Shown here: piece by piece, positions 1 through 64,000 of the stretch
Layout of the letters: every line of letters begins with the position of its first letter
Numbering within the stretch: position 1 is the stretch's first letter
DNA from: Octopus vulgaris
Taxonomy: Eukaryota
Length of the DNA stretch: 64,000 nucleotides
Assembly: GCA_951406725.2 (NCBI GenBank)
Contig: OX597823.1
Span: 42,222,001-42,286,000, forward strand
Reading direction: 5' to 3'
Notes under the pieces: generated by a model
Databases searched by the model: none
The model's input: the letters and a program-made list of their open reading frames with translations, nothing else
Told to the model about the DNA's origin: nothing
Position numbers and translations under genes: made by a program

Positions 1-2135
1 TCAAAATATTTAATTATAGAAGCAGACGTAGCCTTGTGGTCAAGAGGTTTGCCTCACAACTACATAGCTCTCAGTTCAATTCTAATGCACAGCAAATTAG
101 GTGTTCACTAACCAATGAAGAAGAAAAGGATAAAGTGATTGGCATTAGGCAGTGCAAACAGCCATAGAAACCGTGCCAAAGCTGACACTGGAGCCTAACA
201 CAGTCTTCCTACTGGTTGGTTCTTGTTGAAGCATCCTACCCATGCCAGCATAAAAGACAGATGTTAAACGATAATGATGATGATGATGATAAAGAAGATA
301 AATAATGAGTTGAAATAAATTACAAGAAATAACATGGAGAGATAATTAGAAATTCACGTGATCATATTGATTATCCTTCTCGTTTTCATTGTCTTCGGAG
401 TTTCATTTCCTTCCTTCTATCTGTCCATTCAAGACCGCAATCAATAGAACTAGTTCTTATACTAAACCGTGGTCATCATACCTGAGATTGATTCTGCAGA
501 GATCGATAGGATCAGAGGATGAGAATGTTTTAGCTTTACCATCTTCTTACATTATTGTACTTTAGGTTAGTAACATCCCCACCACCATAGTCATCACTCC
601 ACACACTTGCTAATTTTGCTTTCGTGCAATTCATTCTGACAACAGCTTTGTTGCAATTAGTGTGTTAGTGTTATGATTCACAACACGTATACCTAAATTT
701 TGTGCCATCGCCGACATTGGCTGTGGATTTATTGGTCCTGATGGCGTTACTGATCCTTTTGGATTGCACAAGGCAGATACATTCAGAGAATAATCACTTG
801 GGGAAGATACATGCCAAATTAATAAATTTAATGTCATTCAATCTCTTTGAACAGTGCTATTCACACACACACACGTTATATTATAGTACATTCTCCTACT
901 CTATATAGAGATATTAACCCATTCTTCATTCATTTATATATGTTTATACCTACAGATTTATATTTAACAATGGCTATAGGCACAAGCATAGCCATGTGGT
1001 TAAGGGTTTGTTAACAGAAACTAAAAGAAGCCTACCATTCATGTGTGTGTGTGTGTGTGTGTGAATGTATGTATGAGTGACAAGACGTAGAAATACTCAG
1101 GTTGGTGTCTAAGGGTACAGTAAGCCCCTGATCTTTGTTAAAATAACCTTCTAAGAGAAAGTTAACTTGCATAGAAAACCTGCTGCTATTCTGAGCTGGA
1201 TATCTTGCACTTTTCTTGTCTCTGAGATTTTTGTTATTGCTAGTGACAGTCGTTATGGTGTTGTGCAAGTCGTACTAGACCTAAGAGCTTGCACAGGTGT
1301 AGGCAACACTCACCAATGGTCATGCTCATCTAAGGAGTAGATTGTCGTCATGTATGTATAAGCCTGTATGTGTGTGCGTGTTCTTGCCTTATGATTGTGT
1401 GATAGTGAGCATCACTCATATGATTGGCGTCATTCCTTTCCAGTCTTTCATAAAAATTTGTTTGGCCAAGGGGAGTAATTACCTTACTTGGAAACATCTT
1501 TAAGCTTACATCATAATCTTACATCATTATCCTCATTGTTTTAATACCAGATGGAATTTAATGAGACACATTTTCTACAGCAGGCTGGCCTTCCTGTTCC
1601 CAGTCATCACTTGTTTCCAAACAATATAACAATTGAACATTTTCACTGAAGATTGGAAACAGATGACACTGCTTGAATAACGGTGACACTCATTTACAAA
1701 TACCATATGGTGTCTTGACAGAGGCACAAACACACACACACATACAACATGAGGATGGAGGATAACGGGCTTTAATTGCAGATCACAACATTTGTCTCTG
1801 CACCACACACCAGCTTTAAATTGCTGAGTTTATATTCAACAATCTTTATGAATGAACATTCTTTATAATGCTGTATTATAGTGTTATATTATCCTTGTAA
1901 TAGTCTAATGTAAAAATGAGTTTCACATGTGTATCTGGCCCTGGAATATTCTCCAACATACGATATGTGGTAGCCAAGTAACAACATAAGAGCTCTTATA
2001 TGCATGTTATAAGGTTCTCACTCACGTGCTTGTATATGTATATATGTATGGCAGGCCTCTTTCAATTTATATCTACTAAATCCTTTTGCAGGGCTTTCAT
2101 GATCATCAGGCTATAGAAGAAGACCCTTGCCCAAG

Positions 2136-2439
2136 GTAGTTTGTTCCTTCTCGAGCCATGCCTGGCTCATAAGGGCCAGTTTCCTGGTTTCCTTGGGGTA
2201 TAGGTTCCCCACCTGGATGGGACACCAGTCCGTTGCTGGTGAGCTGCAAGATGCAGGAGGAAAGAGTGAGAGAAAGTTGTGGTGAAAGAGTCAGCAGAAG
2301 TTTGCCATTACCTTCTGCCGGAGCTGCGTGGTGCTTCGGTGTTTCGCTCATAAACACATACATTGCCCGGTCTGAGATTCCAACCCGCGATCCCTCAACC
2401 GCGAGTCCGCTGCTCTAACCACTAGGCCATGTGCCTCCA
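2136..2439 (-). mobile_element. tRNA-derived SINE nested in another SINE; relatives at about 6175-6402, 22555-22845 and 38638-38790
   Basis: Minus-strand head GGAGGCACATGGCCTAGTGGTTAGAGCAGCGGACTCGC (A box). A 12-bp TSD CCCTTGCCCAAG at 2124-2135 and 2440-2451 splits a host SINE at about 2055-2530. Confidence 0.85.
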
Positions 2440-4412
2440 CCCTTGCCCAAGTTACCACAGTGGGACTGAACTTGAAATTGCAGTGTTATGCAGCAAACAT
2501 CCTAACAATGCAGCTATACCTGCGCCTCTATTGATTTCTGATATTTGCAGAATAACCACTGTTCTGTTGTTCTGTTCAGAAGACATAGAATAGATCAAAT
2601 CTATCCAAGTTTATTACTAGTATTCAGTTTTACCAGCTTCAAGGAGATGTAGGATATAGTTGATCTCAACAAAATTTGAACTCAGAACGTTAGGTGAAAA
2701 ACTAATTGCTACAAGACATTTAGTTCAGCATTTCTGCCTACACTACCAACTTCTCTTCTACAACAACAACAACAACAGCAATAATAATAATAATAATGCA
2801 TATAATCAAAAGCGTTTCAAACAAATTACACACTATATAACCTACGGCCCTCAGGAGATTAAATTGGTGAGATATATAGTGAAATGCTGCATTGAAAATA
2901 ATAATAATAATAATAATAATGATAATAATAATAATAATAATGATAATCCACAAGCCAGACAGAAATGTACAAAAATAGATGAAATTCATATGGAACATAC
3001 AAACATACATGCAATTATTTCAAGTTCGAATTGTTAGGGAAAAAATATACATAACATAATAGCCACAACAGCTATGACAATAATATTATTATTAATAATA
3101 ATAATAATAATAACGATATGATGATGATAATAATAATAATAATGATAATAATATGTAAAATATTAAATGTCAAATATAAAAAATGTTTATTTCTCATATA
3201 TATTTATATATATATATTTTATTGTTTTTTGTGAGTATTTTTCTCCTTTCATGTATAAATTTAGATATACCACAAAAATAGAAATATAAAATGTATATCT
3301 ATTTCCTATGATGTTTTGTCGATTTGATTTGTAATAAGTTATATCATATATTTATATTTACATATATATATATATAAATATATATATATATGTAAATATA
3401 AATATATATATATATATGCATGCATGTATATATACACACACGTACATATATATTATTATTATTGTGTGTGTATATGTATATATATATAAGCATGCATATA
3501 TAATCACTTGTAGATAACATTCTCTCTCAATTTCTTTCTCATTTTACTGTATTTTCCATATATTTTCTGTATTTTCTGGTACATTTGTTTTGTTTCTTTT
3601 ATCCAAAAGAGTCCTTCAAATTATTTATGTATTTGTTTAGCTGTTTAATTAAATTTCTCTTTGTTATATATAGACACAATATATCTGTGTGTGAGTTAGT
3701 TTCTATGAATATTTATCTCTACATATATGTACGACTATATATATATATATATATATGATGAATAGTGTTGAATATTGGAGTACTGAACTTAATAAATACA
3801 ACCAATCCATTTGTGCATACACAAGTAGATTTCTGCCAAATTTTTAGTATAGTTAAGTGAGTGTCTGCTTGCATTTATGTGTTTGTATGTGTCAGTTAGT
3901 ACATGCATTTGTGTGTCTTTTATATGGAGTAACTTCAATGATTTCTAAGGGTAACGCTAGTTTCATGTTCAAGTTAAGCTGTTTGGTTTGGTTTGGGGTA
4001 AATTTGGGGTCTCATTGATTCATTTAAGCATTGGACAAGACGTTAATTTTCAAATGTGTTGAGTGCTTTCAATTGCTGAATTTAGCAGTAAACAAACTAT
4101 ACATATGTTAGAATGCTTATCCACCACAGTTGTGGCCTGGGTTCATTTCATGGCTCTTCCTTTCCCTTTCCCTCTCTCTCTCTTCCTCTCCCTCTCTCTC
4201 TTCCTCCCCCCCCTCTTTCTCTCTCAAGCTGAGATTTTCAAATAATCACCGAGAAACCTCAGTTTTGAATCAATTTATAAGCTATAATCCGTGATTGAGT
4301 CCTTTTTCCTCTCATTTGTTAATGAAAACAGACACACAAAGCTGATGTGTATATAAGTATAGGAGAGTATTGTAGTTCGCTTGAAGCATTGTGTATTGCT
4401 TTTGAATGGTAC

Positions 4413-4703
4413 AGTTTTGAATGGTACAACAATGCACTATAGTACAAACTATGGGCTACATACCTGTTGTAATTTAGTCATCCTTAGTCTGATATGATAT
4501 TTTGGAATAAAATTCCTTCTTCAGATATTCTTAGATGAAGTCACTGCTATAATCAGTTTTCCAACGGTTAGTAGCGACTCCATCTAAGAATATCTGAAGA
4601 AGGAATTTTATTCCGAAATATTATCAGACTATAGATGATGAAATTACAACAGGTATATAGCCCATTGTTTGTATTATAGTGCATTGTTGTACCATTCAAA
4701 ACT
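4413..4703. mobile_element. Foldback element with a minimal hammerhead-like core in each arm
   Basis: Inverted arms of about 135 bp (agttttgaatggtacaac...gttgtaccattcaaaact). The + arm at 4594 reads CTGAAGA A GGAAT-TTT-ATTCC GAAATATT; the - arm has the same motif with AAAAT. Confidence 0.75.
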
Positions 4704-6755
4704 TTTTATTCTTTATAAATATAATTTCCCTAGTTGTTAATTTCACTTTCAGAGTATAAAACATGTACAATGTGTGTGTGTGTGTGTGTGGGTTTGTATA
4801 TGTGTTTCATCATCATTTAACATCTGTCTTTCATGTTGGAATAGGTTGGATGGGTCATTCCAGCCACCCACAACTTATCTTATTTCTAGATATGTAATGT
4901 AAAAGGTGCCAAACTGGATACAAACTAACAATCACCTGGGGAAAAACCCATTTATATCTACATATTCAGGAATAAGATATCTGATGGTAATGGAGATCAA
5001 AATATAGTGTACATATTAATATTGTAAATATACTTTCTAAACAAAGTAGATAATCTAAGAAGATATGATAATCTTTATAACAACAATTTAACTCAGACAT
5101 TCAGATATCTTAGGATTTGTAGACTTACTTCAATCTTTTTGCAATTCTTTATATTACCTTTGTGCACTTGTAAAGCAATTGTTTTGGTTTTCAATATTTT
5201 TTATCTTCCGTACATTTCTGTGATGATTCAGTGTGTATATTTAGTGTATATTTAGTGTTTGTACATTAAATGCATGTCTTGAAAGCTTGTTTACCAAATT
5301 TGACACAGACTTATGTTCAGTGTCAATGAAATTTTTCATCCAGCGTTCATCATCAAAGTGAGTTGTATGTTAGTATAATGTATAGAAGTAAAGTGGTGAA
5401 CTGGCAATATCGTTAGCATGCTGGAGAAAATGCTTAGTGGTATTTCATTCATTTTTATGTTCTGAGTTTAATTCCACCAAGGTTTACTTTGCCTTTCATT
5501 CTCTTGGCGTCAATAAAATAAGTGCCAACTGGGCAAATGGGTTGATGTAATCAACTTATCCCCTCCCCTGAACTTGCTGGCCTTGTGCCACAATTTGAAA
5601 CCAAGAGATTGGGGATCTGAAGTTAGAGTATAAAGCATAAAAACTTCCAGTAGTCAGTATTGACCCCTGAGGGTTTTATGTGGCTCTGTGAAGATTTAAT
5701 AAATACTTGAAATTATTTTGAAACACATTCTCTATTAAATATTCAAAGATATATCAATATGATATGACTGAAACTTTATGGTTCCCTTCCAATTTCATTA
5801 TGTGGCTCAAAATGTTTATTTTTAAAAAGTAATTATGAAATGAAAGAAGGTTTTTAAGTCAAGAAATGTTTTATTAATTACACTTCTAAATTTTATTTTA
5901 GAACTTCACATGTTTGGGTGGCAATAAGTTATTAATGATTTCATGAAGAGACAGACCAATGATATAAGAAATTTGCCAAACCCTGGTATAAAGTATAAGT
6001 TGTAGATGAATTACTATAAAGGGAAATATTCTTCTCTTGTAAAACATGTAAATATTGTCAGGTTTTCAGTGATAAAAGGTCTCAATAAAGAATGTTGGTA
6101 TTTATTTTATATATTTATGTTTGCATTTCTTTAACTGTTTAGTTCTATGTGTGTGGTTAATAAAGGTTACCTTCATTAGTCATGCTGACTTATAAGCCTG
6201 GTTTCCATGACATATAAATTCCCCACCTGGATGGATAGGATGCCAGTCCATTGTAGGTTTTACTCATTTTTGCCAGCCAAGTGGACTGGAGCAACAGGAA
6301 ATGAAGCGTTTTCGCCCAAGAACAGAACGTCCAGTCCAGGAATCAAAGCCTCAATCTTACAGTCATGAGTCCGACACCCTAACCACTGAGCCATGTGCCT
6401 CCTGTGAGGGTAATAGTCCTGGCTCTTTTGTAAGACCTCTCAAAACAAGTGAGATTGATGCATTTGTGGTTGACTGTTTGCACTCCACTCCATCCCTACC
6501 TCACCACCACCACCACCACCACCACCACACCAAAGGAAATGGAGGGAATTTCAGAAGAAAATTCTATCTGATGGAAGGAGGATAGGATTTATAGAAGTGT
6601 TAAATGCACAGAATAGAAATTATACAAGGTGAAACTGGATTTTTTAACAATTTGTATTATACCATTTGCTGTGGACTGGTAGACATTTTGAAATTTACTA
6701 TATTGGTTCTTTCATTCCTTGTATTACATTTTAACATGCCATTCTCTAAAAAAAG

Positions 6756-6786
<31 letters not shown>

Positions 6787-7504
6787 AAACAAGGTTGTAA
6801 TATTCAGTTGTTTTTTACTCATGCATTGAAGTTTTCATAGCCATTACATTGGTACAAGTTCTCTTCTTGGGTTAGATTCCATGAACAAAGTCCAGGTCAC
6901 TATTTCTATTTTTGGAATTAAATTTTTAAATTGTTGGAAGATTTATTTTGTTCGTATTCCTTCTTCTTGTCATATAATATTTATTGTCTGACACGGATGT
7001 TTAAATTCGACTAGACTTACAGGCTTTATATATGTATATATTATTATACATTAGTGTGGTCAGTCAAACTTCTCTGTTTTCTTTCACACCAGCCGGAGAC
7101 TTTCGGCCTCAAATCCTCAGCCATCATAAATCTTTTATTAGGAATTATGTTTTATGACTCACATAAAAATATTTTTTTCCATGTTATTTAATATTCAACT
7201 TTTTATTCTTTGATTACTCATACATACGCACACACATACAGACACTCATACAAGTGCATGTATGCATGTGCACACACAGACACACACACACATCTAATAT
7301 CTTTGAATTGTGACCTCAGTCAAAACTAGCCTCTACCACATCATATAACCATTTACAATACAAATTATTTTTTTACATTATATATCATCATCTATATATA
7401 ACGGCCATCTTCTATGCTGGCATGGGTTTCACAGTTAGGAAGATCTGACAAACCAGAGGACATTAAATGATGATAATGATAACAATGATATATATTGAGA
7501 GAGA

Positions 7505-7542
<38 letters not shown>

Positions 7543-8266
7543 AATATATCACTGAGAAAGCAAACTTAAGCTGAAACACTAGTGTATGATAATCTGCTGA
7601 TGTTATTTGCTGCGTGTTTCTACATACATTGTCTCTAGTCAATTTGTTCTCCAAGATATGTTTGTGTGCATGCATGCATGTATAATTATATGTGTGTGTG
7701 AGTAGCATGTAGAACACTTCCCTAAAGTGTTTGTTCTCAGCTCTATGATTGATATATAAAGTTTTATAAGTTTTAGCAGTTCTGTTTCAATCAACTAATC
7801 TGCAATACCCATGTTTTTTATTTTCTTGTTTTGTTTTTCCTCCCCATCTTAAACATTAAGTTACTAAATAATATTTTCTCCACAACAAAATCCTTTGCCT
7901 GAATAATGTCAATAGTGACTCTTTATATTGTTAAATGTATATAATATATATGTATATTGTATTGTCTATCATTTTTTTCTCTTAATATCTTCCTTGCAGA
8001 TGTCTTGTGATCATACGTATCTTAAAACCTACTCTGAGATTTGGCAATAAAAATCTTTTTCTTTCCCTACCAGAGCTAAATGGTTACTATTTACTAGTCT
8101 TTATGTTAAATCAATGTACTATTTTCTCTTTTTTTTTGCTGTATATTTGTTTAGTTTTTACTTCATTTTTCTGTTTCTATTTACAGTTCTTTCATCTAAA
8201 TATTTAAAGTGTGTTTCATTGTAAGCAACAGATACACTCCCTTGCTTTTTTTTTCCATTATTTCAG

Positions 8267-8351
8267 AAACTAACTGTGGTTTACCAGGTCCTTTGAGGAA
8301 TGGCTATTTAGATGGACATCGTACAACTGTAGGAGCTGTATTTTTCTTCAG
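8267..8351 (+). CDS. Internal exon (85 nt, phase 1 to 2) of a multi-Sushi/CCP-domain protein; first half of a CCP module
   Basis: Polypyrimidine tract plus tttcAG acceptor and AG|gtaatt donor. Translates xTNCGLPGPLRNGYLDGHRTTVGAVFFFR, matching the CCP pattern C-x-x-P...NG...G....F.C, and splices in frame to 16362. Confidence 0.9.
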
Positions 8352-8444
8352 GTAATTATTCAAAATACAAGAGAAAGAGAGAGAGTGAAGGTGACAGAGA
8401 GAGAAGGAAGACAGACAAATACTGATATGTGTGTGTGTTTTAAT

Positions 8445-8690
8445 ATTTCACTCAGGCATTGCAAGACTAATAACTTGATGTAGAACTCAATACATGTATG
8501 CTTCAGAACAAAGCATAAATCAAGTACAGAGCAGCAATAAGGAAATGAGATGACAAGGGGATAACCGATTATCTTATGAGCTTCATTAGCTTACAGTTGT
8601 TTCTGCTGTAAGATGCAGTGAACTTGTAGTTGAGTACCTGAGTGACACTTTATAACTTCATCAGAGCCTCTAATTCTATTTTCATTTGCA
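8445..8690 (-). mobile_element. Hammerhead-bearing short retroelement; a truncated paralogue lies at about 14536-14663
   Basis: 8447-8574 aligns with 14536-14663 (caggcattgcaaga...tagaactcaat...tatgcttcaga) and the element contains the 8589-8667 ribozyme. Confidence 0.6.
8589..8667 (-). ncRNA. Type I hammerhead ribozyme with a long, imperfect stem II
   Basis: Minus strand reads GCT CTGATGA AGTTATAAAGTG...GCATCTTACAGCA GAAACAACTGTA^AGC. Confidence 0.65.
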
Positions 8691-8986
8691 TATTACTGGG
8701 CTGAAACCATGCTGGGATAATGCCTTGAAGGATTTTATCCCCCCAAAAAATCAACCCCAGTATTTGTGGCTTCTTTTTTTTTTTTTTGTAAGTCTGCTAC
8801 TTATTGTCACTCACATTTACCATATCATTAAGTTATGGGGACATAAACAAACCAACACCAGTTGTCAAGTGATGGGAGGGTGACAAACAAGACACAAAGA
8901 CACACACATAAACATATATAAATATGTATGTATATATGTATATATATATATATACACACACACACATATATACATACATACACATG

Positions 8987-9034
<48 letters not shown>

Positions 9035-10288
9035 GACACACTGAATGGGCTTCCAAATAGTTTCCATCTAACAAATTCACTTACGTGACACTGATCAGTC
9101 TGAGGTTTTAGTAGAAAACAGATGTACAGTGGGACTGAAACCAAACCATCTGGCTGCAAAGCAAGCTTCTTATCCACACAGCCAGGCCTGAGCCTATGTC
9201 TGTCTGTCACACACACACACATGTAAGGTGATTGGTGTTAGGAAGTCATTAAAACCCTGCTAATACAGACATTGCAGTCTTCTGCCTAGCCAGCTCCTGT
9301 CAAACTGCCCCAGCCCATGCTAGCATGGAAAACAGACGTTAGATTACAGTGATGATGACAATAAAGATACACACACACTGACAGACAGAGATAAATAAAG
9401 AGACAAAGTTTGAGACAGAGGCATAATATAAATGAACTACATAGAAATAAAGTGACTGCAATTCAGGTAAAAGAAAAGAAAGAAAATTTTCATCATGCCT
9501 TTAGATTCACTTTCTCTCCTTTGGTCAAATAATTCTTTTGCTTGTATTTTACTTCAAATGAATTCATGCTGTCTGTCCTTATATAATATGCAAGGACAGT
9601 GGCAACATTAATGAAGATTTCAATGTTTTATTACTTACATAGAATGCAACACAATTTTCATTTACAATATCGTGTTTGGAGTCTTTTGTTTGTTGTTATT
9701 GACAGTTTGATTCACAAATTCATTTGAACATTAAAATCCACTCTCAGAATATTCTATCTGATTCTTCTATTTTATTTGCAGTCTCATTTTATTATTGTAG
9801 TCAAAGATTTGTATGTCCCGGCTCTAATGCCAAATAATAATGCATTGGCATTATTTTTGATATCCTTAAACTCCTGTCAAAGACAGCTTTAATCTCTTTG
9901 CCCTTTTGGGAGCCAGCCATATACTGTAAGGTTAGGGTGAACAATAGAATAATATTTAAAATGATGCCAGAGATGGTTGGCTGAAAAATATTCTGTTAGT
10001 GAGAAACACCAGGCCACACTTAGCACAGGAAAATGGACATTAAAATGATCATAAAATGATATCATTTATCTTGTATGAATTTCAGTCATTGGACTACAGC
10101 CATGCTGGGGCACCAACTTGAAAAATTTTAGTTCAACAAATCAACCCCAGTACTTATTTGATATTTAAATTGAGTATTAAATCTATTGGTCTTTTTTGCT
10201 GAACCTCTAAGTCACAAGTATATAAGCCAACACCAGTTGTCAAGCACTGGAGTGACAATTGGAATCACACAGACATATACTTATTTGT

Positions 10289-10319
<31 letters not shown>

Positions 10320-10489
10320 TGTAGTGGGCTTCTTTCATCTTCCATCTACCTAATCTATTCACAAGGCTTTGGTTGATCAGGGCTATTAATAGAAGATACT
10401 TGCCCAAAGGACCATGCAGTGGGACTGAGTCCAAAACCATGTGGTTGGGAAGAAAACTTCTTACCCCACAGCCAATAATAACAATGCTT

Positions 10490-11026
10490 CTAGTACGTGG
10501 CCAGTACTTCATTTTATATACTTCAATTGTATTTTAAGTGCTTGATTGGTACAGTATTTTAATGACTTCAAAAGGATGGAAGGCCAACTTGAACGTGGCA
10601 GAATTTGAACTCCACCATCTTACTAATAATAATTGTTTCTAATGTAGGTACAAAGTCAGAGAATTTAAGGTGAGGGGGTTAGTTGATATTGACTGCAGTA
10701 TTTTATTGGTACTTTATTTTGATCAACCCTGATAGGATATATGACAAAATTGATCTCGGCAGGATTTGAACTCAGAATGTGATAATAATCCTTACTAAAT
10801 TTCGGCATAATGCTAACAAATTTAGGGAAAGGGATAAGTCAATTACATGGACCCTAGCACTCAAATGGTACTTATTTTATTGACACTGAGAAGATGACAG
10901 GCAAATCTGACCTCAGAATTTCAACTCAAGACAGAAACGAGACAGAAGTAATGTTACTAAGCATTATATGTGACATACTAATGGTTCTGCCAGCCTGCCA
11001 CCTTCGATGATGATGATGATGATGAT

Positions 11027-11084
<58 letters not shown>

Positions 11085-12071
11085 GATAACCTTCCTACTA
11101 AAGGTACAAGACCTGAAATTTGGGGGTAGGAGAATAGTTGATTACATCGAATCACTGATACTTGATTTATTGATACCAAAAGTATGAAAGGCAAAGTTGA
11201 CCTCAGCGAAATTTGAACTTAGAACATGAAGACAGACGAAATACTGCTAAGCATTTTGCCCAGTGTGCTAACAATTCTGCCAGCTTGCCACCTTAATAAT
11301 GACGATGATGATGATGATGATAATGTCCTAATTCAGTACCAGGCAGTGACTTTCATGGCTTCTTATCTTGATTGACTGGAAGTGTTAACATGTACATGTT
11401 TTGTGTTGCTTTAAAAAGATGAGCTATGACCAATTGACCATGTCCTTTAGTGGCTGACAATATGTGCATCTCTGATCACAAACAGGAGTTGTGTGTGAGA
11501 GCATCATAGCCATGTGTTGAGAGGAATTCTTTGAGGTTTGGATACTTCACTCCTGGAAACATGGATGTTTCTTTCAACAACCTTAAACAACCGTTATTCA
11601 GGGACTTTTTGAATGGGACAGGCTACTCAACCTGAAGAAAATTCTAATTGGGTCCCACTTGCAAGATCTTGCACTATTTATCTTGATATGAGATCACCAT
11701 GTTACACACATATTGTTGTGATGCATGTGCCTCGTGTACTCTTATCAGACAGGTAGTCTTCATGGGTATATTGGGCTTCATATATTTGTACCCCAGTGTC
11801 ATTTTGATGGTACACACTGTTCTTTCATTCAATAGTAATAATAATAATGATGATGATGATGATGGGTTCAATTTTTGCACAGTACTTTTGGTGGGAAGGA
11901 GACAGTCAATTATGTTGACCCCAGTACCTAACTGATACTATTTTTTCAACCCCGAAAGGATGAAAGACAAAGTCGACCTTGGCAAAATTTGAACTAAGAA
12001 AGTAAACAGCTTGAAGAAATGCCACTAAGCATTTTGTCCAACATGCTAATGGTACTGGTAGCTCACCACCT
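10490..12071 (-). mobile_element. Cluster of head-to-tail family B SINEs separated by (TAA)/(TGA)n, with a LINE-like insert at about 11325-11830
   Basis: Repeated gaatttgaactcagaa B-box motif at about 10600, 10765, 10918, 11210 and 11986. Confidence 0.7.
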
Positions 12072-12082
12072 TCATTGATATA

Positions 12083-12114
<32 letters not shown>

Positions 12115-12608
12115 CAGTGAACATACTGATGGATAACAAAGTTTTATTGATCAAGTCTAGGCATAATAGCTATCCTCTATATTCCTTTACAAGATAGTCT
12201 GTGAATATTAAATCTATTACTAAGTTTAGTCTAGACAAAAACATCAGAAACAAAATTAAACAGAAGGCTGCTAATTTATTAGTTCTATAACAATGCTCCT
12301 ACATACTGTGTTATTCAACATTTATAACATTACAATGTTCTCGGCTTTCTTTTTCATATCATTAGCTTTCATGTTTGGCAAAAGTGATTCCGTTGTTTGT
12401 GTTGTTATTCTAAATTCTTCTACTCATGAATATTACAGAAAATATTTTGACTGAATATTAATATAGACAGGAGATGTTAATTAGACAAACCTGAGTTTAG
12501 AATGTTAACATGTTATTCATGAACTCTAGGCCTTCACTAAATATATAATCAATGTATATATATATATACAGATAGATAGATAGATTGATAGATAGATATA
12601 CATATATG

Positions 12609-12642
<34 letters not shown>

Positions 12643-13161
12643 CACACATATATATATATAAAGACATGTACATACACAAATATATGCTCACATGCATATA
12701 CATACATATATATATACACACACACCCATGCACACACACACACACACACACATATCAGGCACATGCCATGAGTAATTACTCAAGGTAGGCAGTTGGTAAT
12801 GTTTACGTAGTAAAATGCAAAAAAATAAGCAAAACACAGGTGTGCAACTGAGTTTGAGGCAGATTTACTTCTGCCTTTATAGTATGTTAAGAAAAAAGTG
12901 GTTGTAGGAGTGTATACAGCATGTGTACTACAGCAGTACTATGTGTAGCTTTAATACTAAAATTGAAAGGCAGGGGCAAATTATGCCTACCTAATCTACA
13001 AAAAAAAAATATATATTTTGCATTTTATTCATAATAATCGGAGTAACCTACATAATTTTATTGAACTAGGTGCATATTTTGCCATAAAAGCAAAATGTTA
13101 CAATCGACCTATTTCATTCAGGGTAGGCACTGCCTACCTTGCCTACCCAGGCAGCACGTCA

Positions 13162-13193
<32 letters not shown>

Positions 13194-13203
<10 letters not shown>

Positions 13204-13472
13204 GAAATGAGGTATTTAGAAATCTGGATGGTTTTATATTTACAGATATTTATTAGTATGTTACATGTTTTTATAAATCATATATCATACAATAGCGCTT
13301 CTGTCCTCTCTAGTGGAGTTTTCAAATTCTGAAAGCACTAATATATGATATATGATTTATAAAAACATGTAACATATTAATAAATATCTGTAAATATAAA
13401 ACCATCCAGATATCTGAGTACATCATTTCTTCTAATATATAATACCTGTACATCATCTCCAAACCTTTTAAT
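13194..13472. mobile_element. Foldback element in (TA)n with ~105-bp arms and an unpaired tail
   Basis: tattagaagaaatga...tcatttcttctaata inverted arms with a ~30-nt tail; only an AAAACATGTA stem III-like remnant is visible. Confidence 0.7.
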
Positions 13473-13540
13473 ATATATATATATATATATACTGGTACAC
13501 CGGCGATTATAATTAATTTTATTGTATCGCATTTATCTTT

Positions 13541-13579
<39 letters not shown>

Positions 13580-13582
<3 letters not shown>

Positions 13583-14025
13583 TCATCATTGTTTAACGTC
13601 CGCTTTCCATGCTAGCATGGGTTGGACGAATGACTGAGGGCTGGCAAACTAGATGGCTTCACCAAGCTTCAATCTTGATCTGGCAGAGTTTCTATAGATG
13701 GATGCCCTTCCTAATGCCAACCACTCTGAGAGTGTAGTGGGTACTTTTATGTGCCACCAGCACGGGGCCAGTCAGGCAGTACTGGCAACGACCTCACTCG
13801 AATCTTTTACACATGCCACCGGCACAGGTGCCAGTAAGGCGATGCTGGTAACAATCACGCTCGAATGGTGTCTTTTACGTGCCACCGGCACAGAGGTCAC
13901 ATAGCCACTCTGGCAACGATCACGCTCGGATGGTGCTCTTAATACCCTACTAGCACAGGGCTCTAGTGCCAGGAGGGCGACGCTGGTAACGATCACACTC
14001 GGTTGGTGCCTTTTAAGTGCCACTA
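13580..14025. repeat. (CAT)n-tailed dispersed repeat containing a 62-66 bp GC-rich minisatellite (about 4 units)
   Basis: catcatcattgtttaacgtccgctttccatgctagcatggg end shared with 15370, 18960 and 42857; tgccacc(a/g)gcac recurs at 13752, 13814 and 13880. Confidence 0.7.
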
Positions 14026-14777
14026 TACATACACACACATACATGCACATATATATGTACATATACACACGCACATACATATATATACGGTGCAGACATG
14101 GCTGTTTGTTTAGTAGTTTGCTTCCCAACCACACAGTTACAGGGTTCAGTACCACTGCATGGTAGCTTGGGCAAAAGTATTTTATGAATGTTCCAGGCCA
14201 ACTAAAGCTTTGTAAGTGGTTTGATTTGGTTGACAAAAACTATTAGAAGTTCATCGTGTACATGAGTGTGTGTGTGTATGTTTGTTTTATTTTACTGATA
14301 TATGTTAGTCGTAAATGAGTGTCTTGTCGCACAAGCAGTGTTATTCACTTCCAATAATCTGAAAAAAACATGTCTCGCCATAGATATGTTCTCTTGCTTG
14401 GAAAGAGGTGAGGGTTGATGACAGAATGGTGCTGTAGAATAATAGCCTCAACAAATTTTGTCTGACCCATAAAAGCATAGAAAAGAGACATTAAAGCAAT
14501 GATATATGTATGTGTCTACTTATTTGTTTTAATCTGTCACTTAGGCATTGCAAGATTAATGACTGACTGTAGAACTCAATATACATATGCTTCAGAGTGA
14601 AGCGTTAGTTGAGTGCAGTGCAATAATAATGAAATAAGATGTCAAGGGAATAAACAATTATCTGAAGTCCATAAGATAATCATTTATTCTTTGGTCATCT
14701 TATCTTATGTATGTACGTATGTTTATCTGAGTACATATATTTGTGTGTGTGTGTGTGTGTGTGTATGTATAAGTATG

Positions 14778-14817
<40 letters not shown>

Positions 14818-14838
14818 CATTTTAAATACACAACCAAA

Positions 14839-14928
14839 AGAGCTACTGATAGTTTCATACTTTTATGATACTTGAACAGGCATATTTACAAAGTATGCCA
14901 TGTATCTTGAAGCAATCTTTCAGGCTCT
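14839..14928 (-). ncRNA. Type I hammerhead variant with core CUGA-AA-GA
   Basis: Minus strand reads AGAGC CTGAAAGA TTGCTT...AAGTAT GAAACTATCAGTA^GCTCT: 5-bp stem I, ACT/AGT stem III, GUA site. A decayed mirror copy lies at about 15540-15625. Confidence 0.65.
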
Positions 14929-15118
14929 GTTTATGTGCTATATATATATATATAGAATGGTTGTATACTGTCAATCTAACGCGAACGTGACAGTAGGGGG
15001 TTACACCACCACTGTTTAGCCCTAGGAAGCATCGATGCTTCCTGCTGGCTTCGACACATTTTTCCTGTGTCCTTATATACATTTACGAAGGGGAGACAAA
15101 CACCCCCAGCAGCCAGGC

Positions 15119-15177
15119 CTGCATCTAGAGACACGCATGTTTCAGGATCCTTGTCCATCATCAGTCTAGAGTAGCAG
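15119..15177 (-). ncRNA. Type I hammerhead ribozyme at the apex of a foldback element
   Basis: Minus strand reads CTGCTACTCTAGA CTGATGA TGGACAAGGATCCT GAAACATGCGTGTC^TCTAGATGCAG: intact core, GGA/TCC stem II, GUC site. Confidence 0.82.
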
Positions 15178-16082
15178 ACGCCCGCCAGCTGTTGATATCT
15201 GTCCCAATTCGCAAATGTATAGGGTTAAACAGCGTTGGTGTAACCCCCTACTGTCATGTTCACGTTAGATTGACAGTATACAACCATTCTATCGCCCCAC
15301 CACTGTACATATCTCTATGAGAGATTTAGAAATTTAATATTTCTGATATATATATATATATATATATATCATCATCATCCTCATCACCGTTTAACGTCCG
15401 CTTTCCTTGCTAGCATGTGTTGGACGATTTTGACTGAGGGCTGGCGAACCAGATGGCTGCACCAGGCTCCAGTCTTGATTTGGCAGAGTTTCTACAGCTG
15501 GATATATATATATATTAAAAACAAGGATGTTGGGCAGCACCTGTAAGATTACTTTAAGATACATGGTGTATTTTATGAATAAGCCTGTACAAGTATCATA
15601 AAAGCATGTAACTATTAGAAGCTCTTTCGATTGTGTATTTATATTGATATTTATCTCTCACTGGATGGAGTAAATGTTTTGCTGATTTTATCTCTATTGG
15701 ATCTTTAAACTATATATATATTTATATATATGTATGTATATACAGACAGACAGACACACACACACAAATATATATATATATATATATGTACCCAACCATG
15801 TTGTCTTGAATTCAGTCCCTCTGTATGGTAATTTGGGCAACCTAGTCAAAGCACCACATGGTTGTTTTTGCTTTAATATCCATTTCTCAATCCTACTTGA
15901 ATGGGTCGAATGGAATTCAATGACACAGATTTTTTTCCCATGGCTAGATGCCCTTTCTTGTGGCCTACCCTGACTTTTCTCCTGGCAAGGTAATATTCAC
16001 CTATGGCCTGATATCATGGAAGTTTGAAAATAAATGACAATCTATTCTTACAATATACATGCACAATACACATAACACACAC

Positions 16083-16173
<91 letters not shown>

Positions 16174-16361
16174 GAAGATACTTGCAAGAGTTATCATGCA
16201 GTGTAACAGAACCTGAGACCACGTTCTTAAGCACACAGCCATTCCTGCTGTAAAACCATAGCAAAAATAAATTAAAAGAAATATCTATTTTCATATACTT
16301 TTGTAATTGTCACATTCTTTATTTTGTTTTATTTATATTTGTTTTTTCTTAAACATTTCAG

Positions 16362-16453
16362 ATGCAATGTGAGGACAACTTTCGACGGCCCATCTTTCTC
16401 CACTCAGTGTCAGGAGAATGGATCGTGGTCACATCCCCCTCCAAAATGCTGGG
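16362..16453 (+). CDS. Internal exon (92 nt, phase 2 to 1); second half of the CCP module
   Basis: catttcAG acceptor and G|gtaagt donor. Translates (R)CNVRTTFDGPSFSTQCQENGSWSHPPPKCW(G), with the C...G.WS...P.C Sushi signature. Confidence 0.92.
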
Positions 16454-16882
16454 GTAAGTTTGTTTTTTTCCCTTCTTTTACAATTTTATGCATGGAAATA
16501 TCAAGTTTTAAATACATCCCATTCAGTGTGTATATAAAAATAATATTCAACAAGAAATGTACTTAGAAATGAAATGAATAAGATACAATAACATCATAAG
16601 ACAGTATGTACTCAACACAAATAGTGTTGATTACCCTTCTCTTTGAAGAGTAGTGGTACGATTGGAGATTTTAGGAGGTAGAAGGGTGTACTATCTTCTG
16701 TACAATAGATCATCATCAAAAGCAACAACAGCATGAAGATATAATCCACAGCTATTTCACATTTACAGCACATTGCTTCACTTTAAGAACAGATTATTTT
16801 GAATTCTTTGTAATTTTTATTTTACATTCCTCATTAAGTCTTATCAGCAAAGACTTTCAACACTTCTATAGCATTTCAGCTA

Positions 16883-17995
16883 TTCAAGGTCTGATCAATA
16901 AGTATCCAGAGTGGTGCTATAAAAACAAAACTACAACACGTACCAATTTGGCATGTAATCTCCTTCAAAGCAGTCACCTTCGGAAGCCACACACTTAACC
17001 CAGCACTGTTTTCATTGATGGAAGCATTCCTGGAACTTGTTTTCTGGGATAACCAGCAGCTGCCACATCACATTCTCTTTGACTTCCTCGACGTCCTGAA
17101 ATCTTCTTCCTTTCAAGCGGGATTTGATTTTTGGAAAGAGGAAAAAGTCACAAAGGGCGAGATCTAGGGAATACGGTGGCTGTCAGACATGGGGAATGCT
17201 GTGCCTAGCCAAAACTGCTGCACAAGCTGCGCTGAATGGGTAGGTGCATTGTCATGGTGCAATTGCCACTCACTGGACACATGCAATTGTGGCCTTTTCC
17301 AACAAATAGCATCCCACAAATGCTGCAGAACATCACGATAGTACTCCTTGTTTACTGTTTGACCAAGTGGAGCATACTCATGATGAACAGTCCCCTCATT
17401 TGTGCTTTCTTCAGTCTCAGAGAGGTTGGGATCTTCCACTGTGAAGACTGAGCCTTTGTTTCAGGATCACAAGCATCAACCCACGATTCATCACCCATTA
17501 TAACAATTTTCAAAAAATTTTCATCATTCTCAACACGGTCAAAGAGATCTTGTGCAACTGAAACCTGAGTGTCCTTTTGGTCAGCTGAAACAGTTTTGGC
17601 ACAAACTTGGCTGACACACATCTCATACCTAAATCTTTCATGATCATGGACTGAAATGAACCTTAACTTATCTGCACATCCTCTGATAACTCACAGATGG
17701 TGATTTGATGACTTCCCCTCACAGCTGCATGCATATCTGTGATGTTTTCTCAGTTCTACTGGTTGCAGGTCTCTCAGAACGTTTGTCACTATCGACATTT
17801 TTTCAGCCATCTTGGAAATGTCTGAACCAGTCGTACACTTGTGTGCAGTTCATACACTTTCTGCAACTTTGCATAGGCCATTGAGCAGGTATCACCAAGC
17901 TTTTGGCAAAATTTGATGCAGATTCTCTGCCCAACTTTCTCTGTCATGGTCAATGTGACGATCATATGCTACACATGTTCCTTCCAAGGACTGCT
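16883..17995 (-). mobile_element. Decayed mariner (DD34D) DNA transposon
   Basis: Frameshifted transposase at about 17947 to 16950: MTEKVGQRICIKFC...VIMGDESWV...WQLHHDNAPTH...PPYSLDLALCDFFLFPKIK...EGDCFEGD. A TIR-like end (ttcaaggtctgatcaataagtatcc) lies at about 16883. Confidence 0.9.
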
Positions 17996-20083
17996 GAAAA
18001 CTTCTATGACTTCTTCAAAACCCTACATTATCTGCTACTGACACCAACATCTCAAATTTAATATGGATTCTCTGCTGGTGAAAACCTGTAGAGTCATGGA
18101 TGCAGTCTGGCCTGATTGTTTTACCCAATGCCATTGATAACTGAGAGTTTTTCTTCACCTATGACCCAGACATAATATCCAATGTATTCATAATGTTGAA
18201 CTTTATCCAGAAGTTGACAATAATGTTTATCCTCCCTAATTGCTATAATGAGTTGGTTAAGCCTTTATCAAATAATATGCCATGAAATTAGATATAACAT
18301 CTTGATTGTGATTGACTTAAAAACTGTGCCAAAACAGACAGTCTTTTGCCTGGCCAGCTCCTGTCAAACCATCCAACCCATGCCAGCATGGAAGGTGGAT
18401 GTAAAATGATGATAATGATGATGATCCATTTTCTGGAGCAAAAAATTTTTGTTCTTAAGAATATATTTCATTCTCATTCTATCAAAAAGATCAGTTAAGT
18501 TTGCTGATTTGTATTGTCTGAAAGGGATAATGCTTTATTGGAAATATTATGTTGGCCAATAATTTTCTGAAGTAGAGCCGCAAAATAGACTGTAAACCCA
18601 TTTTGGAAAAGCGTGATAGTCATCCTAGCCCTCTTATTTGAGCATCAATCCACAGGTAAATTAAACTTAGTATAACTTTTCAAAGTCCTTGGATTTTGAG
18701 GAAGCTGCTCACACACACATGCACACGCATACACAGGAACTTCCATTTTATATCAGCTGCAGCGTTTGTATCAACAAGAAGCATCAGATGGTTTTAAAAT
18801 CTTTAAAAGCTGGTGCTCATTTTTATCGTTACTAAAAAGAACTAATAGACAAGCACTTTCAGAAAAGTTCAATACTGTACATGCACTCGTGTATAGTCAC
18901 CTTCAGTAATAATTTTCTTCAGTTCATCATCATCATCATCATCTACTATCATCGACATCATCATTGTAACATCTACTTTTCCATGCTTGCATGGGTTGGA
19001 CAAAATTTACTCAGATGGATTTTTACAGCTAGATACTCTTTCTGTCACCAACACTCACCCGTTTCCAAGTGAGGTAATATTTCCCTTATGACCAGACATA
19101 TTTCTACAGAAGACTGAAAATGAAAAGCACTGCTTTTATGATAGTGACACTTGTTTACAACTATCATGCAATGTGAAAACAAAAAGACAGTAACACATGC
19201 ACATACACTCACACACATATATTACACAATGGGCTGCTTTCAGTTTCCTTTAACCAAATCCACTCACAAGGCTTTGGTCAACCTAGGGTTATAGTAGAAG
19301 ACACTAAGCCAAGGTACTATGCAGTGGGATTGAACTTGAAACTATGTAGTTGGGAAGCAAACTTATTACAACATAGCAATGTCTGTCTACAATAATTTGT
19401 TGTGGCCTCTGTATCATTATTAGCAATTTTACCCATGATTTTAAAGTTGTGTGTGGCTGTGTGTTAAGAAGCTTGTTCCTGACCACATGGTTCTGGGTTC
19501 AGTCACACAGCATGGCACTTTGGGCAATTATCTTCTACTATAGCCTCAGGCCAACCAGAGCCTTGTGAGTGGATTCTGTAGATGCAAACTGAGAGAAGCC
19601 CATCATATATATGTGTGTATGTGTGTCTTTGTGTCTGTATTTGTCCCTCACCACCACCATGCTCTCTTGGCAACCAATGCTGGTGTGTTTATGTCCCATA
19701 AATTAGCAGTTCAGTGAAATGAAACTGATGGAATAAGTACTAGGCTTACAAAGAATAAGTCCTGGGATCAATTTGTTCAACTAAAGGCAGTGCTCCAGCA
19801 TGTCTGCAGTCAAATGACTGAAACAACTAAAAGAATAAGAAATGTCTTTGCAGCAGATGTTGTATCTTCAAATTCCTTCAAATTATAATGCAAAATGTTA
19901 GCTTCCACTTCAGTGACTGTTATGTTTATTAGTATATATTATATGTACACACATCAAGTGCTTATCTGAAGTGATGCTTAAATGCATCACTTCATATTTG
20001 TAAAATAATAAAATAATGTTCAGGTTTTTAATGGCGTAACTGCTTTAGCACTTCCTCTAAACTTTGAAAATCATCAAGTTTAA

Positions 20084-20208
20084 CCCTTTAGCATATAAAC
20101 TGGCCATATCTGACTCTACAATGTCATAAAATATTACATCATTGAAATCTCAGATCTACAAGTTAATACATGATTAATTCAAAATTGAGTAATCTGAATG
20201 CTAATGGG
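20084..20208. mobile_element. piggyBac-type MITE
   Basis: TTAA|CCCTTTAGCAT...ATGCTAATGGG|TTAA. Confidence 0.75.
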
Positions 20209-21027
20209 TTAATGTCTACTTTAATCTTTTTATAGCTTCTTTATATAATACTACCTTCACTTCCAAATTTTAGTCTCTTTCCAGTCATCTTGGACAAGTG
20301 TAGATAGTAAAATTTGAGAAAATTATTGATGTTCTTTCTTGGCAAATAGTAGTAAACTTATTTAATTTAGTTATTTAGAGATAGAAATATAAGAAAATTC
20401 TGAAAAACAAAGTGGAGGGATGAAGTAGTGGGGGAAGTATTTTTTGGTTCGAGTTAGTACCAAGTCACAGGTCAGTTGAATTGGTGCACTTATAAACAAG
20501 CTGACTTGAGTGCCAAGAAGACAGCAAGTAGAAACTGACAAATACGATGAGGTCTATGAGAAAAGCAAGGCCAATTGAAGTGGTACATTCACAAATAAAG
20601 TCGAGAGCAGAGGAAGGAATATATTTTCAAACAGCTTGCATATCGTGATATTATTTTACCTGTAATTTATGTATTTCTGTAAGACTGGAATTATAGGCTG
20701 AAGCTTGAAATAAATGGCATACTTTGCAAATTATTCACACACACACACACTCAAAACTTCTTTCAGGTTCCATCTACCAAATCCACTTATAAGCCTTTGT
20801 TCAGTTCAGGGCTATAGTGGAAGACACTTGCCCAGGGTACCACACTGTGGGACTGAACTTGAAAGCACATGGTTAAGATATACATAATCTTATAAAGCAA
20901 ACAGCTATATGTATATATAAATATATATCTATATATATCCATATCCATCCGTCCATCCATCTATCTATCCATCCATCCCTCTATATATATGTATGTGTGT
21001 AATATATATATATATATATATATATAT

Positions 21028-21429
21028 TAAGTAGTTGAATGAATTATCCTAGTATGGATAATTCGGTTAACCGATACCCGGGTAGCAAATTTACGTCAGA
21101 AAGCACGGTTGAAGCTACATGCCAAGGGCAGAAATCACGTGCTTTCGTGTGGAAATTTGTGTGTCTTTTTACTTTAGATAAATGAAAGAATGGAGTCAAT
21201 CGACGATTTAACAAAATTCCTTTATTCTCGACACGTGTTTCGAAGACTGCATATTCTTAATTCCGAAGGAATAAAGGGTGCATTATGCCGTTAGACAGCA
21301 TTAAGCATTAAGACGGCATAATGCACCCTTTATTCCTTCGGAATTAAGAATATGCAGTCTTCGAAACACGTGTCGAGAATAAAGGAATTTTGTTAAATCG
21401 TCGTTCGACTCCTTTCTTTCATTTATCTA
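21028..21429 (-). mobile_element. Young foldback element (arms 21175-21429) with a half hammerhead and a structured tail
   Basis: Near-perfect arms of about 115 bp, each containing GAAACACGTGTC. The tail 21028-21175 contains the palindromes tcggttaaccga and tacccgggta. Flanked by (TA)n. Confidence 0.78.
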
Positions 21430-21450
21430 TATATATATATATATATATAT

Positions 21451-22284
21451 TAATTAATTAATAAGGGTGAGAGAATTAGATACTAATTTAATAGTATGTC
21501 TATTCAACACCAAGTGGCCTAGTGCTCCGAGAAACCTGGATAATTATAATATTTTATAATATATTATAATATTTTTACAAAATAAATATAAGAGAGTGGT
21601 CACTATATGGCTCACTCTAGCACCAGTTAATCCAAAAGGTTTCAACCACAAAAATACATGTTTCCCATGAAAGTCAGTACGATTGTTAGCTCACACGGAC
21701 AGGGCAAATAAAAAATAACAAAAATACAGATTATTTTGGGACAATTGTTTCGCTATTAATGAATTAAATGTAATTTTACTTACAAAAAAATCCACTTGTA
21801 GCTCGTCAGCCAAAACTATCTGGATGAAATCCACTCAATCACACACCAGATTTTACCATAACGATAAATACACGTGTGGTTCAATTGATTACATCCGACG
21901 TTATAATTCAAATGCCCCAACTAACAGCGCGCCAAACTTTCACGGAAAACAAATACTGCATTTAGAAATAAATGCAGCATAATTATAATTAATTAATAAG
22001 GGTGAGAGAATTAGATACTAATTTAATAGTATGTCTATTCAACACCAAGTGGCCTAGTGCTCCGAGAAACCTGGATAATTATAATATTTTATAATATATT
22101 ATAATATTTTTACAAAATAAATATAAGAGAGTGGTCACTATATGGCTCACTCTAGCACCAGTTAATCCAAAAGGTTTCAACCACAAAAATACATGTTTCC
22201 CATGAAAGTCAGTACAATTGTTAGCTCACACGGACAGGGCAAATAAAAAATAACAAAAATACAGATTATTTTGGGACAATTGTT
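21451..22284 (-). mobile_element. Non-coding retrozyme-like or Penelope-pLTR-like element; 535-bp period, about 1.56 units, inserted in (TA)n
   Basis: 21451-21749 is repeated at 21986-22284 with one mismatch seen. It contains the hammerhead, is flanked by TA tracts, and has no substantial ORF. Confidence 0.82.
21734..21815 (-). ncRNA. Type I hammerhead ribozyme, fully canonical
   Basis: Minus strand reads TTTTGG CTGACGA GCTA-(43 nt)-TAGC GAAAC AATT GTC^CCAAAA: 6-bp stem I, 4-bp stem II, palindromic stem III, GUC cleavage after 21740. Confidence 0.88.
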
Positions 22285-22390
22285 ATATATGTATATATAT
22301 ATATATAACAAAATCAGTGACTGATTGTCACCTATTTTTCTATATATTGCAAGATGGAGTGAACTACTGCTATCTCTAGTGGATGGGTGT

Positions 22391-22439
22391 CCACCACTGA
22401 GTATGAGCACAAATAGCTCGAAACCATACAGTCTCATGG
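22391..22439 (+). ncRNA. Degenerate hammerhead inside a ~220-bp (TA)n insertion at 22307-22524
   Basis: CCACCA CTGAGTA T GAGC-ACAAATA-GCTC GAAAC CATACA GTC TCATGG; core G8 is mutated and stems I and III are decayed. Confidence 0.5.
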
Positions 22440-22842
22440 TCCTGTTGGCAACAAACATTATTTTTCAGTATAGTTACTACTTTCATTTCTTACAGAGATT
22501 TCCTAACTAGCTACTTTGCTTGTTATATATATATATATATATATAAAGATAAACGTCACCCTTTTCAAGCCTAGCCAGGCTCATAGATCCGGTTTCCCAG
22601 TTTCTGTGGTGTATGTGTTCCCCCTAGCTGGATGGCACGCCAGTCCATCGCAGCATTACTCAAGAAACAGGAAGAGAGAGTGAGAGAAAGTTGTGGCGAA
22701 AGAGTACAACAGGGGTCGCTAGAGCCTCATGGAGCTTTTAGGTGTTTTCGCTCAATAAACACACGCAACACCCAGTCTGGGAATCAAAACTGCAATCCTC
22801 CAACCGTGAGTCCGCTGCCCTAACCACTGGGCCATTGCACCT

Positions 22843-22892
<50 letters not shown>

Positions 22893-23600
22893 CATCATCA
22901 TCATTATCATCCTTTAACATCCTTCTTCCATTTTGTTTTTTCTTTCTTGCATGGACCTGAGTGTATCTAGCTCTAATGTCTGCTTTGGTAAGGTTCTGTG
23001 GCTGGATATCATTCCTAGAATGGCTTGGTCTACAGATGACTTGTTAATCCCTAATTCTCTCCCGAAGCTAGCTGCTGATGAAGTATTTCTTGAGTGTCAT
23101 CATAGTTGGTCATTTATTTACTCATTTAAAAGCCTAGAACATTAGCGTTATTATTGTCAAGGTAGGCATGTCAATTGTTTGTATAGCATCACATAAACTG
23201 TTTTGTGCCTCTGGGCAGAATTGGCTACAAACTTCATGTCTAATTAAGAAATCACTAATGATCTTACTAAGTGGGTTAGCTACCTGAATAAGAGAAGATA
23301 ATAAAATAGTGTCTCAGGTGTGAAGGGTTTAAGATCCTTGATCAGCGAATGTAATCTAGCATAGGACAACAATAGCATTTAACATTACTTGTCCAATAGT
23401 TTCAGCTTAACTAAGGAATTAGAAACCCATTTATCAATTATCCTACCCTACTTTCTCTTTCTTTCTCCTTCTAAATGTGTGAATGTGTGTGGGGGAGAGA
23501 AAGACAGACAGACATACAGAGAGAAAGAAAGAGTAATAAATTGATAAATGACGAAGCAATTTCTGCATACACACACATATATGTATATGTTTTATATGTG

Positions 23601-23641
<41 letters not shown>

Positions 23642-23675
23642 CACATACATATACACACATATTTTTATATATGCG

Positions 23676-23715
<40 letters not shown>

Positions 23716-23789
23716 TACACATACATATATATACACATACACATATTTTTATATATGCGTAGGTATATATATACATACACATATTTTTA

Positions 23790-23821
<32 letters not shown>

Positions 23822-24338
23822 CATACACATGTGTAATATGTATGTGTGTATATATATATATTTGTATACAGTCCTACATACATTCATTCACACATACACA
23901 CTCTTATACATACATACATACATACACTCTAGCACATGCACACTCAACTCTATCCACCTAGCTAACTGATTATCCATCAATCTATTTATCTATTAGTTCA
24001 GCTATTTATCAGTTGATTACAAAATCAATCAGTAATCCCACAGAATTGATCTAACAATATGGTTGACATTCCTCAACTGATAAACTTTCAAGTTCTTGTT
24101 CCTCAAGGAATGGAATCAACCAATAATTCAGCCCTGCCATTACAGAAATTGCATGATTTAGTGGCAAGACAGGATAAAATTCTGTCAACTGTTTAACGGT
24201 TTGGGATTCTTAACTAGACAATTTGTTGTGGTCTATCCTTAGGCAAGATATTAATTTTACTTCTTTAGAATGTAATTCTTTAATTCAGTCTCCATTTATT
24301 ATCTTCTCTGTGTTTGTATGTATACATATATAAATATT

Positions 24339-24385
<47 letters not shown>

Positions 24386-24462
24386 GTATGTGACCTCGTG
24401 TGTACCGTTGGCGATTTTTTTTTTCCTCCATCTTCCCTTCTTTGGATCTTTCCTTTTCCTAT

Positions 24463-24497
24463 GTTTCTGACGAAGAGCTCTGCTCAAAACGTTAACC
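24463..24497 (+). ncRNA. Degenerate minimal hammerhead (GAAAC mutated to AAAAC) inside a ~210-bp insertion at 24390-24598
   Basis: GTTT CTGACGA A GAGC-TCT-GCTC AAAAC GTT AAC; flanked by (TATG)n and (TA)n. Confidence 0.6.
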
Positions 24498-24594
24498 CCT
24501 CCTTCTTTCCTTCTTTCCTGAGCGTCCAATAATACTATACATGTTCCACATCTTCGCGTTGTTGTGTTTTCTCTTTGTGTTTTCATGTTTGGAT

Positions 24595-24633
<39 letters not shown>

Positions 24634-24705
24634 TAATTCTCATACAAGAATGTTGTTGACAATGACTCTGACTTCGAAGTTACAGCCAGTTAAGCCATCA
24701 TTGAG

Positions 24706-24748
24706 CAGTCTGACGATGGCTAAGCTGGTCGAAACCTCGAAGTTACTG
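24706..24748 (+). ncRNA. Type I hammerhead ribozyme, sense to the host gene
   Basis: CAGT CTGACGA T GGCTA-AGC-TGGTC GAAAC CTCGAA GTT^ACTG. A partial inverted decayed copy lies at 24651-24700. Confidence 0.68.
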
Positions 24749-25434
24749 TCAACAACAAATTGTAAAAATTGTAAATAATAAAATGTGAAAATCAGACTTA
24801 GTTGGAATTTCAGTGATTAATATATTCTTCTATACACAATCATACAAACGTAAATATTTATCTATCTGTCTGTCTGTCTATCTATCTATCTATACATATA
24901 TATAGACAGAGAGATAGACATATAGATATATACATATATATTCTTTTATTCTTTCACTTGCTTTAGTCATATGACTGTCACCTTGAGGGGTTTTAGTCAA
25001 ACAAATCGACCCCAGGACTTATTTTCTAGGCCTAGTACTTATTCTATCAGTCTCTTTTACTAAACTGCTAATTTATGGGATCATAAACACACCAACACCA
25101 TTGGACAAACACAGACATAGATATATAGTAATGCATACATAGATACATATATATTTGTATACGATGGGCTTCTTTCAGTTTCTGTCTACCAAATCCACTC
25201 ATGAGGCTTTGGTCAGCTCAAGGCTATAAAAGACACTTGCCCAAGGTACCACACAATAGGACTGAACCCAAAATCATGTGGTTGAAAAGCAAGCTTCTCA
25301 CCACACAGCCACTCCTATATATATATATATATATATATATATAACAAAGAGTAAAATTAATTAATTAAGAAGTAATCAATAATTTCACCAAGTAGAATTT
25401 GGCATGAAAAAAAGGACCATGAGTTTACCATGAA

Positions 25435-25475
<41 letters not shown>

Positions 25476-26150
25476 TATATTCACATACAGTGGAATTTCA
25501 GTTTATAAATTTAATTCACTTCTGAAGGCTGTTCATCACCTGAAATCTCACTATAAATGGGCATTATGTCCGTCTGTGTGTCTGTCTGTCTGTTCCCTCT
25601 TGACTGTCAAACGGTAATCAGAAAGGTTTTTAGCAGTAAAAAACAGAAGAATTTTAGCATTAAAATATCAGAAAGTATGATTATTTCTTGGATATCAATT
25701 TTTGGGTAGATAAACCCACCTTTGCATTTTTATCAAAAATTCCAACTCTGGATCTTCATCATATAGTTCATGGCCCATTGTAGATACAAAGGGAGTCGTG
25801 AGGATGGTTAACAGTGAAAATATAATGGAAAAAGTTTGTATCAGTATATAGTGTGTGTGATTATTTAGTGGTTGTTGAAGTGTGTCAGTCTCGAGTAGGA
25901 TTCGAAATGAGTAATCAAAGCGGCTGTTGTTTACATCTCAGTTTTGTCAATCAAAATAACCCATGGTACCAGAACATCCATATATATATATATGCATACA
26001 TATATATAGATATGAAATGAGCTTCTTCCAGTTTCTGTGTGCCAGATCCACCTACAAAGCTTTGGTCAGCCTGTGGGTATAGAAGGAAAGACTAATAGGA
26101 CTGAAACCATATGACTGAGAGGCAAACAACCACACAGCCATGCCTTATAT

Positions 26151-26200
<50 letters not shown>

Positions 26201-26211
26201 ATACACATATA

Positions 26212-26437
26212 CACAAGGGGGTGATACTGAAAAGTTCCTGGCTTGGAGTAGAAGAAAATACATTAGGGTCATTTGATTATGATTTTATTCAACATATTCC
26301 CATCTCAGATTCACACACTTATTGCAGTGGTCCTTCATTTTTTTTCTAAGCCTTGTAAAAGAACTTGGAATGTTTGGCCTCCAACCAGGCCTTTCACAAT
26401 ACCCTTAAAGCCAGGAACTTTTCAGCCCCACCCCACT
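26212..26437. mobile_element. Mariner-type MITE
   Basis: TIRs ggggtgatactgaaaagttcctggctt and aagccaggaacttttcagccccacccc. Confidence 0.75.
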
Positions 26438-29400
26438 TCACATATATATATATATGTACATTGAGAGAGGGAGAGACAGACAGATATGTATGTGTGTATG
26501 TACACACAGCCACACACACACACATGCGTGTTTGCGATACAAAATGGAGAGTAGTTACCTAAGTCATTAACAGTCATGATGCTAACTTAATGAGAAAGTG
26601 GTACGGGTGAAATTTAAGGTTTTGGTGGAAGATTGATTGAAATTAATTTTGTAGAATATTTCAATCTATTGAAATAAATGAGATTCTCATCTCCAACGTA
26701 TCAACTATTGCATGCTAAGTAAGGAAATATTCAAAATGGCAGTGCTTAGCAATGTGACAAGGTTGGGAACAGACAGAGGAGCACACATGTGTAGTAGAAG
26801 GTGTTGATAAAGTAATTACGTCTAATTTTCACACAATTGAATATTCCATGGTTAGCAAAATGACACAAGAGGTTTGTTGATGTTACTGTGTTTTCCTTTC
26901 AGTGTTAATGTCTTGATTTATGGAATTCTTGTGCAAGATTGACAGAGACCAAATATAAAATTTCTGAGATTAAAGTATGCAGTTTCTAAACTTGTGTTTC
27001 ATTGCTGAATTATTTATATTTTGTCAGACCTGTTCTCTTCACTTTTTTTTTTCATATTCTAACCTCTCAATTTCCTTCACTGCTATAATTCCACACAGTC
27101 AAAGTAGATCTGAGATTTCTAAGCTGCATTATGACCTCACTACTATTGGTGTTATGAAAAAGCCACCCAGTACACGTTGTAAAGTGGTTGGCATTAAGAA
27201 TGGCCTCTGGCCCTAAAAAAAACCATTCCAAAACAGACAAATGGACTATCATGCTATCCTTGAACTTGTTGGATCTTATCCAGGCCAGCATGGAGATTAT
27301 ATGATGATGTGCATGTGTCTTCTTGTCTTGTTTTAGCATTGCATGCTAATATAAACAAATGTCTCTACCATACAAGTAGTAGCATTTATTTTTTAAATCT
27401 TGTGAAAGCATGAGTCAGCCACCAGTGCTGCCCCTGTTGACAGGATTAGTGGAAATATCATCTTGCTTGGAAACAGGTGATACTTGGTGACATGAAGAGG
27501 AATCTGGCCATAGAAAATCTGTGTTAACAAATTTCATTTGACCCATTCAGTCATGGAAAACTTGATGTTAAAATAAAAATGATGATGACAATGGCAGTGA
27601 AGGTAATGAGGACATCACTGGCAACATGGATATAAACATATCTTTCCTGTTTTATTCTTCCCAGGCAATGCAGTCAGTTTCATTCTAATTCTGATTGGTG
27701 AAAAGTAATTAATTCTAGAATAGTGTAACATTTTCAGTGATTAGGTCTCGCTGGTGTTTGTGACTGGTGTTTTGGTGAAGAGTTTTCAGTGAATATGTTA
27801 GATTAACATTCTTTTTGGTTACTTTTCTTTTTCATATAAGATAGAATCGCCCAAAGTTAAACAATCACCAACTCCATTAGAATTTATTATACCTTTGAAA
27901 TTTGTTTAAGAAGCCCAACATGATTGCAGTCCAATGACCAAAAAAAATTTAGAAACTAAAAGTAAAAAGAAGCAATTAAAAGCTAAACCAGTTCTGAGGC
28001 CAGTTTGGTAATGTTTTATTAAAACTTTAGTTATAATTATTCCCTCTGACATCATTGCCTCAGCAAGATGTAAGATTTACGATTTCTTGCCCCTGGCTTA
28101 GCTTCAGTTATGATGGATTGTGTTAAAGAATTGTGATGTTCTAAGATGAAATTCCTTGTGAACTTTCTTCATTCTTTTGTTATCAAATACATCTTTCATT
28201 TTTCATACTCATTTATCAATTATTATATTGTATTTTGCATGTGTCTTCCGAAACCAATTCTGACTGTGGTCTGTGAAAATTTATTGAGCTAAACTTGTTG
28301 TTGTTCTTGTTGTTCTTGTCGAGATAGGTAAACTAAAAGCATACTTAATTCTTGCTAGAAAATCAGGAACATCTTAGCATTCTGTCTCAACTCTAAATCT
28401 TAGATCCATGCTCATATAAAATGTCATTATGTAGGTGTGTATGTATGTGCTGTATGTACACACACATAGCAAGAGAAGCAGAGAGAGAGAGAGAGAGAGA
28501 GTTAGTGGTGTTATGTTGCCTTATTGAGATCGGCTGTTGTAATCTGTTTGGACACATCATGTATTCGTTTAACTTCATTTCATAGCATTATTGTGCCGAG
28601 AAAACTGAGCTCCCGGCATATTTTATTTATCACAACTGATCAATGATAAAATATATTCTGACAATAAATCTATTGATCAGTGCACGCTTCAATGCATTTC
28701 CTTGCATAAAGAATGTGACAGGCGTGATAGATGAATGGGTAAAGGGGGGAGGAGTATGAATGGTGATGCCAGGTTGATGGTGGTGCTATATGGAGGTGGC
28801 ATAGGGTGTGGAGACTGTTGCGTTGTGGTACGTTAGTGATATGCTATGGTGATACTATAGTGTTTTCAAACCATTGGTTATGAAAGGGGTGTCGGTGTTC
28901 ATAATGTGTGTGTGTGTGTGAATATGATTATGCTCATGTATGTCTATTTATGTATGTATGTATATATATACACATGTGGTATGGTATAAATATGCACTCA
29001 TACACACATATATACATACACACACATATATCTACACATACATATATATATATATATATATACACCTGTACATATATACATATATTTTTATACATACTCA
29101 CACACACACACACACATAATATATATACACACATATATATATGTATATAATATATATACATATATATATATACCTATACATATACGTACATACATACACA
29201 TCTATATATCTATACACATATATACACCTATACATACATACATATATACATATATATATATATACATACACACATAACTATATGCACATACATATTTATA
29301 TGCATGCATGCTTGCATACATGCATGCATATATACATGCATGCATACATACATACATACATATATATACATATGTACGTACACACATGCATCCATCCATC

Positions 29401-30482
29401 CATACATACATACATACATATGTGTGTGCATATAAAATACACACACACTCAAACTAAAATGTTTAGATGTTTAGGTTTATTTTTTCATAAACACAGACAT
29501 ATATCATGGATGAGGGATGGTTGAAAAGTCTTGCATACAAATTCATAGCATCCGATTTGTTTGAGATATTAGGATGAAATAAAATGAAATAAAAGGGGAG
29601 CTTAGCGTCTTACCATTCAAAATTCACCATTATTTTTCAATGCAATCACTACCTTCATCGATATTTCTCTCCTAATACCTAACAAGGTTGCATATTCCAT
29701 CATGTTAGAAATCTACTATATTTTTCTGTTCTTTCCCCCTACCAATCATTTACAGCGTTATCTTGTTTATTAGACTCTATACTCTCTTACACTTAGCTCA
29801 TGCTTTACTGCTTTGGTTAACTCAAAGTTAAAAGATCTGGGCTATAAAAAGCGAGGCATATGATATTAAATTTATTCTACAACTAAATCGGTCTTTTTGA
29901 AACATGTATCATTTTCATCTGATCTCTCAGTGACTAATGCAGCAATGTTTCATGATCCTTTGGACATATTTAACATCAAATACATTGTTCTATTGTAAAA
30001 ACTAGTCTATCTTTCACTGTATAACTGTCACAGTATCTTTATCTCTAAACTTGTGACCAATGTATACCAGTAACTATATATCAATAACTCTCTTATTGTA
30101 CCCAATACCCCCTATACTGACTGAACATTTCTGTTCACTTTTAACATTGCTTCTAACTCCATCTCACCTACCAACAATGATGTAGGCACCATTTATTTAA
30201 AACTTGCAACAAGCTAAACTTGCATAGGCCATTATTCACTTTTCCATCTGTTTTTCCATGCTGGCATGGGTTAGACAAGTATATTATATTGAGGCATTGT
30301 TTTATAGCAGTATGTTCTTTCTCTTATAACCCTTTTCAAGCAGAAGATCCTTTATTCTGCATGCCTTCAATTGGCTGACATGGAGAATGGCAACAATATC
30401 ATTACTTGTAACTCAGCCATTTTTGCAGAAGAACAAATGTTAATATATAGATACACACAAAAGGCATGCACGCCAACACATG

Positions 30483-30517
<35 letters not shown>

Positions 30518-31368
30518 ACATACACACACACACACACATTCACCACATCATTAGAGATGTATTTATTGAATAAAAAAAACTGATATAGAAGTGCGACTGA
30601 ACCCAAAATTATTTGGTTGGAAAGTGTTATTCTCAGCCACACAACTTTGCCAGCATCATCATCATCATTATCATTTACGCATCAACATTCCATGCTAGCA
30701 TGAATTGGATGGTTTTGAGAGGATCTGACAAGTCTGACTGAGGCCTTAATTATGCTTCAATGTTTATATAGTTTTATAATATTAGGCAAGACATAGAGAT
30801 CATTCTTGTCTATTTTTCTCATTGCTTTGTCATACTTATTAAGATACCATTGTCTTCATTTGTCATAAATATCACTGCATTAGGGTGAGATGAATCAAAT
30901 TTATGATCCAGATTCAACTTCCTGTGAGTGAAACTTTACTTTCATACTGAATATCAGTGTGAAACATAGATATCCTACCTTTGTTTTCCTTCCTGTCTAT
31001 AATTTCCCTGTAATTATTTTATCTGTTGTTTAGTTTTTTTCAATTGATGGAAAACAGATATATATCTCCAAAAACACATCAAAATTCAATTTCACATTTT
31101 CTCTGAGAAAAAAAAATGCAAACATTGATATTTTTCATTTAGTTGACATTTATAGATAATGTCTGTCCATATACAGCTTTGTTTATCATTTGTGTATTCT
31201 TATTTTTCATGATGTATAATGCTTTTCTGCCCCTTCATTCCTATTTCATTGTATATAGTATGTTTGTTTATAACCATTCTGTTTGTATACAATTGTTTAT
31301 CATGTACCAAAATTTTGTATAAAATATAAAGACTGTTTAAAATATAAAGACATTTTTATAATATAGGA

Positions 31369-31406
<38 letters not shown>

Positions 31407-31615
31407 GGGAGCGAGCTGGCAGAATTGTTAGCATGCCAGGCAAAATGCTTAGCGGTATTTTGCCTGTCGCTATATTCTGAGTTCAAATTCCACTGAGGTT
31501 GGCTTTACCTTTCACCCTTTCACCCTTTTGGGGTCAATAAATTAAGTACCATTGAAACTGTAATCGACTAGTTCCCTCCCCAAAAATTTCAGGCCTTGTG
31601 CCTTTAGTAGAAAGG

Positions 31616-31689
<74 letters not shown>

Positions 31690-31922
31690 GACACTGAAAA
31701 ATGGCAAGCTGGTGGAATCATTTGCACATCAGACAAAATGTTTAGCAGCATTTTGTCTGTCTTATGTTCCAAGTCCAAATTCTGCTATGGTTGGCTTTGC
31801 CTTACATCTTTTTCAGGTTGATAAAATAAGTAACAGTCATGTACTGGGATCAATGTAATTGACTAGCCCTTGCCCTCCACCCCACCCCCCAAATTTCAGA
31901 CCTCATGCTTATGATAGAAAGG
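31407..31922 (+). mobile_element. Two tandem SINEs (family B) embedded in (ATT)n
   Basis: GGGAGCGAGCTGGCAGAATTGTTAGC...GAGTTCAAATTCC...AGAAAGG followed by (ATT)n. Further copies at about 5392, 33225 and 33470. Confidence 0.8.
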
Positions 31923-31961
31923 ATTATTATTATTATCATTATTATTATTATCATTATTATA

Positions 31962-31996
<35 letters not shown>

Positions 31997-32049
31997 CATC
32001 ATTATTATTATTATAATTATTATTATAATAATAAGCTGGCAGAATCATT

Positions 32050-33215
32050 AGAATATTAGCTGGAAGGTATATCAGCCAAAACATGTTAACAACAAACAAG
32101 ATGAGGACAAATATCCATCAATTGTAAATAATGTACACGTCTCCTCATATCTCTAGAATCTTTCTTAGGATGTTTGCAGATTCAAAATGTCACTTTTCTG
32201 CAGGCCAACAATGCAAACCTCAATTCCAGTATTATTCAGGTTCTTAAGTAGCAGTTTAAGTGTTGTGCCAAGTTTCTGATATTTCTCAATTTCTATGGCA
32301 TCCACTCTGTTATCACATGGTATTGCAAAGTTTATGATCTTACACAGTTTGCTTTGTTTTTGTCCTTTGTAATCATATCTAATCTCATTGCTTCAATGGT
32401 ATGGTCAGTCTTTAAGGAATAATCTCATCTAATCCCCTAAAAATTATTCTCTATCACATTTCTGATTGTATTCATACCACTTTTCTTTTCTTTCAAAGCC
32501 ACACTCTCAACTAACATCCAAAATGCACTCTTTTACCTACTCTGTAATGTTTGTGTTTATACTCTTTTTCTGCTAATATACTGCATTCACTTTAGAAATG
32601 GTTAATCTTTTGTCTACTTTTTGCACAGACTCTGCATTTGCTCTCTGAGTTGTGTCAGTCTTTGCCTTTATCAAATTCATTTTAATGGCTTTTTCCAGAG
32701 TGGCCAATAATTATCAATTTAGTTTCTCATTTCAGGGGTCTATCTGTCAGCCACTACAAGCATTCTTTACTTCCAGTACCCTCAGTTATTGCATGAATTG
32801 ATCATGCAATACCCTCTCTTTCTAGCCATATTCCCAATCATTCTCCCTTCTGCTCATGAAATCATTTACTGTTTCAGTATCTTTTGGGATATTTCTAGCC
32901 ACCAATAATATTATTTCTTCACTATGTATGCTCCCTTTCTTAGTAGGTAGAACCTGCCAATATTGCTTTTAGGGTGGTGTGTGTTATAATTATAAGCAGA
33001 TTCTTAGTTCTTCTATCCATTTCATGTAGCTCAGACTTTGTCTATTTTTGAAAAGGAGCAGAGTATATATACCTATATATACACTGCTTTGATAATGTTC
33101 CCTCAATTTAAGTTTGTTTCAAGCACTTTTCTCACTCTTCTCTTGAGATTTTCTCTCTCATTTCACTTTCCATTAACTTATTGTCTTGCAGCACACTTAG
33201 GTACCTGTATCCCTC
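32050..33215 (-). mobile_element. Decayed 3' portion of an R4/Dong-like RLE non-LTR retrotransposon
   Basis: Minus-strand remnants of a CCHC knuckle (CRVC...H..SEC) and DHTIEAMRLDMI...KIINFAIPCDNRVDAIEIEKYQKL; adjacent to (TAA)n. Confidence 0.7.
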
Positions 33216-33680
33216 TTTATATCTCAGCTGCCAGAATTATTGTTAGCATGCCAGATGAATTACTTAGCATCTTTACATTCTGAGTCCAAATTCTGCCTGT
33301 CACCTTTTTGTAGTCAATAAAATAAGTACCTGTTGAATACTGGATTCAGTGTAATTAACTAGTCTCCTCCTCCAAAATTGCTAGCTTTGTGCCAAAAATT
33401 GAAACATCATTATTCTAACCTTGTGCCAAAATCAGAAAGCATAATTATCATCATTGTTGTTGTTTTTGAGGTGATGAGCTGATATAATCATTAGCAGGTT
33501 GGGCAAAATTCTTAGCAGTATTTTGTCCCTCTTTACATTCTGAGTTCAAATTCCACCAAGGTTGACTTTGCCTTCCATTCTTTCAGGGTTGATAAATTAA
33601 GTACCAGTGAAACACTAGGGTTGATGTAATTGACTAGTCCCTCCTACCAAATTTCAGGCCTTGTGCCTTTAGTAGAAAGG

Positions 33681-33763
<83 letters not shown>

Positions 33764-33769
33764 TATTAT

Positions 33770-34222
33770 GTACTTTTAATCTGCATGTTTGTTGCAATCA
33801 CTTGCCGAGATACACCCAGCATCATAGGGCGAGTGAAGGATAAGAGCTGATAAAGTATGACTGAAAGCTTGGGGAGGGAGTAGTAAGGGCAGTAGCAAAA
33901 TATCTTCATGTAATACAACAGAGACATTTAAATGGATAGGATTTTACTAAGGATGTGGACAGTACACGTCAGCACAATCTTTTGGATTTCTCTGTGACAT
34001 GGTTCTCCTGGGATGTTATTTAGATGTTTCTGATATTCCATTTTTAACGTACCTAGGGCACCTACAATAACAGGAACAGTTCTCACTTTAGGATGCCACA
34101 TCTTTTGTATTTCAATTTTCAGGTCCTTATGTTTACTTAATTTGTAAAATTCCTTTACAGACATATTTTTATCAGCGGGAACACTTACATCTATTAGTCT
34201 ACAAGTATTTTATTGTTATAAT
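33770..34222 (-). mobile_element. 5'-truncated R4/Dong-like RLE LINE 3' end
   Basis: CRLIDVSVPADKNMSVKEFYKLSKHKDLKIEIQKMWHPKVRTVPVIVGALG; bounded by (ATT/ATC)n and (TTC)(TTA)n tracts. Confidence 0.85.
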
Positions 34223-34226
34223 TCTT

Positions 34227-34309
<83 letters not shown>

Positions 34310-37300
34310 CATTATTATTGTTGTTGTTATTGACAACTTGACAGTTTTATTCAAGTTTTTGGAAAATTAATTTGAAAATTAGTTATATATTTTCAGTTTT
34401 TGAAATAATTTTAAAATATGTTGATTGGAATATGGTGGTCATAAAAAGCTTAATTATATTTTTCTGATTGAATTCTCAACACAACTTATTGTTTGAGTTA
34501 TTAATAAAAAAAAAAATAGCTACAAGAAATTCTGTTGCCTGCAAATTAAAATGCAAAAATTCTTGAAGTATTTTCATCGTTTGCAATGATTGGCATATAT
34601 ATTAAGGAAATACTTTTAGACATATCTTAATGAAAATTGTATAGAGTACAAAAATATAGTGTATGTGTATGTATTGGTATATATATACATGTGAGTTTAT
34701 GTATTTGCTTGTGTAGATACATGAGTATGTGTGAGTGTGTATACATTTATGCACATTTGGGGAGAATGGCTGTCAGGACAGATTTACGTTATATAAAACC
34801 ATTATTGAATGCCTTAGATTAAATATCTGCTTTATACTACATAGAGTGTATCAATAGATTTAATAAGCATACTTGGGGTATACAAGATTTTTCTGGACTT
34901 TATAGAAAAATCTGTGATATGATGTTTAATGCAATATGGAGTTTATGAAGCTTCTGCAAAACACTACGGCAGCTATTTATGTGAACATTTGAAGAAAAAA
35001 AAAAAAAAAAAGAGAAATGCCACTGAGAGATTTGTATTCAGAAAGCAATTTTGTATCTTTTGTGAGGAATATGCAGTATAATATCATACATGTTTAGTGT
35101 ATAGATTATTTCTTTATCGATACTCTGTGTCACATTATATCATCACCATCATCCTTATCATCATTTTATATTCAGTCTTTAGTACTAGAATGTGTTGTAT
35201 TAGTTCCTATGCAATAGTACATTTCCATATGCCATGGTTGCATTTCTGTATTTTTTATATAACCACAATCTACTACCTACATCAGAAATTTGTCTCTACC
35301 TTCCACGCTCTCTCTAAGTGTATTTGTGTGTGTGTGTATTTATAGCTTTTAACTTGTTACTCGTTTTAGTCATTGGACTGCAGTCATACAGGGGCACCAC
35401 CTTGCAAGATTTGACTCTAAAACTTATTTTTAAGCCTGACACTCATTTTATCAGTCTCTTTTTGCTGAGTCACTAAGTTATGGAGACATAAACAATCCAA
35501 CGCCCGTTATTGGTGGTGGGACAAACTGAAAGACACACACACAGCAGAGCCTGATTAAGACCTATAGAGGCAGGCCCTAAGCACTTAAAAGGTTTTGGTG
35601 CCCTCAAGTATATATAAATTGTTCAAAATGTAAACAAAAATAGTTAGTTTCTCCTTATCTTAACTTTGCATGATAGTTGTAAATGAGTGTCACAGCCATG
35701 CAAGATCTTGTCCTTAATTTCCAATCTTCTGGGGGAAACATGTTTGGTCATGGGGAAATATTACTTTGCTTGGCAAAAGTGTGGGCTGACAATAGGGAGG
35801 ACACCCTACCATAGAAATTCTGTCACAACGAATTCCGTTTCAGCCATGCAAACATGGAAAAGTGGATGCTAAAACAATGATATGAAAATGATATATGTCT
35901 TTCAGAATTTGAACCCTTGCAGTTTGTTTTTGTGCATTAAGTTCTAGTTAATAGTTCTTTATGCCTAGTTGTTGTCTGATTGCCTTTCACAGCTTATAAA
36001 CCTACTGTCGTATGGAATTGGATTAGTAAATCAAGCACAAATTCAACATAGTAGACGTGATATGATTTTTGACACCTAATCTCTTTTCATTTTTATTCCT
36101 TATGTTATTATTCTTTAGTTGTTGCCAAGATTTAGTCTCTAAATTCAAACTCTATATTAATAAAGACTCTAGCAGCTCATTAATTATGTAATGACAGCCA
36201 GGCAGTTTTCATCATACTACTATGATTATACCAGTTTAAATAACCTCGATGTGTTGTTAGCCTTTGAGTCATTGTCATCTCTTTAGTATTTGAGCCTGTT
36301 TTCTGCAAACTTCAAAACTATGAATATATAGTTCCAGCATTGAGGACATGGAACAATCATGTAGAAACAAGATCTGATTGTGTTTATCAATTATAAATCA
36401 TACATGGAAGACACCCACATTAGCTCTTTAAGAAATCAAGCTCAAAGATTTGCAGCATTTTAAGTTTAACAAAATTGGATTTACCTTCATGTTTTTTAAC
36501 AAAAAAATTATATCATTCTGTCCTTCCCTAAAGAATGGGTCTCCTCAGGCGACAGTACTGTTGTCATAGAATATGGGCATATCAAGCTGTTGCCCATGGA
36601 TCCAAAAGGTCTGGAGGTTTAATGCTAATACATGTATGCTGTAGTTTTCTGTCAATAAATAAATATAATTGGCTAAAGTGGCTTGCTTTATCCAGGAGTT
36701 ATGAAATGCTATTGAGGGGGCCCTGGCCCTTTTGATCCACTGTCAAAAATCATTAAAAGTTACAAATCATAGAAGAAAATTTTACTTAGTTTATCAACCC
36801 ACTTTAGGTAGCAGCCAAATCCCCTTTAAATCCCTTTCCACCATCTTTAAGGAAAGTCACACCAAACAGATACTTAAAAGCTCTATGTCGAAAAAAAAAG
36901 TATATTGTAGGGCCATGGTTGGAACAAACATGACCACTAGCTTGCGTGTACAAGAATGCCTTAGGGTAGAGGGAGAGATATCACTTCCATTTTATATAAT
37001 TTTCTAGTCTGATGTCCATTTTACTCAGGATAATTATGAGCTGCATTTGTCTGGTGTTTTATGTCACAGTTATATATTTATTAATGGCACACTAGGTAGT
37101 GATGATTAAAATAAAGTAGTGTAACATTTATATTTGTGTACATTCAAATATAAAAAGCTTTTTACGGCAATAACCATTCGCAAAAGAAACTCTTCTATAA
37201 ACAACAACACTCTCAGATGAGCTGTGAACGATGTCATTGAACTGTGGTACAAATTACAGCTGAATACGCAATCATAATCATGATGATGATCATCATCATC

Positions 37301-38216
37301 ATCATTAAATGTTCACTTTTCCACGCTTGCATGAATTGGATGGAATTTATTGAGGCAGATTTTTGTGTTTGGATGCTCTCCCTGTCACCAAACCTCATCT
37401 GTGTCTAAGCAAGGTAATATTTCCCTATGGCTAGCCATACATATTCACAGAACACTGGAAATCAACATCTTCACATCTACAATGGTTATGTTCATTTCAG
37501 CTGCTGCATGATGCCAAGACAAGAATGGTCTTTCACACACACACACACATGAGAGGCTTCATCACAGTTTCTGCTTACCAAATCGACTAACAAGTATTTG
37601 GTTGGCTTGGGGCTATGAAAGAAGACACTTGTCTAACATGCCACACAGTGGGGTTGAACCCAAAATCACATGGTTGGGAAGCAAGCTACTTAACCACATG
37701 ACCATATTTTAAACTACAGTTGAATGTATTTATTCATTCAATAATTTATTTGTTATGAGAATCAGAACTCCAATTTTATCGAAACTTTCTCCTTAAAAAT
37801 CAAGTTATCTAATTCAATATTTAATTCAATTATTCAACAAGATAGTAGAAGCAAGAGAAATTAATTTCTGTTCAGCAAATACATAAAGTTGCTCTATTCA
37901 TAAGTGTATTTAAACTGTGCTTTTGTGTAAAAAAAAAAAAGATTTCATAGATGCAGGTGGGGGTGGCTGTGTGGTAAGAAGCTTTCTTCCTAACCATATT
38001 ATTCCAGGGTCAGTCCCACTGTGTGGCACCTCAGGCAAGTGTCTTCTACTATAGCTTCAGGCCAACCAAAAGCCTTTTGAGTGGATTTGGTAGGTGGAAA
38101 CTGAAAGAAGCCCATATATATATTTATGTATATAGAAATAAATGTAGGGATAAGCAAGTTTGACAGATCAATACATAAAGTTTTACTATGTTAATACATG
38201 AAATACAAAAGATGTA

Positions 38217-38585
38217 GGTGCAGGAGTGGCTGTGTGGTAAGTAGCTTGCTTACCGGCCACATGGCTCCAGGTTCACTCCCACTGCATGGCACCATGTGCA
38301 AGTGCCTACTATAACATCGGGCTGACCTTGTAAGTGGATTTGGTTGATGGAAGCTGAAAGCAGCCTTTCATATGTGTGTGTGTATGTGTGTCTGTGTTTG
38401 TCCCCACAACATCACTTGACAACTGATGCTAGTGTGTTTGCATCCTCAGAACTTAGTGGTTTGGCAAAAGACACTGATGGAATAAGTTTTAGGCTTACAA
38501 AGAATAAGTCCTGGGGTTGATTTCTTCAGCCCATTAAGGTAGTGTTCTGGCAGTCAAATAACTGAAACAAGTAAGAGAATAAAAG
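38217..38585 (+). mobile_element. Abundant tRNA-derived SINE (family A), near full length
   Basis: GGTGCAGGAGTGGCTGTGTGGTAAG...GGTTCACTCCCACTG head. Other copies lie at about 9045, 10325, 14090, 19228, 19452, 20755, 25163, 37553, 37950, 49770, 50395 and 53370. Confidence 0.85.
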
Positions 38586-39339
38586 TATATCATAAACCAC
38601 CTTTCCACCAAATAATCATATGTATATGTGTGTGTTTTGGCTTAGTGGTTAGGGATTTGGTGTTCATATTAGTAAGCTTGTGAGATCAATTCCTGAACCA
38701 GGCAATAAGTTGCAGCCTTCAGCAATGCACATCGTTTCGCCTTACTCATGTCTGCTCAGTTGAAAACAGGTACCAACTGATAACAGGAGGTACAATACAC
38801 TCTCTTTCTCTCCCCAGCCAGTCGTCACATTTCTGATGCTTTGTGTGGTCAATGAATGGGATGGCTGAGCTGTTGTCTGTGTCTGCTTGCAACTAACTAC
38901 ATAAGCATGTAAAACAACCAGCTAAAGAACCATACAAGCTACTGAGTTATACATATAAGTAACAGCTAAGCTTTTTACTTCCTATACAAAATTACACACA
39001 CATGTGTGTGTGAGTGTATATGTGTGTATGTATATATATATATGGAGAGAAAGAGAGAGAGAGAGAGAGATGCACAGATGGATAGATAATGAATGAGAGA
39101 GAGAGCACAAACCTTAAGAGACACTTTAAAAATTTCCTAGAAGGTGGAAAATATACCAATAAAATTAATACAAGGATTAAAAATAAGCTTTTACTAATTC
39201 TTGAATTATATTTAAGTCAGAAAATAAAATATTGTATTTATTTTATCATAATTTAAATACATTCAATTTTATTTTCACGTATTTATATTGTTCATTAAAT
39301 ATTCGATTTTTCTCAGTCAGTTATATAAAATGATACATC

Positions 39340-39377
39340 TATATATGTATGTATGTCTGTATGTATGTATACATATG

Positions 39378-39430
<53 letters not shown>

Positions 39431-39441
39431 ATATACATATG

Positions 39442-39535
<94 letters not shown>

Positions 39536-39536
39536 A

Positions 39537-39584
<48 letters not shown>

Positions 39585-40142
39585 ATGTGTGTATATATAT
39601 ATATGTCTGTGTTTGTGTGTGTATGTATGTATGTATAAACACACACACACACATATATGTGTGTGTGTCTGTGTGTGTGTATATATATGGTTGGTGCATA
39701 GAGAGTTAGGTATATATGTATGTATCTTCCTTATGTAAGATTAGTATTCAGAAATATTGTGGTAGAAAATGAAACAGAAAACTGAAAATAAGTGATAAGA
39801 AATGGGAGGAATGGGGTGTTGATGTTGGGGATGGTGGTGAAAGAAAATTCTTTTTCAAATACAATGATTAAATGTATACATATATAGGTGTATTCACTGT
39901 ATGAATATGTTCTCTACATGAGCATGTATACATAAACATGTGTATGTTTGTAAGTATATGAACATACATACTCAGGCACCAAATGCATACACCTGTACAT
40001 ACAAGCATAGATATATATATATATACATATATATACATATATATATACATATATAAATATATACATATATATATATGTATATATATACATATATATATAC
40101 ATATATAATATATATATATATATGTATATATATATATGTATA

Positions 40143-40192
<50 letters not shown>

Positions 40193-40776
40193 TAAATATG
40201 TATGTATATATATATATATATATAAATATGTATGTATATATATATATACAGATATAAATATGTATGTATATATATATATTTATACATATATAAATATGTA
40301 TGTATATATATATATTTAAATAGACATGTGCATATATACACACACATATAAATATATATATATGTACATACATGCACACACATATATGTATATATAAAGA
40401 TACATACATTCATGTATAGGTATGTATAGAAACGTTCCATATGCACCTGCACAGCCATACAACTATGTTGTGTATGTTTTCATGAATGTTTCATTTCATT
40501 ATATTTGTGCCTCTGTATGTGTGTATATGTGTGTGTATGTGTGTGTATGTGTATGTATGTTTCCGTTTATGCCAGTTGAAAAGAACACCATATGATCCAC
40601 ATATTGTGCTATTTCCGAGTTTATCGTTTATCGACTTAGAGATTTGTTTCCTTTGTGAGAATACATGAAAATCACTTTACAAGTAGAAATATATCGTAGT
40701 GTGGGTGTATGTGTGTAGATGTATGTAGACGTGTGTGTGTGTGTGTGTATTTGTGTGTGCATTCATACATACATTC

Positions 40777-40840
<64 letters not shown>

Positions 40841-40849
40841 ATATATATG

Positions 40850-40880
<31 letters not shown>

Positions 40881-40893
40881 GTATATATGTATG

Positions 40894-40924
<31 letters not shown>

Positions 40925-41011
40925 GTGTATATATATATATATGTGTGTGTGTGTGTATGTATATGTGTATGTATATATATATGTGTGTATGTATATATAT
41001 ATATATGCATA

Positions 41012-41059
<48 letters not shown>

Positions 41060-41102
41060 TACATGTTTGTGAGTGTATGTGTATATGTATGTATGTATAT
41101 AT
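39340..41102. repeat. Compound (TA)/(TG)/(TATG) microsatellite field
   Basis: Source of the many YIYI/CVCV pseudo-ORFs. Similar fields lie at 23570-23930, 28900-29450 and 54215-54490. Confidence 0.9.
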
Positions 41103-42240
41103 ACACCCAGAACCACGCTAATAGCTTAGGAATGAAATTTAGGATTCCTCAGTTTTCTGTAAATCGATTTTGTTAAAACTTTTCCCAGCTGGTTTGAACA
41201 CAATGGCAACACCATTGTTATGTTTTCATTTTTCTGTGTGACGTCCTTTGTTTTGTACTTTAGATTCTTCAGTTTCTGGGTGAACCATGCTAATAGCTTT
41301 TGAATGAAAATTGCCCATCTGGACATTTGTTTTCAGAAAATGAGGGGAAATGATAGATATTAAGCATACATTGAGAATATATTTAACAGAAAAACCATAA
41401 TAATATTTTAACATTTATGGACCTAATGAATTATTTTGCCACATGAGTGCCATTTCAAGGGATAACTTCAAAAACCCTACTAGTCGTGGAATCTGTCAAT
41501 TTCTTAATAGTAGCTGGTTGGACTACCTCTGCTGCAGCTTTGATAGTTGCCCATATGACATTTTTTTATGTAAATTGGCGTCCATCAGCATAAACATCTT
41601 GTTTAATGATGGACCAAAGATTTTCAGTAGGGTTAAGATCCAGAGATGCGAGCAGCCACACCATCAACCTTTCACCTTGTATGTTGTAAGACCCTAGGAA
41701 TGTTTGGGTGCTCCTAGCAGAGTGGGAGGGAGCATTGTCATGCATGAATATGAGATTCCTTAGAAATGACCACAGTATGTCATTTAGCCAGGGATCCAAG
41801 ACCTTCAGGAGATTGCTGTAGGTGATTACGGTCACCTTAACCTCTTCAGGCACCCTGGCTGGGCCAAAAAGTCTGCCCCAATGATACCAGCCCACAACGT
41901 GCTCCTCCACTCTGTTGTTGATGTCATTAATATTGGTGGTGCTCCTCTCCAAAATAGACCCAACCATCAGGTTCATCAAAGGTTGCCCTGGTTTTGTCAG
42001 GGAACAGAAAACTGCTTATGTTTAATGTCATGTACTTTTGGACCCATTGAAACCTCAGACTCCTGTGAGGGATTCTCACACAGAAGCTATGGTCCCAATG
42101 ATGTGATTTCTGGTGGTTTTTGGTACATGAGGAAGTCCAAATGTGGTGAAAATGGCTTTTCTTGTTTGTCTGGGTTTCCCATATAACTTGGGGCCTTAAA
42201 TCTTTAGCTGTCACAGTCTTGGAGGTCCTACAATCAGATC
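41102..42240 (-). mobile_element. Decayed Tc1-like (DD34E) transposon fragment
   Basis: Motifs FPDKTRATFDEPDGW, IFMHDNAPSHSAR and SLDLNPTENLWSIIKQ across frameshifted ORFs. Confidence 0.88.
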
Positions 42241-43066
42241 AATTCTTCCTTAGTGCTCATGTGGCTAAATAATTCATTATGTCAATAAATGTCATAATAT
42301 GGTTTTCTGTTAAATATATATGGAATGTGACAAAGGTAGGCCTTTAAAAATATAGGTACTACTCATTTGTATCAGCTGAGCAGGCTGTAGTAACTAGCAA
42401 TATGAAATAAAATGCCTAACTCAAGGACACTATGCACTGTTGGATATCAAATTCACTACCTTACAATCATAAGCCAATATTGTAAACCACTTAGCCTCAT
42501 ATTTTCACAGATAAATAGACACACACATACATGCGTATTCACACACACATACACACACACATGCACACAATCATGATATTTTAGCATCCGTTTTTCCATG
42601 CTCACATGAGTCACATAGAATTTGTTTTCTGGCAGATGTTTTTAGACTTGATAAACTCTCAACTTGTTTCTAACTCAAGTAATATTTTCCCATGGTTGGA
42701 CATGATTTTTGCAGGATAATGGAAATGAAGGTTGTTGTTTGTATGACACAGTGACACTCCTTTTACAACCATTGTGTAAGGTCAAGACAAGGAAACACAA
42801 ACACACACATATCCATGCACATACATAGAGACATTCACATACATACAAACACACATACATCATCATCATCATCATCATTTAGCATCCATTGTCCATGATG
42901 GCATGGGTTGGATGATTTGACTGGGATGGCACACTGGAAGGCTGCCCCAGGTTCAAGTTTGATTTGGCATGGTTTTCTATGGCTGGATGCTCTTCCTAAT
43001 GCCAACCAGTCTGAGAGTGTAATGTGTGCTTTTATGTGCCTTCAGGTGGGTGTCATTTGCATGACA

Positions 43067-43366
43067 CCAGTATCTGCCATGTCTGTAATTTTGCTCAGCT
43101 TGATGGCTCTTTTTCTCAAGCATGACATAATGCTAAAGGTATTGGTAGTTACCTTCATGAGGCCCAATACTCAAAAGGAACTCAACCACCTCACTTCCAT
43201 GATGGCTGTGTTCCTTTCGAGCATTGGGTTTCATGGAAGCAAAGTGGCCAAGTTCCTTTCAAGAGTTGGGTCTCAGGGAGGCAATGACCAAGACCTTTGA
43301 TATTATGTCATGCTTGAGAAGAAGAGCCATCAAGCCACGCCTTATCACAGTCATGGCAGATACTGG
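43067..43366. repeat. Imperfect 300-bp palindrome
   Basis: ccagtatctgccatg...cttgatggctcttt..ctcaagcatgacataat is mirrored by attatgtcatgcttgag..agagccatcaag...catggcagatactgg. Confidence 0.8.
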
Positions 43367-44276
43367 AGTTGCACATATTTATAAACATATACAAAGGAAC
43401 ATACATATAATCTTCTTTCAGTTCTTGTATACCAAATCCACTCACAAGGCTTTTAGCTGGCCCACAACTGTAATAGAAGATAGTTGCCCTAGTAGCTACA
43501 CAGGATGGAGTGTGTGCATGTGTATGCATTATATATACATGTATATATACTCACTCACACGTGTGTGTGTGTATATATATATGTATATATGTATTCATAT
43601 ACACACAAATATCCATATAAGTGTATCTGCCTGTATACATTACATACATATATATATGTATATTACATATATATATATATATATACATACATGTGTGTGT
43701 GTACATGCATGTATATTCACACTCAATAGGTAGAAATAAATGAATGGAAAATTCCTTTTCTCTAATCTATAATTGTTGTATTTCATTATTATTTTCTATA
43801 TAATTTTAATTAATTTAAAAAAAATTTTATCCTCTTTTTGATTAGTGCATCAATTCTGTTAATTTTGAAAATTGGAAAAAATTTTCTTTAAGTTTTCTTC
43901 TTCTTTGCTTTAATTTTCACATCTTTACCATTTTTATAGCTCTTTTTTTTTTTTTTCAAATCTGTCATTTTATAATTTTCTTAAGAAATGTTTTTAAAAA
44001 ACTATGTTGAGATTTTTCTATTTTACTCATGGACAATAGAATTTCATTGGTTTTGTTGTGCTTATTAGATTGTCGGTTCAATTCTCTATCCCACAATTTT
44101 CAGGAACAAAAACACAACAAAGCAGAACTTTTTTTTTTTTAATTTTCTTTTGGATATTTCATAACCATACACTGATGCAGACCTCTGGATCATTACTGGA
44201 TTGAATTGATATTATCAGTTTACTATGCTTTTGTCATGATTATAAGCATGCTAATTTGTCATACCTGTCATGGTTC

Positions 44277-44540
44277 TAACCCTTTCGTGACCATATTTCT
44301 GATGAAATACACAGCATATGTGTTTCAATTAATTTGGAAGTAATCAGAAATTTAAAAAGATTTAGGAAAATGAATAACTTTTTCATTAATAAGCTGGTGT
44401 TTCGGAACATAATTTAACAAAAGGTTGTAACATAGATTGATGATGGAAGGTTTTAATTTGAATATGAACACTTTAAAATACGAAGTATTGCATCATAGAG
44501 TCAGAGACTGTCTGAAAAAAGTTGGTGTCAAAAGAATTAG
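44277..44540. mobile_element. Decayed piggyBac-like MITE; a second, inverted copy lies at about 45180-45380
   Basis: taaccctttcgtgacc...ggtgtcaaaagaattag ends; the internal gtttcaattaattt is the reverse complement of aaattaattgaaac at about 45327. Confidence 0.5.
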
Positions 44541-46090
44541 ATTGTTTTCAATTCAGGAGCAAGCAAGGCCAGCAAATGAGAAAGAGAGGGTTTAGCTGAT
44601 ATGCTCACCCCAATGCTTGACTGTTACTTTTTTTTATCCATCTTAGACAGGATAAAAGATGAAGCTGACCTCACAGATATTTGAGAAGAGCATGAACAAA
44701 TACCATAAGATACTCTAACAATCTTCCATTCCACTGCCTTTCCAAATGGATTACTAATGAACATAACTTTTTCATAATTTCGCCACACTTGTTAAACTTG
44801 TCAATTTACTAATTGTCCTCCTGTTCATCATTTATGTCAAAGCTTCAATTCTTGAAAATTTTGACACATAGTGATAACTTTATCGGCTATCTTGATTTTT
44901 CCTAGCTTCTTTGAGTTGGGGTAGATGGATAAATCTTTACTAACTTTCACAATATAATGTTTTGCTTCTTTTTGTATTTTGTTTCTCTGTTACACACACA
45001 ACATATGTATGTACGATGGATTTTCTCATCATGAATGACGAATGAGGATTTAGTAAAATAAAGCAGTAATCAATGTTCTATGGACACTAGTGTGTCTCTT
45101 GAGGCCTGCTAGTGCCTTAACTTTTTGGCAAATAGAACAAATCACACTGTCAGTCAGGTTCCAGTAAAGCCTCTGTTTAACACTTTTAACACTTTTAACA
45201 CTCCAAACCACCCTGTTTCAAAGTGACTTCTATTAAAATTTCCCATCAAAGTATCATGTTGATTTATATTCCAAAAATCTATGTAATAATAACAGAGTTA
45301 TTCTAATAAATTTTTCATTATTTTCAAAATTAATTGAAACAGATGCAGTATATTTTAACAGAAACATGATAACAAAAGTGCTTTGTTTTTACTCTAAAAG
45401 AAGACTTTGCACATAATCATATCATTTTAGAGCTAGAGGTTTATCTTCTGTTCTACCATAATTCCTGTAAACATAGATATTGAACTTTAAGGGCTATAGG
45501 TATTTAGGTTATCAATTATAGTAAACAACCGAAGCACTTATAGCTGACCTGATAATTTTTTTCTGTTATACTTCGGAAGTTTACAGCACACAAATATATT
45601 TAGAATAAAAAAATAACAGTTTGTTTTTCTTTCAAAACAAAATAAAGGTGAATTGTTTCCAATTCCTTTGAGGTAGCCATGTTACTATAATGGACTGATT
45701 ACCACTGATGAGTGAAGTTGAAAGGGGTTGGAAGTGGGGGAGATACGATGTAAAAGGCAAGCCTGAAATGAAGATGTTTGCATTCCCACATCACAGCTGT
45801 ATGAGACGTAGACATCGTATATCAGATTGTAGAGTAATACAAGGACTTTAAACTCTGTCAATTTTTACACACTTGTTATCAAGTTATCTACTATCGCACA
45901 TAACCGACAGCAGGACTTATCATAAAGCATGATAACGGATTGTAACGTTAGAGTATAAGTGACGTTTATGGACACCTTATATGTATTTAGAGTTTGGTAT
46001 GTTTCCTTTACATATAGATATCTATACACAGACACACACACACATTTATGCACACATGTATATGTACATGTGTAAGTGTGTATGTGTGTA

Positions 46091-46124
<34 letters not shown>

Positions 46125-47015
46125 AAATGGAATGAAAGAAAGTGAAATAAAATGAAATATAATAAAATATTTACATCATTACATCAAATGTATCTAGCAT
46201 TTGAGAAGGATTGTGCTTCTACTAAAGGGAGGAAATCCAACAGTTATAGTTACAGTGGAGTGAAGGCCATGGTTGGATTGGAAGAAGCAGCTAAGAGATA
46301 TCACTGCTAAGATATTGGGTGGCATTATCTCTGAGGTGATTGTAGATTTGTTGTTGTTGATTGAAATTGAAAAAGGGGCTTAAAAGAATAGGCTGCATTG
46401 TTAGTGTAAATCTCTAGATACCATTCATCTTTGTATTTTGTGTTTTTGTCTGTAAATCCATTCCTTTCCTTTTTCTACAAAGATCTCTGTCTCTCAGATC
46501 CATTAGATAAAACTGGACTACATACATGATTAAAGGCAAAGCTATGCAATTTTAATTCTTTAAATTCAGTAATGAATTCATATCCTTTTTGTTCTTTTGT
46601 TCTGTTTTGGGGGGTTTTGTTTTGGTGGTGGGGTTAATGCCATTTCATTTAAGAAACATTCAGTTTCCTTCAGGTAATTACAAAGTATCATTTGGAGATG
46701 ATCCTTTCAAATCAGAAAAAGAAAACATGTAATTCCTCTGTTAAGATGGCTTTAATAACCAATGGCCAACCTCATGAATTCATAATGAAACCTATGATTA
46801 TAATTAGCATTAGAATAATTAAAAAAGCAAAAATTTTATGACAGATAAAAAAAATAAACTAAGATACAGAACAAAACAGCCTCAGCAACAAACAGTTGAT
46901 GTAATGAAAACGTCATTTGTAACCCAAAATGATAAACAAAAATAATATGAGATCAGATATAATAAAATTAATACCAGAAGGAATTTTTCATCATGGGGAT
47001 ACATATACATATACA

Positions 47016-47082
<67 letters not shown>

Positions 47083-47296
47083 TGAGAGGTATTGATGTCA
47101 AGAAGATCCAAAGGAGTCAGGTAATGCTGAGTAAATGCTATGGACTGACTATAGCTAAGCTCCAGGTTTGATAATGATATGAATGAGGAGTCCAACGTAT
47201 GTTGTGTATTAACATGCATATATATAAAAAAATTAACAGAATGAGATAAAAAATCCAAGGTTGTGAATAGTTTTCAGAACATTTATAAAGAGAAGG

Positions 47297-47342
47297 TCTT
47301 ACAGCTGTTTCCATGATATTTTATATATCCCTTCATCAGAGA
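47297..47342 (-). ncRNA. Minimal type I hammerhead ribozyme
   Basis: Minus strand reads TCT CTGATGA AGG-GATAT-ATAAA-ATATC-ATG GAAACAGCTGTA^AGA, with palindromic stem III ACAGCTGT. The base of stem II is partly decayed. Confidence 0.72.
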
Positions 47343-50300
47343 TGGTGTGAGAAGTGTTTAAGTGATAGTTATTATAGAGAAAATATGAAATACAGAGTGA
47401 AGTGGAGGAATGAAAACAGGTGTGAGATACGTAAGGATATTGTATCTGCAGTTCCATCATTTAAGCAAAATGATGTATATACAAGTTTCCAGTACCTTGT
47501 GTATGAGTTCCAATGATGTTTATAGTTGGTCATTCCAAGCATAGAGTCTTGTAAATGGTGTTCAGCAAAATGTACTTGATTTAGTCAAGGTTAAACATTA
47601 ATGAATACAGGAGTTGTATGGGAGCTACTTCAAATTTTATGCTTAGATACAACAATAATCAGACAGGCTTGTATAGTGTACCGTGCACTTTAATCTTGAG
47701 AGAAAAAAATAAAAGTAAAACATAAAAGGAAAAAGGAGATGTGTGTGTGTGTGGGGTGGGGGGTAAGTGTGCATGTGTGTGTATGTAAGAATGTGTGTAT
47801 CATGGCTAGATTGGCACGTTTTTATACAGAAATTATTGCATCTCTAGTGACTTTAAAATGTTCACCTTTCCACAAGTGGTTACGTCTTCTTTAAGAATAC
47901 AACAACATTAAATGTTATCATGCTAATATAATATTATAATTCTTATTTTCATGTATGGATAATCATAAATACAATTATAGCTTTCACTTTCGTACATGAA
48001 TAATCATAACATTTATATAATCATTGGTAGGTTGCTTTTATTTATTTTATTTATTTTTTTATGCTTTTATTTATTTATTTTGGGATGTGGAGGCAGGTAA
48101 TCCATATTTGTTGGTGTAATCTTCATTCTTCTGTTTTTTGTAGAGGTAAAATTTAGTCATAGTCTGTTGAAACTTTTAGAGATTTTGCTATAGTATTTTC
48201 AGGTAATGTTTAATGTGTCTTTGTAGGTATCAGTATATTCTTCATGGAGCAATGTACAGAGTGTTGCTGCCTCTTGTTTACAATTCATGTTAGGAAAGCA
48301 CTCACATTGGAGTAGAGCTAATTATAATTAATGTTTGTTTTTATGTCAAATTTCTGTATTTTAACTTCAAAGTAAAAGTTTACTCATCGTTCTTTACTTG
48401 AGAACATATTCGTTTTTTTTTTTGTTTTTTTTTTGTATTTTTGCAGTAGCGTTTATATTTACACTAGTCATATTTAACTGGTGTGTTTATGTCAAGTCTC
48501 TTTATACCCTCTGACTAAGTGACTCAACAAATAAGAGATAACTGAAATAAGTAATGGAGAGAGTAAGTTCAACTAAACCAGTAAAAGTATTGCCCCAGCA
48601 TGGACACAATGCAATATCAGAAACCAATAAAAGCTTTAAAGAAAATTAAAGAATACAAAACGTAGTCCATCCTTATGGTAGTTTTAGACATAAATCATCC
48701 TTCTCTATTTTTATTTTTTGAATAAACTTGGAACTTATTTTGTAAATTACATTAGAATGAAAGAGAAATCCAAACTAGATGGTGTTTAAGTTATTTAACT
48801 GTAGGTTTCTACTATGTGACTAGCTACTAAAAGTTTCAGCTTTATCTGTAGCTCATGTGCTTCTGTTAGCAGCAGCTGTACGCAGATAAAATTTAGTGTT
48901 CGGATTTTAAAGTCTGCATTATTGATCAAGTTTCAGAAGCTTGCTATAATAAATTTAATTAAAAATATAGCTAAACCCACTTATTTAACCCATAACACAG
49001 AATAATAGTGATTTTTATCGTGAAAACATTTTCACTTTATTGTCTTTTGAATTTCCTCAAGATATTAACGAACATCTACTTTTTAAAATATTTCAAGCAC
49101 AACTTCAAATAACAAGTTGATTCCGAAAATGGTTTCCGCATTGACGAATTATTTTGGCATCTTATGCTTTCTATTACTTTCCATAATTGACTTGTTTCAA
49201 CAAACATTAAATTGACTGGCAGTCATGTTTTATTGGGGATGTTATAATTTCTCTAAGCTTTTAACCTATGACATTTCACAGAATGTGGCAATCGGGTGTG
49301 GGGCAAGAATTTAATGAAAATATCATACTCATAGAAGCAAAATGTTTTATACTCTTGAGTAAGTCTAAACTGAGTACTTACCAATTTCTTTTTTTTAGTG
49401 AAACAAAAAGTGTTTTTAACTAATCAGATTAGTTACCTAATTAATTTGCTTGTTTGTCATTATGATTTTTAAATCAAGTATTTCTATTTCTAACAAACTT
49501 GAAAAATTTAAACAAGATAGAATCTTTTTCTATATATCTTATGCATTCTAATCATTGAACCGTGACCATGCTGGGGCATCACTTACAAGGCTTTTTTTTA
49601 GTAAAACAAATTCATCCCAGTACTTGTTTTTAAGTTTGGTACATATTCTATCAGTCACTTTTGCCAAACCACTAAGTTATGGGAATGAAAACAAACTAAC
49701 ACTAATTGTGAAGAGTGTTAGGGGTAAAACACACATACACAAACACACACACACATAAGATGAAATCCTTTCAGTCTGTCAATCAAATCCACTCTCAAGG
49801 ATTTGGTCAACCTAGAGCTATAGTTAGAACTTACCCAAAGTGCCATACTGTGGGATTGAACCTGAGACCACATGGTCAGGAAGCAATCTTTCCAATGATA
49901 CCATCACATTTATGTTTTTTTCTGTGAATAAAAATTAATCATTGAAATATTCAGTTTGAAGTTCTTGTTTGACATTTGTTTGCTTAATTTGATTTGTCTA
50001 TAATACAGACTGGAATTGAAGATTTTGGAAAAGTTCTTATGCTCATTTTCTATCACTATTTCCTTTTTTTCAAATGCTGCTAGAGCATTATGATCACCAA
50101 TTTTTGTTTTGGAATATTGTCATATAAATCAATCAGTTTTAACTTTTTATACATCTTTGAACATTCTTACATTATTTTCCATAAAACCGCTCATTATCTT
50201 TTATCAATTCATGTTATAACTTCATAATTTTATACATTACAAACTGTTTCTTTCTACACCTGACTACCAGTAATAAGAGTTGGTGCCTATTTGCCCTGAA

Positions 50301-52384
50301 ACATGCTCTGCAATTTGCTAAACTCCAAATAAAAACAAACGGCTAAAACATACCCTATACATTGCATAATGGTCATTTGTAATAACACATCAGTGCTGAG
50401 TACGTTTAAGAATTTCTCTTGCAACCAAGTGGTTTTAGGGTTTAGCCCTGCTGCTTGGCACCTTAAGGAAGTATTTTCTGCTGCAGCCCCAAGCTATGGA
50501 AGCCTTATGAGTAAATTTGGTAGATGGAAACTGTGTGGAAGCTCATTTTATATATATGTATATCCTTGTCTTGACTTTATCCGATGAATGTAAATGAGTG
50601 TCATCATCATACAAGAAAAGTCGCGCATTTCCAATCTTTCATGAAAAATATGAATGGCCATGAGAAATAGTAACTTGCCTGGAAATAGGTGCAAGTTGGT
50701 GACAGAAAGGACATCCAGCTATAGAAAATGAGCCTAACAAACACTGATTGACCTATCAATCATAAAAAAGTGGATATTAAATATGATGACCATGATGAGC
50801 CACAACAAAATCGTTACATATTAAATTTAGTTTGACTGGGGAAACTGCATATATACAATGATCATTCAAGAATGTCTTATAATAATTAAGTAGTAACTAC
50901 AAGGGACTTCACAGGATTGATAAACTCTATGAGGAAAATCATATTCAGTGGAAGAGAATCATATATGAAAACATTCAGAAAAGGAACAGTGATGTACAGA
51001 AACAAAATTATTTTTGATAATAAATATGAGCTGGGGCTAGAGAGGTCACACGACTCAGAGTACAAGTTAAAACATCTTCAAGTTTATTACAAAAACACTG
51101 CCTCTTTACTTTTTCTTTCCTCATACGAATACATTAGTTGAAACTAAACATTATAACATATTTACAAAGGCTTTATATTTTTCTTAAACTCCAATACCTT
51201 GTTTCGAAGAAACACAAACGATGCCAGTGATTGAATGCACTATTCGTTCACAGAATAATAATTTACTCCTTAATTAACTACAAAAATTCATCAATTCACT
51301 ATCGATATTTCTTAAAATGCTATAATTTTCCCATCCAGATGTAGTAACCCTATGAAAAAAGCATTATTCAAAGCCATCAGTAACAAGTATTACACATTGT
51401 ATGAAGGTACATTGATTACACAGCAAAACTCAATTATGAATCTACAATGTTATCTCTTTGGTGATTTATATATTAAAGTGACTTCTTGATTTCATCCCAA
51501 TACTCACTCATGATTCAAAATAATTTACATCATGTTAACAAAATCTTTTATACACATCTGACATTTTAGCTTTCTTCTTTAGCTAAGGATATTGACTGAG
51601 TTTTTCTTAATTTTGATTAAAATCAAGTAATGTAATTGCTTTTAGGTTCATGGATAGCACTTACATCTGTGCAGTGGAAAAATTGAACATAATGGTGTGC
51701 TTCATAGAAATTTTAAGGTTAAAAGTTACCGTTTTAAAAGAATATATTGTCAGAAAAACTACAATCAGGCAAATTTTAAACAAAAACTTTTGTATACATT
51801 ATGTGATAAATGTTTGCAAAGAAACCTTTGAACAATTCCAAGAGAAGTCAAACAACATAAGATGTTGTCAATGACAGAAAAGTGAAAAGATACTGTATTA
51901 CTCTACATAGTCTATTTAATGATTCTATAATATTTCAGGTAAAGATTTCCCTTTTACAAATAGAATGAAAATAGTGAAAAATTTTGGAGAAATGTATTGT
52001 CGTCTTCCTCTTATTTTTGTTATTGTTTAGCCCAAGGTCAGCTCTATTAAAATAGACCTGTGATCAAAGATGCTCCAGCATGATTATCAGATAGCATATC
52101 TAAGACTATCTAATGAGCTGTTCGTTTTTGTTTAAGATTTTGGATTGTGGTGTGAGGGAGACTCAACTGTTCTTTCTGGCGGGTTCAGCAGTTATATAGA
52201 GGTTCCATAATTTGTTCATATTTGTCTTGCTATTGTTGGTGCTGATGGTATGAATGGTATGGCAATGGCAGTGGTGGCAGCGGTGGTGGTGGCGGTGGTG
52301 GTAGTGGTGGTGGTGGTGGTGGTGGTGGAAGATAGCCTACATTGCATTAGGACATTATCTAAAACCAAATCATTGATATTAAAT

Positions 52385-52740
52385 CAATATAACATTCATA
52401 ATATTGTCCAATAAATGCCTCTCAATAAAGTGAGGAATATAGTTCTAGAGACCTCTATAGAATCTACCCTTACACATGGTTGTATGACCTGGGATATCAA
52501 CAAACAAATCGGAAATCCTATCAGTGCTGCAGAGATTAATTTCTTATAAGAATACTGAAGGTAGCCTATGTAGATAGTGTGATAGACATTGACGCCCTTA
52601 GATGGACAACGACCACCAGAAAGCTTCTCAGCAACATAGAGACACAACAGGCTCAGTTCATTAGTCATCATAAGAGGAAAAAAACCTTGAATGTTTAGTC
52701 ACTTCTTAACTACAAAGAAGAAGCCAGGGAAGAGAAAGAA
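52385..52740 (+). mobile_element. Old RTE-type LINE C-terminal fragment
   Basis: + frame SIESTLTHGCMTWDINKQIGNPISAAEINFL resembles the RTE LLYGCETW...AAEM.FL motif. Confidence 0.55.
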
Positions 52741-52862
52741 AAGATAATTGTGATACAAGTTGGTTACAGAATGGTTGACCCACAAAGTTGTTAATGTGAG
52801 AGGAGGGGAATCTAGATCTATGATCACCAGCATCTGTAAATATGAATTGGTAAAGATTAATA

Positions 52863-53088
52863 TATAGTAATCCTTAACCATATCGTGGTTCACCTATCAT
52901 GGTTTATTATTTAAGCTTATACCAACTACTCCATAGTGTTGTTTTGCATTTATAATAAAGTAAATATATACAAATTATAAAAATAATTTTAAAAATATGC
53001 ATTACAGTACTGTTTCTACTTCATGGATTTTTACCTATCACAGAGGGTTTTGGAACATAACACCCACAATATTTGAGGAATTACTGTA
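52863..53088. mobile_element. pogo/Tigger-like MITE
   Basis: Imperfect TIRs ta(t)agtaatcctt...atatcgtg and cacaatatttgaggaattactgta, with TA ends. Confidence 0.6.
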
Positions 53089-53613
53089 TATGTTTTCTGG
53101 AAAATAATGTAAAATGTTCAAGGATGTAACAGATAAAAATGGCTAATTTATATGACAATATTCCAAAACAAAAATTGGGGATCATAATGCTCTAAGAGCA
53201 TTTGATAAAAGGAAACAGTGATAGAAGTAGAGTATGAGAAATTTATTCCAAAATCTGCAATTCCAGTCTGTATTATGAATGTTAGACAATTCCAGGTTAA
53301 ACAAAATAATGGAGAACAAGAACCTCAAACTGAATATTTCAATATTTAATTTTCATTCACAGAAACAAGTACAGATGTGGCTAAGTGATTGAGAAGCCTG
53401 TTTTGTAAGCATGTGGTCTCAGTTTCAGTCCCACTTTGGGCCAGTTCTACTATAGCTCTAGGCCAACCAAATTCTTTTGAGTGGCTTTTGAAAGAAGGGA
53501 TAACATTGATGTATATACTGTTAGTACAACAAATGAACTATAGAAAAACAAAATATTTTAAGACTATATACAAATACAAAGATTATATATATATATACTG
53601 TTTTTATTTGCAG

Positions 53614-53790
53614 GTCAGTGCCAGGTACCTTCAATTCTCAATGGAAGTGTGACGCATGGTCGTGAAGGTGCATGGGTAGACCATGAAACATTTATCAACT
53701 TTCGCTGCAGGGAAGGCCTCGTACTTAATGACACCTCACATGTCAAGTGTGACAATGGAACATGGAGTTTAACCCCTAGATGTATTCCTG
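53614..53790 (+). CDS. Internal exon (177 nt, phase 1 to 1) encoding one complete CCP/Sushi domain; Hikaru genki/LEV-9-like protein
   Basis: tttttatttgcAG acceptor and G|gtaagt donor. Translates (G)QCQVPSILNGSVTHGREGAWVDHETFINFRCREGLVLNDTSHVKCDNGTWSLTPRCIP with 4 Cys and the conserved Trp. The family assignment is from recalled similarity only. Confidence 0.92.
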
Positions 53791-54247
53791 GTAAGTAATT
53801 CCACTAATCTTCTACTACATTTTCTTCTTTGGTCACTCAAACAACCAGAAGACTATCTTTGGTTTCAGAAATTTTTTTATTTTTATATTTTAAATCTGAT
53901 ATAGGATTGGATCAGTTCAGATATTTTCTCTGACTGATTGTATTTTCATGTAATATTCCTGCTTCAATTATAGGGGCATATACGTCTCCAGTTGTCTTAT
54001 TCAATTTGCTTCTCTAATAATGTTACAAAATGCACAATCATGCATGCACAGCCAAACATACATATCATGCATATGCTATTTATCATCGAGTCTTTATTCA
54101 TATTAATATTTCAATATGTAATTATATTGTTTTTCTTTTATTTATTTACATTTTTACATTATTATATTTCATCAACAAGTCATAATTAATTTTGTCATGT
54201 TTTAATTTTATATTAGCCATATATATATATATGTATTTATGTGTGTG

Positions 54248-54294
<47 letters not shown>

Positions 54295-54324
54295 ATATGT
54301 GTATATATATGTATATATGTGTAT

Positions 54325-54366
<42 letters not shown>

Positions 54367-54379
54367 GTATATATATATA

Positions 54380-54426
<47 letters not shown>

Positions 54427-55894
54427 GCATGCACATGTGTACATACATGTATATCTAATGTATAAATATATATATATGTATATATATATACGTGTTGTGT
54501 GTCTACAATAAGACAAATACATTCATGCATACGTGACATTTCCATCTTCACCTCCATATTCATGCATATATTTTAACATTTTCAATGCTCTTTCTATTCG
54601 TTTCAACCTTATATGAGCATTCAATATGCAGTCATTCATTTACATGTTTGTTTCAATTAATATTTTAAACCATTTGTGAACATCTCTAATATTGCCTATT
54701 CATACTTTAAACATATACAACCAGCCATGGATTTCCTGCTTTTATTTATTTATGTTTTTGACCACACATACTATATATTGTTATACATACACATCTTTGA
54801 TTTATTTACACATGTGTACGAATTCATACATATAAAAATAAATGTATGTATGTATGTATATATATTTTTATAAATGTAAACATAAATATGTCTTTAGAGA
54901 GAGAAAAAGTGTGTGTGTGTGTGTGTGTGTGATAATGTGTGTGTGTGTGTGTGAGAGAGAGTGTGTGTGCATGTGATAGTGTGTGTGTGTGAGAGAGAGA
55001 GAGAGCAAGAGAGAATCAATCAGATATTTATATCATTTTATGTATGTATTTAGAAGAAACAGTATCACCTTAGTGTAACATCTTATGACTAACCTCTTTT
55101 CCATAATTATACCTGTAGCAAATAAAAAATTAAGAACGACCATTATACCAACTATATGAAACAATTCAAATAAGAAAGTGACAATAAGTAGAGACAGCGA
55201 TTAAAGAATGAAAAGTACACTTATATAACTGGGTAATTCCCATCATCAGCTACCAATCAGTTATGCTCATGGTTTTGACAACTTAAGGCAGAATAATTTT
55301 CTTTAATGCTGTCAAACAACATTAAAAAATATAGTGCAGTTTTGTTGAAAAAGGGAAAGCATACTTTTATCTAGATTTTAAAACACAAATACAAAAACTG
55401 AAAACATAACATGTAGAATAAAAATTACGACCAATAAATTATAATACTTGCACTGAAATTATGAGAAACATACCTTGACTAAAACAACAAAACACTAGTG
55501 AAGTAAAAGTAAAACAGGAGGGTAAATAATAATTTATTATGAATATATTTATCATAAAATTCATATAGACTATGATTTTAAGTTTTACCTGACAACTTTT
55601 ACAACTAGCCGTAGCTTATTTGCAGAAGACATAACTTTTATGATAAATTTGACTCTGCTCGCTCTTAAATTTGAGTACTATTCCATTTGTGACTTGTTCT
55701 GCAACTAGCTTTAAAATAATAACCGCCATGTAAAATTTATACATAAATATGCATGTAATTTATATTGTTATATTAGTACATATGCACATTTATAAGTACA
55801 TGTATGTATGTATTCATAAATGCATGTAAGCATGCACACACATATACATACTTGTATATGTGTGTGTATATGTATGTATATATATGTGTGTGTG

Positions 55895-55926
<32 letters not shown>

Positions 55927-55935
55927 TATATGTAC

Positions 55936-56040
<105 letters not shown>

Positions 56041-56188
56041 GAGAGAGAGAGAGATCTTGTACACACAATAGAATCAAAGATACTTAAAGATATCAAAATA
56101 TTAGACAGTCTTTAGCTGTGACTAAGAACTATGTTAGAATGCAAATAATTCTTCTATACTTTTAATGTGTAGCAAAAAAATGGAGGTT

Positions 56189-56234
56189 CTACTTACAGAC
56201 CATTTCCTGAGTTCTTTATTACTCATTAGAGAAG
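56189..56234 (-). ncRNA. Heavily degenerate hammerhead-like remnant
   Basis: Minus strand reads CTTCT CTAATGA GTAATAAAGAACTCAG GAAAT GGTCT GTA^AGTAG. Confidence 0.3.
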
Positions 56235-56278
56235 GCACATCCAATCTTCTTCCCAGAAGTGGTCACAGTGTTCAGCTG

Positions 56279-56324
<46 letters not shown>

Positions 56325-56326
<2 letters not shown>

Positions 56327-59300
56327 ATAAGCTAAAAAATATCAACCTTGGTTCTTGGAATGTGTGCACTCTCCGAGACAGTCACTCAGCTCCAGAGTGA
56401 AAAACAGCACCAGTTGCCCTTGAACTACAGTTAGAAGAACATAAAGGGGGATACATATCTTTCTGGTGTGGAAGAAATGAAGATATGCCATGCCACCTAG
56501 GTGTTGGTTTTGCCATTAAAACAGAAATAGCTAGATCCCTTTCTTTCTCTACCCTAAAGTATTTCTGACATGTCATGATACTAATGTTGGAACTTGATCG
56601 CAACACTCATGCTATAATTGTCAGATGGTATGCCCCAACCATGGCCAGCACTGAGCAGGAAAAGGTTGAATTTTATCATAGGTATAACTTATCCTTATTG
56701 ACAACTTTAACACTCATGTTGGTACTGACTACCAGGTATGGGAGGATGTTATTAGTTGCTACGTTGTAGGTTGAATGAACTCCAGGGAATTCAGTCTAAG
56801 CATCACAAATATCTTTTTTCAATAGCAGAATTGTTGCAAGATGCCCTGAGTGCATTCTAGATCTAAGGATTGGCATCTTATAAACTACAATATCACTCAG
56901 AAATGAGATATTAGGAACTTTAGCATTACACATTCCTTTCATAACACCTGCTGTCTCTCTGACCATTTTCTTCTCTCTAGTAAGGCTATGTTCCATTTGA
57001 AATACACAAGACTACAAAAGTCATCAGTGCTTAAGTGCATTAATGTTCTGCATTTGAAAACTTTTGGAAGCAGACTGAGCTTTCTATCAAGTTGGACACT
57101 GCACTCGGCTCTGCATGATGCAATGCACTGTGCATCTGTAAAGGTTCTTGAACTTCCTATTCATAAACATCAAGATTGGTTCAACAATAACAACACAGAT
57201 GTCCAAAAGTTGATAGATAAAATGCACAGCTCTCACAAAAGATGGATAAATAAAAAGATAAATAAAAAGAATTCATCCAGAAAAGAGAATACCTACAAGA
57301 AATGCTGAAGCCAGGACCAACATGCTCTGAGACAGATGAAGGATGCTTGGTGATCTTTGAAGGCTACTGAACTCCAAGAAGCTGCAGACAGAAAGGATTC
57401 TAAAGCCTTTTATGATGGCCTCAAGGAAGTGTATGGTCCTCAAGAGGACCAAGAGCATGGTGTTACTCCTATTTTTTCATCGAATAGAGAGAGACTGCTG
57501 ACTGACAAATCTAACATCTTGAAACGATGGAAAGATCACTTTGAAGCCATGTCGAACTTCGCCTCAGTCACTAATGATGATATCATATCTGTTCTACAGT
57601 ACACTGAAATACCGGAACTGTCTCTGGAGCCAGCCTTCCTGGGAGTGGTAAACACTGTTAAACAGATCTCCTCTGGCAAATCATCTACCAGGGATGCTAT
57701 CCCTCTTGAAATCTACAAACATGGTGGACAGAACCTTTTTAAGAAACTGCATTACCTCTTCATAAACATTTGGAAGGTAGGCTGTGTACCAGAGGACTTC
57801 AAGGAAATAGAAGTGTCTGTGATAATCATCATGGAATATCGTTTCTGTCTATCGCTGGTGAGATTCTTGATTGACTCATACTTGCCAAGATCATCAAACA
57901 TATTATAAATGATATCTATCCAAAATCACATTCTGGTTGTGGCAGTATTGACATGATCTTTTCCCTCCAACAGATCATGGAGAGGGTATGTGAGAAAAAT
58001 CAAGAGTTGTTTTTGATATTCGTTGACCTTACTAAGGCCTTTGACATTGTTAACCAGCAAGCACTATGGAAAGTCCTGAAAAAGCTTGGTATACCTGACA
58101 AAATGGTGAATGTTATCATCTCCTTTCATGAGAGAGTGAAGGTTGCTGTCATGTCTGGTGTGGAATCTTTGGCTTCCTTCGACGTTACAAACAGCACAAA
58201 GCAAGGTTGTGTTATGGCCCCTGTTTTGTTTGCACTCTTCTTTTCAGTGATGCTGAGGTATGCTTTTGGTGACATACAAAATGGTGTCAAATTCCAGTTT
58301 TGAACAAGTGGTGGGCTATTCAATCATCAGCGTTTCAAAGCCAAAACTGCTACGCACTAGTATCATTCATGATCTATTTTTTGCAGATGACCTCATAGTA
58401 GTGACTTACTTAGAGGAAGCTCAAGAACTACTAGACCGGTTTTGTGCTGCATGTAGAGCTTTTGATTTGACCATCAGCATAAAGAAGATGGAAGTAATCT
58501 ACCAACCTTGTCCTACACCTAAACAAATTCAAGGTGTCAAGCAAAGGCCACCAGTTCACAGTTTTTCTGACACTCCTATAAAGGTTGACAGGAAAAGCCT
58601 AAATTATGTGAAGTCATTTACATGTAGTAAAGTGAATTTGAGCCCTTCCCTTCATGATGAAATCGTCAACCATCTTGCAAGGGAAACCAACACATTTGGC
58701 AAACTCTGTCATCACCTATGGAGTGAAAGGGGCATCCAACTTGACACCAAAGTACAGGTCTATAAAGCAGCTATTCTCACTACTCTCTTGAACAGCTCAG
58801 AATTGAGGATACCCTATAGACGACACATTAACCTTCCACAAAGACTGCCTGAGGAGAATCTGGTTATTCACTAAAAGACAAAGTTTCTAATGCCGACTTG
58901 TTTAGCCAGTGTGAGATTGGTGGGATTGAGAGCTTCCTTATACAATCACAATTGTGCTGGGCTGGCCATGTTGTCAGAATTAGTTGACGAAAGAATGCCC
59001 AAAGTCCACATGTATAGCCAGCTTGAAAGTGGGCACAGGAATGCTGATCGATCATGACTCAGATATCAGTACAAGCTGAAGAGTAACCTCTTAGATATGA
59101 AGATAGCTCACAACACTTTTGAGCAAACAGCCTTGGAACAAACAAAATGGAGATTGTTGTGTCAAAATAGTATTGGAAACTTTGTTGCAACTAGCATTAA
59201 CAGGTTTTGGTGTGAAAGGCAAAGAAGAAAAGTAGCTGCAAATATACAACCTACCCTGACGTGTAATCCTCATACTCGCAACATCTGTGGCCCTCTTTGC

Positions 59301-59410
59301 AAATAATTAGCAGGACTTAAATGTCACATTCGACATAAGCATTATGACTGACAAAGAAAGAGTTTGGTGTTAGAGCCTCAAACATCAAAACCAATAGGAG
59401 AGTCCATCAT
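56325..59410 (+). mobile_element. Decayed RTE/BovB-like LINE (APE endonuclease plus reverse transcriptase)
   Basis: NLGSWNVCTL at the start; RT motifs IFVDLTKAFD, KQGCVMAPVLF and LFFADD; TKVQVYKAAILTTLL. Many stops and frameshifts. Confidence 0.93.
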
Positions 59411-59959
59411 TTTATTAAATTTTTAATACTTTTGATATTAAAAATAAAAAATTAATTAATTAATTAATAAAATAATAATATATAAATATAAAAATATACA
59501 TACATACATATATATATATATTTGTATATATATATAAAATTTATAAGTTTAAATTATTTAAATAATTTTTTATTTTTAACTTTTATATTTTTAAATTAAT
59601 TTTATGTATTGGCTTATGTTTTTCACTGTTTGATTTGCCTAATAGTGGTTTTATCTCTAATTTAATATAATATAATATAATATAATATATTTATACTATA
59701 AAATTGGATTTAATCCTAAATCTAATTTTTCCCTGTAAGTTTGGATTTATTCCCTAATATTATTATTATTATTATATATATTATATATATATGCACACAC
59801 CATATAATCACAATATATTTATATTTCTCGTGGCTATGTGTTGTCTTAACTCTTATTTCTAACAATACTGGTGCTGGCTAGTGCCCTCAGTCATTTTAGG
59901 GATTTATATATTTCTGCCTTTTGGTTGTAAAATTGCAAATAAACCACCCTCGTTATTTA

Positions 59960-60010
<51 letters not shown>

Positions 60011-60352
60011 ATGTATATATTTATATACACAAAATTGTTGTATGTTTATATATATATGTGTGTGTAAGTGTGTGTATGTACACACATGTATGTGTCTGTA
60101 CCTGTCCTCCATCACCACTTGGAAACCAATGCTGGTGTGTTTATATTACATCCCATAATTTAGTGGTTCAGCAACAGAGATCGCTAGAAATAAGTACAAG
60201 GCTTTAAAAAACGAAGTCTTGGAGTCGATTCTTTCAGCTAAAATTCTTCAAAGCAGTATTCTAGCATGCCCACAGTCTAACGATTGGAAAGAGTAAAAGA
60301 TTTATAAATGCATAAGTTATATGTATGTATATATATATATAGATATAAATAT

Positions 60353-60420
<68 letters not shown>

Positions 60421-60661
60421 GTGTATGTATATGTATATATCTATATTTATTTATATATATATAAATATATATATATATGTATATGTATATATCTATTTAT
60501 ATATATATATATATATGAGTGTATTTATATGCATACATCTACATACAGTCACACATGTGTACATGAAAACACATTGCATAATGATTATGATACATGTAAG
60601 CATGTTAAAAGTATATATAATGTGTACACATACACATATTTACGTACATATTGTATATGTA

Positions 60662-60942
<281 letters not shown>

Positions 60943-61964
60943 TATATTATAACTTCATGTTATGAGGTTTCTGTCTGTTCTTACATATTTATTGAACCAT
61001 ATCATTTATATCTCCTGTTGATATACATTGCTATTTTCACCTTATAATATAACTGCATATTTTCAGTCAACTTGTATTCATATTTTCCATCTTGAAATGG
61101 CAACTGTTTGCAATTGTTTCTATTCATATGTCCTACAACATGTTCACCTGAAATTCATCTTTCACTGTATTCATGCATTGCCATATATATATCCATATTT
61201 CCTGTGTGTTGGTATGTATAGTTCTTTCACATATGGTCATACAATCCTCATGTGTTATTTATGCTTGCATTTATTCCAAAACTGAAGTAAAAAAAGTAAC
61301 AAAAAAAGGAAAATGATATTAGTATTTGATATTTGTTTTTATTGGTTCTTGGGTTTACATTATGGAGAAAACATTTTTGGGGGTAACATAATGTCATATG
61401 TAAAAAATACATACAACCATATGTATTTCTATGAGTATGAAGAACTATTTTTATACATCTCTTTATGTACATAAATATCTGTAAATAATATGCATATATA
61501 TTAGTTTTATTTTTGATTCTTAAAGCAAAAAAAAAGTACAAAGTGCCCATGCCACTTATATATTGGAATATTTCTGGAAGTTTGTGTATTTATGTGTGTG
61601 TGTGTGTGAATACGTGTACATGCATGTATATATGTTGGGATTTACAAACTTGCGTATATGTGTGTATTTTACATGAGCATATGTATGACCCTACAAATGT
61701 GTATCTATCAAGCAGACCATGAATGTGTCTGTCTTTGTATTCATGTAGTTTTCAGTTTATATTTGTACAGAAATCTACATATGAATGTGAGTATGTATGT
61801 TGCACATTCCTATATTCCTATATTGTATTCTTACTTAGCTCTATGTCTACATACAACTACAAAATCATTTTTTTTTCTATTTTCCATTTGTGTATCATAA
61901 TTGAAATATTCTCATAAACTAACGATATTCTTATATTCATTCAATATCTGCCAAAAAATCCCCA

Positions 61965-63350
61965 TTGTGAAATACTATCTCAATTTCAGTGTTGTGAATT
62001 TTTGCCTAAAAATCATAATTCTGACATTCTCTCTAAAATTCATGTTTGTGAAACTCTGCCTAAGTACACAGTTGCTAAATTCTGCCTAAAATTCACTGTT
62101 GTGAAATTTGTAGGCAACCTCATTTGAATCCAGTGTTGTCATGTGTTAATGAGAGTCATCTTGAGTTATCTCCCCTGTCACATCGTTAACAACTAGGTGG
62201 CGCTTGTTAGATAGATATAAAAAGACGCGCACAGCCAAGTAACATCCTCTGCCCCTCTCCCATGCGGCCTGAAGCTAACTACCTCTTCTACATCTCTGTT
62301 CCTGCTATGGGACAACCCTCTGTTGATTTGAATTTTGTTAAATCCTCTATACCATTCGTGGAAGGCAGCAAGACAAAAGCCTTTGCTTATTCAGCTTCCA
62401 TTCTGTTCTCTTGAATGATAATATACAAGATGTGTATAAATGCTCTCATCCCGGATCGGAATAAATACTCCATGTGCATGAAGTCTTCATGTTGTTGTTG
62501 TTCCTCACTGGATTAATTCCTACGGCTATCGAAGGATGATTGAACATTATATTAAATTAGTGGGCTAAAAGCTCGCTAAAATGGTGACCCCGATGTCAGA
62601 AACTATCCGATGGATAGTTTCCTTAAACAACTACAACTTGTATGAGTTTTCGAAGACTTCATGTACATGAAGTATTTGTTCCGATCTGGGATGAGAGCAT
62701 TTTTACACAGCTTGTATATTAACATTGAACAAAACAGAATGGAAGTTGAATAAGAAGAGTCTTTTGTCTTGCCACCTTCCATGAACGGTATAGAAGATTT
62801 AACAAAATTCTAATCAATGCAGGGTTGTCCTGTAGCATGAACAGAGATGTAGAAAATGTAGTTAGCTGCAGGCTGTGTGGGAGAGGAGAGGAGGATGTTA
62901 CTTGGCTGTGCACGTCTATTTATATCTATCTAACAAGCGCCACCTAGTTGTTAACGATGTGACAGGAGAGATAACTCTAGATGACTCTCATTAAAACATG
63001 ACAACACTGGATTCAAATAAGGTTGCCTACAAATTCTTCCCAAAGTTTGTAGTTGTGAAATTCTGCCTAAAATTCACAGTTGGGAAACTTTCTCTAAATT
63101 TCACAGATATGAATTTATGTCTAAATTTCACAGGAGCGAAATTCTACTTAAATTTCAGTTGTGAATTTTTGCCTGAAATTCACAGCTGTGAGATAAAGCC
63201 TAAAATTTCACAGTTTAACATTTGAGCTTAAGATTTGCAACACTGAAATTCTGCATAAATTTCTCATTCTGAAATTCTACCTAAGTTTCACAGGTGTAAA
63301 TTTCTGCCTGAATCTCAGTCATGAAATTCTGCTTAGTTGCGAGATTCTAC
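61965..63350. repeat. Degenerate 27-bp minisatellite split by the inverted-LTR element
   Basis: Unit approximately GTGAAATTCTGCCTAAA(A/T)TTCACAGTT at 61965-62108 and 63032-63350. Confidence 0.8.
62109..63031. mobile_element. Inverted-LTR / long-TIR element with an internal tRNA-Trp PBS and a 4-bp TSD
   Basis: TGTAGGCAAC...GTTGCCTACA ends; arms of about 380 bp (62109-62488 and 62652-63031); AATT on both flanks; TGGTGACCCCGATGT at 62582. Confidence 0.85.
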
Positions 63351-64000
63351 ATACAAACGTTATTTGTTAAGAAAGAAGTTAATGATGAAAAAGAAGGCAA
63401 AGAAAAATAACAAAACAGTAGATCTACAGATATGGCCAAATACTTACTGCTGACCTGGCACAACTAAATAAGCTTGCCATGTTGACTACCTGTAGGACAT
63501 ATTGTATAAAAGGAGAAGGCAGAAACTAGGTTAAAACGTGTTTCTATTCCATCTTATGTGTGGAGTGGGTTGAGATCTTTAGTCTCTGGATTGACAAAAC
63601 ATTTTACAAAATGGTTATTAATCTCCTCAAATTTTCTCCCACCCCTTACTTCAAGCCACTTCACCTTCTTAAACATGTCAACAGCTCCCTTCTTTCAGAA
63701 TCCAGGACTTCCACTCTGATACACATAAAACAAGATAGCTATTCGCTTCTTCCTTTTTTGACTCCACTTCTTCATTATTGTCATCCCCCTGTTCATTATC
63801 CTTTTCTTCTTCCTCCTCATTATAATCCTCTACCTACTCTTCCCTTTTTCATCTTCCTTCTCCAACCTCAGTGATCGTTAACAATTCTAGCTGGTCTAAA
63901 TTTTTGTCCTCAGAGAGAGAGTAAGAGAGCATTCCTTCTTTTGACTTGGCTGTGCCATCTGATGTTTCTCATTACTCTCAGATGACTTTATTCTCTCAGA

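Follow-up and report, generated by a model that had tools for sequence, protein, structure and literature searches.

Palindromic, probably Penelope-like stubs in an Octopus vulgaris contig, and an apparent link between ribozyme and inversion axis that is best explained by selection

Endonuclease-positive Penelope-like elements (PLEs) insert as units in which a pLTR lies next to an inverted, 5'-truncated copy, with an optional tail (PMC3846280, PMC8557442). How PLEs make these inverted copies and tails has been described as an open question (PMC8557442), and self-priming at palindromes in the junction has been proposed (PMC3846280). The minimal type I hammerheads of metazoan PLEs have already been recorded as opposite-strand pairs ~100-700 bp apart (PMC4209133), and Naiads form inverted-plus-tail structures without canonical hammerheads (PMC8557442). 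In the in vitro study of green anole Poseidon (Frangieh et al. 2024, PMC11167929), both target strands are cleaved and extended, two reverse transcription start sites define the tail, and hammerhead mutants leave insertion unchanged. A rule tying inversion to the ribozyme would have assigned the PLE hammerhead a role in integration. Such a rule lay at the centre of the original prediction for the DNA analysed here, which held that the RNA end defined by the ribozyme, or its stems, dictates the template switch.

The window, that is, the whole stretch of 64,000 nucleotides that was analysed (contig OX597823.1), contains all five of the palindromic elements that had been predicted: A (4413-4703), B (14952-15292), C (21175-21429), D (~24625-24780) and E (14816/15648). 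Arm identity is 93% in B, 83% in E and 62-71% in D, while the arms of C are 90% identical in their outer and 100% in their inner part. The ribozyme-sense strands of A, B, C and D face outward, as in head-to-head copies. (TA)n tracts lie on both sides of B, C and E, and on one side of D. They would mask any target-site duplication; A, in which no microsatellite adjoins either arm, shows none of at least 6 nt. Two further inverted pairs (19229-19603 and 37555-38112) were rejected, as self-comparison identified them as two of many copies of a dispersed repeat in the window.

The elements share with described PLE insertion units head-to-head copies, a tail on one side, insertion into microsatellites or AT-rich DNA and short overlaps or palindromes at the junction (Arkhipova et al. 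2013 PMC3846280; Craig et al. 2021 PMC8557442), and have a hammerhead in the end module (A, B and D), a fixed 3' end with optional tail (B, the tail of E being likewise family sequence) and variable 5' truncation (B and E). The earlier statement that PLEs often integrate as an inverted truncated copy plus tail is borne out by the B family. In contrast with those units, the window elements lack a reading frame, whole insertions measure 150-400 nt, and tails are 54-150 nt rather than the 30-40 bp quoted for PLEs. No PLE parent reading frame was found among the eight window open reading frames scanned, which gave only RVT_1 and DDE_3 matches elsewhere in the window. The resemblance to Poseidon lies in two start sites of reverse transcription that define end and tail, in AT-rich targets and in extension of both strands. 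In that study the start sites are placed at least ~90 nt 3' of the cut, and its accessible sections do not deal with inversion junctions; the distances here are 35-230 nt. Animal non-LTR retrozymes (Li et al. 2026, bioRxiv 10.64898/2026.07.22.740005) are also non-coding and PLE-derived, with a type I hammerhead, but consist of units repeated in tandem, head-to-tail, every one with its own ribozyme, whereas the window elements are head-to-head, variably truncated stubs; in the window self-comparison none of the five elements is repeated in direct orientation.

A, C and D are described from the single copy in the window, whereas B, and E more thinly, could be compared with other copies. In A, the outer arms are 92% identical, and the central 49 nt form a stem that has diverged further (63%). 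C is a near-perfect fold-back in which 88 nt, dead core included, are identical between the arms; at its centre there is a short tandem duplication rather than a stem, and a probable tail of ~148 nt (21027-21174, minus strand) lies between the left arm and (TA)n. D is an old fold-back with core arms at 24651-24757 and a junction at ~24700/01; its left copy stops within the core strand, and a probable tail (~70 nt) extends to ~24850. The left arm of E (14816-14947, minus strand) consists of family sequence to at least 14947, and its right part (15540-15711, plus strand) comprises an arm at 15540-15648 and a ~63-nt tail reaching (TA)n, which a loose end at 14821 matches; the centre is broken by B and a LINE-like end. 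Two further inversion joints were seen for E, differing from each other. One-sided tails of about 50-150 nt had been claimed for every element. Family sequence upholds this for B (54 nt) and E, while the tails of C and D are plausible through their (TA)n boundaries only and that of A is unassignable. In each of B, C and E it is the shorter, inverted arm that bears the tail.

Hammerheads are solid in three of the five elements (A, B and D), the core is lost in C, and a hammerhead is unsupported in E. With a descriptor that allowed an unpaired base or mismatch where helix II starts, complete type I motifs are predicted in B (15124-15170, minus strand, C3 15164, GUC cut after 15130, palindromic helix III) and D (plus strand, C3 24710, cut after 24744), and perfect-core matches scoring at least 10 numbered two in the window against none in each of 100 shuffles. 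A carries one decayed type I hammerhead per arm (C3 at 4594, plus, and 4524, minus), each with its own lesion; both score 9.0, and a score of 6 was reached by 0/250 random window segments. C scores 2.0, as do or exceed 17% of random segments; it retains the GAAA/helix III half and 8-9 bp of stem I, its CUGAnGA strand being degenerate in the same way in both arms. E, at -0.7 or below, is at background. The motifs of A and D share with minimal PLE hammerheads (Cervera and De la Pena 2014, PMC4209133) an extra base after A9, and palindromic helix III and mostly single, dispersed motifs are further common features; in contrast, B sits in a ~55-bp native rod that extends stem I, most of its family has C4, and C is without a core strand. 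An Rfam scan of the window gave nothing at gathering thresholds, and the 150 E-value matches listed of 319 were to microRNA-type models driven by microsatellites. Hammerhead-like motifs at 7552 and 47339 lack an inverted copy. A partial motif at 22397 was considered as an old fold-back, for which alignment gave no support, and a motif at 41849 falls within the remnant of a DDE transposase and was treated as chance.

The claim that the axis lies at the hammerhead in all five elements stands for A and D, but not for B and C, and E has no core from which to measure. As predicted, the axis of A is ~35 nt 5' of C3 in each arm, and D turns where stem I has its base, ~9 nt 5' of C3. In B the fold does place the core at the apex; the inversion junction, however, is at 15220/21, 57 nt 5' of C3, and the apex is native RNA structure. 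The axis of C was said to replace the CUGAnGA strand, but it lies at 21302; the core position (~21336 plus, 21268 minus) is ~34 nt further 3' and is taken up by a 9-bp mini-hairpin instead. For E, the proposed axis immediately 5' of stem I lacks a credible core to which it could relate.

The family of B was explored through public contigs placed on the element, in which contig depth is a crude measure. B comprises a long direct copy (14952-15221, minus strand), whose fixed, tailless 3' end at 14952 adjoins (TA)n (loose ends at 14939), a short inverted copy (15220-15292, plus strand) with a 2-nt (TA) overlap at the junction 15220-15221, and a 54-nt tail (15293-15346, plus strand) whose outer limit is another fixed end of the family (35, 36 and 5 contigs have loose ends at 15344), beyond which the AT-rich flanks are heterogeneous. 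The family is very abundant and has AT-rich flanks; its 3' ends fall at two fixed positions separated by 54 nt, one including the tail and one excluding it, and its copies dwindle toward the 5' side. Metagenome and viral contigs yielded 0 matches to a 20-nt motif from the arm of B. By hand arithmetic, tail depth is ~0.34 (X1), 0.50 (X5) and 0.51 (X3) of summed arm depth. Relative to bin 15070-87, depth is 0.09-0.12 at the core, 0.004-0.007 at 15196-213 and 0.001-0.002 across the B junction, although summed depth varies ~5-fold even within the 3' region that copies share, and the 5' drop could be imitated by divergence among subfamilies. This loss, more than 100-fold, takes place over a native RNA rod around the hammerhead (15075-15221, minus strand, arm match 72%), predicted to fold at -68.4 kcal/mol on the ribozyme strand against -45.0 on the opposite strand (z -7.2 versus -4.3).

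It could be argued from these data that reverse transcriptase is stalled, or self-priming of the cDNA permitted, by native stems located at the hammerhead or 5' of it, so that structure biases where long copies invert. The junction of B, 91 nt 5' of the cut, is exactly at the last base of the strand-biased rod; a second contig likewise departs from the reference at 15221; the long copy of D starts at the stem I base; and the fall in depth and the diverged central stem of A point the same way. The inverted copy of B, however, begins 50 nt from the base that the rod would prime, the tail on the short inverted arm of B, C and E could not be templated by a first cDNA begun tailless, the centre of C is not a stem, and complementarity at 10 skip-type B-family joints does not exceed random (p=0.26). 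We consider this explanation rather unlikely. Somewhat better placed, though short of probable, is the possibility that the template RNA starts shortly upstream of the hammerhead, from a short non-autonomous unit or promoter, and that full-length copies invert there. In three DNA runs the depth of the B family gives out around 15213-15221; the turning points of A, C and D precede the core position by 9-46 nt; and a (GA)n run stops ~12 nt ahead of the non-inverted 7552 motif. Against this, the fall in depth is gradual over ~110 nt and not stepwise, most B depth does not continue 5' of the core, and contigs cannot reveal RNA starts. An RNA start at this position is compatible with the explanation that we favour, for which it would supply the outer limit.

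The check proposed with the original prediction, mapping inversion breakpoints against the cleavage site, was run on the B family. Of 33 joints 15 were listed, comprising 12 of the B family and three in E that were left out of the B count; 14987-15059, 15015-14937, 15029-15260, 15005-14983, 15061-15010/12 and 14980-15061 were also left out, as internal deletions, go-backs or a likely duplicate, and head-to-head orientation was assumed for two 'opposite strands' joints. The longer-arm ends of the 12 listed joints lie at -156, -156, -126, -99, -97, -86, -47, -45, -24, +23, +26 and +48 nt from the cut, a spread of ~200 nt in which nine fall 3' of the cut and three reach it. Uniform spread is not rejected (KS p=0.58), and the zone favoured by the prediction holds 3/12 listed joints against 30% by chance; as detection is easier where the window copy best matches the family, upstream breakpoints are possibly under-counted. 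Joint overlap is 0-3 nt (mean 0.5).

These joints bear most directly on the view that the cleavage site sets the RNA end, and so the inversion point, which a real hammerhead near the junction in 3/5 window elements might seem to recommend. None of the 12 listed B joints is within 20 nt of the cut, and no cluster of loose ends at 15129/30 appears among the 24 rows listed of 917. A cleaved 3' product would be without the core, whereas A, B and D contain the core and 9-57 nt more. The arms of C are identical with the dead core included; cleavage thus cannot have set its axis. In 80-90% of B-family depth position 4 is C (U4C), reported to be less active in vitro (PMC3088659), and uncleaved RNA was found to be the substrate in the Poseidon study (PMC11167929). 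Cleavage as the determinant is very unlikely overall, and is already contradicted for the B family. Dispersed joints, 0-3 nt overlaps without excess complementarity, the dead core of C, the published hammerhead mutants and the Naiads together speak against the ribozyme-defined end or its stems dictating the switch.

Short, non-coding, with inverted ends and high copy number, the elements also resemble TIR MITEs (defined in PMC8969392), but one end overhangs the repeat, centre and length vary, and one arm is sometimes absent. An origin as MITEs or fold-back elements, in which the arms would be the long terminal inverted repeats of a DNA transposon, internal deletion would have varied the centres and hammerhead-like sequence would be present by chance, is highly improbable, although the arms are long, TA lies on both flanks and skip-type joints formally could be internal deletions. 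The end of B that overhangs the inverted repeat by 54 nt is itself a fixed family end; 4/12 listed joints have just tail sequence as their second 'arm' and carry no inverted repeat there; loss of the interior is one-sided, and the centre is not homogeneous (the B junction bin has 0.1-0.2% of the depth of bin 15070-87); no target duplication can be distinguished from (TA)n or minisatellite flanks; and a helix II pair of the B family shows reciprocal letter changes. The part of the original prediction that saw retro-products rather than MITEs is accordingly supported, in the B family, by the two fixed 3' ends, the one-sided tail, the one-directional loss of copies and the tail-only joints.

A sixth element, F (13199-13470), additional to those predicted, has 94% identical arms, (TA)n on both sides and a ~35-nt one-sided tail. 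It displays the same anatomy without a scorable hammerhead: none exceeds background, and a possible central GAAA-palindrome half, seen by eye, is weak either way.

We propose that the stubs A to F are probably 3' ends of several PLE families, joined head-to-head in AT-rich or (TA)n targets, with the ribozyme near the outer limit of copying and not at a preferred switch point. Reverse transcription would begin at one of two fixed sites near the element end, the intervening stretch becoming the tail; two fixed ends are observed for B, and two start sites have been shown in vitro for another PLE. The insertion would gain two outward-facing ends, often one tailed and one tailless, as seen in B, C, E and F, each target strand presumably priming its own cDNA. 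Each copy would halt after a variable 20-300 nt, and the two would be joined, perhaps by repair-type joining, with 0-3 nt of overlap or a few added letters; variable joints are found in B and E. As the hammerhead lies only 35-230 nt from the 3' ends and copies seldom continue for more than ~60 nt past it, any fold-back in which it is still visible must reverse shortly 5' of it, while those turning earlier show none and were not counted. The apparent link between ribozyme and axis is best explained by this selection effect. It fits less easily that A, C and D all reverse 9-35 nt from the core position and that the junction of B coincides with the base of its native rod.

A weaker form of the predicted rule survives, in that depth collapses across the hammerhead rod and the junctions of A and B are at the base of a native stem. 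It may be, although we think it unlikely, that a dimeric PLE complex primes both target strands at the two start sites, and that the rod around an attenuated (U4C) hammerhead is a structural stop that caps the cDNA and favours joining at the rod base. If so, the ribozyme region would be kept as a roadblock to reverse transcriptase or a protein-binding fold, not for cleavage, and the thousands of stubs per genome would be a ready record of how PLEs integrate.

This study bears on PLE biology in that B, the sole family tested, does not follow the ribozyme rule, and the finding reduces to the known pattern of PLE insertion. Such stubs resemble MITEs and are at risk of misannotation, while abundant families like that of B allow, given an assembly, direct comparison of breakpoints with structure.

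The window is AT-rich animal DNA, rich in microsatellites and decayed repeats, a makeup that resembles that of cephalopod genomes. All five palindromic elements of the original prediction, A (4413-4703), B (14952-15292), C (21175-21429), D (24651-24757) and E (14816/15648), were recovered by masked self-comparison and a sliding fold-back scan of the window, with arm identities of 92% in A, 93% in B, 62-71% in D and 83% in E; in C the inner 88 nt are 100% identical and the sequence outside them 90%. These elements are real, and of a kind already known. The same scans revealed three further fold-backs, F, G and H, absent from the earlier list. F (13199-13434, arms 94%; 13199-13470 with its tail) shares the anatomy of B, C and E, being bordered by (TA)n on either side and extended by ~35 nt on one. 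G (43055-43376) is older, with arms of 74-78%, and adjoins a LINE-like repeat, and H (62105-63035; 62105-63050 overall) has 384-nt arms of 89% identity, sits inside a minisatellite and carries a 16-20 nt extension on one side only. A 13-nt tandem duplication (4400-4425) lies at the left end of A, and E forms part of a nested insertion (14816-15711) in which its TA-rich centre holds B and a LINE-like 3' end (15389-15503, with another copy at 13591-13703). Directly after C comes a 298-nt direct repeat (21451-21748/21986-22283, 99.7% identity), either a recent local duplication or an assembly artefact. Elsewhere, broken non-LTR retrotransposon reading frames occupy 56907-58874 (RVT_1 match at 57875-58300, E 1.4e-12), and inverted ends of 82% identity at 41377-42319 enclose the remains of a DDE_3 transposase (E 2e-05, short of the curated cut-off); this unit is a decayed Tc1-like DNA transposon.

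A hammerhead ribozyme had been proposed in all five elements. An Rfam search of the window returned no hammerhead at the gathering score; a structural descriptor matched three sites, B, D and 7552, and two perfect-core matches scored at least 10, against none in each of 100 shuffles. On a graded score D ranks first at 11.6, followed by B (10.0), A (9.0 in each arm), C (2.0) and E (no more than -0.7); none of 250 random segments reached 6 and 17% reached 2. By this measure the hammerheads of A, B and D are solid, C holds a remnant only and that of E is unsupported; F, G and H scored no higher than background. The two arms of A bear different lesions, and thus the parent motif was probably intact. 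C retains the GAAA half, a palindromic helix III and stem I; its CUGAnGA strand is degenerate in the same way in both arms, its place being occupied in each by a mini-hairpin (21327-21347, 9 bp with one mismatch) that may derive from an older, small template inversion. Across the whole window the graded scan found six motifs scoring at least 8, against 0-1 in six shuffles: B, D, A (twice), 47339 and 41849, with no inverted copy detected for the last two. Complete or partial hammerhead-like motifs lacking a detectable inverted copy lie at 7552 (+), 47339 (-), 22397 (+) and 7120 (-), that at 7552 beginning ~12 nt beyond a (GA)n tract.

The original prediction held that the ribozyme-defined RNA end or its stems dictate a template switch, placing inversions at or just upstream of the ribozyme. 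The turn does lie ~35 nt 5' of the core position C3 in A, where the centre pairs worse than the arms (63% versus 92%), and ~9 nt 5' of C3 in D, as described. The axis of C does not replace the CUGAnGA strand, lying instead ~34 nt 5' of the core position. In B the fold indeed places the core at the apex, but the inversion junction is elsewhere. The arms of the inner rod (15075-15221) match at only 72%, and folding is much stronger on the ribozyme strand than on the other (-68.4 versus -45.0 kcal/mol; z -7.2 versus -4.3), as a native RNA structure would be expected to show. Two observations place the junction at 15220/21: the 93% arm starts at 15220, and a contig from another B copy tracks the reference to 15221 and then diverges. 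The two sides overlap there by 2 nt, and the distance to C3 is 57 nt and that to the cut 91 nt, the junction being on the 5' side of both.

Other copies were viewed through public contigs aligned to 14818-15346 only (3597, 2686 and 3472 from three DNA runs, and 204 from a guessed RNA run). One end of the B family is fixed at 15344, where the AT-rich flanks differ between contigs (35, 36 and 5 contigs in the DNA runs), and a second is fixed at the (TA)n next to 14939 (25 contigs in one DNA run, X3), which makes the B tail a stretch of family sequence lying between these ends. By hand arithmetic, tail depth is about one third to one half of summed arm depth. Contig depth, which is not copy number and swings about five-fold even within the 3' part of B, declines towards the 5' side: with bin 15070-87 taken as 1, it is 0.32-0.40 immediately 3' of the cut, 0.09-0.12 over the core, 0.004-0.007 in 15196-213 and 0.001-0.002 where B's own junction is crossed, and this last value argues that its exact palindrome is rare and no master copy. 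Loose ends at 14821 confirm the E tail as family sequence, and E has two inversion joints, differing in place. At hammerhead position 4 of B (15163) C replaces U in 80-90% of depth in the three DNA runs, and the canonical core of the window copy may reflect CpG decay of the C4 state; U4C lowers hammerhead activity in vitro, according to PMC3088659. In one helix II pair the two partners vary to a similar extent (24-36% for one and 19-48% for the other), the phase between them not being visible.

The analysis covered the best-supported 15 of 33 joints, 12 of them in B, a small sample that may under-count upstream joints. The longer arms end at -156, -156, -126, -99, -97, -86, -47, -45, -24, +23, +26 and +48 nt from the cut (plus being 5'), reaching it in 3 of the 12 and holding the whole core in one; a KS test does not reject uniformity (p=0.58). 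The zone from the cut to 40 nt 5' of the core contains 3 of these 12 joints, against 30% by chance, an outcome that a rule obeyed by 80% of copies would give with a probability of 6e-5. A ribozyme-dictated switch is therefore not supported where it is testable. The joints overlap by 0.5 nt on average, and the 10 skip-type joints showed no more complementarity than random pairs (p=0.26).

The contention that these apparent MITEs are not DNA transposons fared better: the two fixed B ends, and a shorter side consisting of tail only in 4 of the 12 B joints analysed, lead us to reject the MITE reading. Published work describes, for Penelope-like elements (PLEs), truncated copies in inverted orientation, tails and insertion into microsatellites, including in Naiads without canonical hammerheads (PMC8557442), inverted-junction palindromes with a self-priming model (PMC3846280), minimal hammerheads, some of them paired on opposite strands at a spacing of 100-700 bp (PMC4209133), and, for an anole PLE in vitro, two start sites, extension of both target strands and insertion unaltered by hammerhead mutants (PMC11167929). 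No title or abstract was found that maps inversion breakpoints against the hammerhead, most subscription papers falling outside the coverage. The elements are very probably of PLE origin. Few copies appear to extend more than ~60 nt beyond the hammerhead, a limit that may arise in one of three ways: reverse transcriptase may stop at the rod, the RNA may start just upstream of the hammerhead, or the cDNA may self-prime at a native stem, which fits A and partly B but not C or D. On the account that we consider likely as a whole, each element would be a PLE end module that is reverse-transcribed into an AT-rich target, with synthesis beginning at either of two fixed start sites; a pair of copies facing outwards, each varying in length independently of the other, would then be joined head to head. 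Joining of cDNAs from both target strands is favoured as the origin of the fold-back because in B, C and E it is the short arm that carries the tail. With the hammerhead 35-230 nt from the ends and so few copies passing far beyond it, selecting palindromes for a visible hammerhead would itself force the axis to lie just upstream.

Follow-up and report, generated by a model that had tools for sequence, protein, structure and literature searches.

The element analysed here is, by its sequence, a non-LTR retrozyme: a young, dispersed, non-coding repeat with a predicted hammerhead ribozyme. It lies in a window of Octopus vulgaris DNA (throughout, the whole stretch of 64,000 nucleotides that was analysed). 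This copy is likely to be a 5'-truncated retrozyme that was copied into a (TA)n microsatellite by a Penelope-like reverse transcriptase (RT) with a GIY-YIG endonuclease, probably from a circular monomer RNA. The element type is already known; the two-start insertion footprint is unusually readable. For animal retrozymes, a return to DNA by way of an RNA circle and a Penelope-like helper has been proposed but not shown. The insertions of this family are short, very young and number in the hundreds; their two start sites, A and B, are defined to the base and are paired almost strictly.

The element in the window

The copy contains a direct repeat of 299 nt (21451-21749 and 21986-22284) at a spacing of 535, which extends no further on either side and has a single mismatch (G at 21681, A at 22216). 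The sequence-only reading that preceded this work had described it as a repeat of about 299 bp with a 535-bp period and one mismatch, and it measured exactly so. On the minus strand, the element starts as AACAATTGTC^CCAAAA at 22284, 10 nt ahead of a cut position; past the cut after 21740 it continues for 289 nt and then enters (TA)n. These coordinates agree with the earlier description of a start at ^CCAAAA 10 nt before a cleavage site, a run to a complete ribozyme and about 290 nt more into (TA)n. Unit positions are counted from 22274, the first base 3' of the cut, as position 1 (Table 1).

Table 1. Parts of the retrozyme copy and its flanks, in window positions
Feature	Position	Strand	Remarks
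Whole insertion, one-armed 1.56-mer of the retrozyme	21451..22284	-	5'-truncated at unit position 526; 3' end is site A
535-nt monomer, cut to cut	21740..22274	-	31.8% GC
Type I hammerhead, predicted activity	21727..21822	-	cut after 21740
10-nt remnant of upstream unit	22275..22284	-	stem III and cut triplet only; random 5' truncation point
Site A, fixed 3' end used by the window copy	21451..21465	-	unit position about 275-291
Site B, second fixed 3' end	21579..21600	-	ends at unit position 161; unused in the window copy
"Tail" of about 128 nt between sites B and A	21451..21578	-	on one arm only of two-armed insertions
(TA)n target microsatellite, 3' end of element	21428..21450	.	
(TA)n-type run, 5' end of element	22285..22307	.	

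The 10-nt remnant is incapable of forming a ribozyme in cis. Sites A and B each occur a second time in the element, A as an unused copy at 21986-22000 and B at 22114-22135; the concept of a "tail" between them is taken from PMC8557442. Any target duplication is unreadable, because the insertions sit in (TA)n. The unit has no useful protein-coding frame on either strand of the circularised monomer, where the longest ATG-started frames are 19 aa (sense) and 52 aa (antisense), and the frame encoding RT and GIY-YIG that marks an autonomous Penelope-like element is absent from it. A motif scan for Pol III promoters gave nothing convincing. Folded as a circle, the monomer is predicted to be highly paired (-146.4 kcal/mol, z -6.2 against 60 shuffles).

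Other repeats are found nearby. At 21027-21429, a second, unrelated hammerhead-bearing family adjoins the same (TA)n tract. That insertion is two-armed; its inverted arms measure 117 nt, and the left one carries a tail of about 145 nt. Each arm breaks off within the ribozyme, and fuller copies elsewhere have a complete type I hammerhead. There are 2,783 candidates for this family, the best at 96-98% identity. The sequences at 19229-19603 and 20757-20878 form an older inverted pair, about 128 nt long and 73% complementary, with a third copy in the vicinity. Broken frames at 56907-58874 (+) and at 17352-17690 (-) and 41566-42238 (-) presumably resemble a LINE-type reverse transcriptase and Tc1/mariner-type transposases, respectively.

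The predicted hammerhead and the RNA fold

Each unit has a type I hammerhead with a canonical core and three stems. In the window copy the minus-strand core is made up of CTGACGA (21809-21803), GAAA (21751-21748) and the GTC^ that precedes the cut; stem I has 7+5 bp, stem II is long (51 nt) and stem III consists of 2 bp closed by a palindromic loop. A motif scan of both strands of the 64 kb returned no second type I hammerhead. Rfam gave no matches in the window at gathering score, so the hammerhead call rests on the consensus core and stems and not on a family model. When folded without constraint, the core is paired away (-28.3 kcal/mol, vs -22.7 kcal/mol for the ribozyme-shaped fold), and since the ribozyme-shaped fold is the less stable of the two, hammerhead activity is a prediction. 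The hammerhead had been called perfect from the sequence; this is borne out by the canonical core, but not by the 2-bp stem III, the 51-nt stem II or the competing, more stable fold.

Is the RNA conserved? Across 114 loci, no inherited change falls in the 12 core positions, against 1.6 expected, a difference that is not significant alone (P=0.2). At N7, a free position of the core, 17 of the 114 loci have A and 16 have G; it has changed twice, and in the predicted fold a C there can pair the core away. Over the whole unit, 21 of the 72 inherited changes break a predicted pair, where changes of the same types would be expected to break 30 (P=0.007), in a test that used a fold of the window's own sequence and may thereby inflate the deficit; the 213 other changes have no such deficit (115 vs 105 expected). 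Two pairs, 300/317 and 125/144, have changed on both sides, in 5 and 7 loci. The lower number of pair-breaking inherited changes argues for selection on the retrozyme RNA fold, as modelled here.

Size and dispersal of the family

At least 151 matches to the element were found (40 of 1,025 candidates were scored), mostly at 97-99% identity and on many contigs, which means that the element is neither a chance sequence nor a local artefact. Exact 20-mers across the cut site number 2,152 genome-wide (control 0), exact ends running from site A into (TA)n 855, and those from site B into (TA)n 490. As exact-word counts are lower bounds, there are at least 855 insertions. Among the loci fetched, tandems of 533-535-bp units reach up to 11.5 units, and the repeat in them is a permuted tandem rather than an LTR pair. 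The sequence-only reading had seen a young, retrozyme-like element with greater-than-unit copies, and the family found here, dispersed, non-coding and hammerhead-bearing, upholds it: the search for further copies showed that the element is not single-copy, and in the loci examined no copy ends a coding element, as would a repeat that was only the terminus of a coding Penelope element.

The counts below come from three sets of loci. Set 1 has 39 loci picked for their similarity to the full 834 nt, together with the window, and is biased to long copies; set 2 has 50 loci, drawn from the first 100 among 218 exact matches to a hammerhead 20-mer; and set 3 has 26 further loci from a third search. 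One broken insertion is present three times (L109, L110 and L111) within 30 kb near the start of contig C6, which indicates a later segmental duplication. The duplicates L110 and L111 were left out of the end, junction, haplotype and 114-locus counts, as were pieces below 88% identity and the second pieces in L063 and L088, and variant calling ignored 12-15 nt at arm ends. Locus L088 also holds (at 4838-5409) a scrambled copy riddled with TA pieces, 2.6 kb from a clean one, which is probably an assembly artefact. This copy is 80% identical, and when it was used to look for older relatives it brought up nothing but members of the family, which match the window monomer at 93-98% identity.

Insertion ends and the two-arm rule

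Where do the copies start and stop? The fixed ends are 3' ends: site B lies at unit position 161, site A at 288-291, and both run on into (TA)n. The 5' ends, by contrast, are scattered round the unit: 7 of 145 arms end within 10 nt of the cut vs 5.7 expected (P=0.34), a single one within 2 nt, and 129 of the 145 run past the cut. Given this spread, the 10-nt offset of the window copy is an ordinary truncation, and the earlier idea that the element is registered on the cleavage site has to be dropped.

The inverted, 5'-truncated partner that is expected of a Penelope-mobilised sequence is present in 61 of the 90 loci of sets 1 and 2, where two arms are joined head to head at their 5' ends. One arm ends at A and the other at B in 58 of these 61, the other 3 being duplicates of one broken insertion. 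A tail on one arm only, as expected from two internal start sites, is likewise present, with a length of 128 nt. Of the 29 one-armed loci, 18 have their 3' end at A, 9 at B and 2 elsewhere, and the window copy belongs to the one-armed A type. In set 3, counted by eye, 13 of 16 two-armed loci are A+B, 2 are broken and 1 is A+A; in L244, both arms have site-A-type ends and one arm is 33 nt long. End coordinates on contig C1 and the first 81 Mb of C2 (input 100 A ends and 52 B ends) gave 25 head-to-head pairs, 6 of which overlap the fetched locus sets, and all 25 were A+B (P about 2e-9 if the ends were independent). Arm lengths are uncorrelated (Spearman 0.11, P=0.41, n=58), and both arms are longer than one unit in 24 of 58 loci. 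Two-armed loci consist of monomer units over their whole length; the starts of one-armed loci are spread over the unit, and their flanks are unrelated.

A likely Penelope-type mobilizer and candidate helpers

In the accessible text of PMC8557442, Penelope-like insertions are described as carrying a 5'-truncated partner in inverted orientation and, on one side only, a tail; (TA)n is given as a preferred target of one Penelope-like clade, and the origin of the tails and inverted arms is termed undefined. According to the available parts of PMC11167929, a purified lizard Penelope enzyme, a predicted dimer, cleaves AT-rich DNA on both strands, extends both, and begins copying at two internal sites of the RNA, which define the tail; ribozyme mutants of the lizard element were still inserted in vitro, cleavage being dispensable. 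It is very probable that the mobilizer of the octopus retrozyme is of the Penelope type, with candidate helpers that are unmatched to it by sequence.

Two very young families with RT and GIY-YIG are present in the genome. The intact frame encodes 781 aa in one of them and 775 aa in the other, whose unit measures 4,271 bp; all 110 scored copies of the latter are 100% identical over 373 aa. In a Pfam search with a candidate helper, GIY-YIG scored above the cut-off and RVT_1 just below it, and a cysteine linker precedes the endonuclease in both proteins. This linker points to the Neptune or Nematis type for both families, by the definition in the accessible part of PMC8557442. Both insert into (TA)n with a long arm and a short arm (3/3 and 9/9 two-armed loci seen for the 781-aa and 775-aa families, respectively). 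The 781-aa family carries a minimal hammerhead-like motif. The 4,271-bp family is without a recognisable hammerhead, yet it forms tandems and follows the same two-end rule. (Loci of these young families are L161:1781-6590, L165:2990-6175 and L230; each of the two frames is preceded by a separate open frame of 450-480 aa, of no clear family.)

No convincing homology of the retrozyme to coding elements was found in 20 coding-element loci and the two family units. An AT-rich hairpin of the retrozyme is 70% alike over 71 nt to the 775-aa family, the best similarity to a Penelope 3' region and a score that 17 of 500 shuffles equal, and for helper assignment by sequence the best scores with the two Penelope families were reached by 17 and 45 of 500 shuffles. 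Scoring covered 150 of 6,136 endonuclease candidates, and a coding homologue may have escaped it. The 128-nt tail exceeds the 30-40 nt described for Penelope elements. Further, different hammerhead-like motifs, one of them as an inverted pair, were seen in the flanks of unrelated loci (L128:208 and 455, L141 and L161:7424), indicating that the genome holds several more ribozyme repeat families.

A probable circular or multimeric template

The junctions across the cut are seamless: 238 of 247 cut-site 20-mers are exact and none has added bases at the cut. There are 43 haplotypes in 72 loci, and 44 of the 52 loci with at least 3 units are internally uniform; 14 single-locus variants fill every unit of their locus, and 9 of these span both arms. 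Seamless junctions, arms that both exceed one unit and loci that differ from each other yet are uniform within point to a template without a free 5' end at the cut and to a single-unit bottleneck. The origin from a circular or multimeric RNA that the sequence-only reading had proposed is, from the DNA junctions and ends, the simplest source of the greater-than-unit copies. The choice between the two forms is more complicated. Pairing of A with B does not in itself prove a circle, since the hammerhead-free Penelope family obeys the same rule, and uniform arrays could also stem from uniform master arrays outside the 114 analysed loci of at least 855. Nor would detection of the cut-site junction by RT-PCR alone be decisive, since genomic tandem arrays carry GTC/CCAAAA too. 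Mosaic units occur in 8 of the 52 multi-unit loci. In L031 and L043, a variant is equidistant from the 3' end in both arms and absent from some units; each of these loci looks like one mixed multimer copied twice. Locus L034 (1668-7833) repeats a four-unit block, and L037 and L069 have core-changing variants in some units; the mosaic long arrays of these three loci suggest multimeric templates or later unequal crossing-over. The patterns in L031, L043 and L034 fit multimeric templates or later recombination better than a monomer circle. Overall, the templates were probably a mixture in which monomer circles predominated.

Could the same family and a Penelope-type enzyme have made do without circles, using linear multimers, long and uncut, that were transcribed from a small number of master arrays, with the ribozyme incidental to insertion? 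The mosaic loci speak for this, as do the variants of L031 and L043 that are matched by their distance from the 3' end, the tandems and two-end rule of the hammerhead-free 4,271-bp family, and the lizard ribozyme mutants that inserted in vitro (in the accessible text of PMC11167929). However, the 43 mostly uniform haplotypes would need dozens of separately homogenised masters, and linear copying with 5' truncation only shortens arrays, yet arrays of more than 10 units exist. The predicted fold is, in addition, spared by inherited changes, and we regard a purely linear multimer as unlikely. Uniform arrays would also result if the template were a self-cleaved linear monomer and the enzyme jumped from its 5' end to its 3' end at the cut, and the window copy does start 10 nt from a cut. 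Of the alternatives, this one comes nearest to the earlier idea of registration on the cleavage site. Template jumps usually leave added-base scars at the junction. None of the 247 junctions has such a scar and there is no pile-up of 5' ends at the cut (1/145 within 2 nt), so jumping at the cut is disfavoured, to the point of being highly improbable.

Many frog retrozymes match Penelope termini, according to the accessible text of a preprint (bioRxiv 10.64898/2026.07.22.740005), and the octopus repeat might similarly be no more than a terminal repeat (pseudo-LTR) belonging to some coding Penelope element, or else a DNA-level satellite, with no 535-nt RNA of its own. A coding homologue may indeed have been missed among the endonuclease candidates, and the long arrays have signs of local DNA-level amplification. 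On the other hand, the two-armed loci are monomer units throughout, the one-armed starts are scattered between unrelated flanks, no convincing homology to the coding elements compared was found, and dispersed copies with two fixed (TA)n ends are unlike satellite expansion, which makes an origin of this kind very improbable. The unit is also viroid-sized, highly paired and ribozyme-bearing, as a viroid-like RNA would be that replicated from RNA to RNA and was occasionally captured by the genome. But the motif scan detected the hammerhead on one strand only, whereas a viroid-like replicon is marked by ribozymes or replication intermediates of both polarities and by independence from genomic DNA; hundreds of precise genomic insertions with the footprint of a host Penelope element explain the spread; and every haplotype is seen as genomic DNA. 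The chance of such a replicon is exceedingly small, and the "RNA replicon" of the sequence-only reading, with its RNA-to-RNA copying, gives way to a footprint of reverse transcription by a Penelope-like enzyme.

Possible RNA-level signals

Of 20 listed sequencing runs, 19 contain at least half of the element's words; 14 runs are guessed to be RNA, and none is on record as RNA. The contigs of four guessed-RNA runs all cover the whole unit, and each run has a contig that goes back by one unit (in run X1, a single contig of 565 letters, 535+30). Tandem DNA would give the same self-closing contigs, which therefore count neither for nor against a circle. On the ribozyme strand, the guessed-RNA contigs have A-to-G differences at unit position 57 in three runs and at positions 62, 85, 99, 100 and 134 in one or two; these are absent from 329-361 genomic unit pieces. 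They are at most a lead to possible RNA editing. The region concerned corresponds to window positions 21606-21686 (unit positions 54-134), and position 66 is also G in two genomic loci. Inherited A-to-G and T-to-C changes (12 vs 10, P=0.17) show no strand bias.

Proposed mechanism

How, then, might a Penelope-type enzyme and a mostly circular monomer RNA have produced these insertions? A locus with at least two ribozymes would be transcribed, and the hammerheads would excise the 535-nt monomer, perhaps cutting as dimers, given the weak, palindromic stem III; a host ligase would then close the circle, by analogy with the coral, mussel and axolotl retrozymes. A Penelope-type protein would cut both strands of (TA)n, and one DNA end would prime at site A, its partner at site B; on the RNA the two sites are 128 nt apart. 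Fixed ends and pairing of A with B are seen in the DNA, and the enzyme itself is presumed. Each copy would be extended 5'-ward through the sealed cut for a variable length, in keeping with the read-through seen in the DNA. The two copies would finally be joined head to head, or one arm would be lost as in the window; the resulting structures are seen in the loci, and the route to them is conjectural.

It is also conceivable, though doubtful, that each insertion records one Penelope dimer that primed both break ends on one 535-nt RNA circle with exactly one site A and one site B and went round it for several laps, with A-to-G edits made by the host sometimes written back. If this were true, the insertions would prove, from the genome, that a Penelope enzyme reverse-transcribes a ribozyme circle in rolling-circle fashion, and they would account for the tail and the inverted arm of Penelope elements. 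With a 535-nt template and two candidate helper proteins of 775-781 aa, the mechanism is testable in vitro.

Relationship to known elements

Among the closest counterparts are the non-LTR retrozymes of animals, whose units measure 220-245 bp in coral, 350-390 bp in mussel and 330/350 bp in axolotl (Cervera and de la Pena 2020, PMC7229834). The octopus family shares with them, as far as the accessible text of that paper goes, the tandem non-coding units, one type I hammerhead in each, a GC content below 50% and many dispersed copies; the 2-bp stem III with a four-base loop is also found in axolotl HHR_Amex2. It differs in its longer unit of 535 and its long stem II, and its RNA circle is a prediction. 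The two fixed internal starts, the (TA)n targets and the head-to-head arms are not described for retrozymes in the accessible text of PMC7229834. A cycle from circle to tandem cDNA has been proposed for animal retrozymes, with Penelope-like elements as likely helpers (accessible parts of PMC7229834 and PMC7761336), and the monomer circle postulated here would match that cycle. No cephalopod retrozyme and no two-armed retrozyme insertions were found in the literature covered, a scope with few subscription journals and without the supplementary files of PMC7229834 and a 2026 preprint on vertebrates, where such elements may be listed.

For vertebrates, that preprint (Li, Clavereau, Pollet, bioRxiv 10.64898/2026.07.22.740005) gives, in its accessible part, retrozyme consensus lengths of 51-972 bp, so the monomer length of 535 nt, which had seemed unusual to the sequence-only reading, lies within the known range; one of nine predicted frog retrozymes cleaved in vitro. 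The octopus family resembles the vertebrate retrozymes in length and in occurring together with Penelope-like elements. In vertebrates, the link to Penelope consists of this co-occurrence and of pLTR homology, and local tandem expansion is favoured; in the octopus, the insertion footprint makes the connection, the loci compared hold no pLTR homologue, and the arrays look insertion-made.

With the C-terminal GIY-YIG Penelope-like elements (Craig et al. 2021, PMC8557442; Frangieh et al. 2024, PMC11167929, both from their accessible text), the retrozyme shares several features: tandems that are partial, a 5'-truncated partner in inverted orientation, a tail on one side, insertion into AT-rich or microsatellite DNA, and two start sites within the RNA. 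Unlike them, it has no coding frame, a unit of 535 bp vs 3-5 kb and a tail of about 128 vs 30-40 nt, and its hammerhead is full-size, whereas theirs is minimal. Non-autonomous Chlamys elements such as MRC1, as the available text of PMC8557442 presents them, are likewise non-coding Penelope passengers with head-to-tail multicopy insertions. Elements of the MRC1 type resemble their helper at the 3' end, whereas the octopus retrozyme is without a matched helper; and the Chlamys clade is described as lacking canonical hammerheads, whereas the octopus retrozyme has one.

Follow-up and report, generated by a model that had tools for sequence, protein, structure and literature searches.

The window, by which we mean the whole 64,000-nucleotide stretch of Octopus vulgaris DNA analyzed here, is AT rich (mostly 30 to 39% GC) and contains many microsatellites, and we take it to be repeat-rich DNA. 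Close to its right end, a satellite with a 27-bp unit is interrupted by an element of 923 nt that starts with TGTAG and ends with CTACA (62109 to 63031). The element carries two inverted arms, and when the AATT that borders it on each side is included, the arms (62105 to 62488 and 62652 to 63035) are 384 nt long and 89% complementary without a gap. Without the AATT, the arms are 380 nt long and differ at 41 positions (K2P distance, 0.116). A first-pass annotation had described a 923-bp element with TGT...ACA ends and diverged inverted arms of about 380 bp, and the arm alignment bears that description out. The features of the locus are collected in Table 1.

Table 1. Features of the element and of the satellite that surrounds it (positions in the window)
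Feature	Position	Strand	Basis
Host 27-bp satellite, left part (insertion target)	61947-62108	+	TRF; phase test
Target-site duplication AATT, left copy	62105-62108	.	Letters; phase test
Complete 5' LTR, 472 nt, 3' end +/-1 nt	62109-62580	+	Loose ends of differing sequence before 62109 and past 62580-62582
TATA box TATAAAA of the left LTR, putative function	62216-62222	+	Letters
Putative polyadenylation signal AATAAA, with a GT-rich tract downstream at 62490-62502	62460-62465	+	Letters
10-bp stem-loop with two wobble pairs, at the U5 end	62557-62579	+	Folding
tRNA-Trp primer-binding site (PBS), pairing at 14 of 15 nt with the mature 3' end, CCA included	62582-62596	+	Motif search; tRNA sequence from PMC6379413
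Perfect 10-bp hairpin with a 3-nt loop: leader start and its inverted copy; proposed fold-back point	62599-62621	.	Folding; stem count in the window; ends of other PBS-bearing contigs
Inverted LTR copy, about 406 nt: U3, R, and first part of U5	62626-63031	-	Arm alignment; contig joints
Target-site duplication AATT, right copy	63032-63035	.	Letters; phase test
Host 27-bp satellite, right part, in the orientation and phase of the left part	63036-63332	+	TRF; phase test

Architecture of the element

Read from left to right, the element consists of a full 5' LTR, a PBS, about 13 nt of leader, a loop, the leader bases inverted, a gap of 95 nt, and an inverted U3, R, and part of U5. The arm alignment places the second LTR in inverted rather than direct orientation, and the 95 nt absent from it match 62503 to 62597, the remainder of U5 and the PBS. 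The first-pass annotation had read TATAAAA at 62216, AATAAA at 62460, and a PBS-like word at 62582 as parts of an LTR, and all three are present at those positions. Judging from the TATA box and the polyadenylation signal, U3 would extend to about 62245, R to about 62485, and U5 to 62580. No open reading frame of at least 120 amino acids was found within the element, and no polypurine tract precedes the second LTR, the longest purine run in the center being 5 to 7 nt. Normal LTR reverse transcription requires a polypurine tract and the usual arrangement of LTRs. With both U3 ends facing outward and no polypurine tract, normal retrotransposition is impossible.

The 15-mer at 62582 is the sole match to the PBS motif with at most one mismatch in the 64 kb, and the motif arose in none of 100 shuffles. 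The match includes CCA, which argues against descent from a tRNA gene or a SINE; no Rfam family or tRNA gene was detected in the window, and such an origin of the PBS is unlikely. PMC6379413 prints the mature tRNA-Trp 3' end to which the word is complementary, and PMC5029493 gives the same word as the primer site of chicken endogenous proviruses.

Behind the PBS, the perfect 10-bp hairpin reported by the first-pass annotation was confirmed, and a second 10-bp stem was added to it at the end of U5. The 163-nt center, which includes both stems, folds better than 200 of 200 shuffles (z = -4.4). Perfect stems of at least 10 bp outside microsatellites number three in the whole window, the leader hairpin among them, and the probability that a perfect 10-bp hairpin lands by chance in the 43-nt non-LTR center is about 0.001. 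The predicted fold of the entire 923-nt RNA (-625.6 kcal/mol) was set aside as a sign of function because such a value is trivial for any inverted repeat.

The longest identical run between the arms is 48 nt (62174 to 62221). It contains a 15-mer, present in both arms (62190 to 62204 on the plus strand and 62936 to 62950 on the minus strand), that we take to resemble the CTCF core motif; the two sites are convergent. No further copy of the arm was found elsewhere in the window. Look-alikes at 63860 to 64000 were rejected, as 49 and 24 of 300 shuffles scored at least as high as their 29 and 26, and the background maximum was 41.

The insertion site

The element sits in a satellite that, within the window, is confined to the two tracts flanking it and that is AATT rich and quasi-palindromic. 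The site reads AAATTC, and 22 AATT words lie within 459 nt of host satellite. When overlaps of 0 to 8 nt were removed in turn (n = 9), only the removal of 4 nt restored the satellite phase, with a unit match of 0.82 versus at most 0.64. Because 4 nt alone puts both satellite sides in phase, AATT is a true duplication in length, and the short target-site duplication (TSD) of LTR retrotransposons (4 to 6 bp) is present at 4 bp. The phase test thus upholds the initial observation that AATT lies on both sides with the satellite resuming in register. It had also been cautioned that AATT is palindromic and the TSD therefore ambiguous. The orientation of the duplication indeed cannot be read from the letters, yet its length of 4 bp is supported by phase.

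The arm belongs to a multicopy LTR family

Part of the element was present in 20 of the 24 sequencing runs listed, and the runs span nine studies and five coded organisms. No RNA data set was listed among those with the element, from which nothing follows about expression. From 61900 to 62730, the window (left flank, left arm, center, and 79 nt of the right arm) was compared at 80% likeness with contigs of 4 of the 24 runs, X1, X4, X8, and X10, each from a different organism (A, B, D, and E). The arm was multicopy in all four, with 290, 197, 186, and 130 contigs aligned, and most family contigs were 80 to 95% alike to the left arm. Unrelated flanks appeared before 62109 in two of the four runs among the rows listed (4 contigs each in X1 and X10) and behind 62580 to 62582 in all four (10 and 8 contigs in X1, 6 in X4, 9 in X8, and 5, 4, and 2 in X10), where agreement among the flanks was 0.44 to 0.58. 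Summed depth in X1, which is a depth of contigs and not a copy number, fell from 2,469 at 62544 to 62571 to 35 at 62600 to 62627, and the drop was similar in the other runs. Sharp heterogeneous ends at 62109 and about 62580, with a PBS adjoining, are the pattern expected of solo and 3' LTRs. We conclude that the arms are LTRs and that the PBS is genuine.

The left part is a multicopy unit with unrelated flanks at both ends and a PBS directly behind it, and the PBS-like word, complementary at 14 of 15 positions, stands where the family unit stops and occurs in other copies without the mismatch. That mismatch had no counterpart in the other PBS-bearing copies (one contig in X1 and two in X4). 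The expectation that the arm would recur as an LTR elsewhere was borne out as far as a multicopy LTR-type unit in four of four runs.

Other family members also inform the limits of the arms. The right arm reaches further inward than the left, to about 62626, and continues family sequence there; near 62488, the left arm is about 12 nt shorter than other copies (contig joints 62491|62638 and 62504|62625 for both). The window copy has the TG start and lacks CA directly before the PBS; in X1 and X10, the loose ends behind 62580 have a consensus, of low agreement, whose first letters are CA. Flanks that start behind 62581 open with ATT by consensus in X1, X4, and X8 (agreement, 0.48 to 0.54), hinting that the family may favor AATT-like targets. 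Internally deleted versions of the LTR were seen in the family as well, with joints 62135|62549 and 62195|62508 (skips of 413 and 312 nt), some with short filler. A 24-nt U3 motif had no exact match in metagenome contigs, and a motif spanning PBS and leader had none in viral contigs.

The family is probably of the Ty3/gypsy type, an assignment that draws on the TGTAG start, the 4-bp TSD, and the Trp PBS; neither an internal region nor a protein of the family turned up. The element shares with Ty3/gypsy retrotransposons the TG start, the TATA box and polyadenylation signal within the repeat, the PBS after the LTR, the 4-bp TSD, and the many copies with unrelated flanks. It differs in that the second LTR is inverted and has lost most of U5, the polypurine tract and gag-pol are missing, and U3 occupies both outer ends.

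The two-armed unit is a single old insertion

In the analysis of contigs, depth at the central junction (62609 to 62622) was that of a single locus in two runs (16.0 versus 15.9 for the unique flank in X1; 30.2 versus 33.6 in X10). In X8, two contigs with a common change in the PBS gave a junction depth of 44.1 versus 27.1 for the flank, and the contigs of X4, a run low in depth, had zero depth there. One X10 contig (record 16) spans 62511 to 62718 with 20 differences. As the junction is bridged in an independent organism, it is not an assembly artifact. Contigs running from the left flank into the arm were present in all four runs (records 1, 17, 25, and 9), the one in X8 by only 13 nt, and none of the pieces listed spanned the full stretch from 61900 to 62730. 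Single-locus junction depth in A and E, with a left flank common to four organisms, means that the element is a single orthologous insertion that was in place before A and E split. The opposite-strand joint 62070|62105, seen in X1, X8, and X10, is most simply the end of the right arm with its satellite flank. No empty site was found among the loose ends listed for the locus. Contigs drop rare variants and show presence rather than absence, and no inverted-repeat family of the whole unit was detected among the rows listed for the four runs, a result that concerns this junction and not inverted pairs joined elsewhere.

Recurrence of the whole structure at other loci, which the first-pass annotation had proposed to check, was not supported: depth is single-locus in X1 and X10, exceeds the flank in X8, and finds no coverage in X4. 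Most likely the element is old, dead, noncoding, and single, with no sign of renewed movement.

How the arms came to differ bears on whether they had one template or two. Arm divergence is 10.8% (confidence interval, 7.9 to 14.4), and the window differs from organism E by 7.5% (40 of 531 positions; confidence interval, 5.4 to 10.1) over records 9 and 16. Both values agree with an insertion whose arms were initially identical and whose age is about one to two times that of the A-E split. CpG-type differences account for 13 of the 41, including four sites with TG in one arm and CA in the other. A step between outer and inner divergence near the U3/R border had a best-breakpoint p of 0.013, which rose to 0.25 after removal of the 13 CpG-type differences; at a fixed cut at 141 nt, the corrected p was still 0.025. 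Different templates or terminal selection, each of which the step might have indicated, were dropped after the CpG correction. The organism E orthologue, judged by distances to alignment ends, carries the family letter at 62121, 62145, 62162, 62670, and 62678, so several arm differences would be younger than the split. Finally, among 22 majority-variant sites drawn from the 40 variants listed of 384, 19 are arm differences with the majority letter in the other arm, and 3 have the minority letter in both arms. The three common minority letters lean slightly toward one template, with which the arm data appear compatible.

Discussion

How an LTR acquires a second, inverted copy of itself within one TSD is best explained by an error of reverse transcription. 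We give an even chance to a fold-back during reverse transcription that produced a palindromic cDNA with two U3 ends, which then integrated once. An aberrant LTR cDNA with two U3 ends was among the readings that the first-pass annotation offered, and it is the best one given the ends of the LTR family, the PBS, the single junction, and the one TSD. Shortly after the second strand transfer, the plus strand of U3, R, U5, PBS, and about 13 nt of leader would have folded back at the 10-bp hairpin. Copying back would have skipped 95 nt, comprising the PBS and the structured end of U5, and run out to the tip of U3. The opposite strand would then have been completed, perhaps from a second plus-strand strong-stop DNA, to leave a linear palindromic molecule with a U3 attachment site at each end. 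Integrase could have joined both ends to a single AATT of the satellite, and the arms, alike at insertion, would have decayed neutrally since.

By both the arm alignment and the phase test, the inverted stretch ends precisely at the LTR tip and AATT. Such a stop is obligatory for a fold-back cDNA because use by integrase requires it. Several points temper the case. LTR leaders often carry native stem-loops. In the other PBS-bearing contigs, alignment ends short of the loop, at about 62604 in X1 and 62607 in X4, and these stops may be simple contig ends. Thus, the hairpin need not be a scar of fold-back. Moreover, a molecule capped by a hairpin has one attachment end, so that an extra step must be supposed, and since AATT is palindromic and common in the satellite, a rearrangement after integration or a double insertion can yield the same ends.

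A rearrangement after integration is the leading alternative but unlikely. A normal provirus would have inserted at AATT, and a later break or fork stall in the leader would have led to fold-back at the hairpin and to copying of the 5' LTR in reverse. In a last step, the right flank would have been rejoined by microhomology between the inverted U3 tip with AATT and the end of the old 3' LTR with AATT, and the interior would have been lost. The hairpin, the single-template arms, and the one TSD are explained equally well by this sequence of events, the self-complementary AATT and the inverted LTR tip ending in CTACA would supply several nucleotides of microhomology, and the deletions near the center on both arms fit the decay of a chromosomal palindrome. 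The switch, however, must hit the boundary between LTR and TSD exactly in a satellite that offers 22 AATT words and many inverted matches of 72 to 82%, and no different state of the site was seen in the four runs among the rows listed. A local rearrangement, which had been named at the outset as an alternative, is accordingly disfavored, as the exact stop at the boundary would be one option among many. Two templates are a poorer prospect still, and we consider them quite unlikely: either two family members inserted tail to tail at one AATT and deletions then removed the center, or the U3 ends of two cDNAs were integrated and the inner ends repaired together. Inverted LTR tandems with a palindromic target at the junction are described for Rover in Drosophila, as are deletions across tandem junctions (PMC5932611), and the difference between the arms is about that of family members from the left arm. 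Age alone, however, would account for the arm divergence, the center (62582 to 62625) holds no copy of the target site, though one could have been deleted, and only chance would have made the cut so exactly symmetric that a 10-bp leader hairpin remained. A double insertion at the site, also proposed initially, thus leaves the junction without a target copy and the symmetric hairpin unexplained and is likewise disfavored.

That the element is a nonautonomous cut-and-paste transposon, with terminal inverted repeats (TIRs) from two LTRs and moved by a Ginger-like transposase or a gypsy integrase, is improbable. In its favor, Ginger has the same TGTNR ends and 4-bp TSD, and such an origin is proposed for Ginger1 TIRs in PMC2836005. 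A second opposite-strand joint, 62181|62489, which connects internal LTR positions, occurs at single-locus depth in X1, X4, and X8 (13.2, 5.2, and 21.7) and is a candidate for another inverted LTR-LTR structure elsewhere in the genomes. Against transposition as a unit, the junction is single-locus in X1 and X10 with flanks common across organisms, and the U5 end at 62580 has many heterogeneous flanks, which show spread as an LTR and not as a two-armed unit. The TSD matches neither CCGG/CCGT nor RTATAY, and a transposase is lacking. A nonautonomous TIR family, or an intermediate between gypsy and Ginger that has moved as the first-pass annotation envisaged, is not supported, given the single-locus junction in A and E, the common left flank, and the definitions of Ginger. 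As for an ordinary MITE or foldback element with a chance PBS match, the long TIRs, short TSD, and lack of coding capacity would suit it. The contig comparison effectively refutes this account, to which we attach almost no probability: the family unit ends sharply at 62580 to 62582, just before the PBS, in four of four runs, other copies match tRNA-Trp at the mismatched position, and the shuffles never gave the PBS motif.

How the element compares with known transposons follows from its ends and its arms. Ginger1 elements are described with TIRs of 40 to 270 bp, a TSD of CCGG or CCGT/ACGG, and an integrase-like transposase, and Ginger2/Tdd elements are described with a preference for RTATAY targets and TIRs of about 50 to 300 bp (Bao, Kapitonov, and Jurka 2010, PMC2836005). 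The TGTNR start is one that the same paper reports for gypsy LTRs. With both groups, as PMC2836005 describes them, the element shares TGTNR termini (here TGTAG), inverted terminal repeats, and a 4-bp TSD. In contrast to Ginger1, its TSD is AATT rather than CCGG/CCGT, its arms are 380 to 406 nt versus 40 to 297 nt in the tables of PMC2836005, and it has no transposase and no second copy of the unit detected in contigs, which cannot prove absence. In contrast to Ginger2/Tdd as characterized there, its site AAATTC is AT rich but not RTATAY, its arms are longer, and multiple insertions of the unit were not detected in contigs. The element is not a member of Ginger1 or Ginger2, as target site, arm length, transposase, and recurrence all fail. 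GingerRoot, with the 6-bp TSD and TA ends given for it in PMC6839031, was rejected as unlike the element.

Two other comparisons concern the arrangement of LTRs. Inverted tandems formed by double insertion (McGurk and Barbash 2018, PMC5932611) resemble the element, as the paper presents them, in having inverted LTR elements at one site and a palindromic target motif. The element differs from them in that its junction is a hairpin without the target motif and what remains is LTR, PBS, and a few bases of leader; deletions spanning the junction are described in that paper for other tandems. The element is also short and noncoding and has an LTR and a PBS, features that it has in common with TRIMs. 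TRIMs are short noncoding elements with direct LTRs, a PBS, and a polypurine tract, multicopy as whole units, whereas the element has inverted repeats, lacks a polypurine tract, and, as a whole unit, yielded no second copy in the contigs. In the open-licence literature, we found no description of a natural U3-U3 LTR pair framed by a TSD, older subscription papers on aberrant proviruses being outside the scope of that search.

The element is genuine and unusual, yet most likely a rare, single accident of a known kind of element. It is a natural record that DNA with two U3 ends can reach the germ line with a proper TSD. PMC2836005 speculates that Ginger1 TIRs come from two LTRs in opposite orientation, by a route of two separate insertions with the integrase between the LTRs. 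The geometry supposed there really arises, possibly in one step, and the hypothesis becomes testable through TSD-flanked inverted LTR pairs and the recurrence of their junctions. Being dead, noncoding, and single, the copy shows the substrate and not the transition. Annotation pipelines would misfile such an element as a MITE. We speculate, as a long shot, that reverse transcription in the family repeatedly produces leader fold-back as a by-product, with joint 62181|62489 as another case, and that the fold-back yields integrase-competent U3-U3 palindromes, some of which were remobilized by cut and paste. If so, U3-U3 palindromes would be ready-made TG...CA TIR cassettes with a 4-bp TSD and would offer a one-step route from a gypsy LTR to a Ginger-type TIR instead of the two-insertion route (Bao et al. 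2010).

Other features of the window

We note several further repeats in the window. A broken reverse transcriptase gene of the non-LTR type lies on the plus strand in several frames (56907 to 58874), with an RVT_1 match at 57875 to 58300. On the minus strand, a DDE_3 transposase fragment below the Pfam cutoff (about 41566 to 42015) is presumably a decayed Tc1-like element. Two pairs of inverted dispersed repeats at 74 to 78% identity (49785 to 50187 with 53092 to 53488, and 10824 to 11324 with 31375 to 31876) are probably separate old insertions. Finally, a direct repeat of 299 bp at 99.7% identity, with copies 535 bp apart (21451 to 21749 and 21986 to 22284), is either a recent local duplication or an assembly duplicate.
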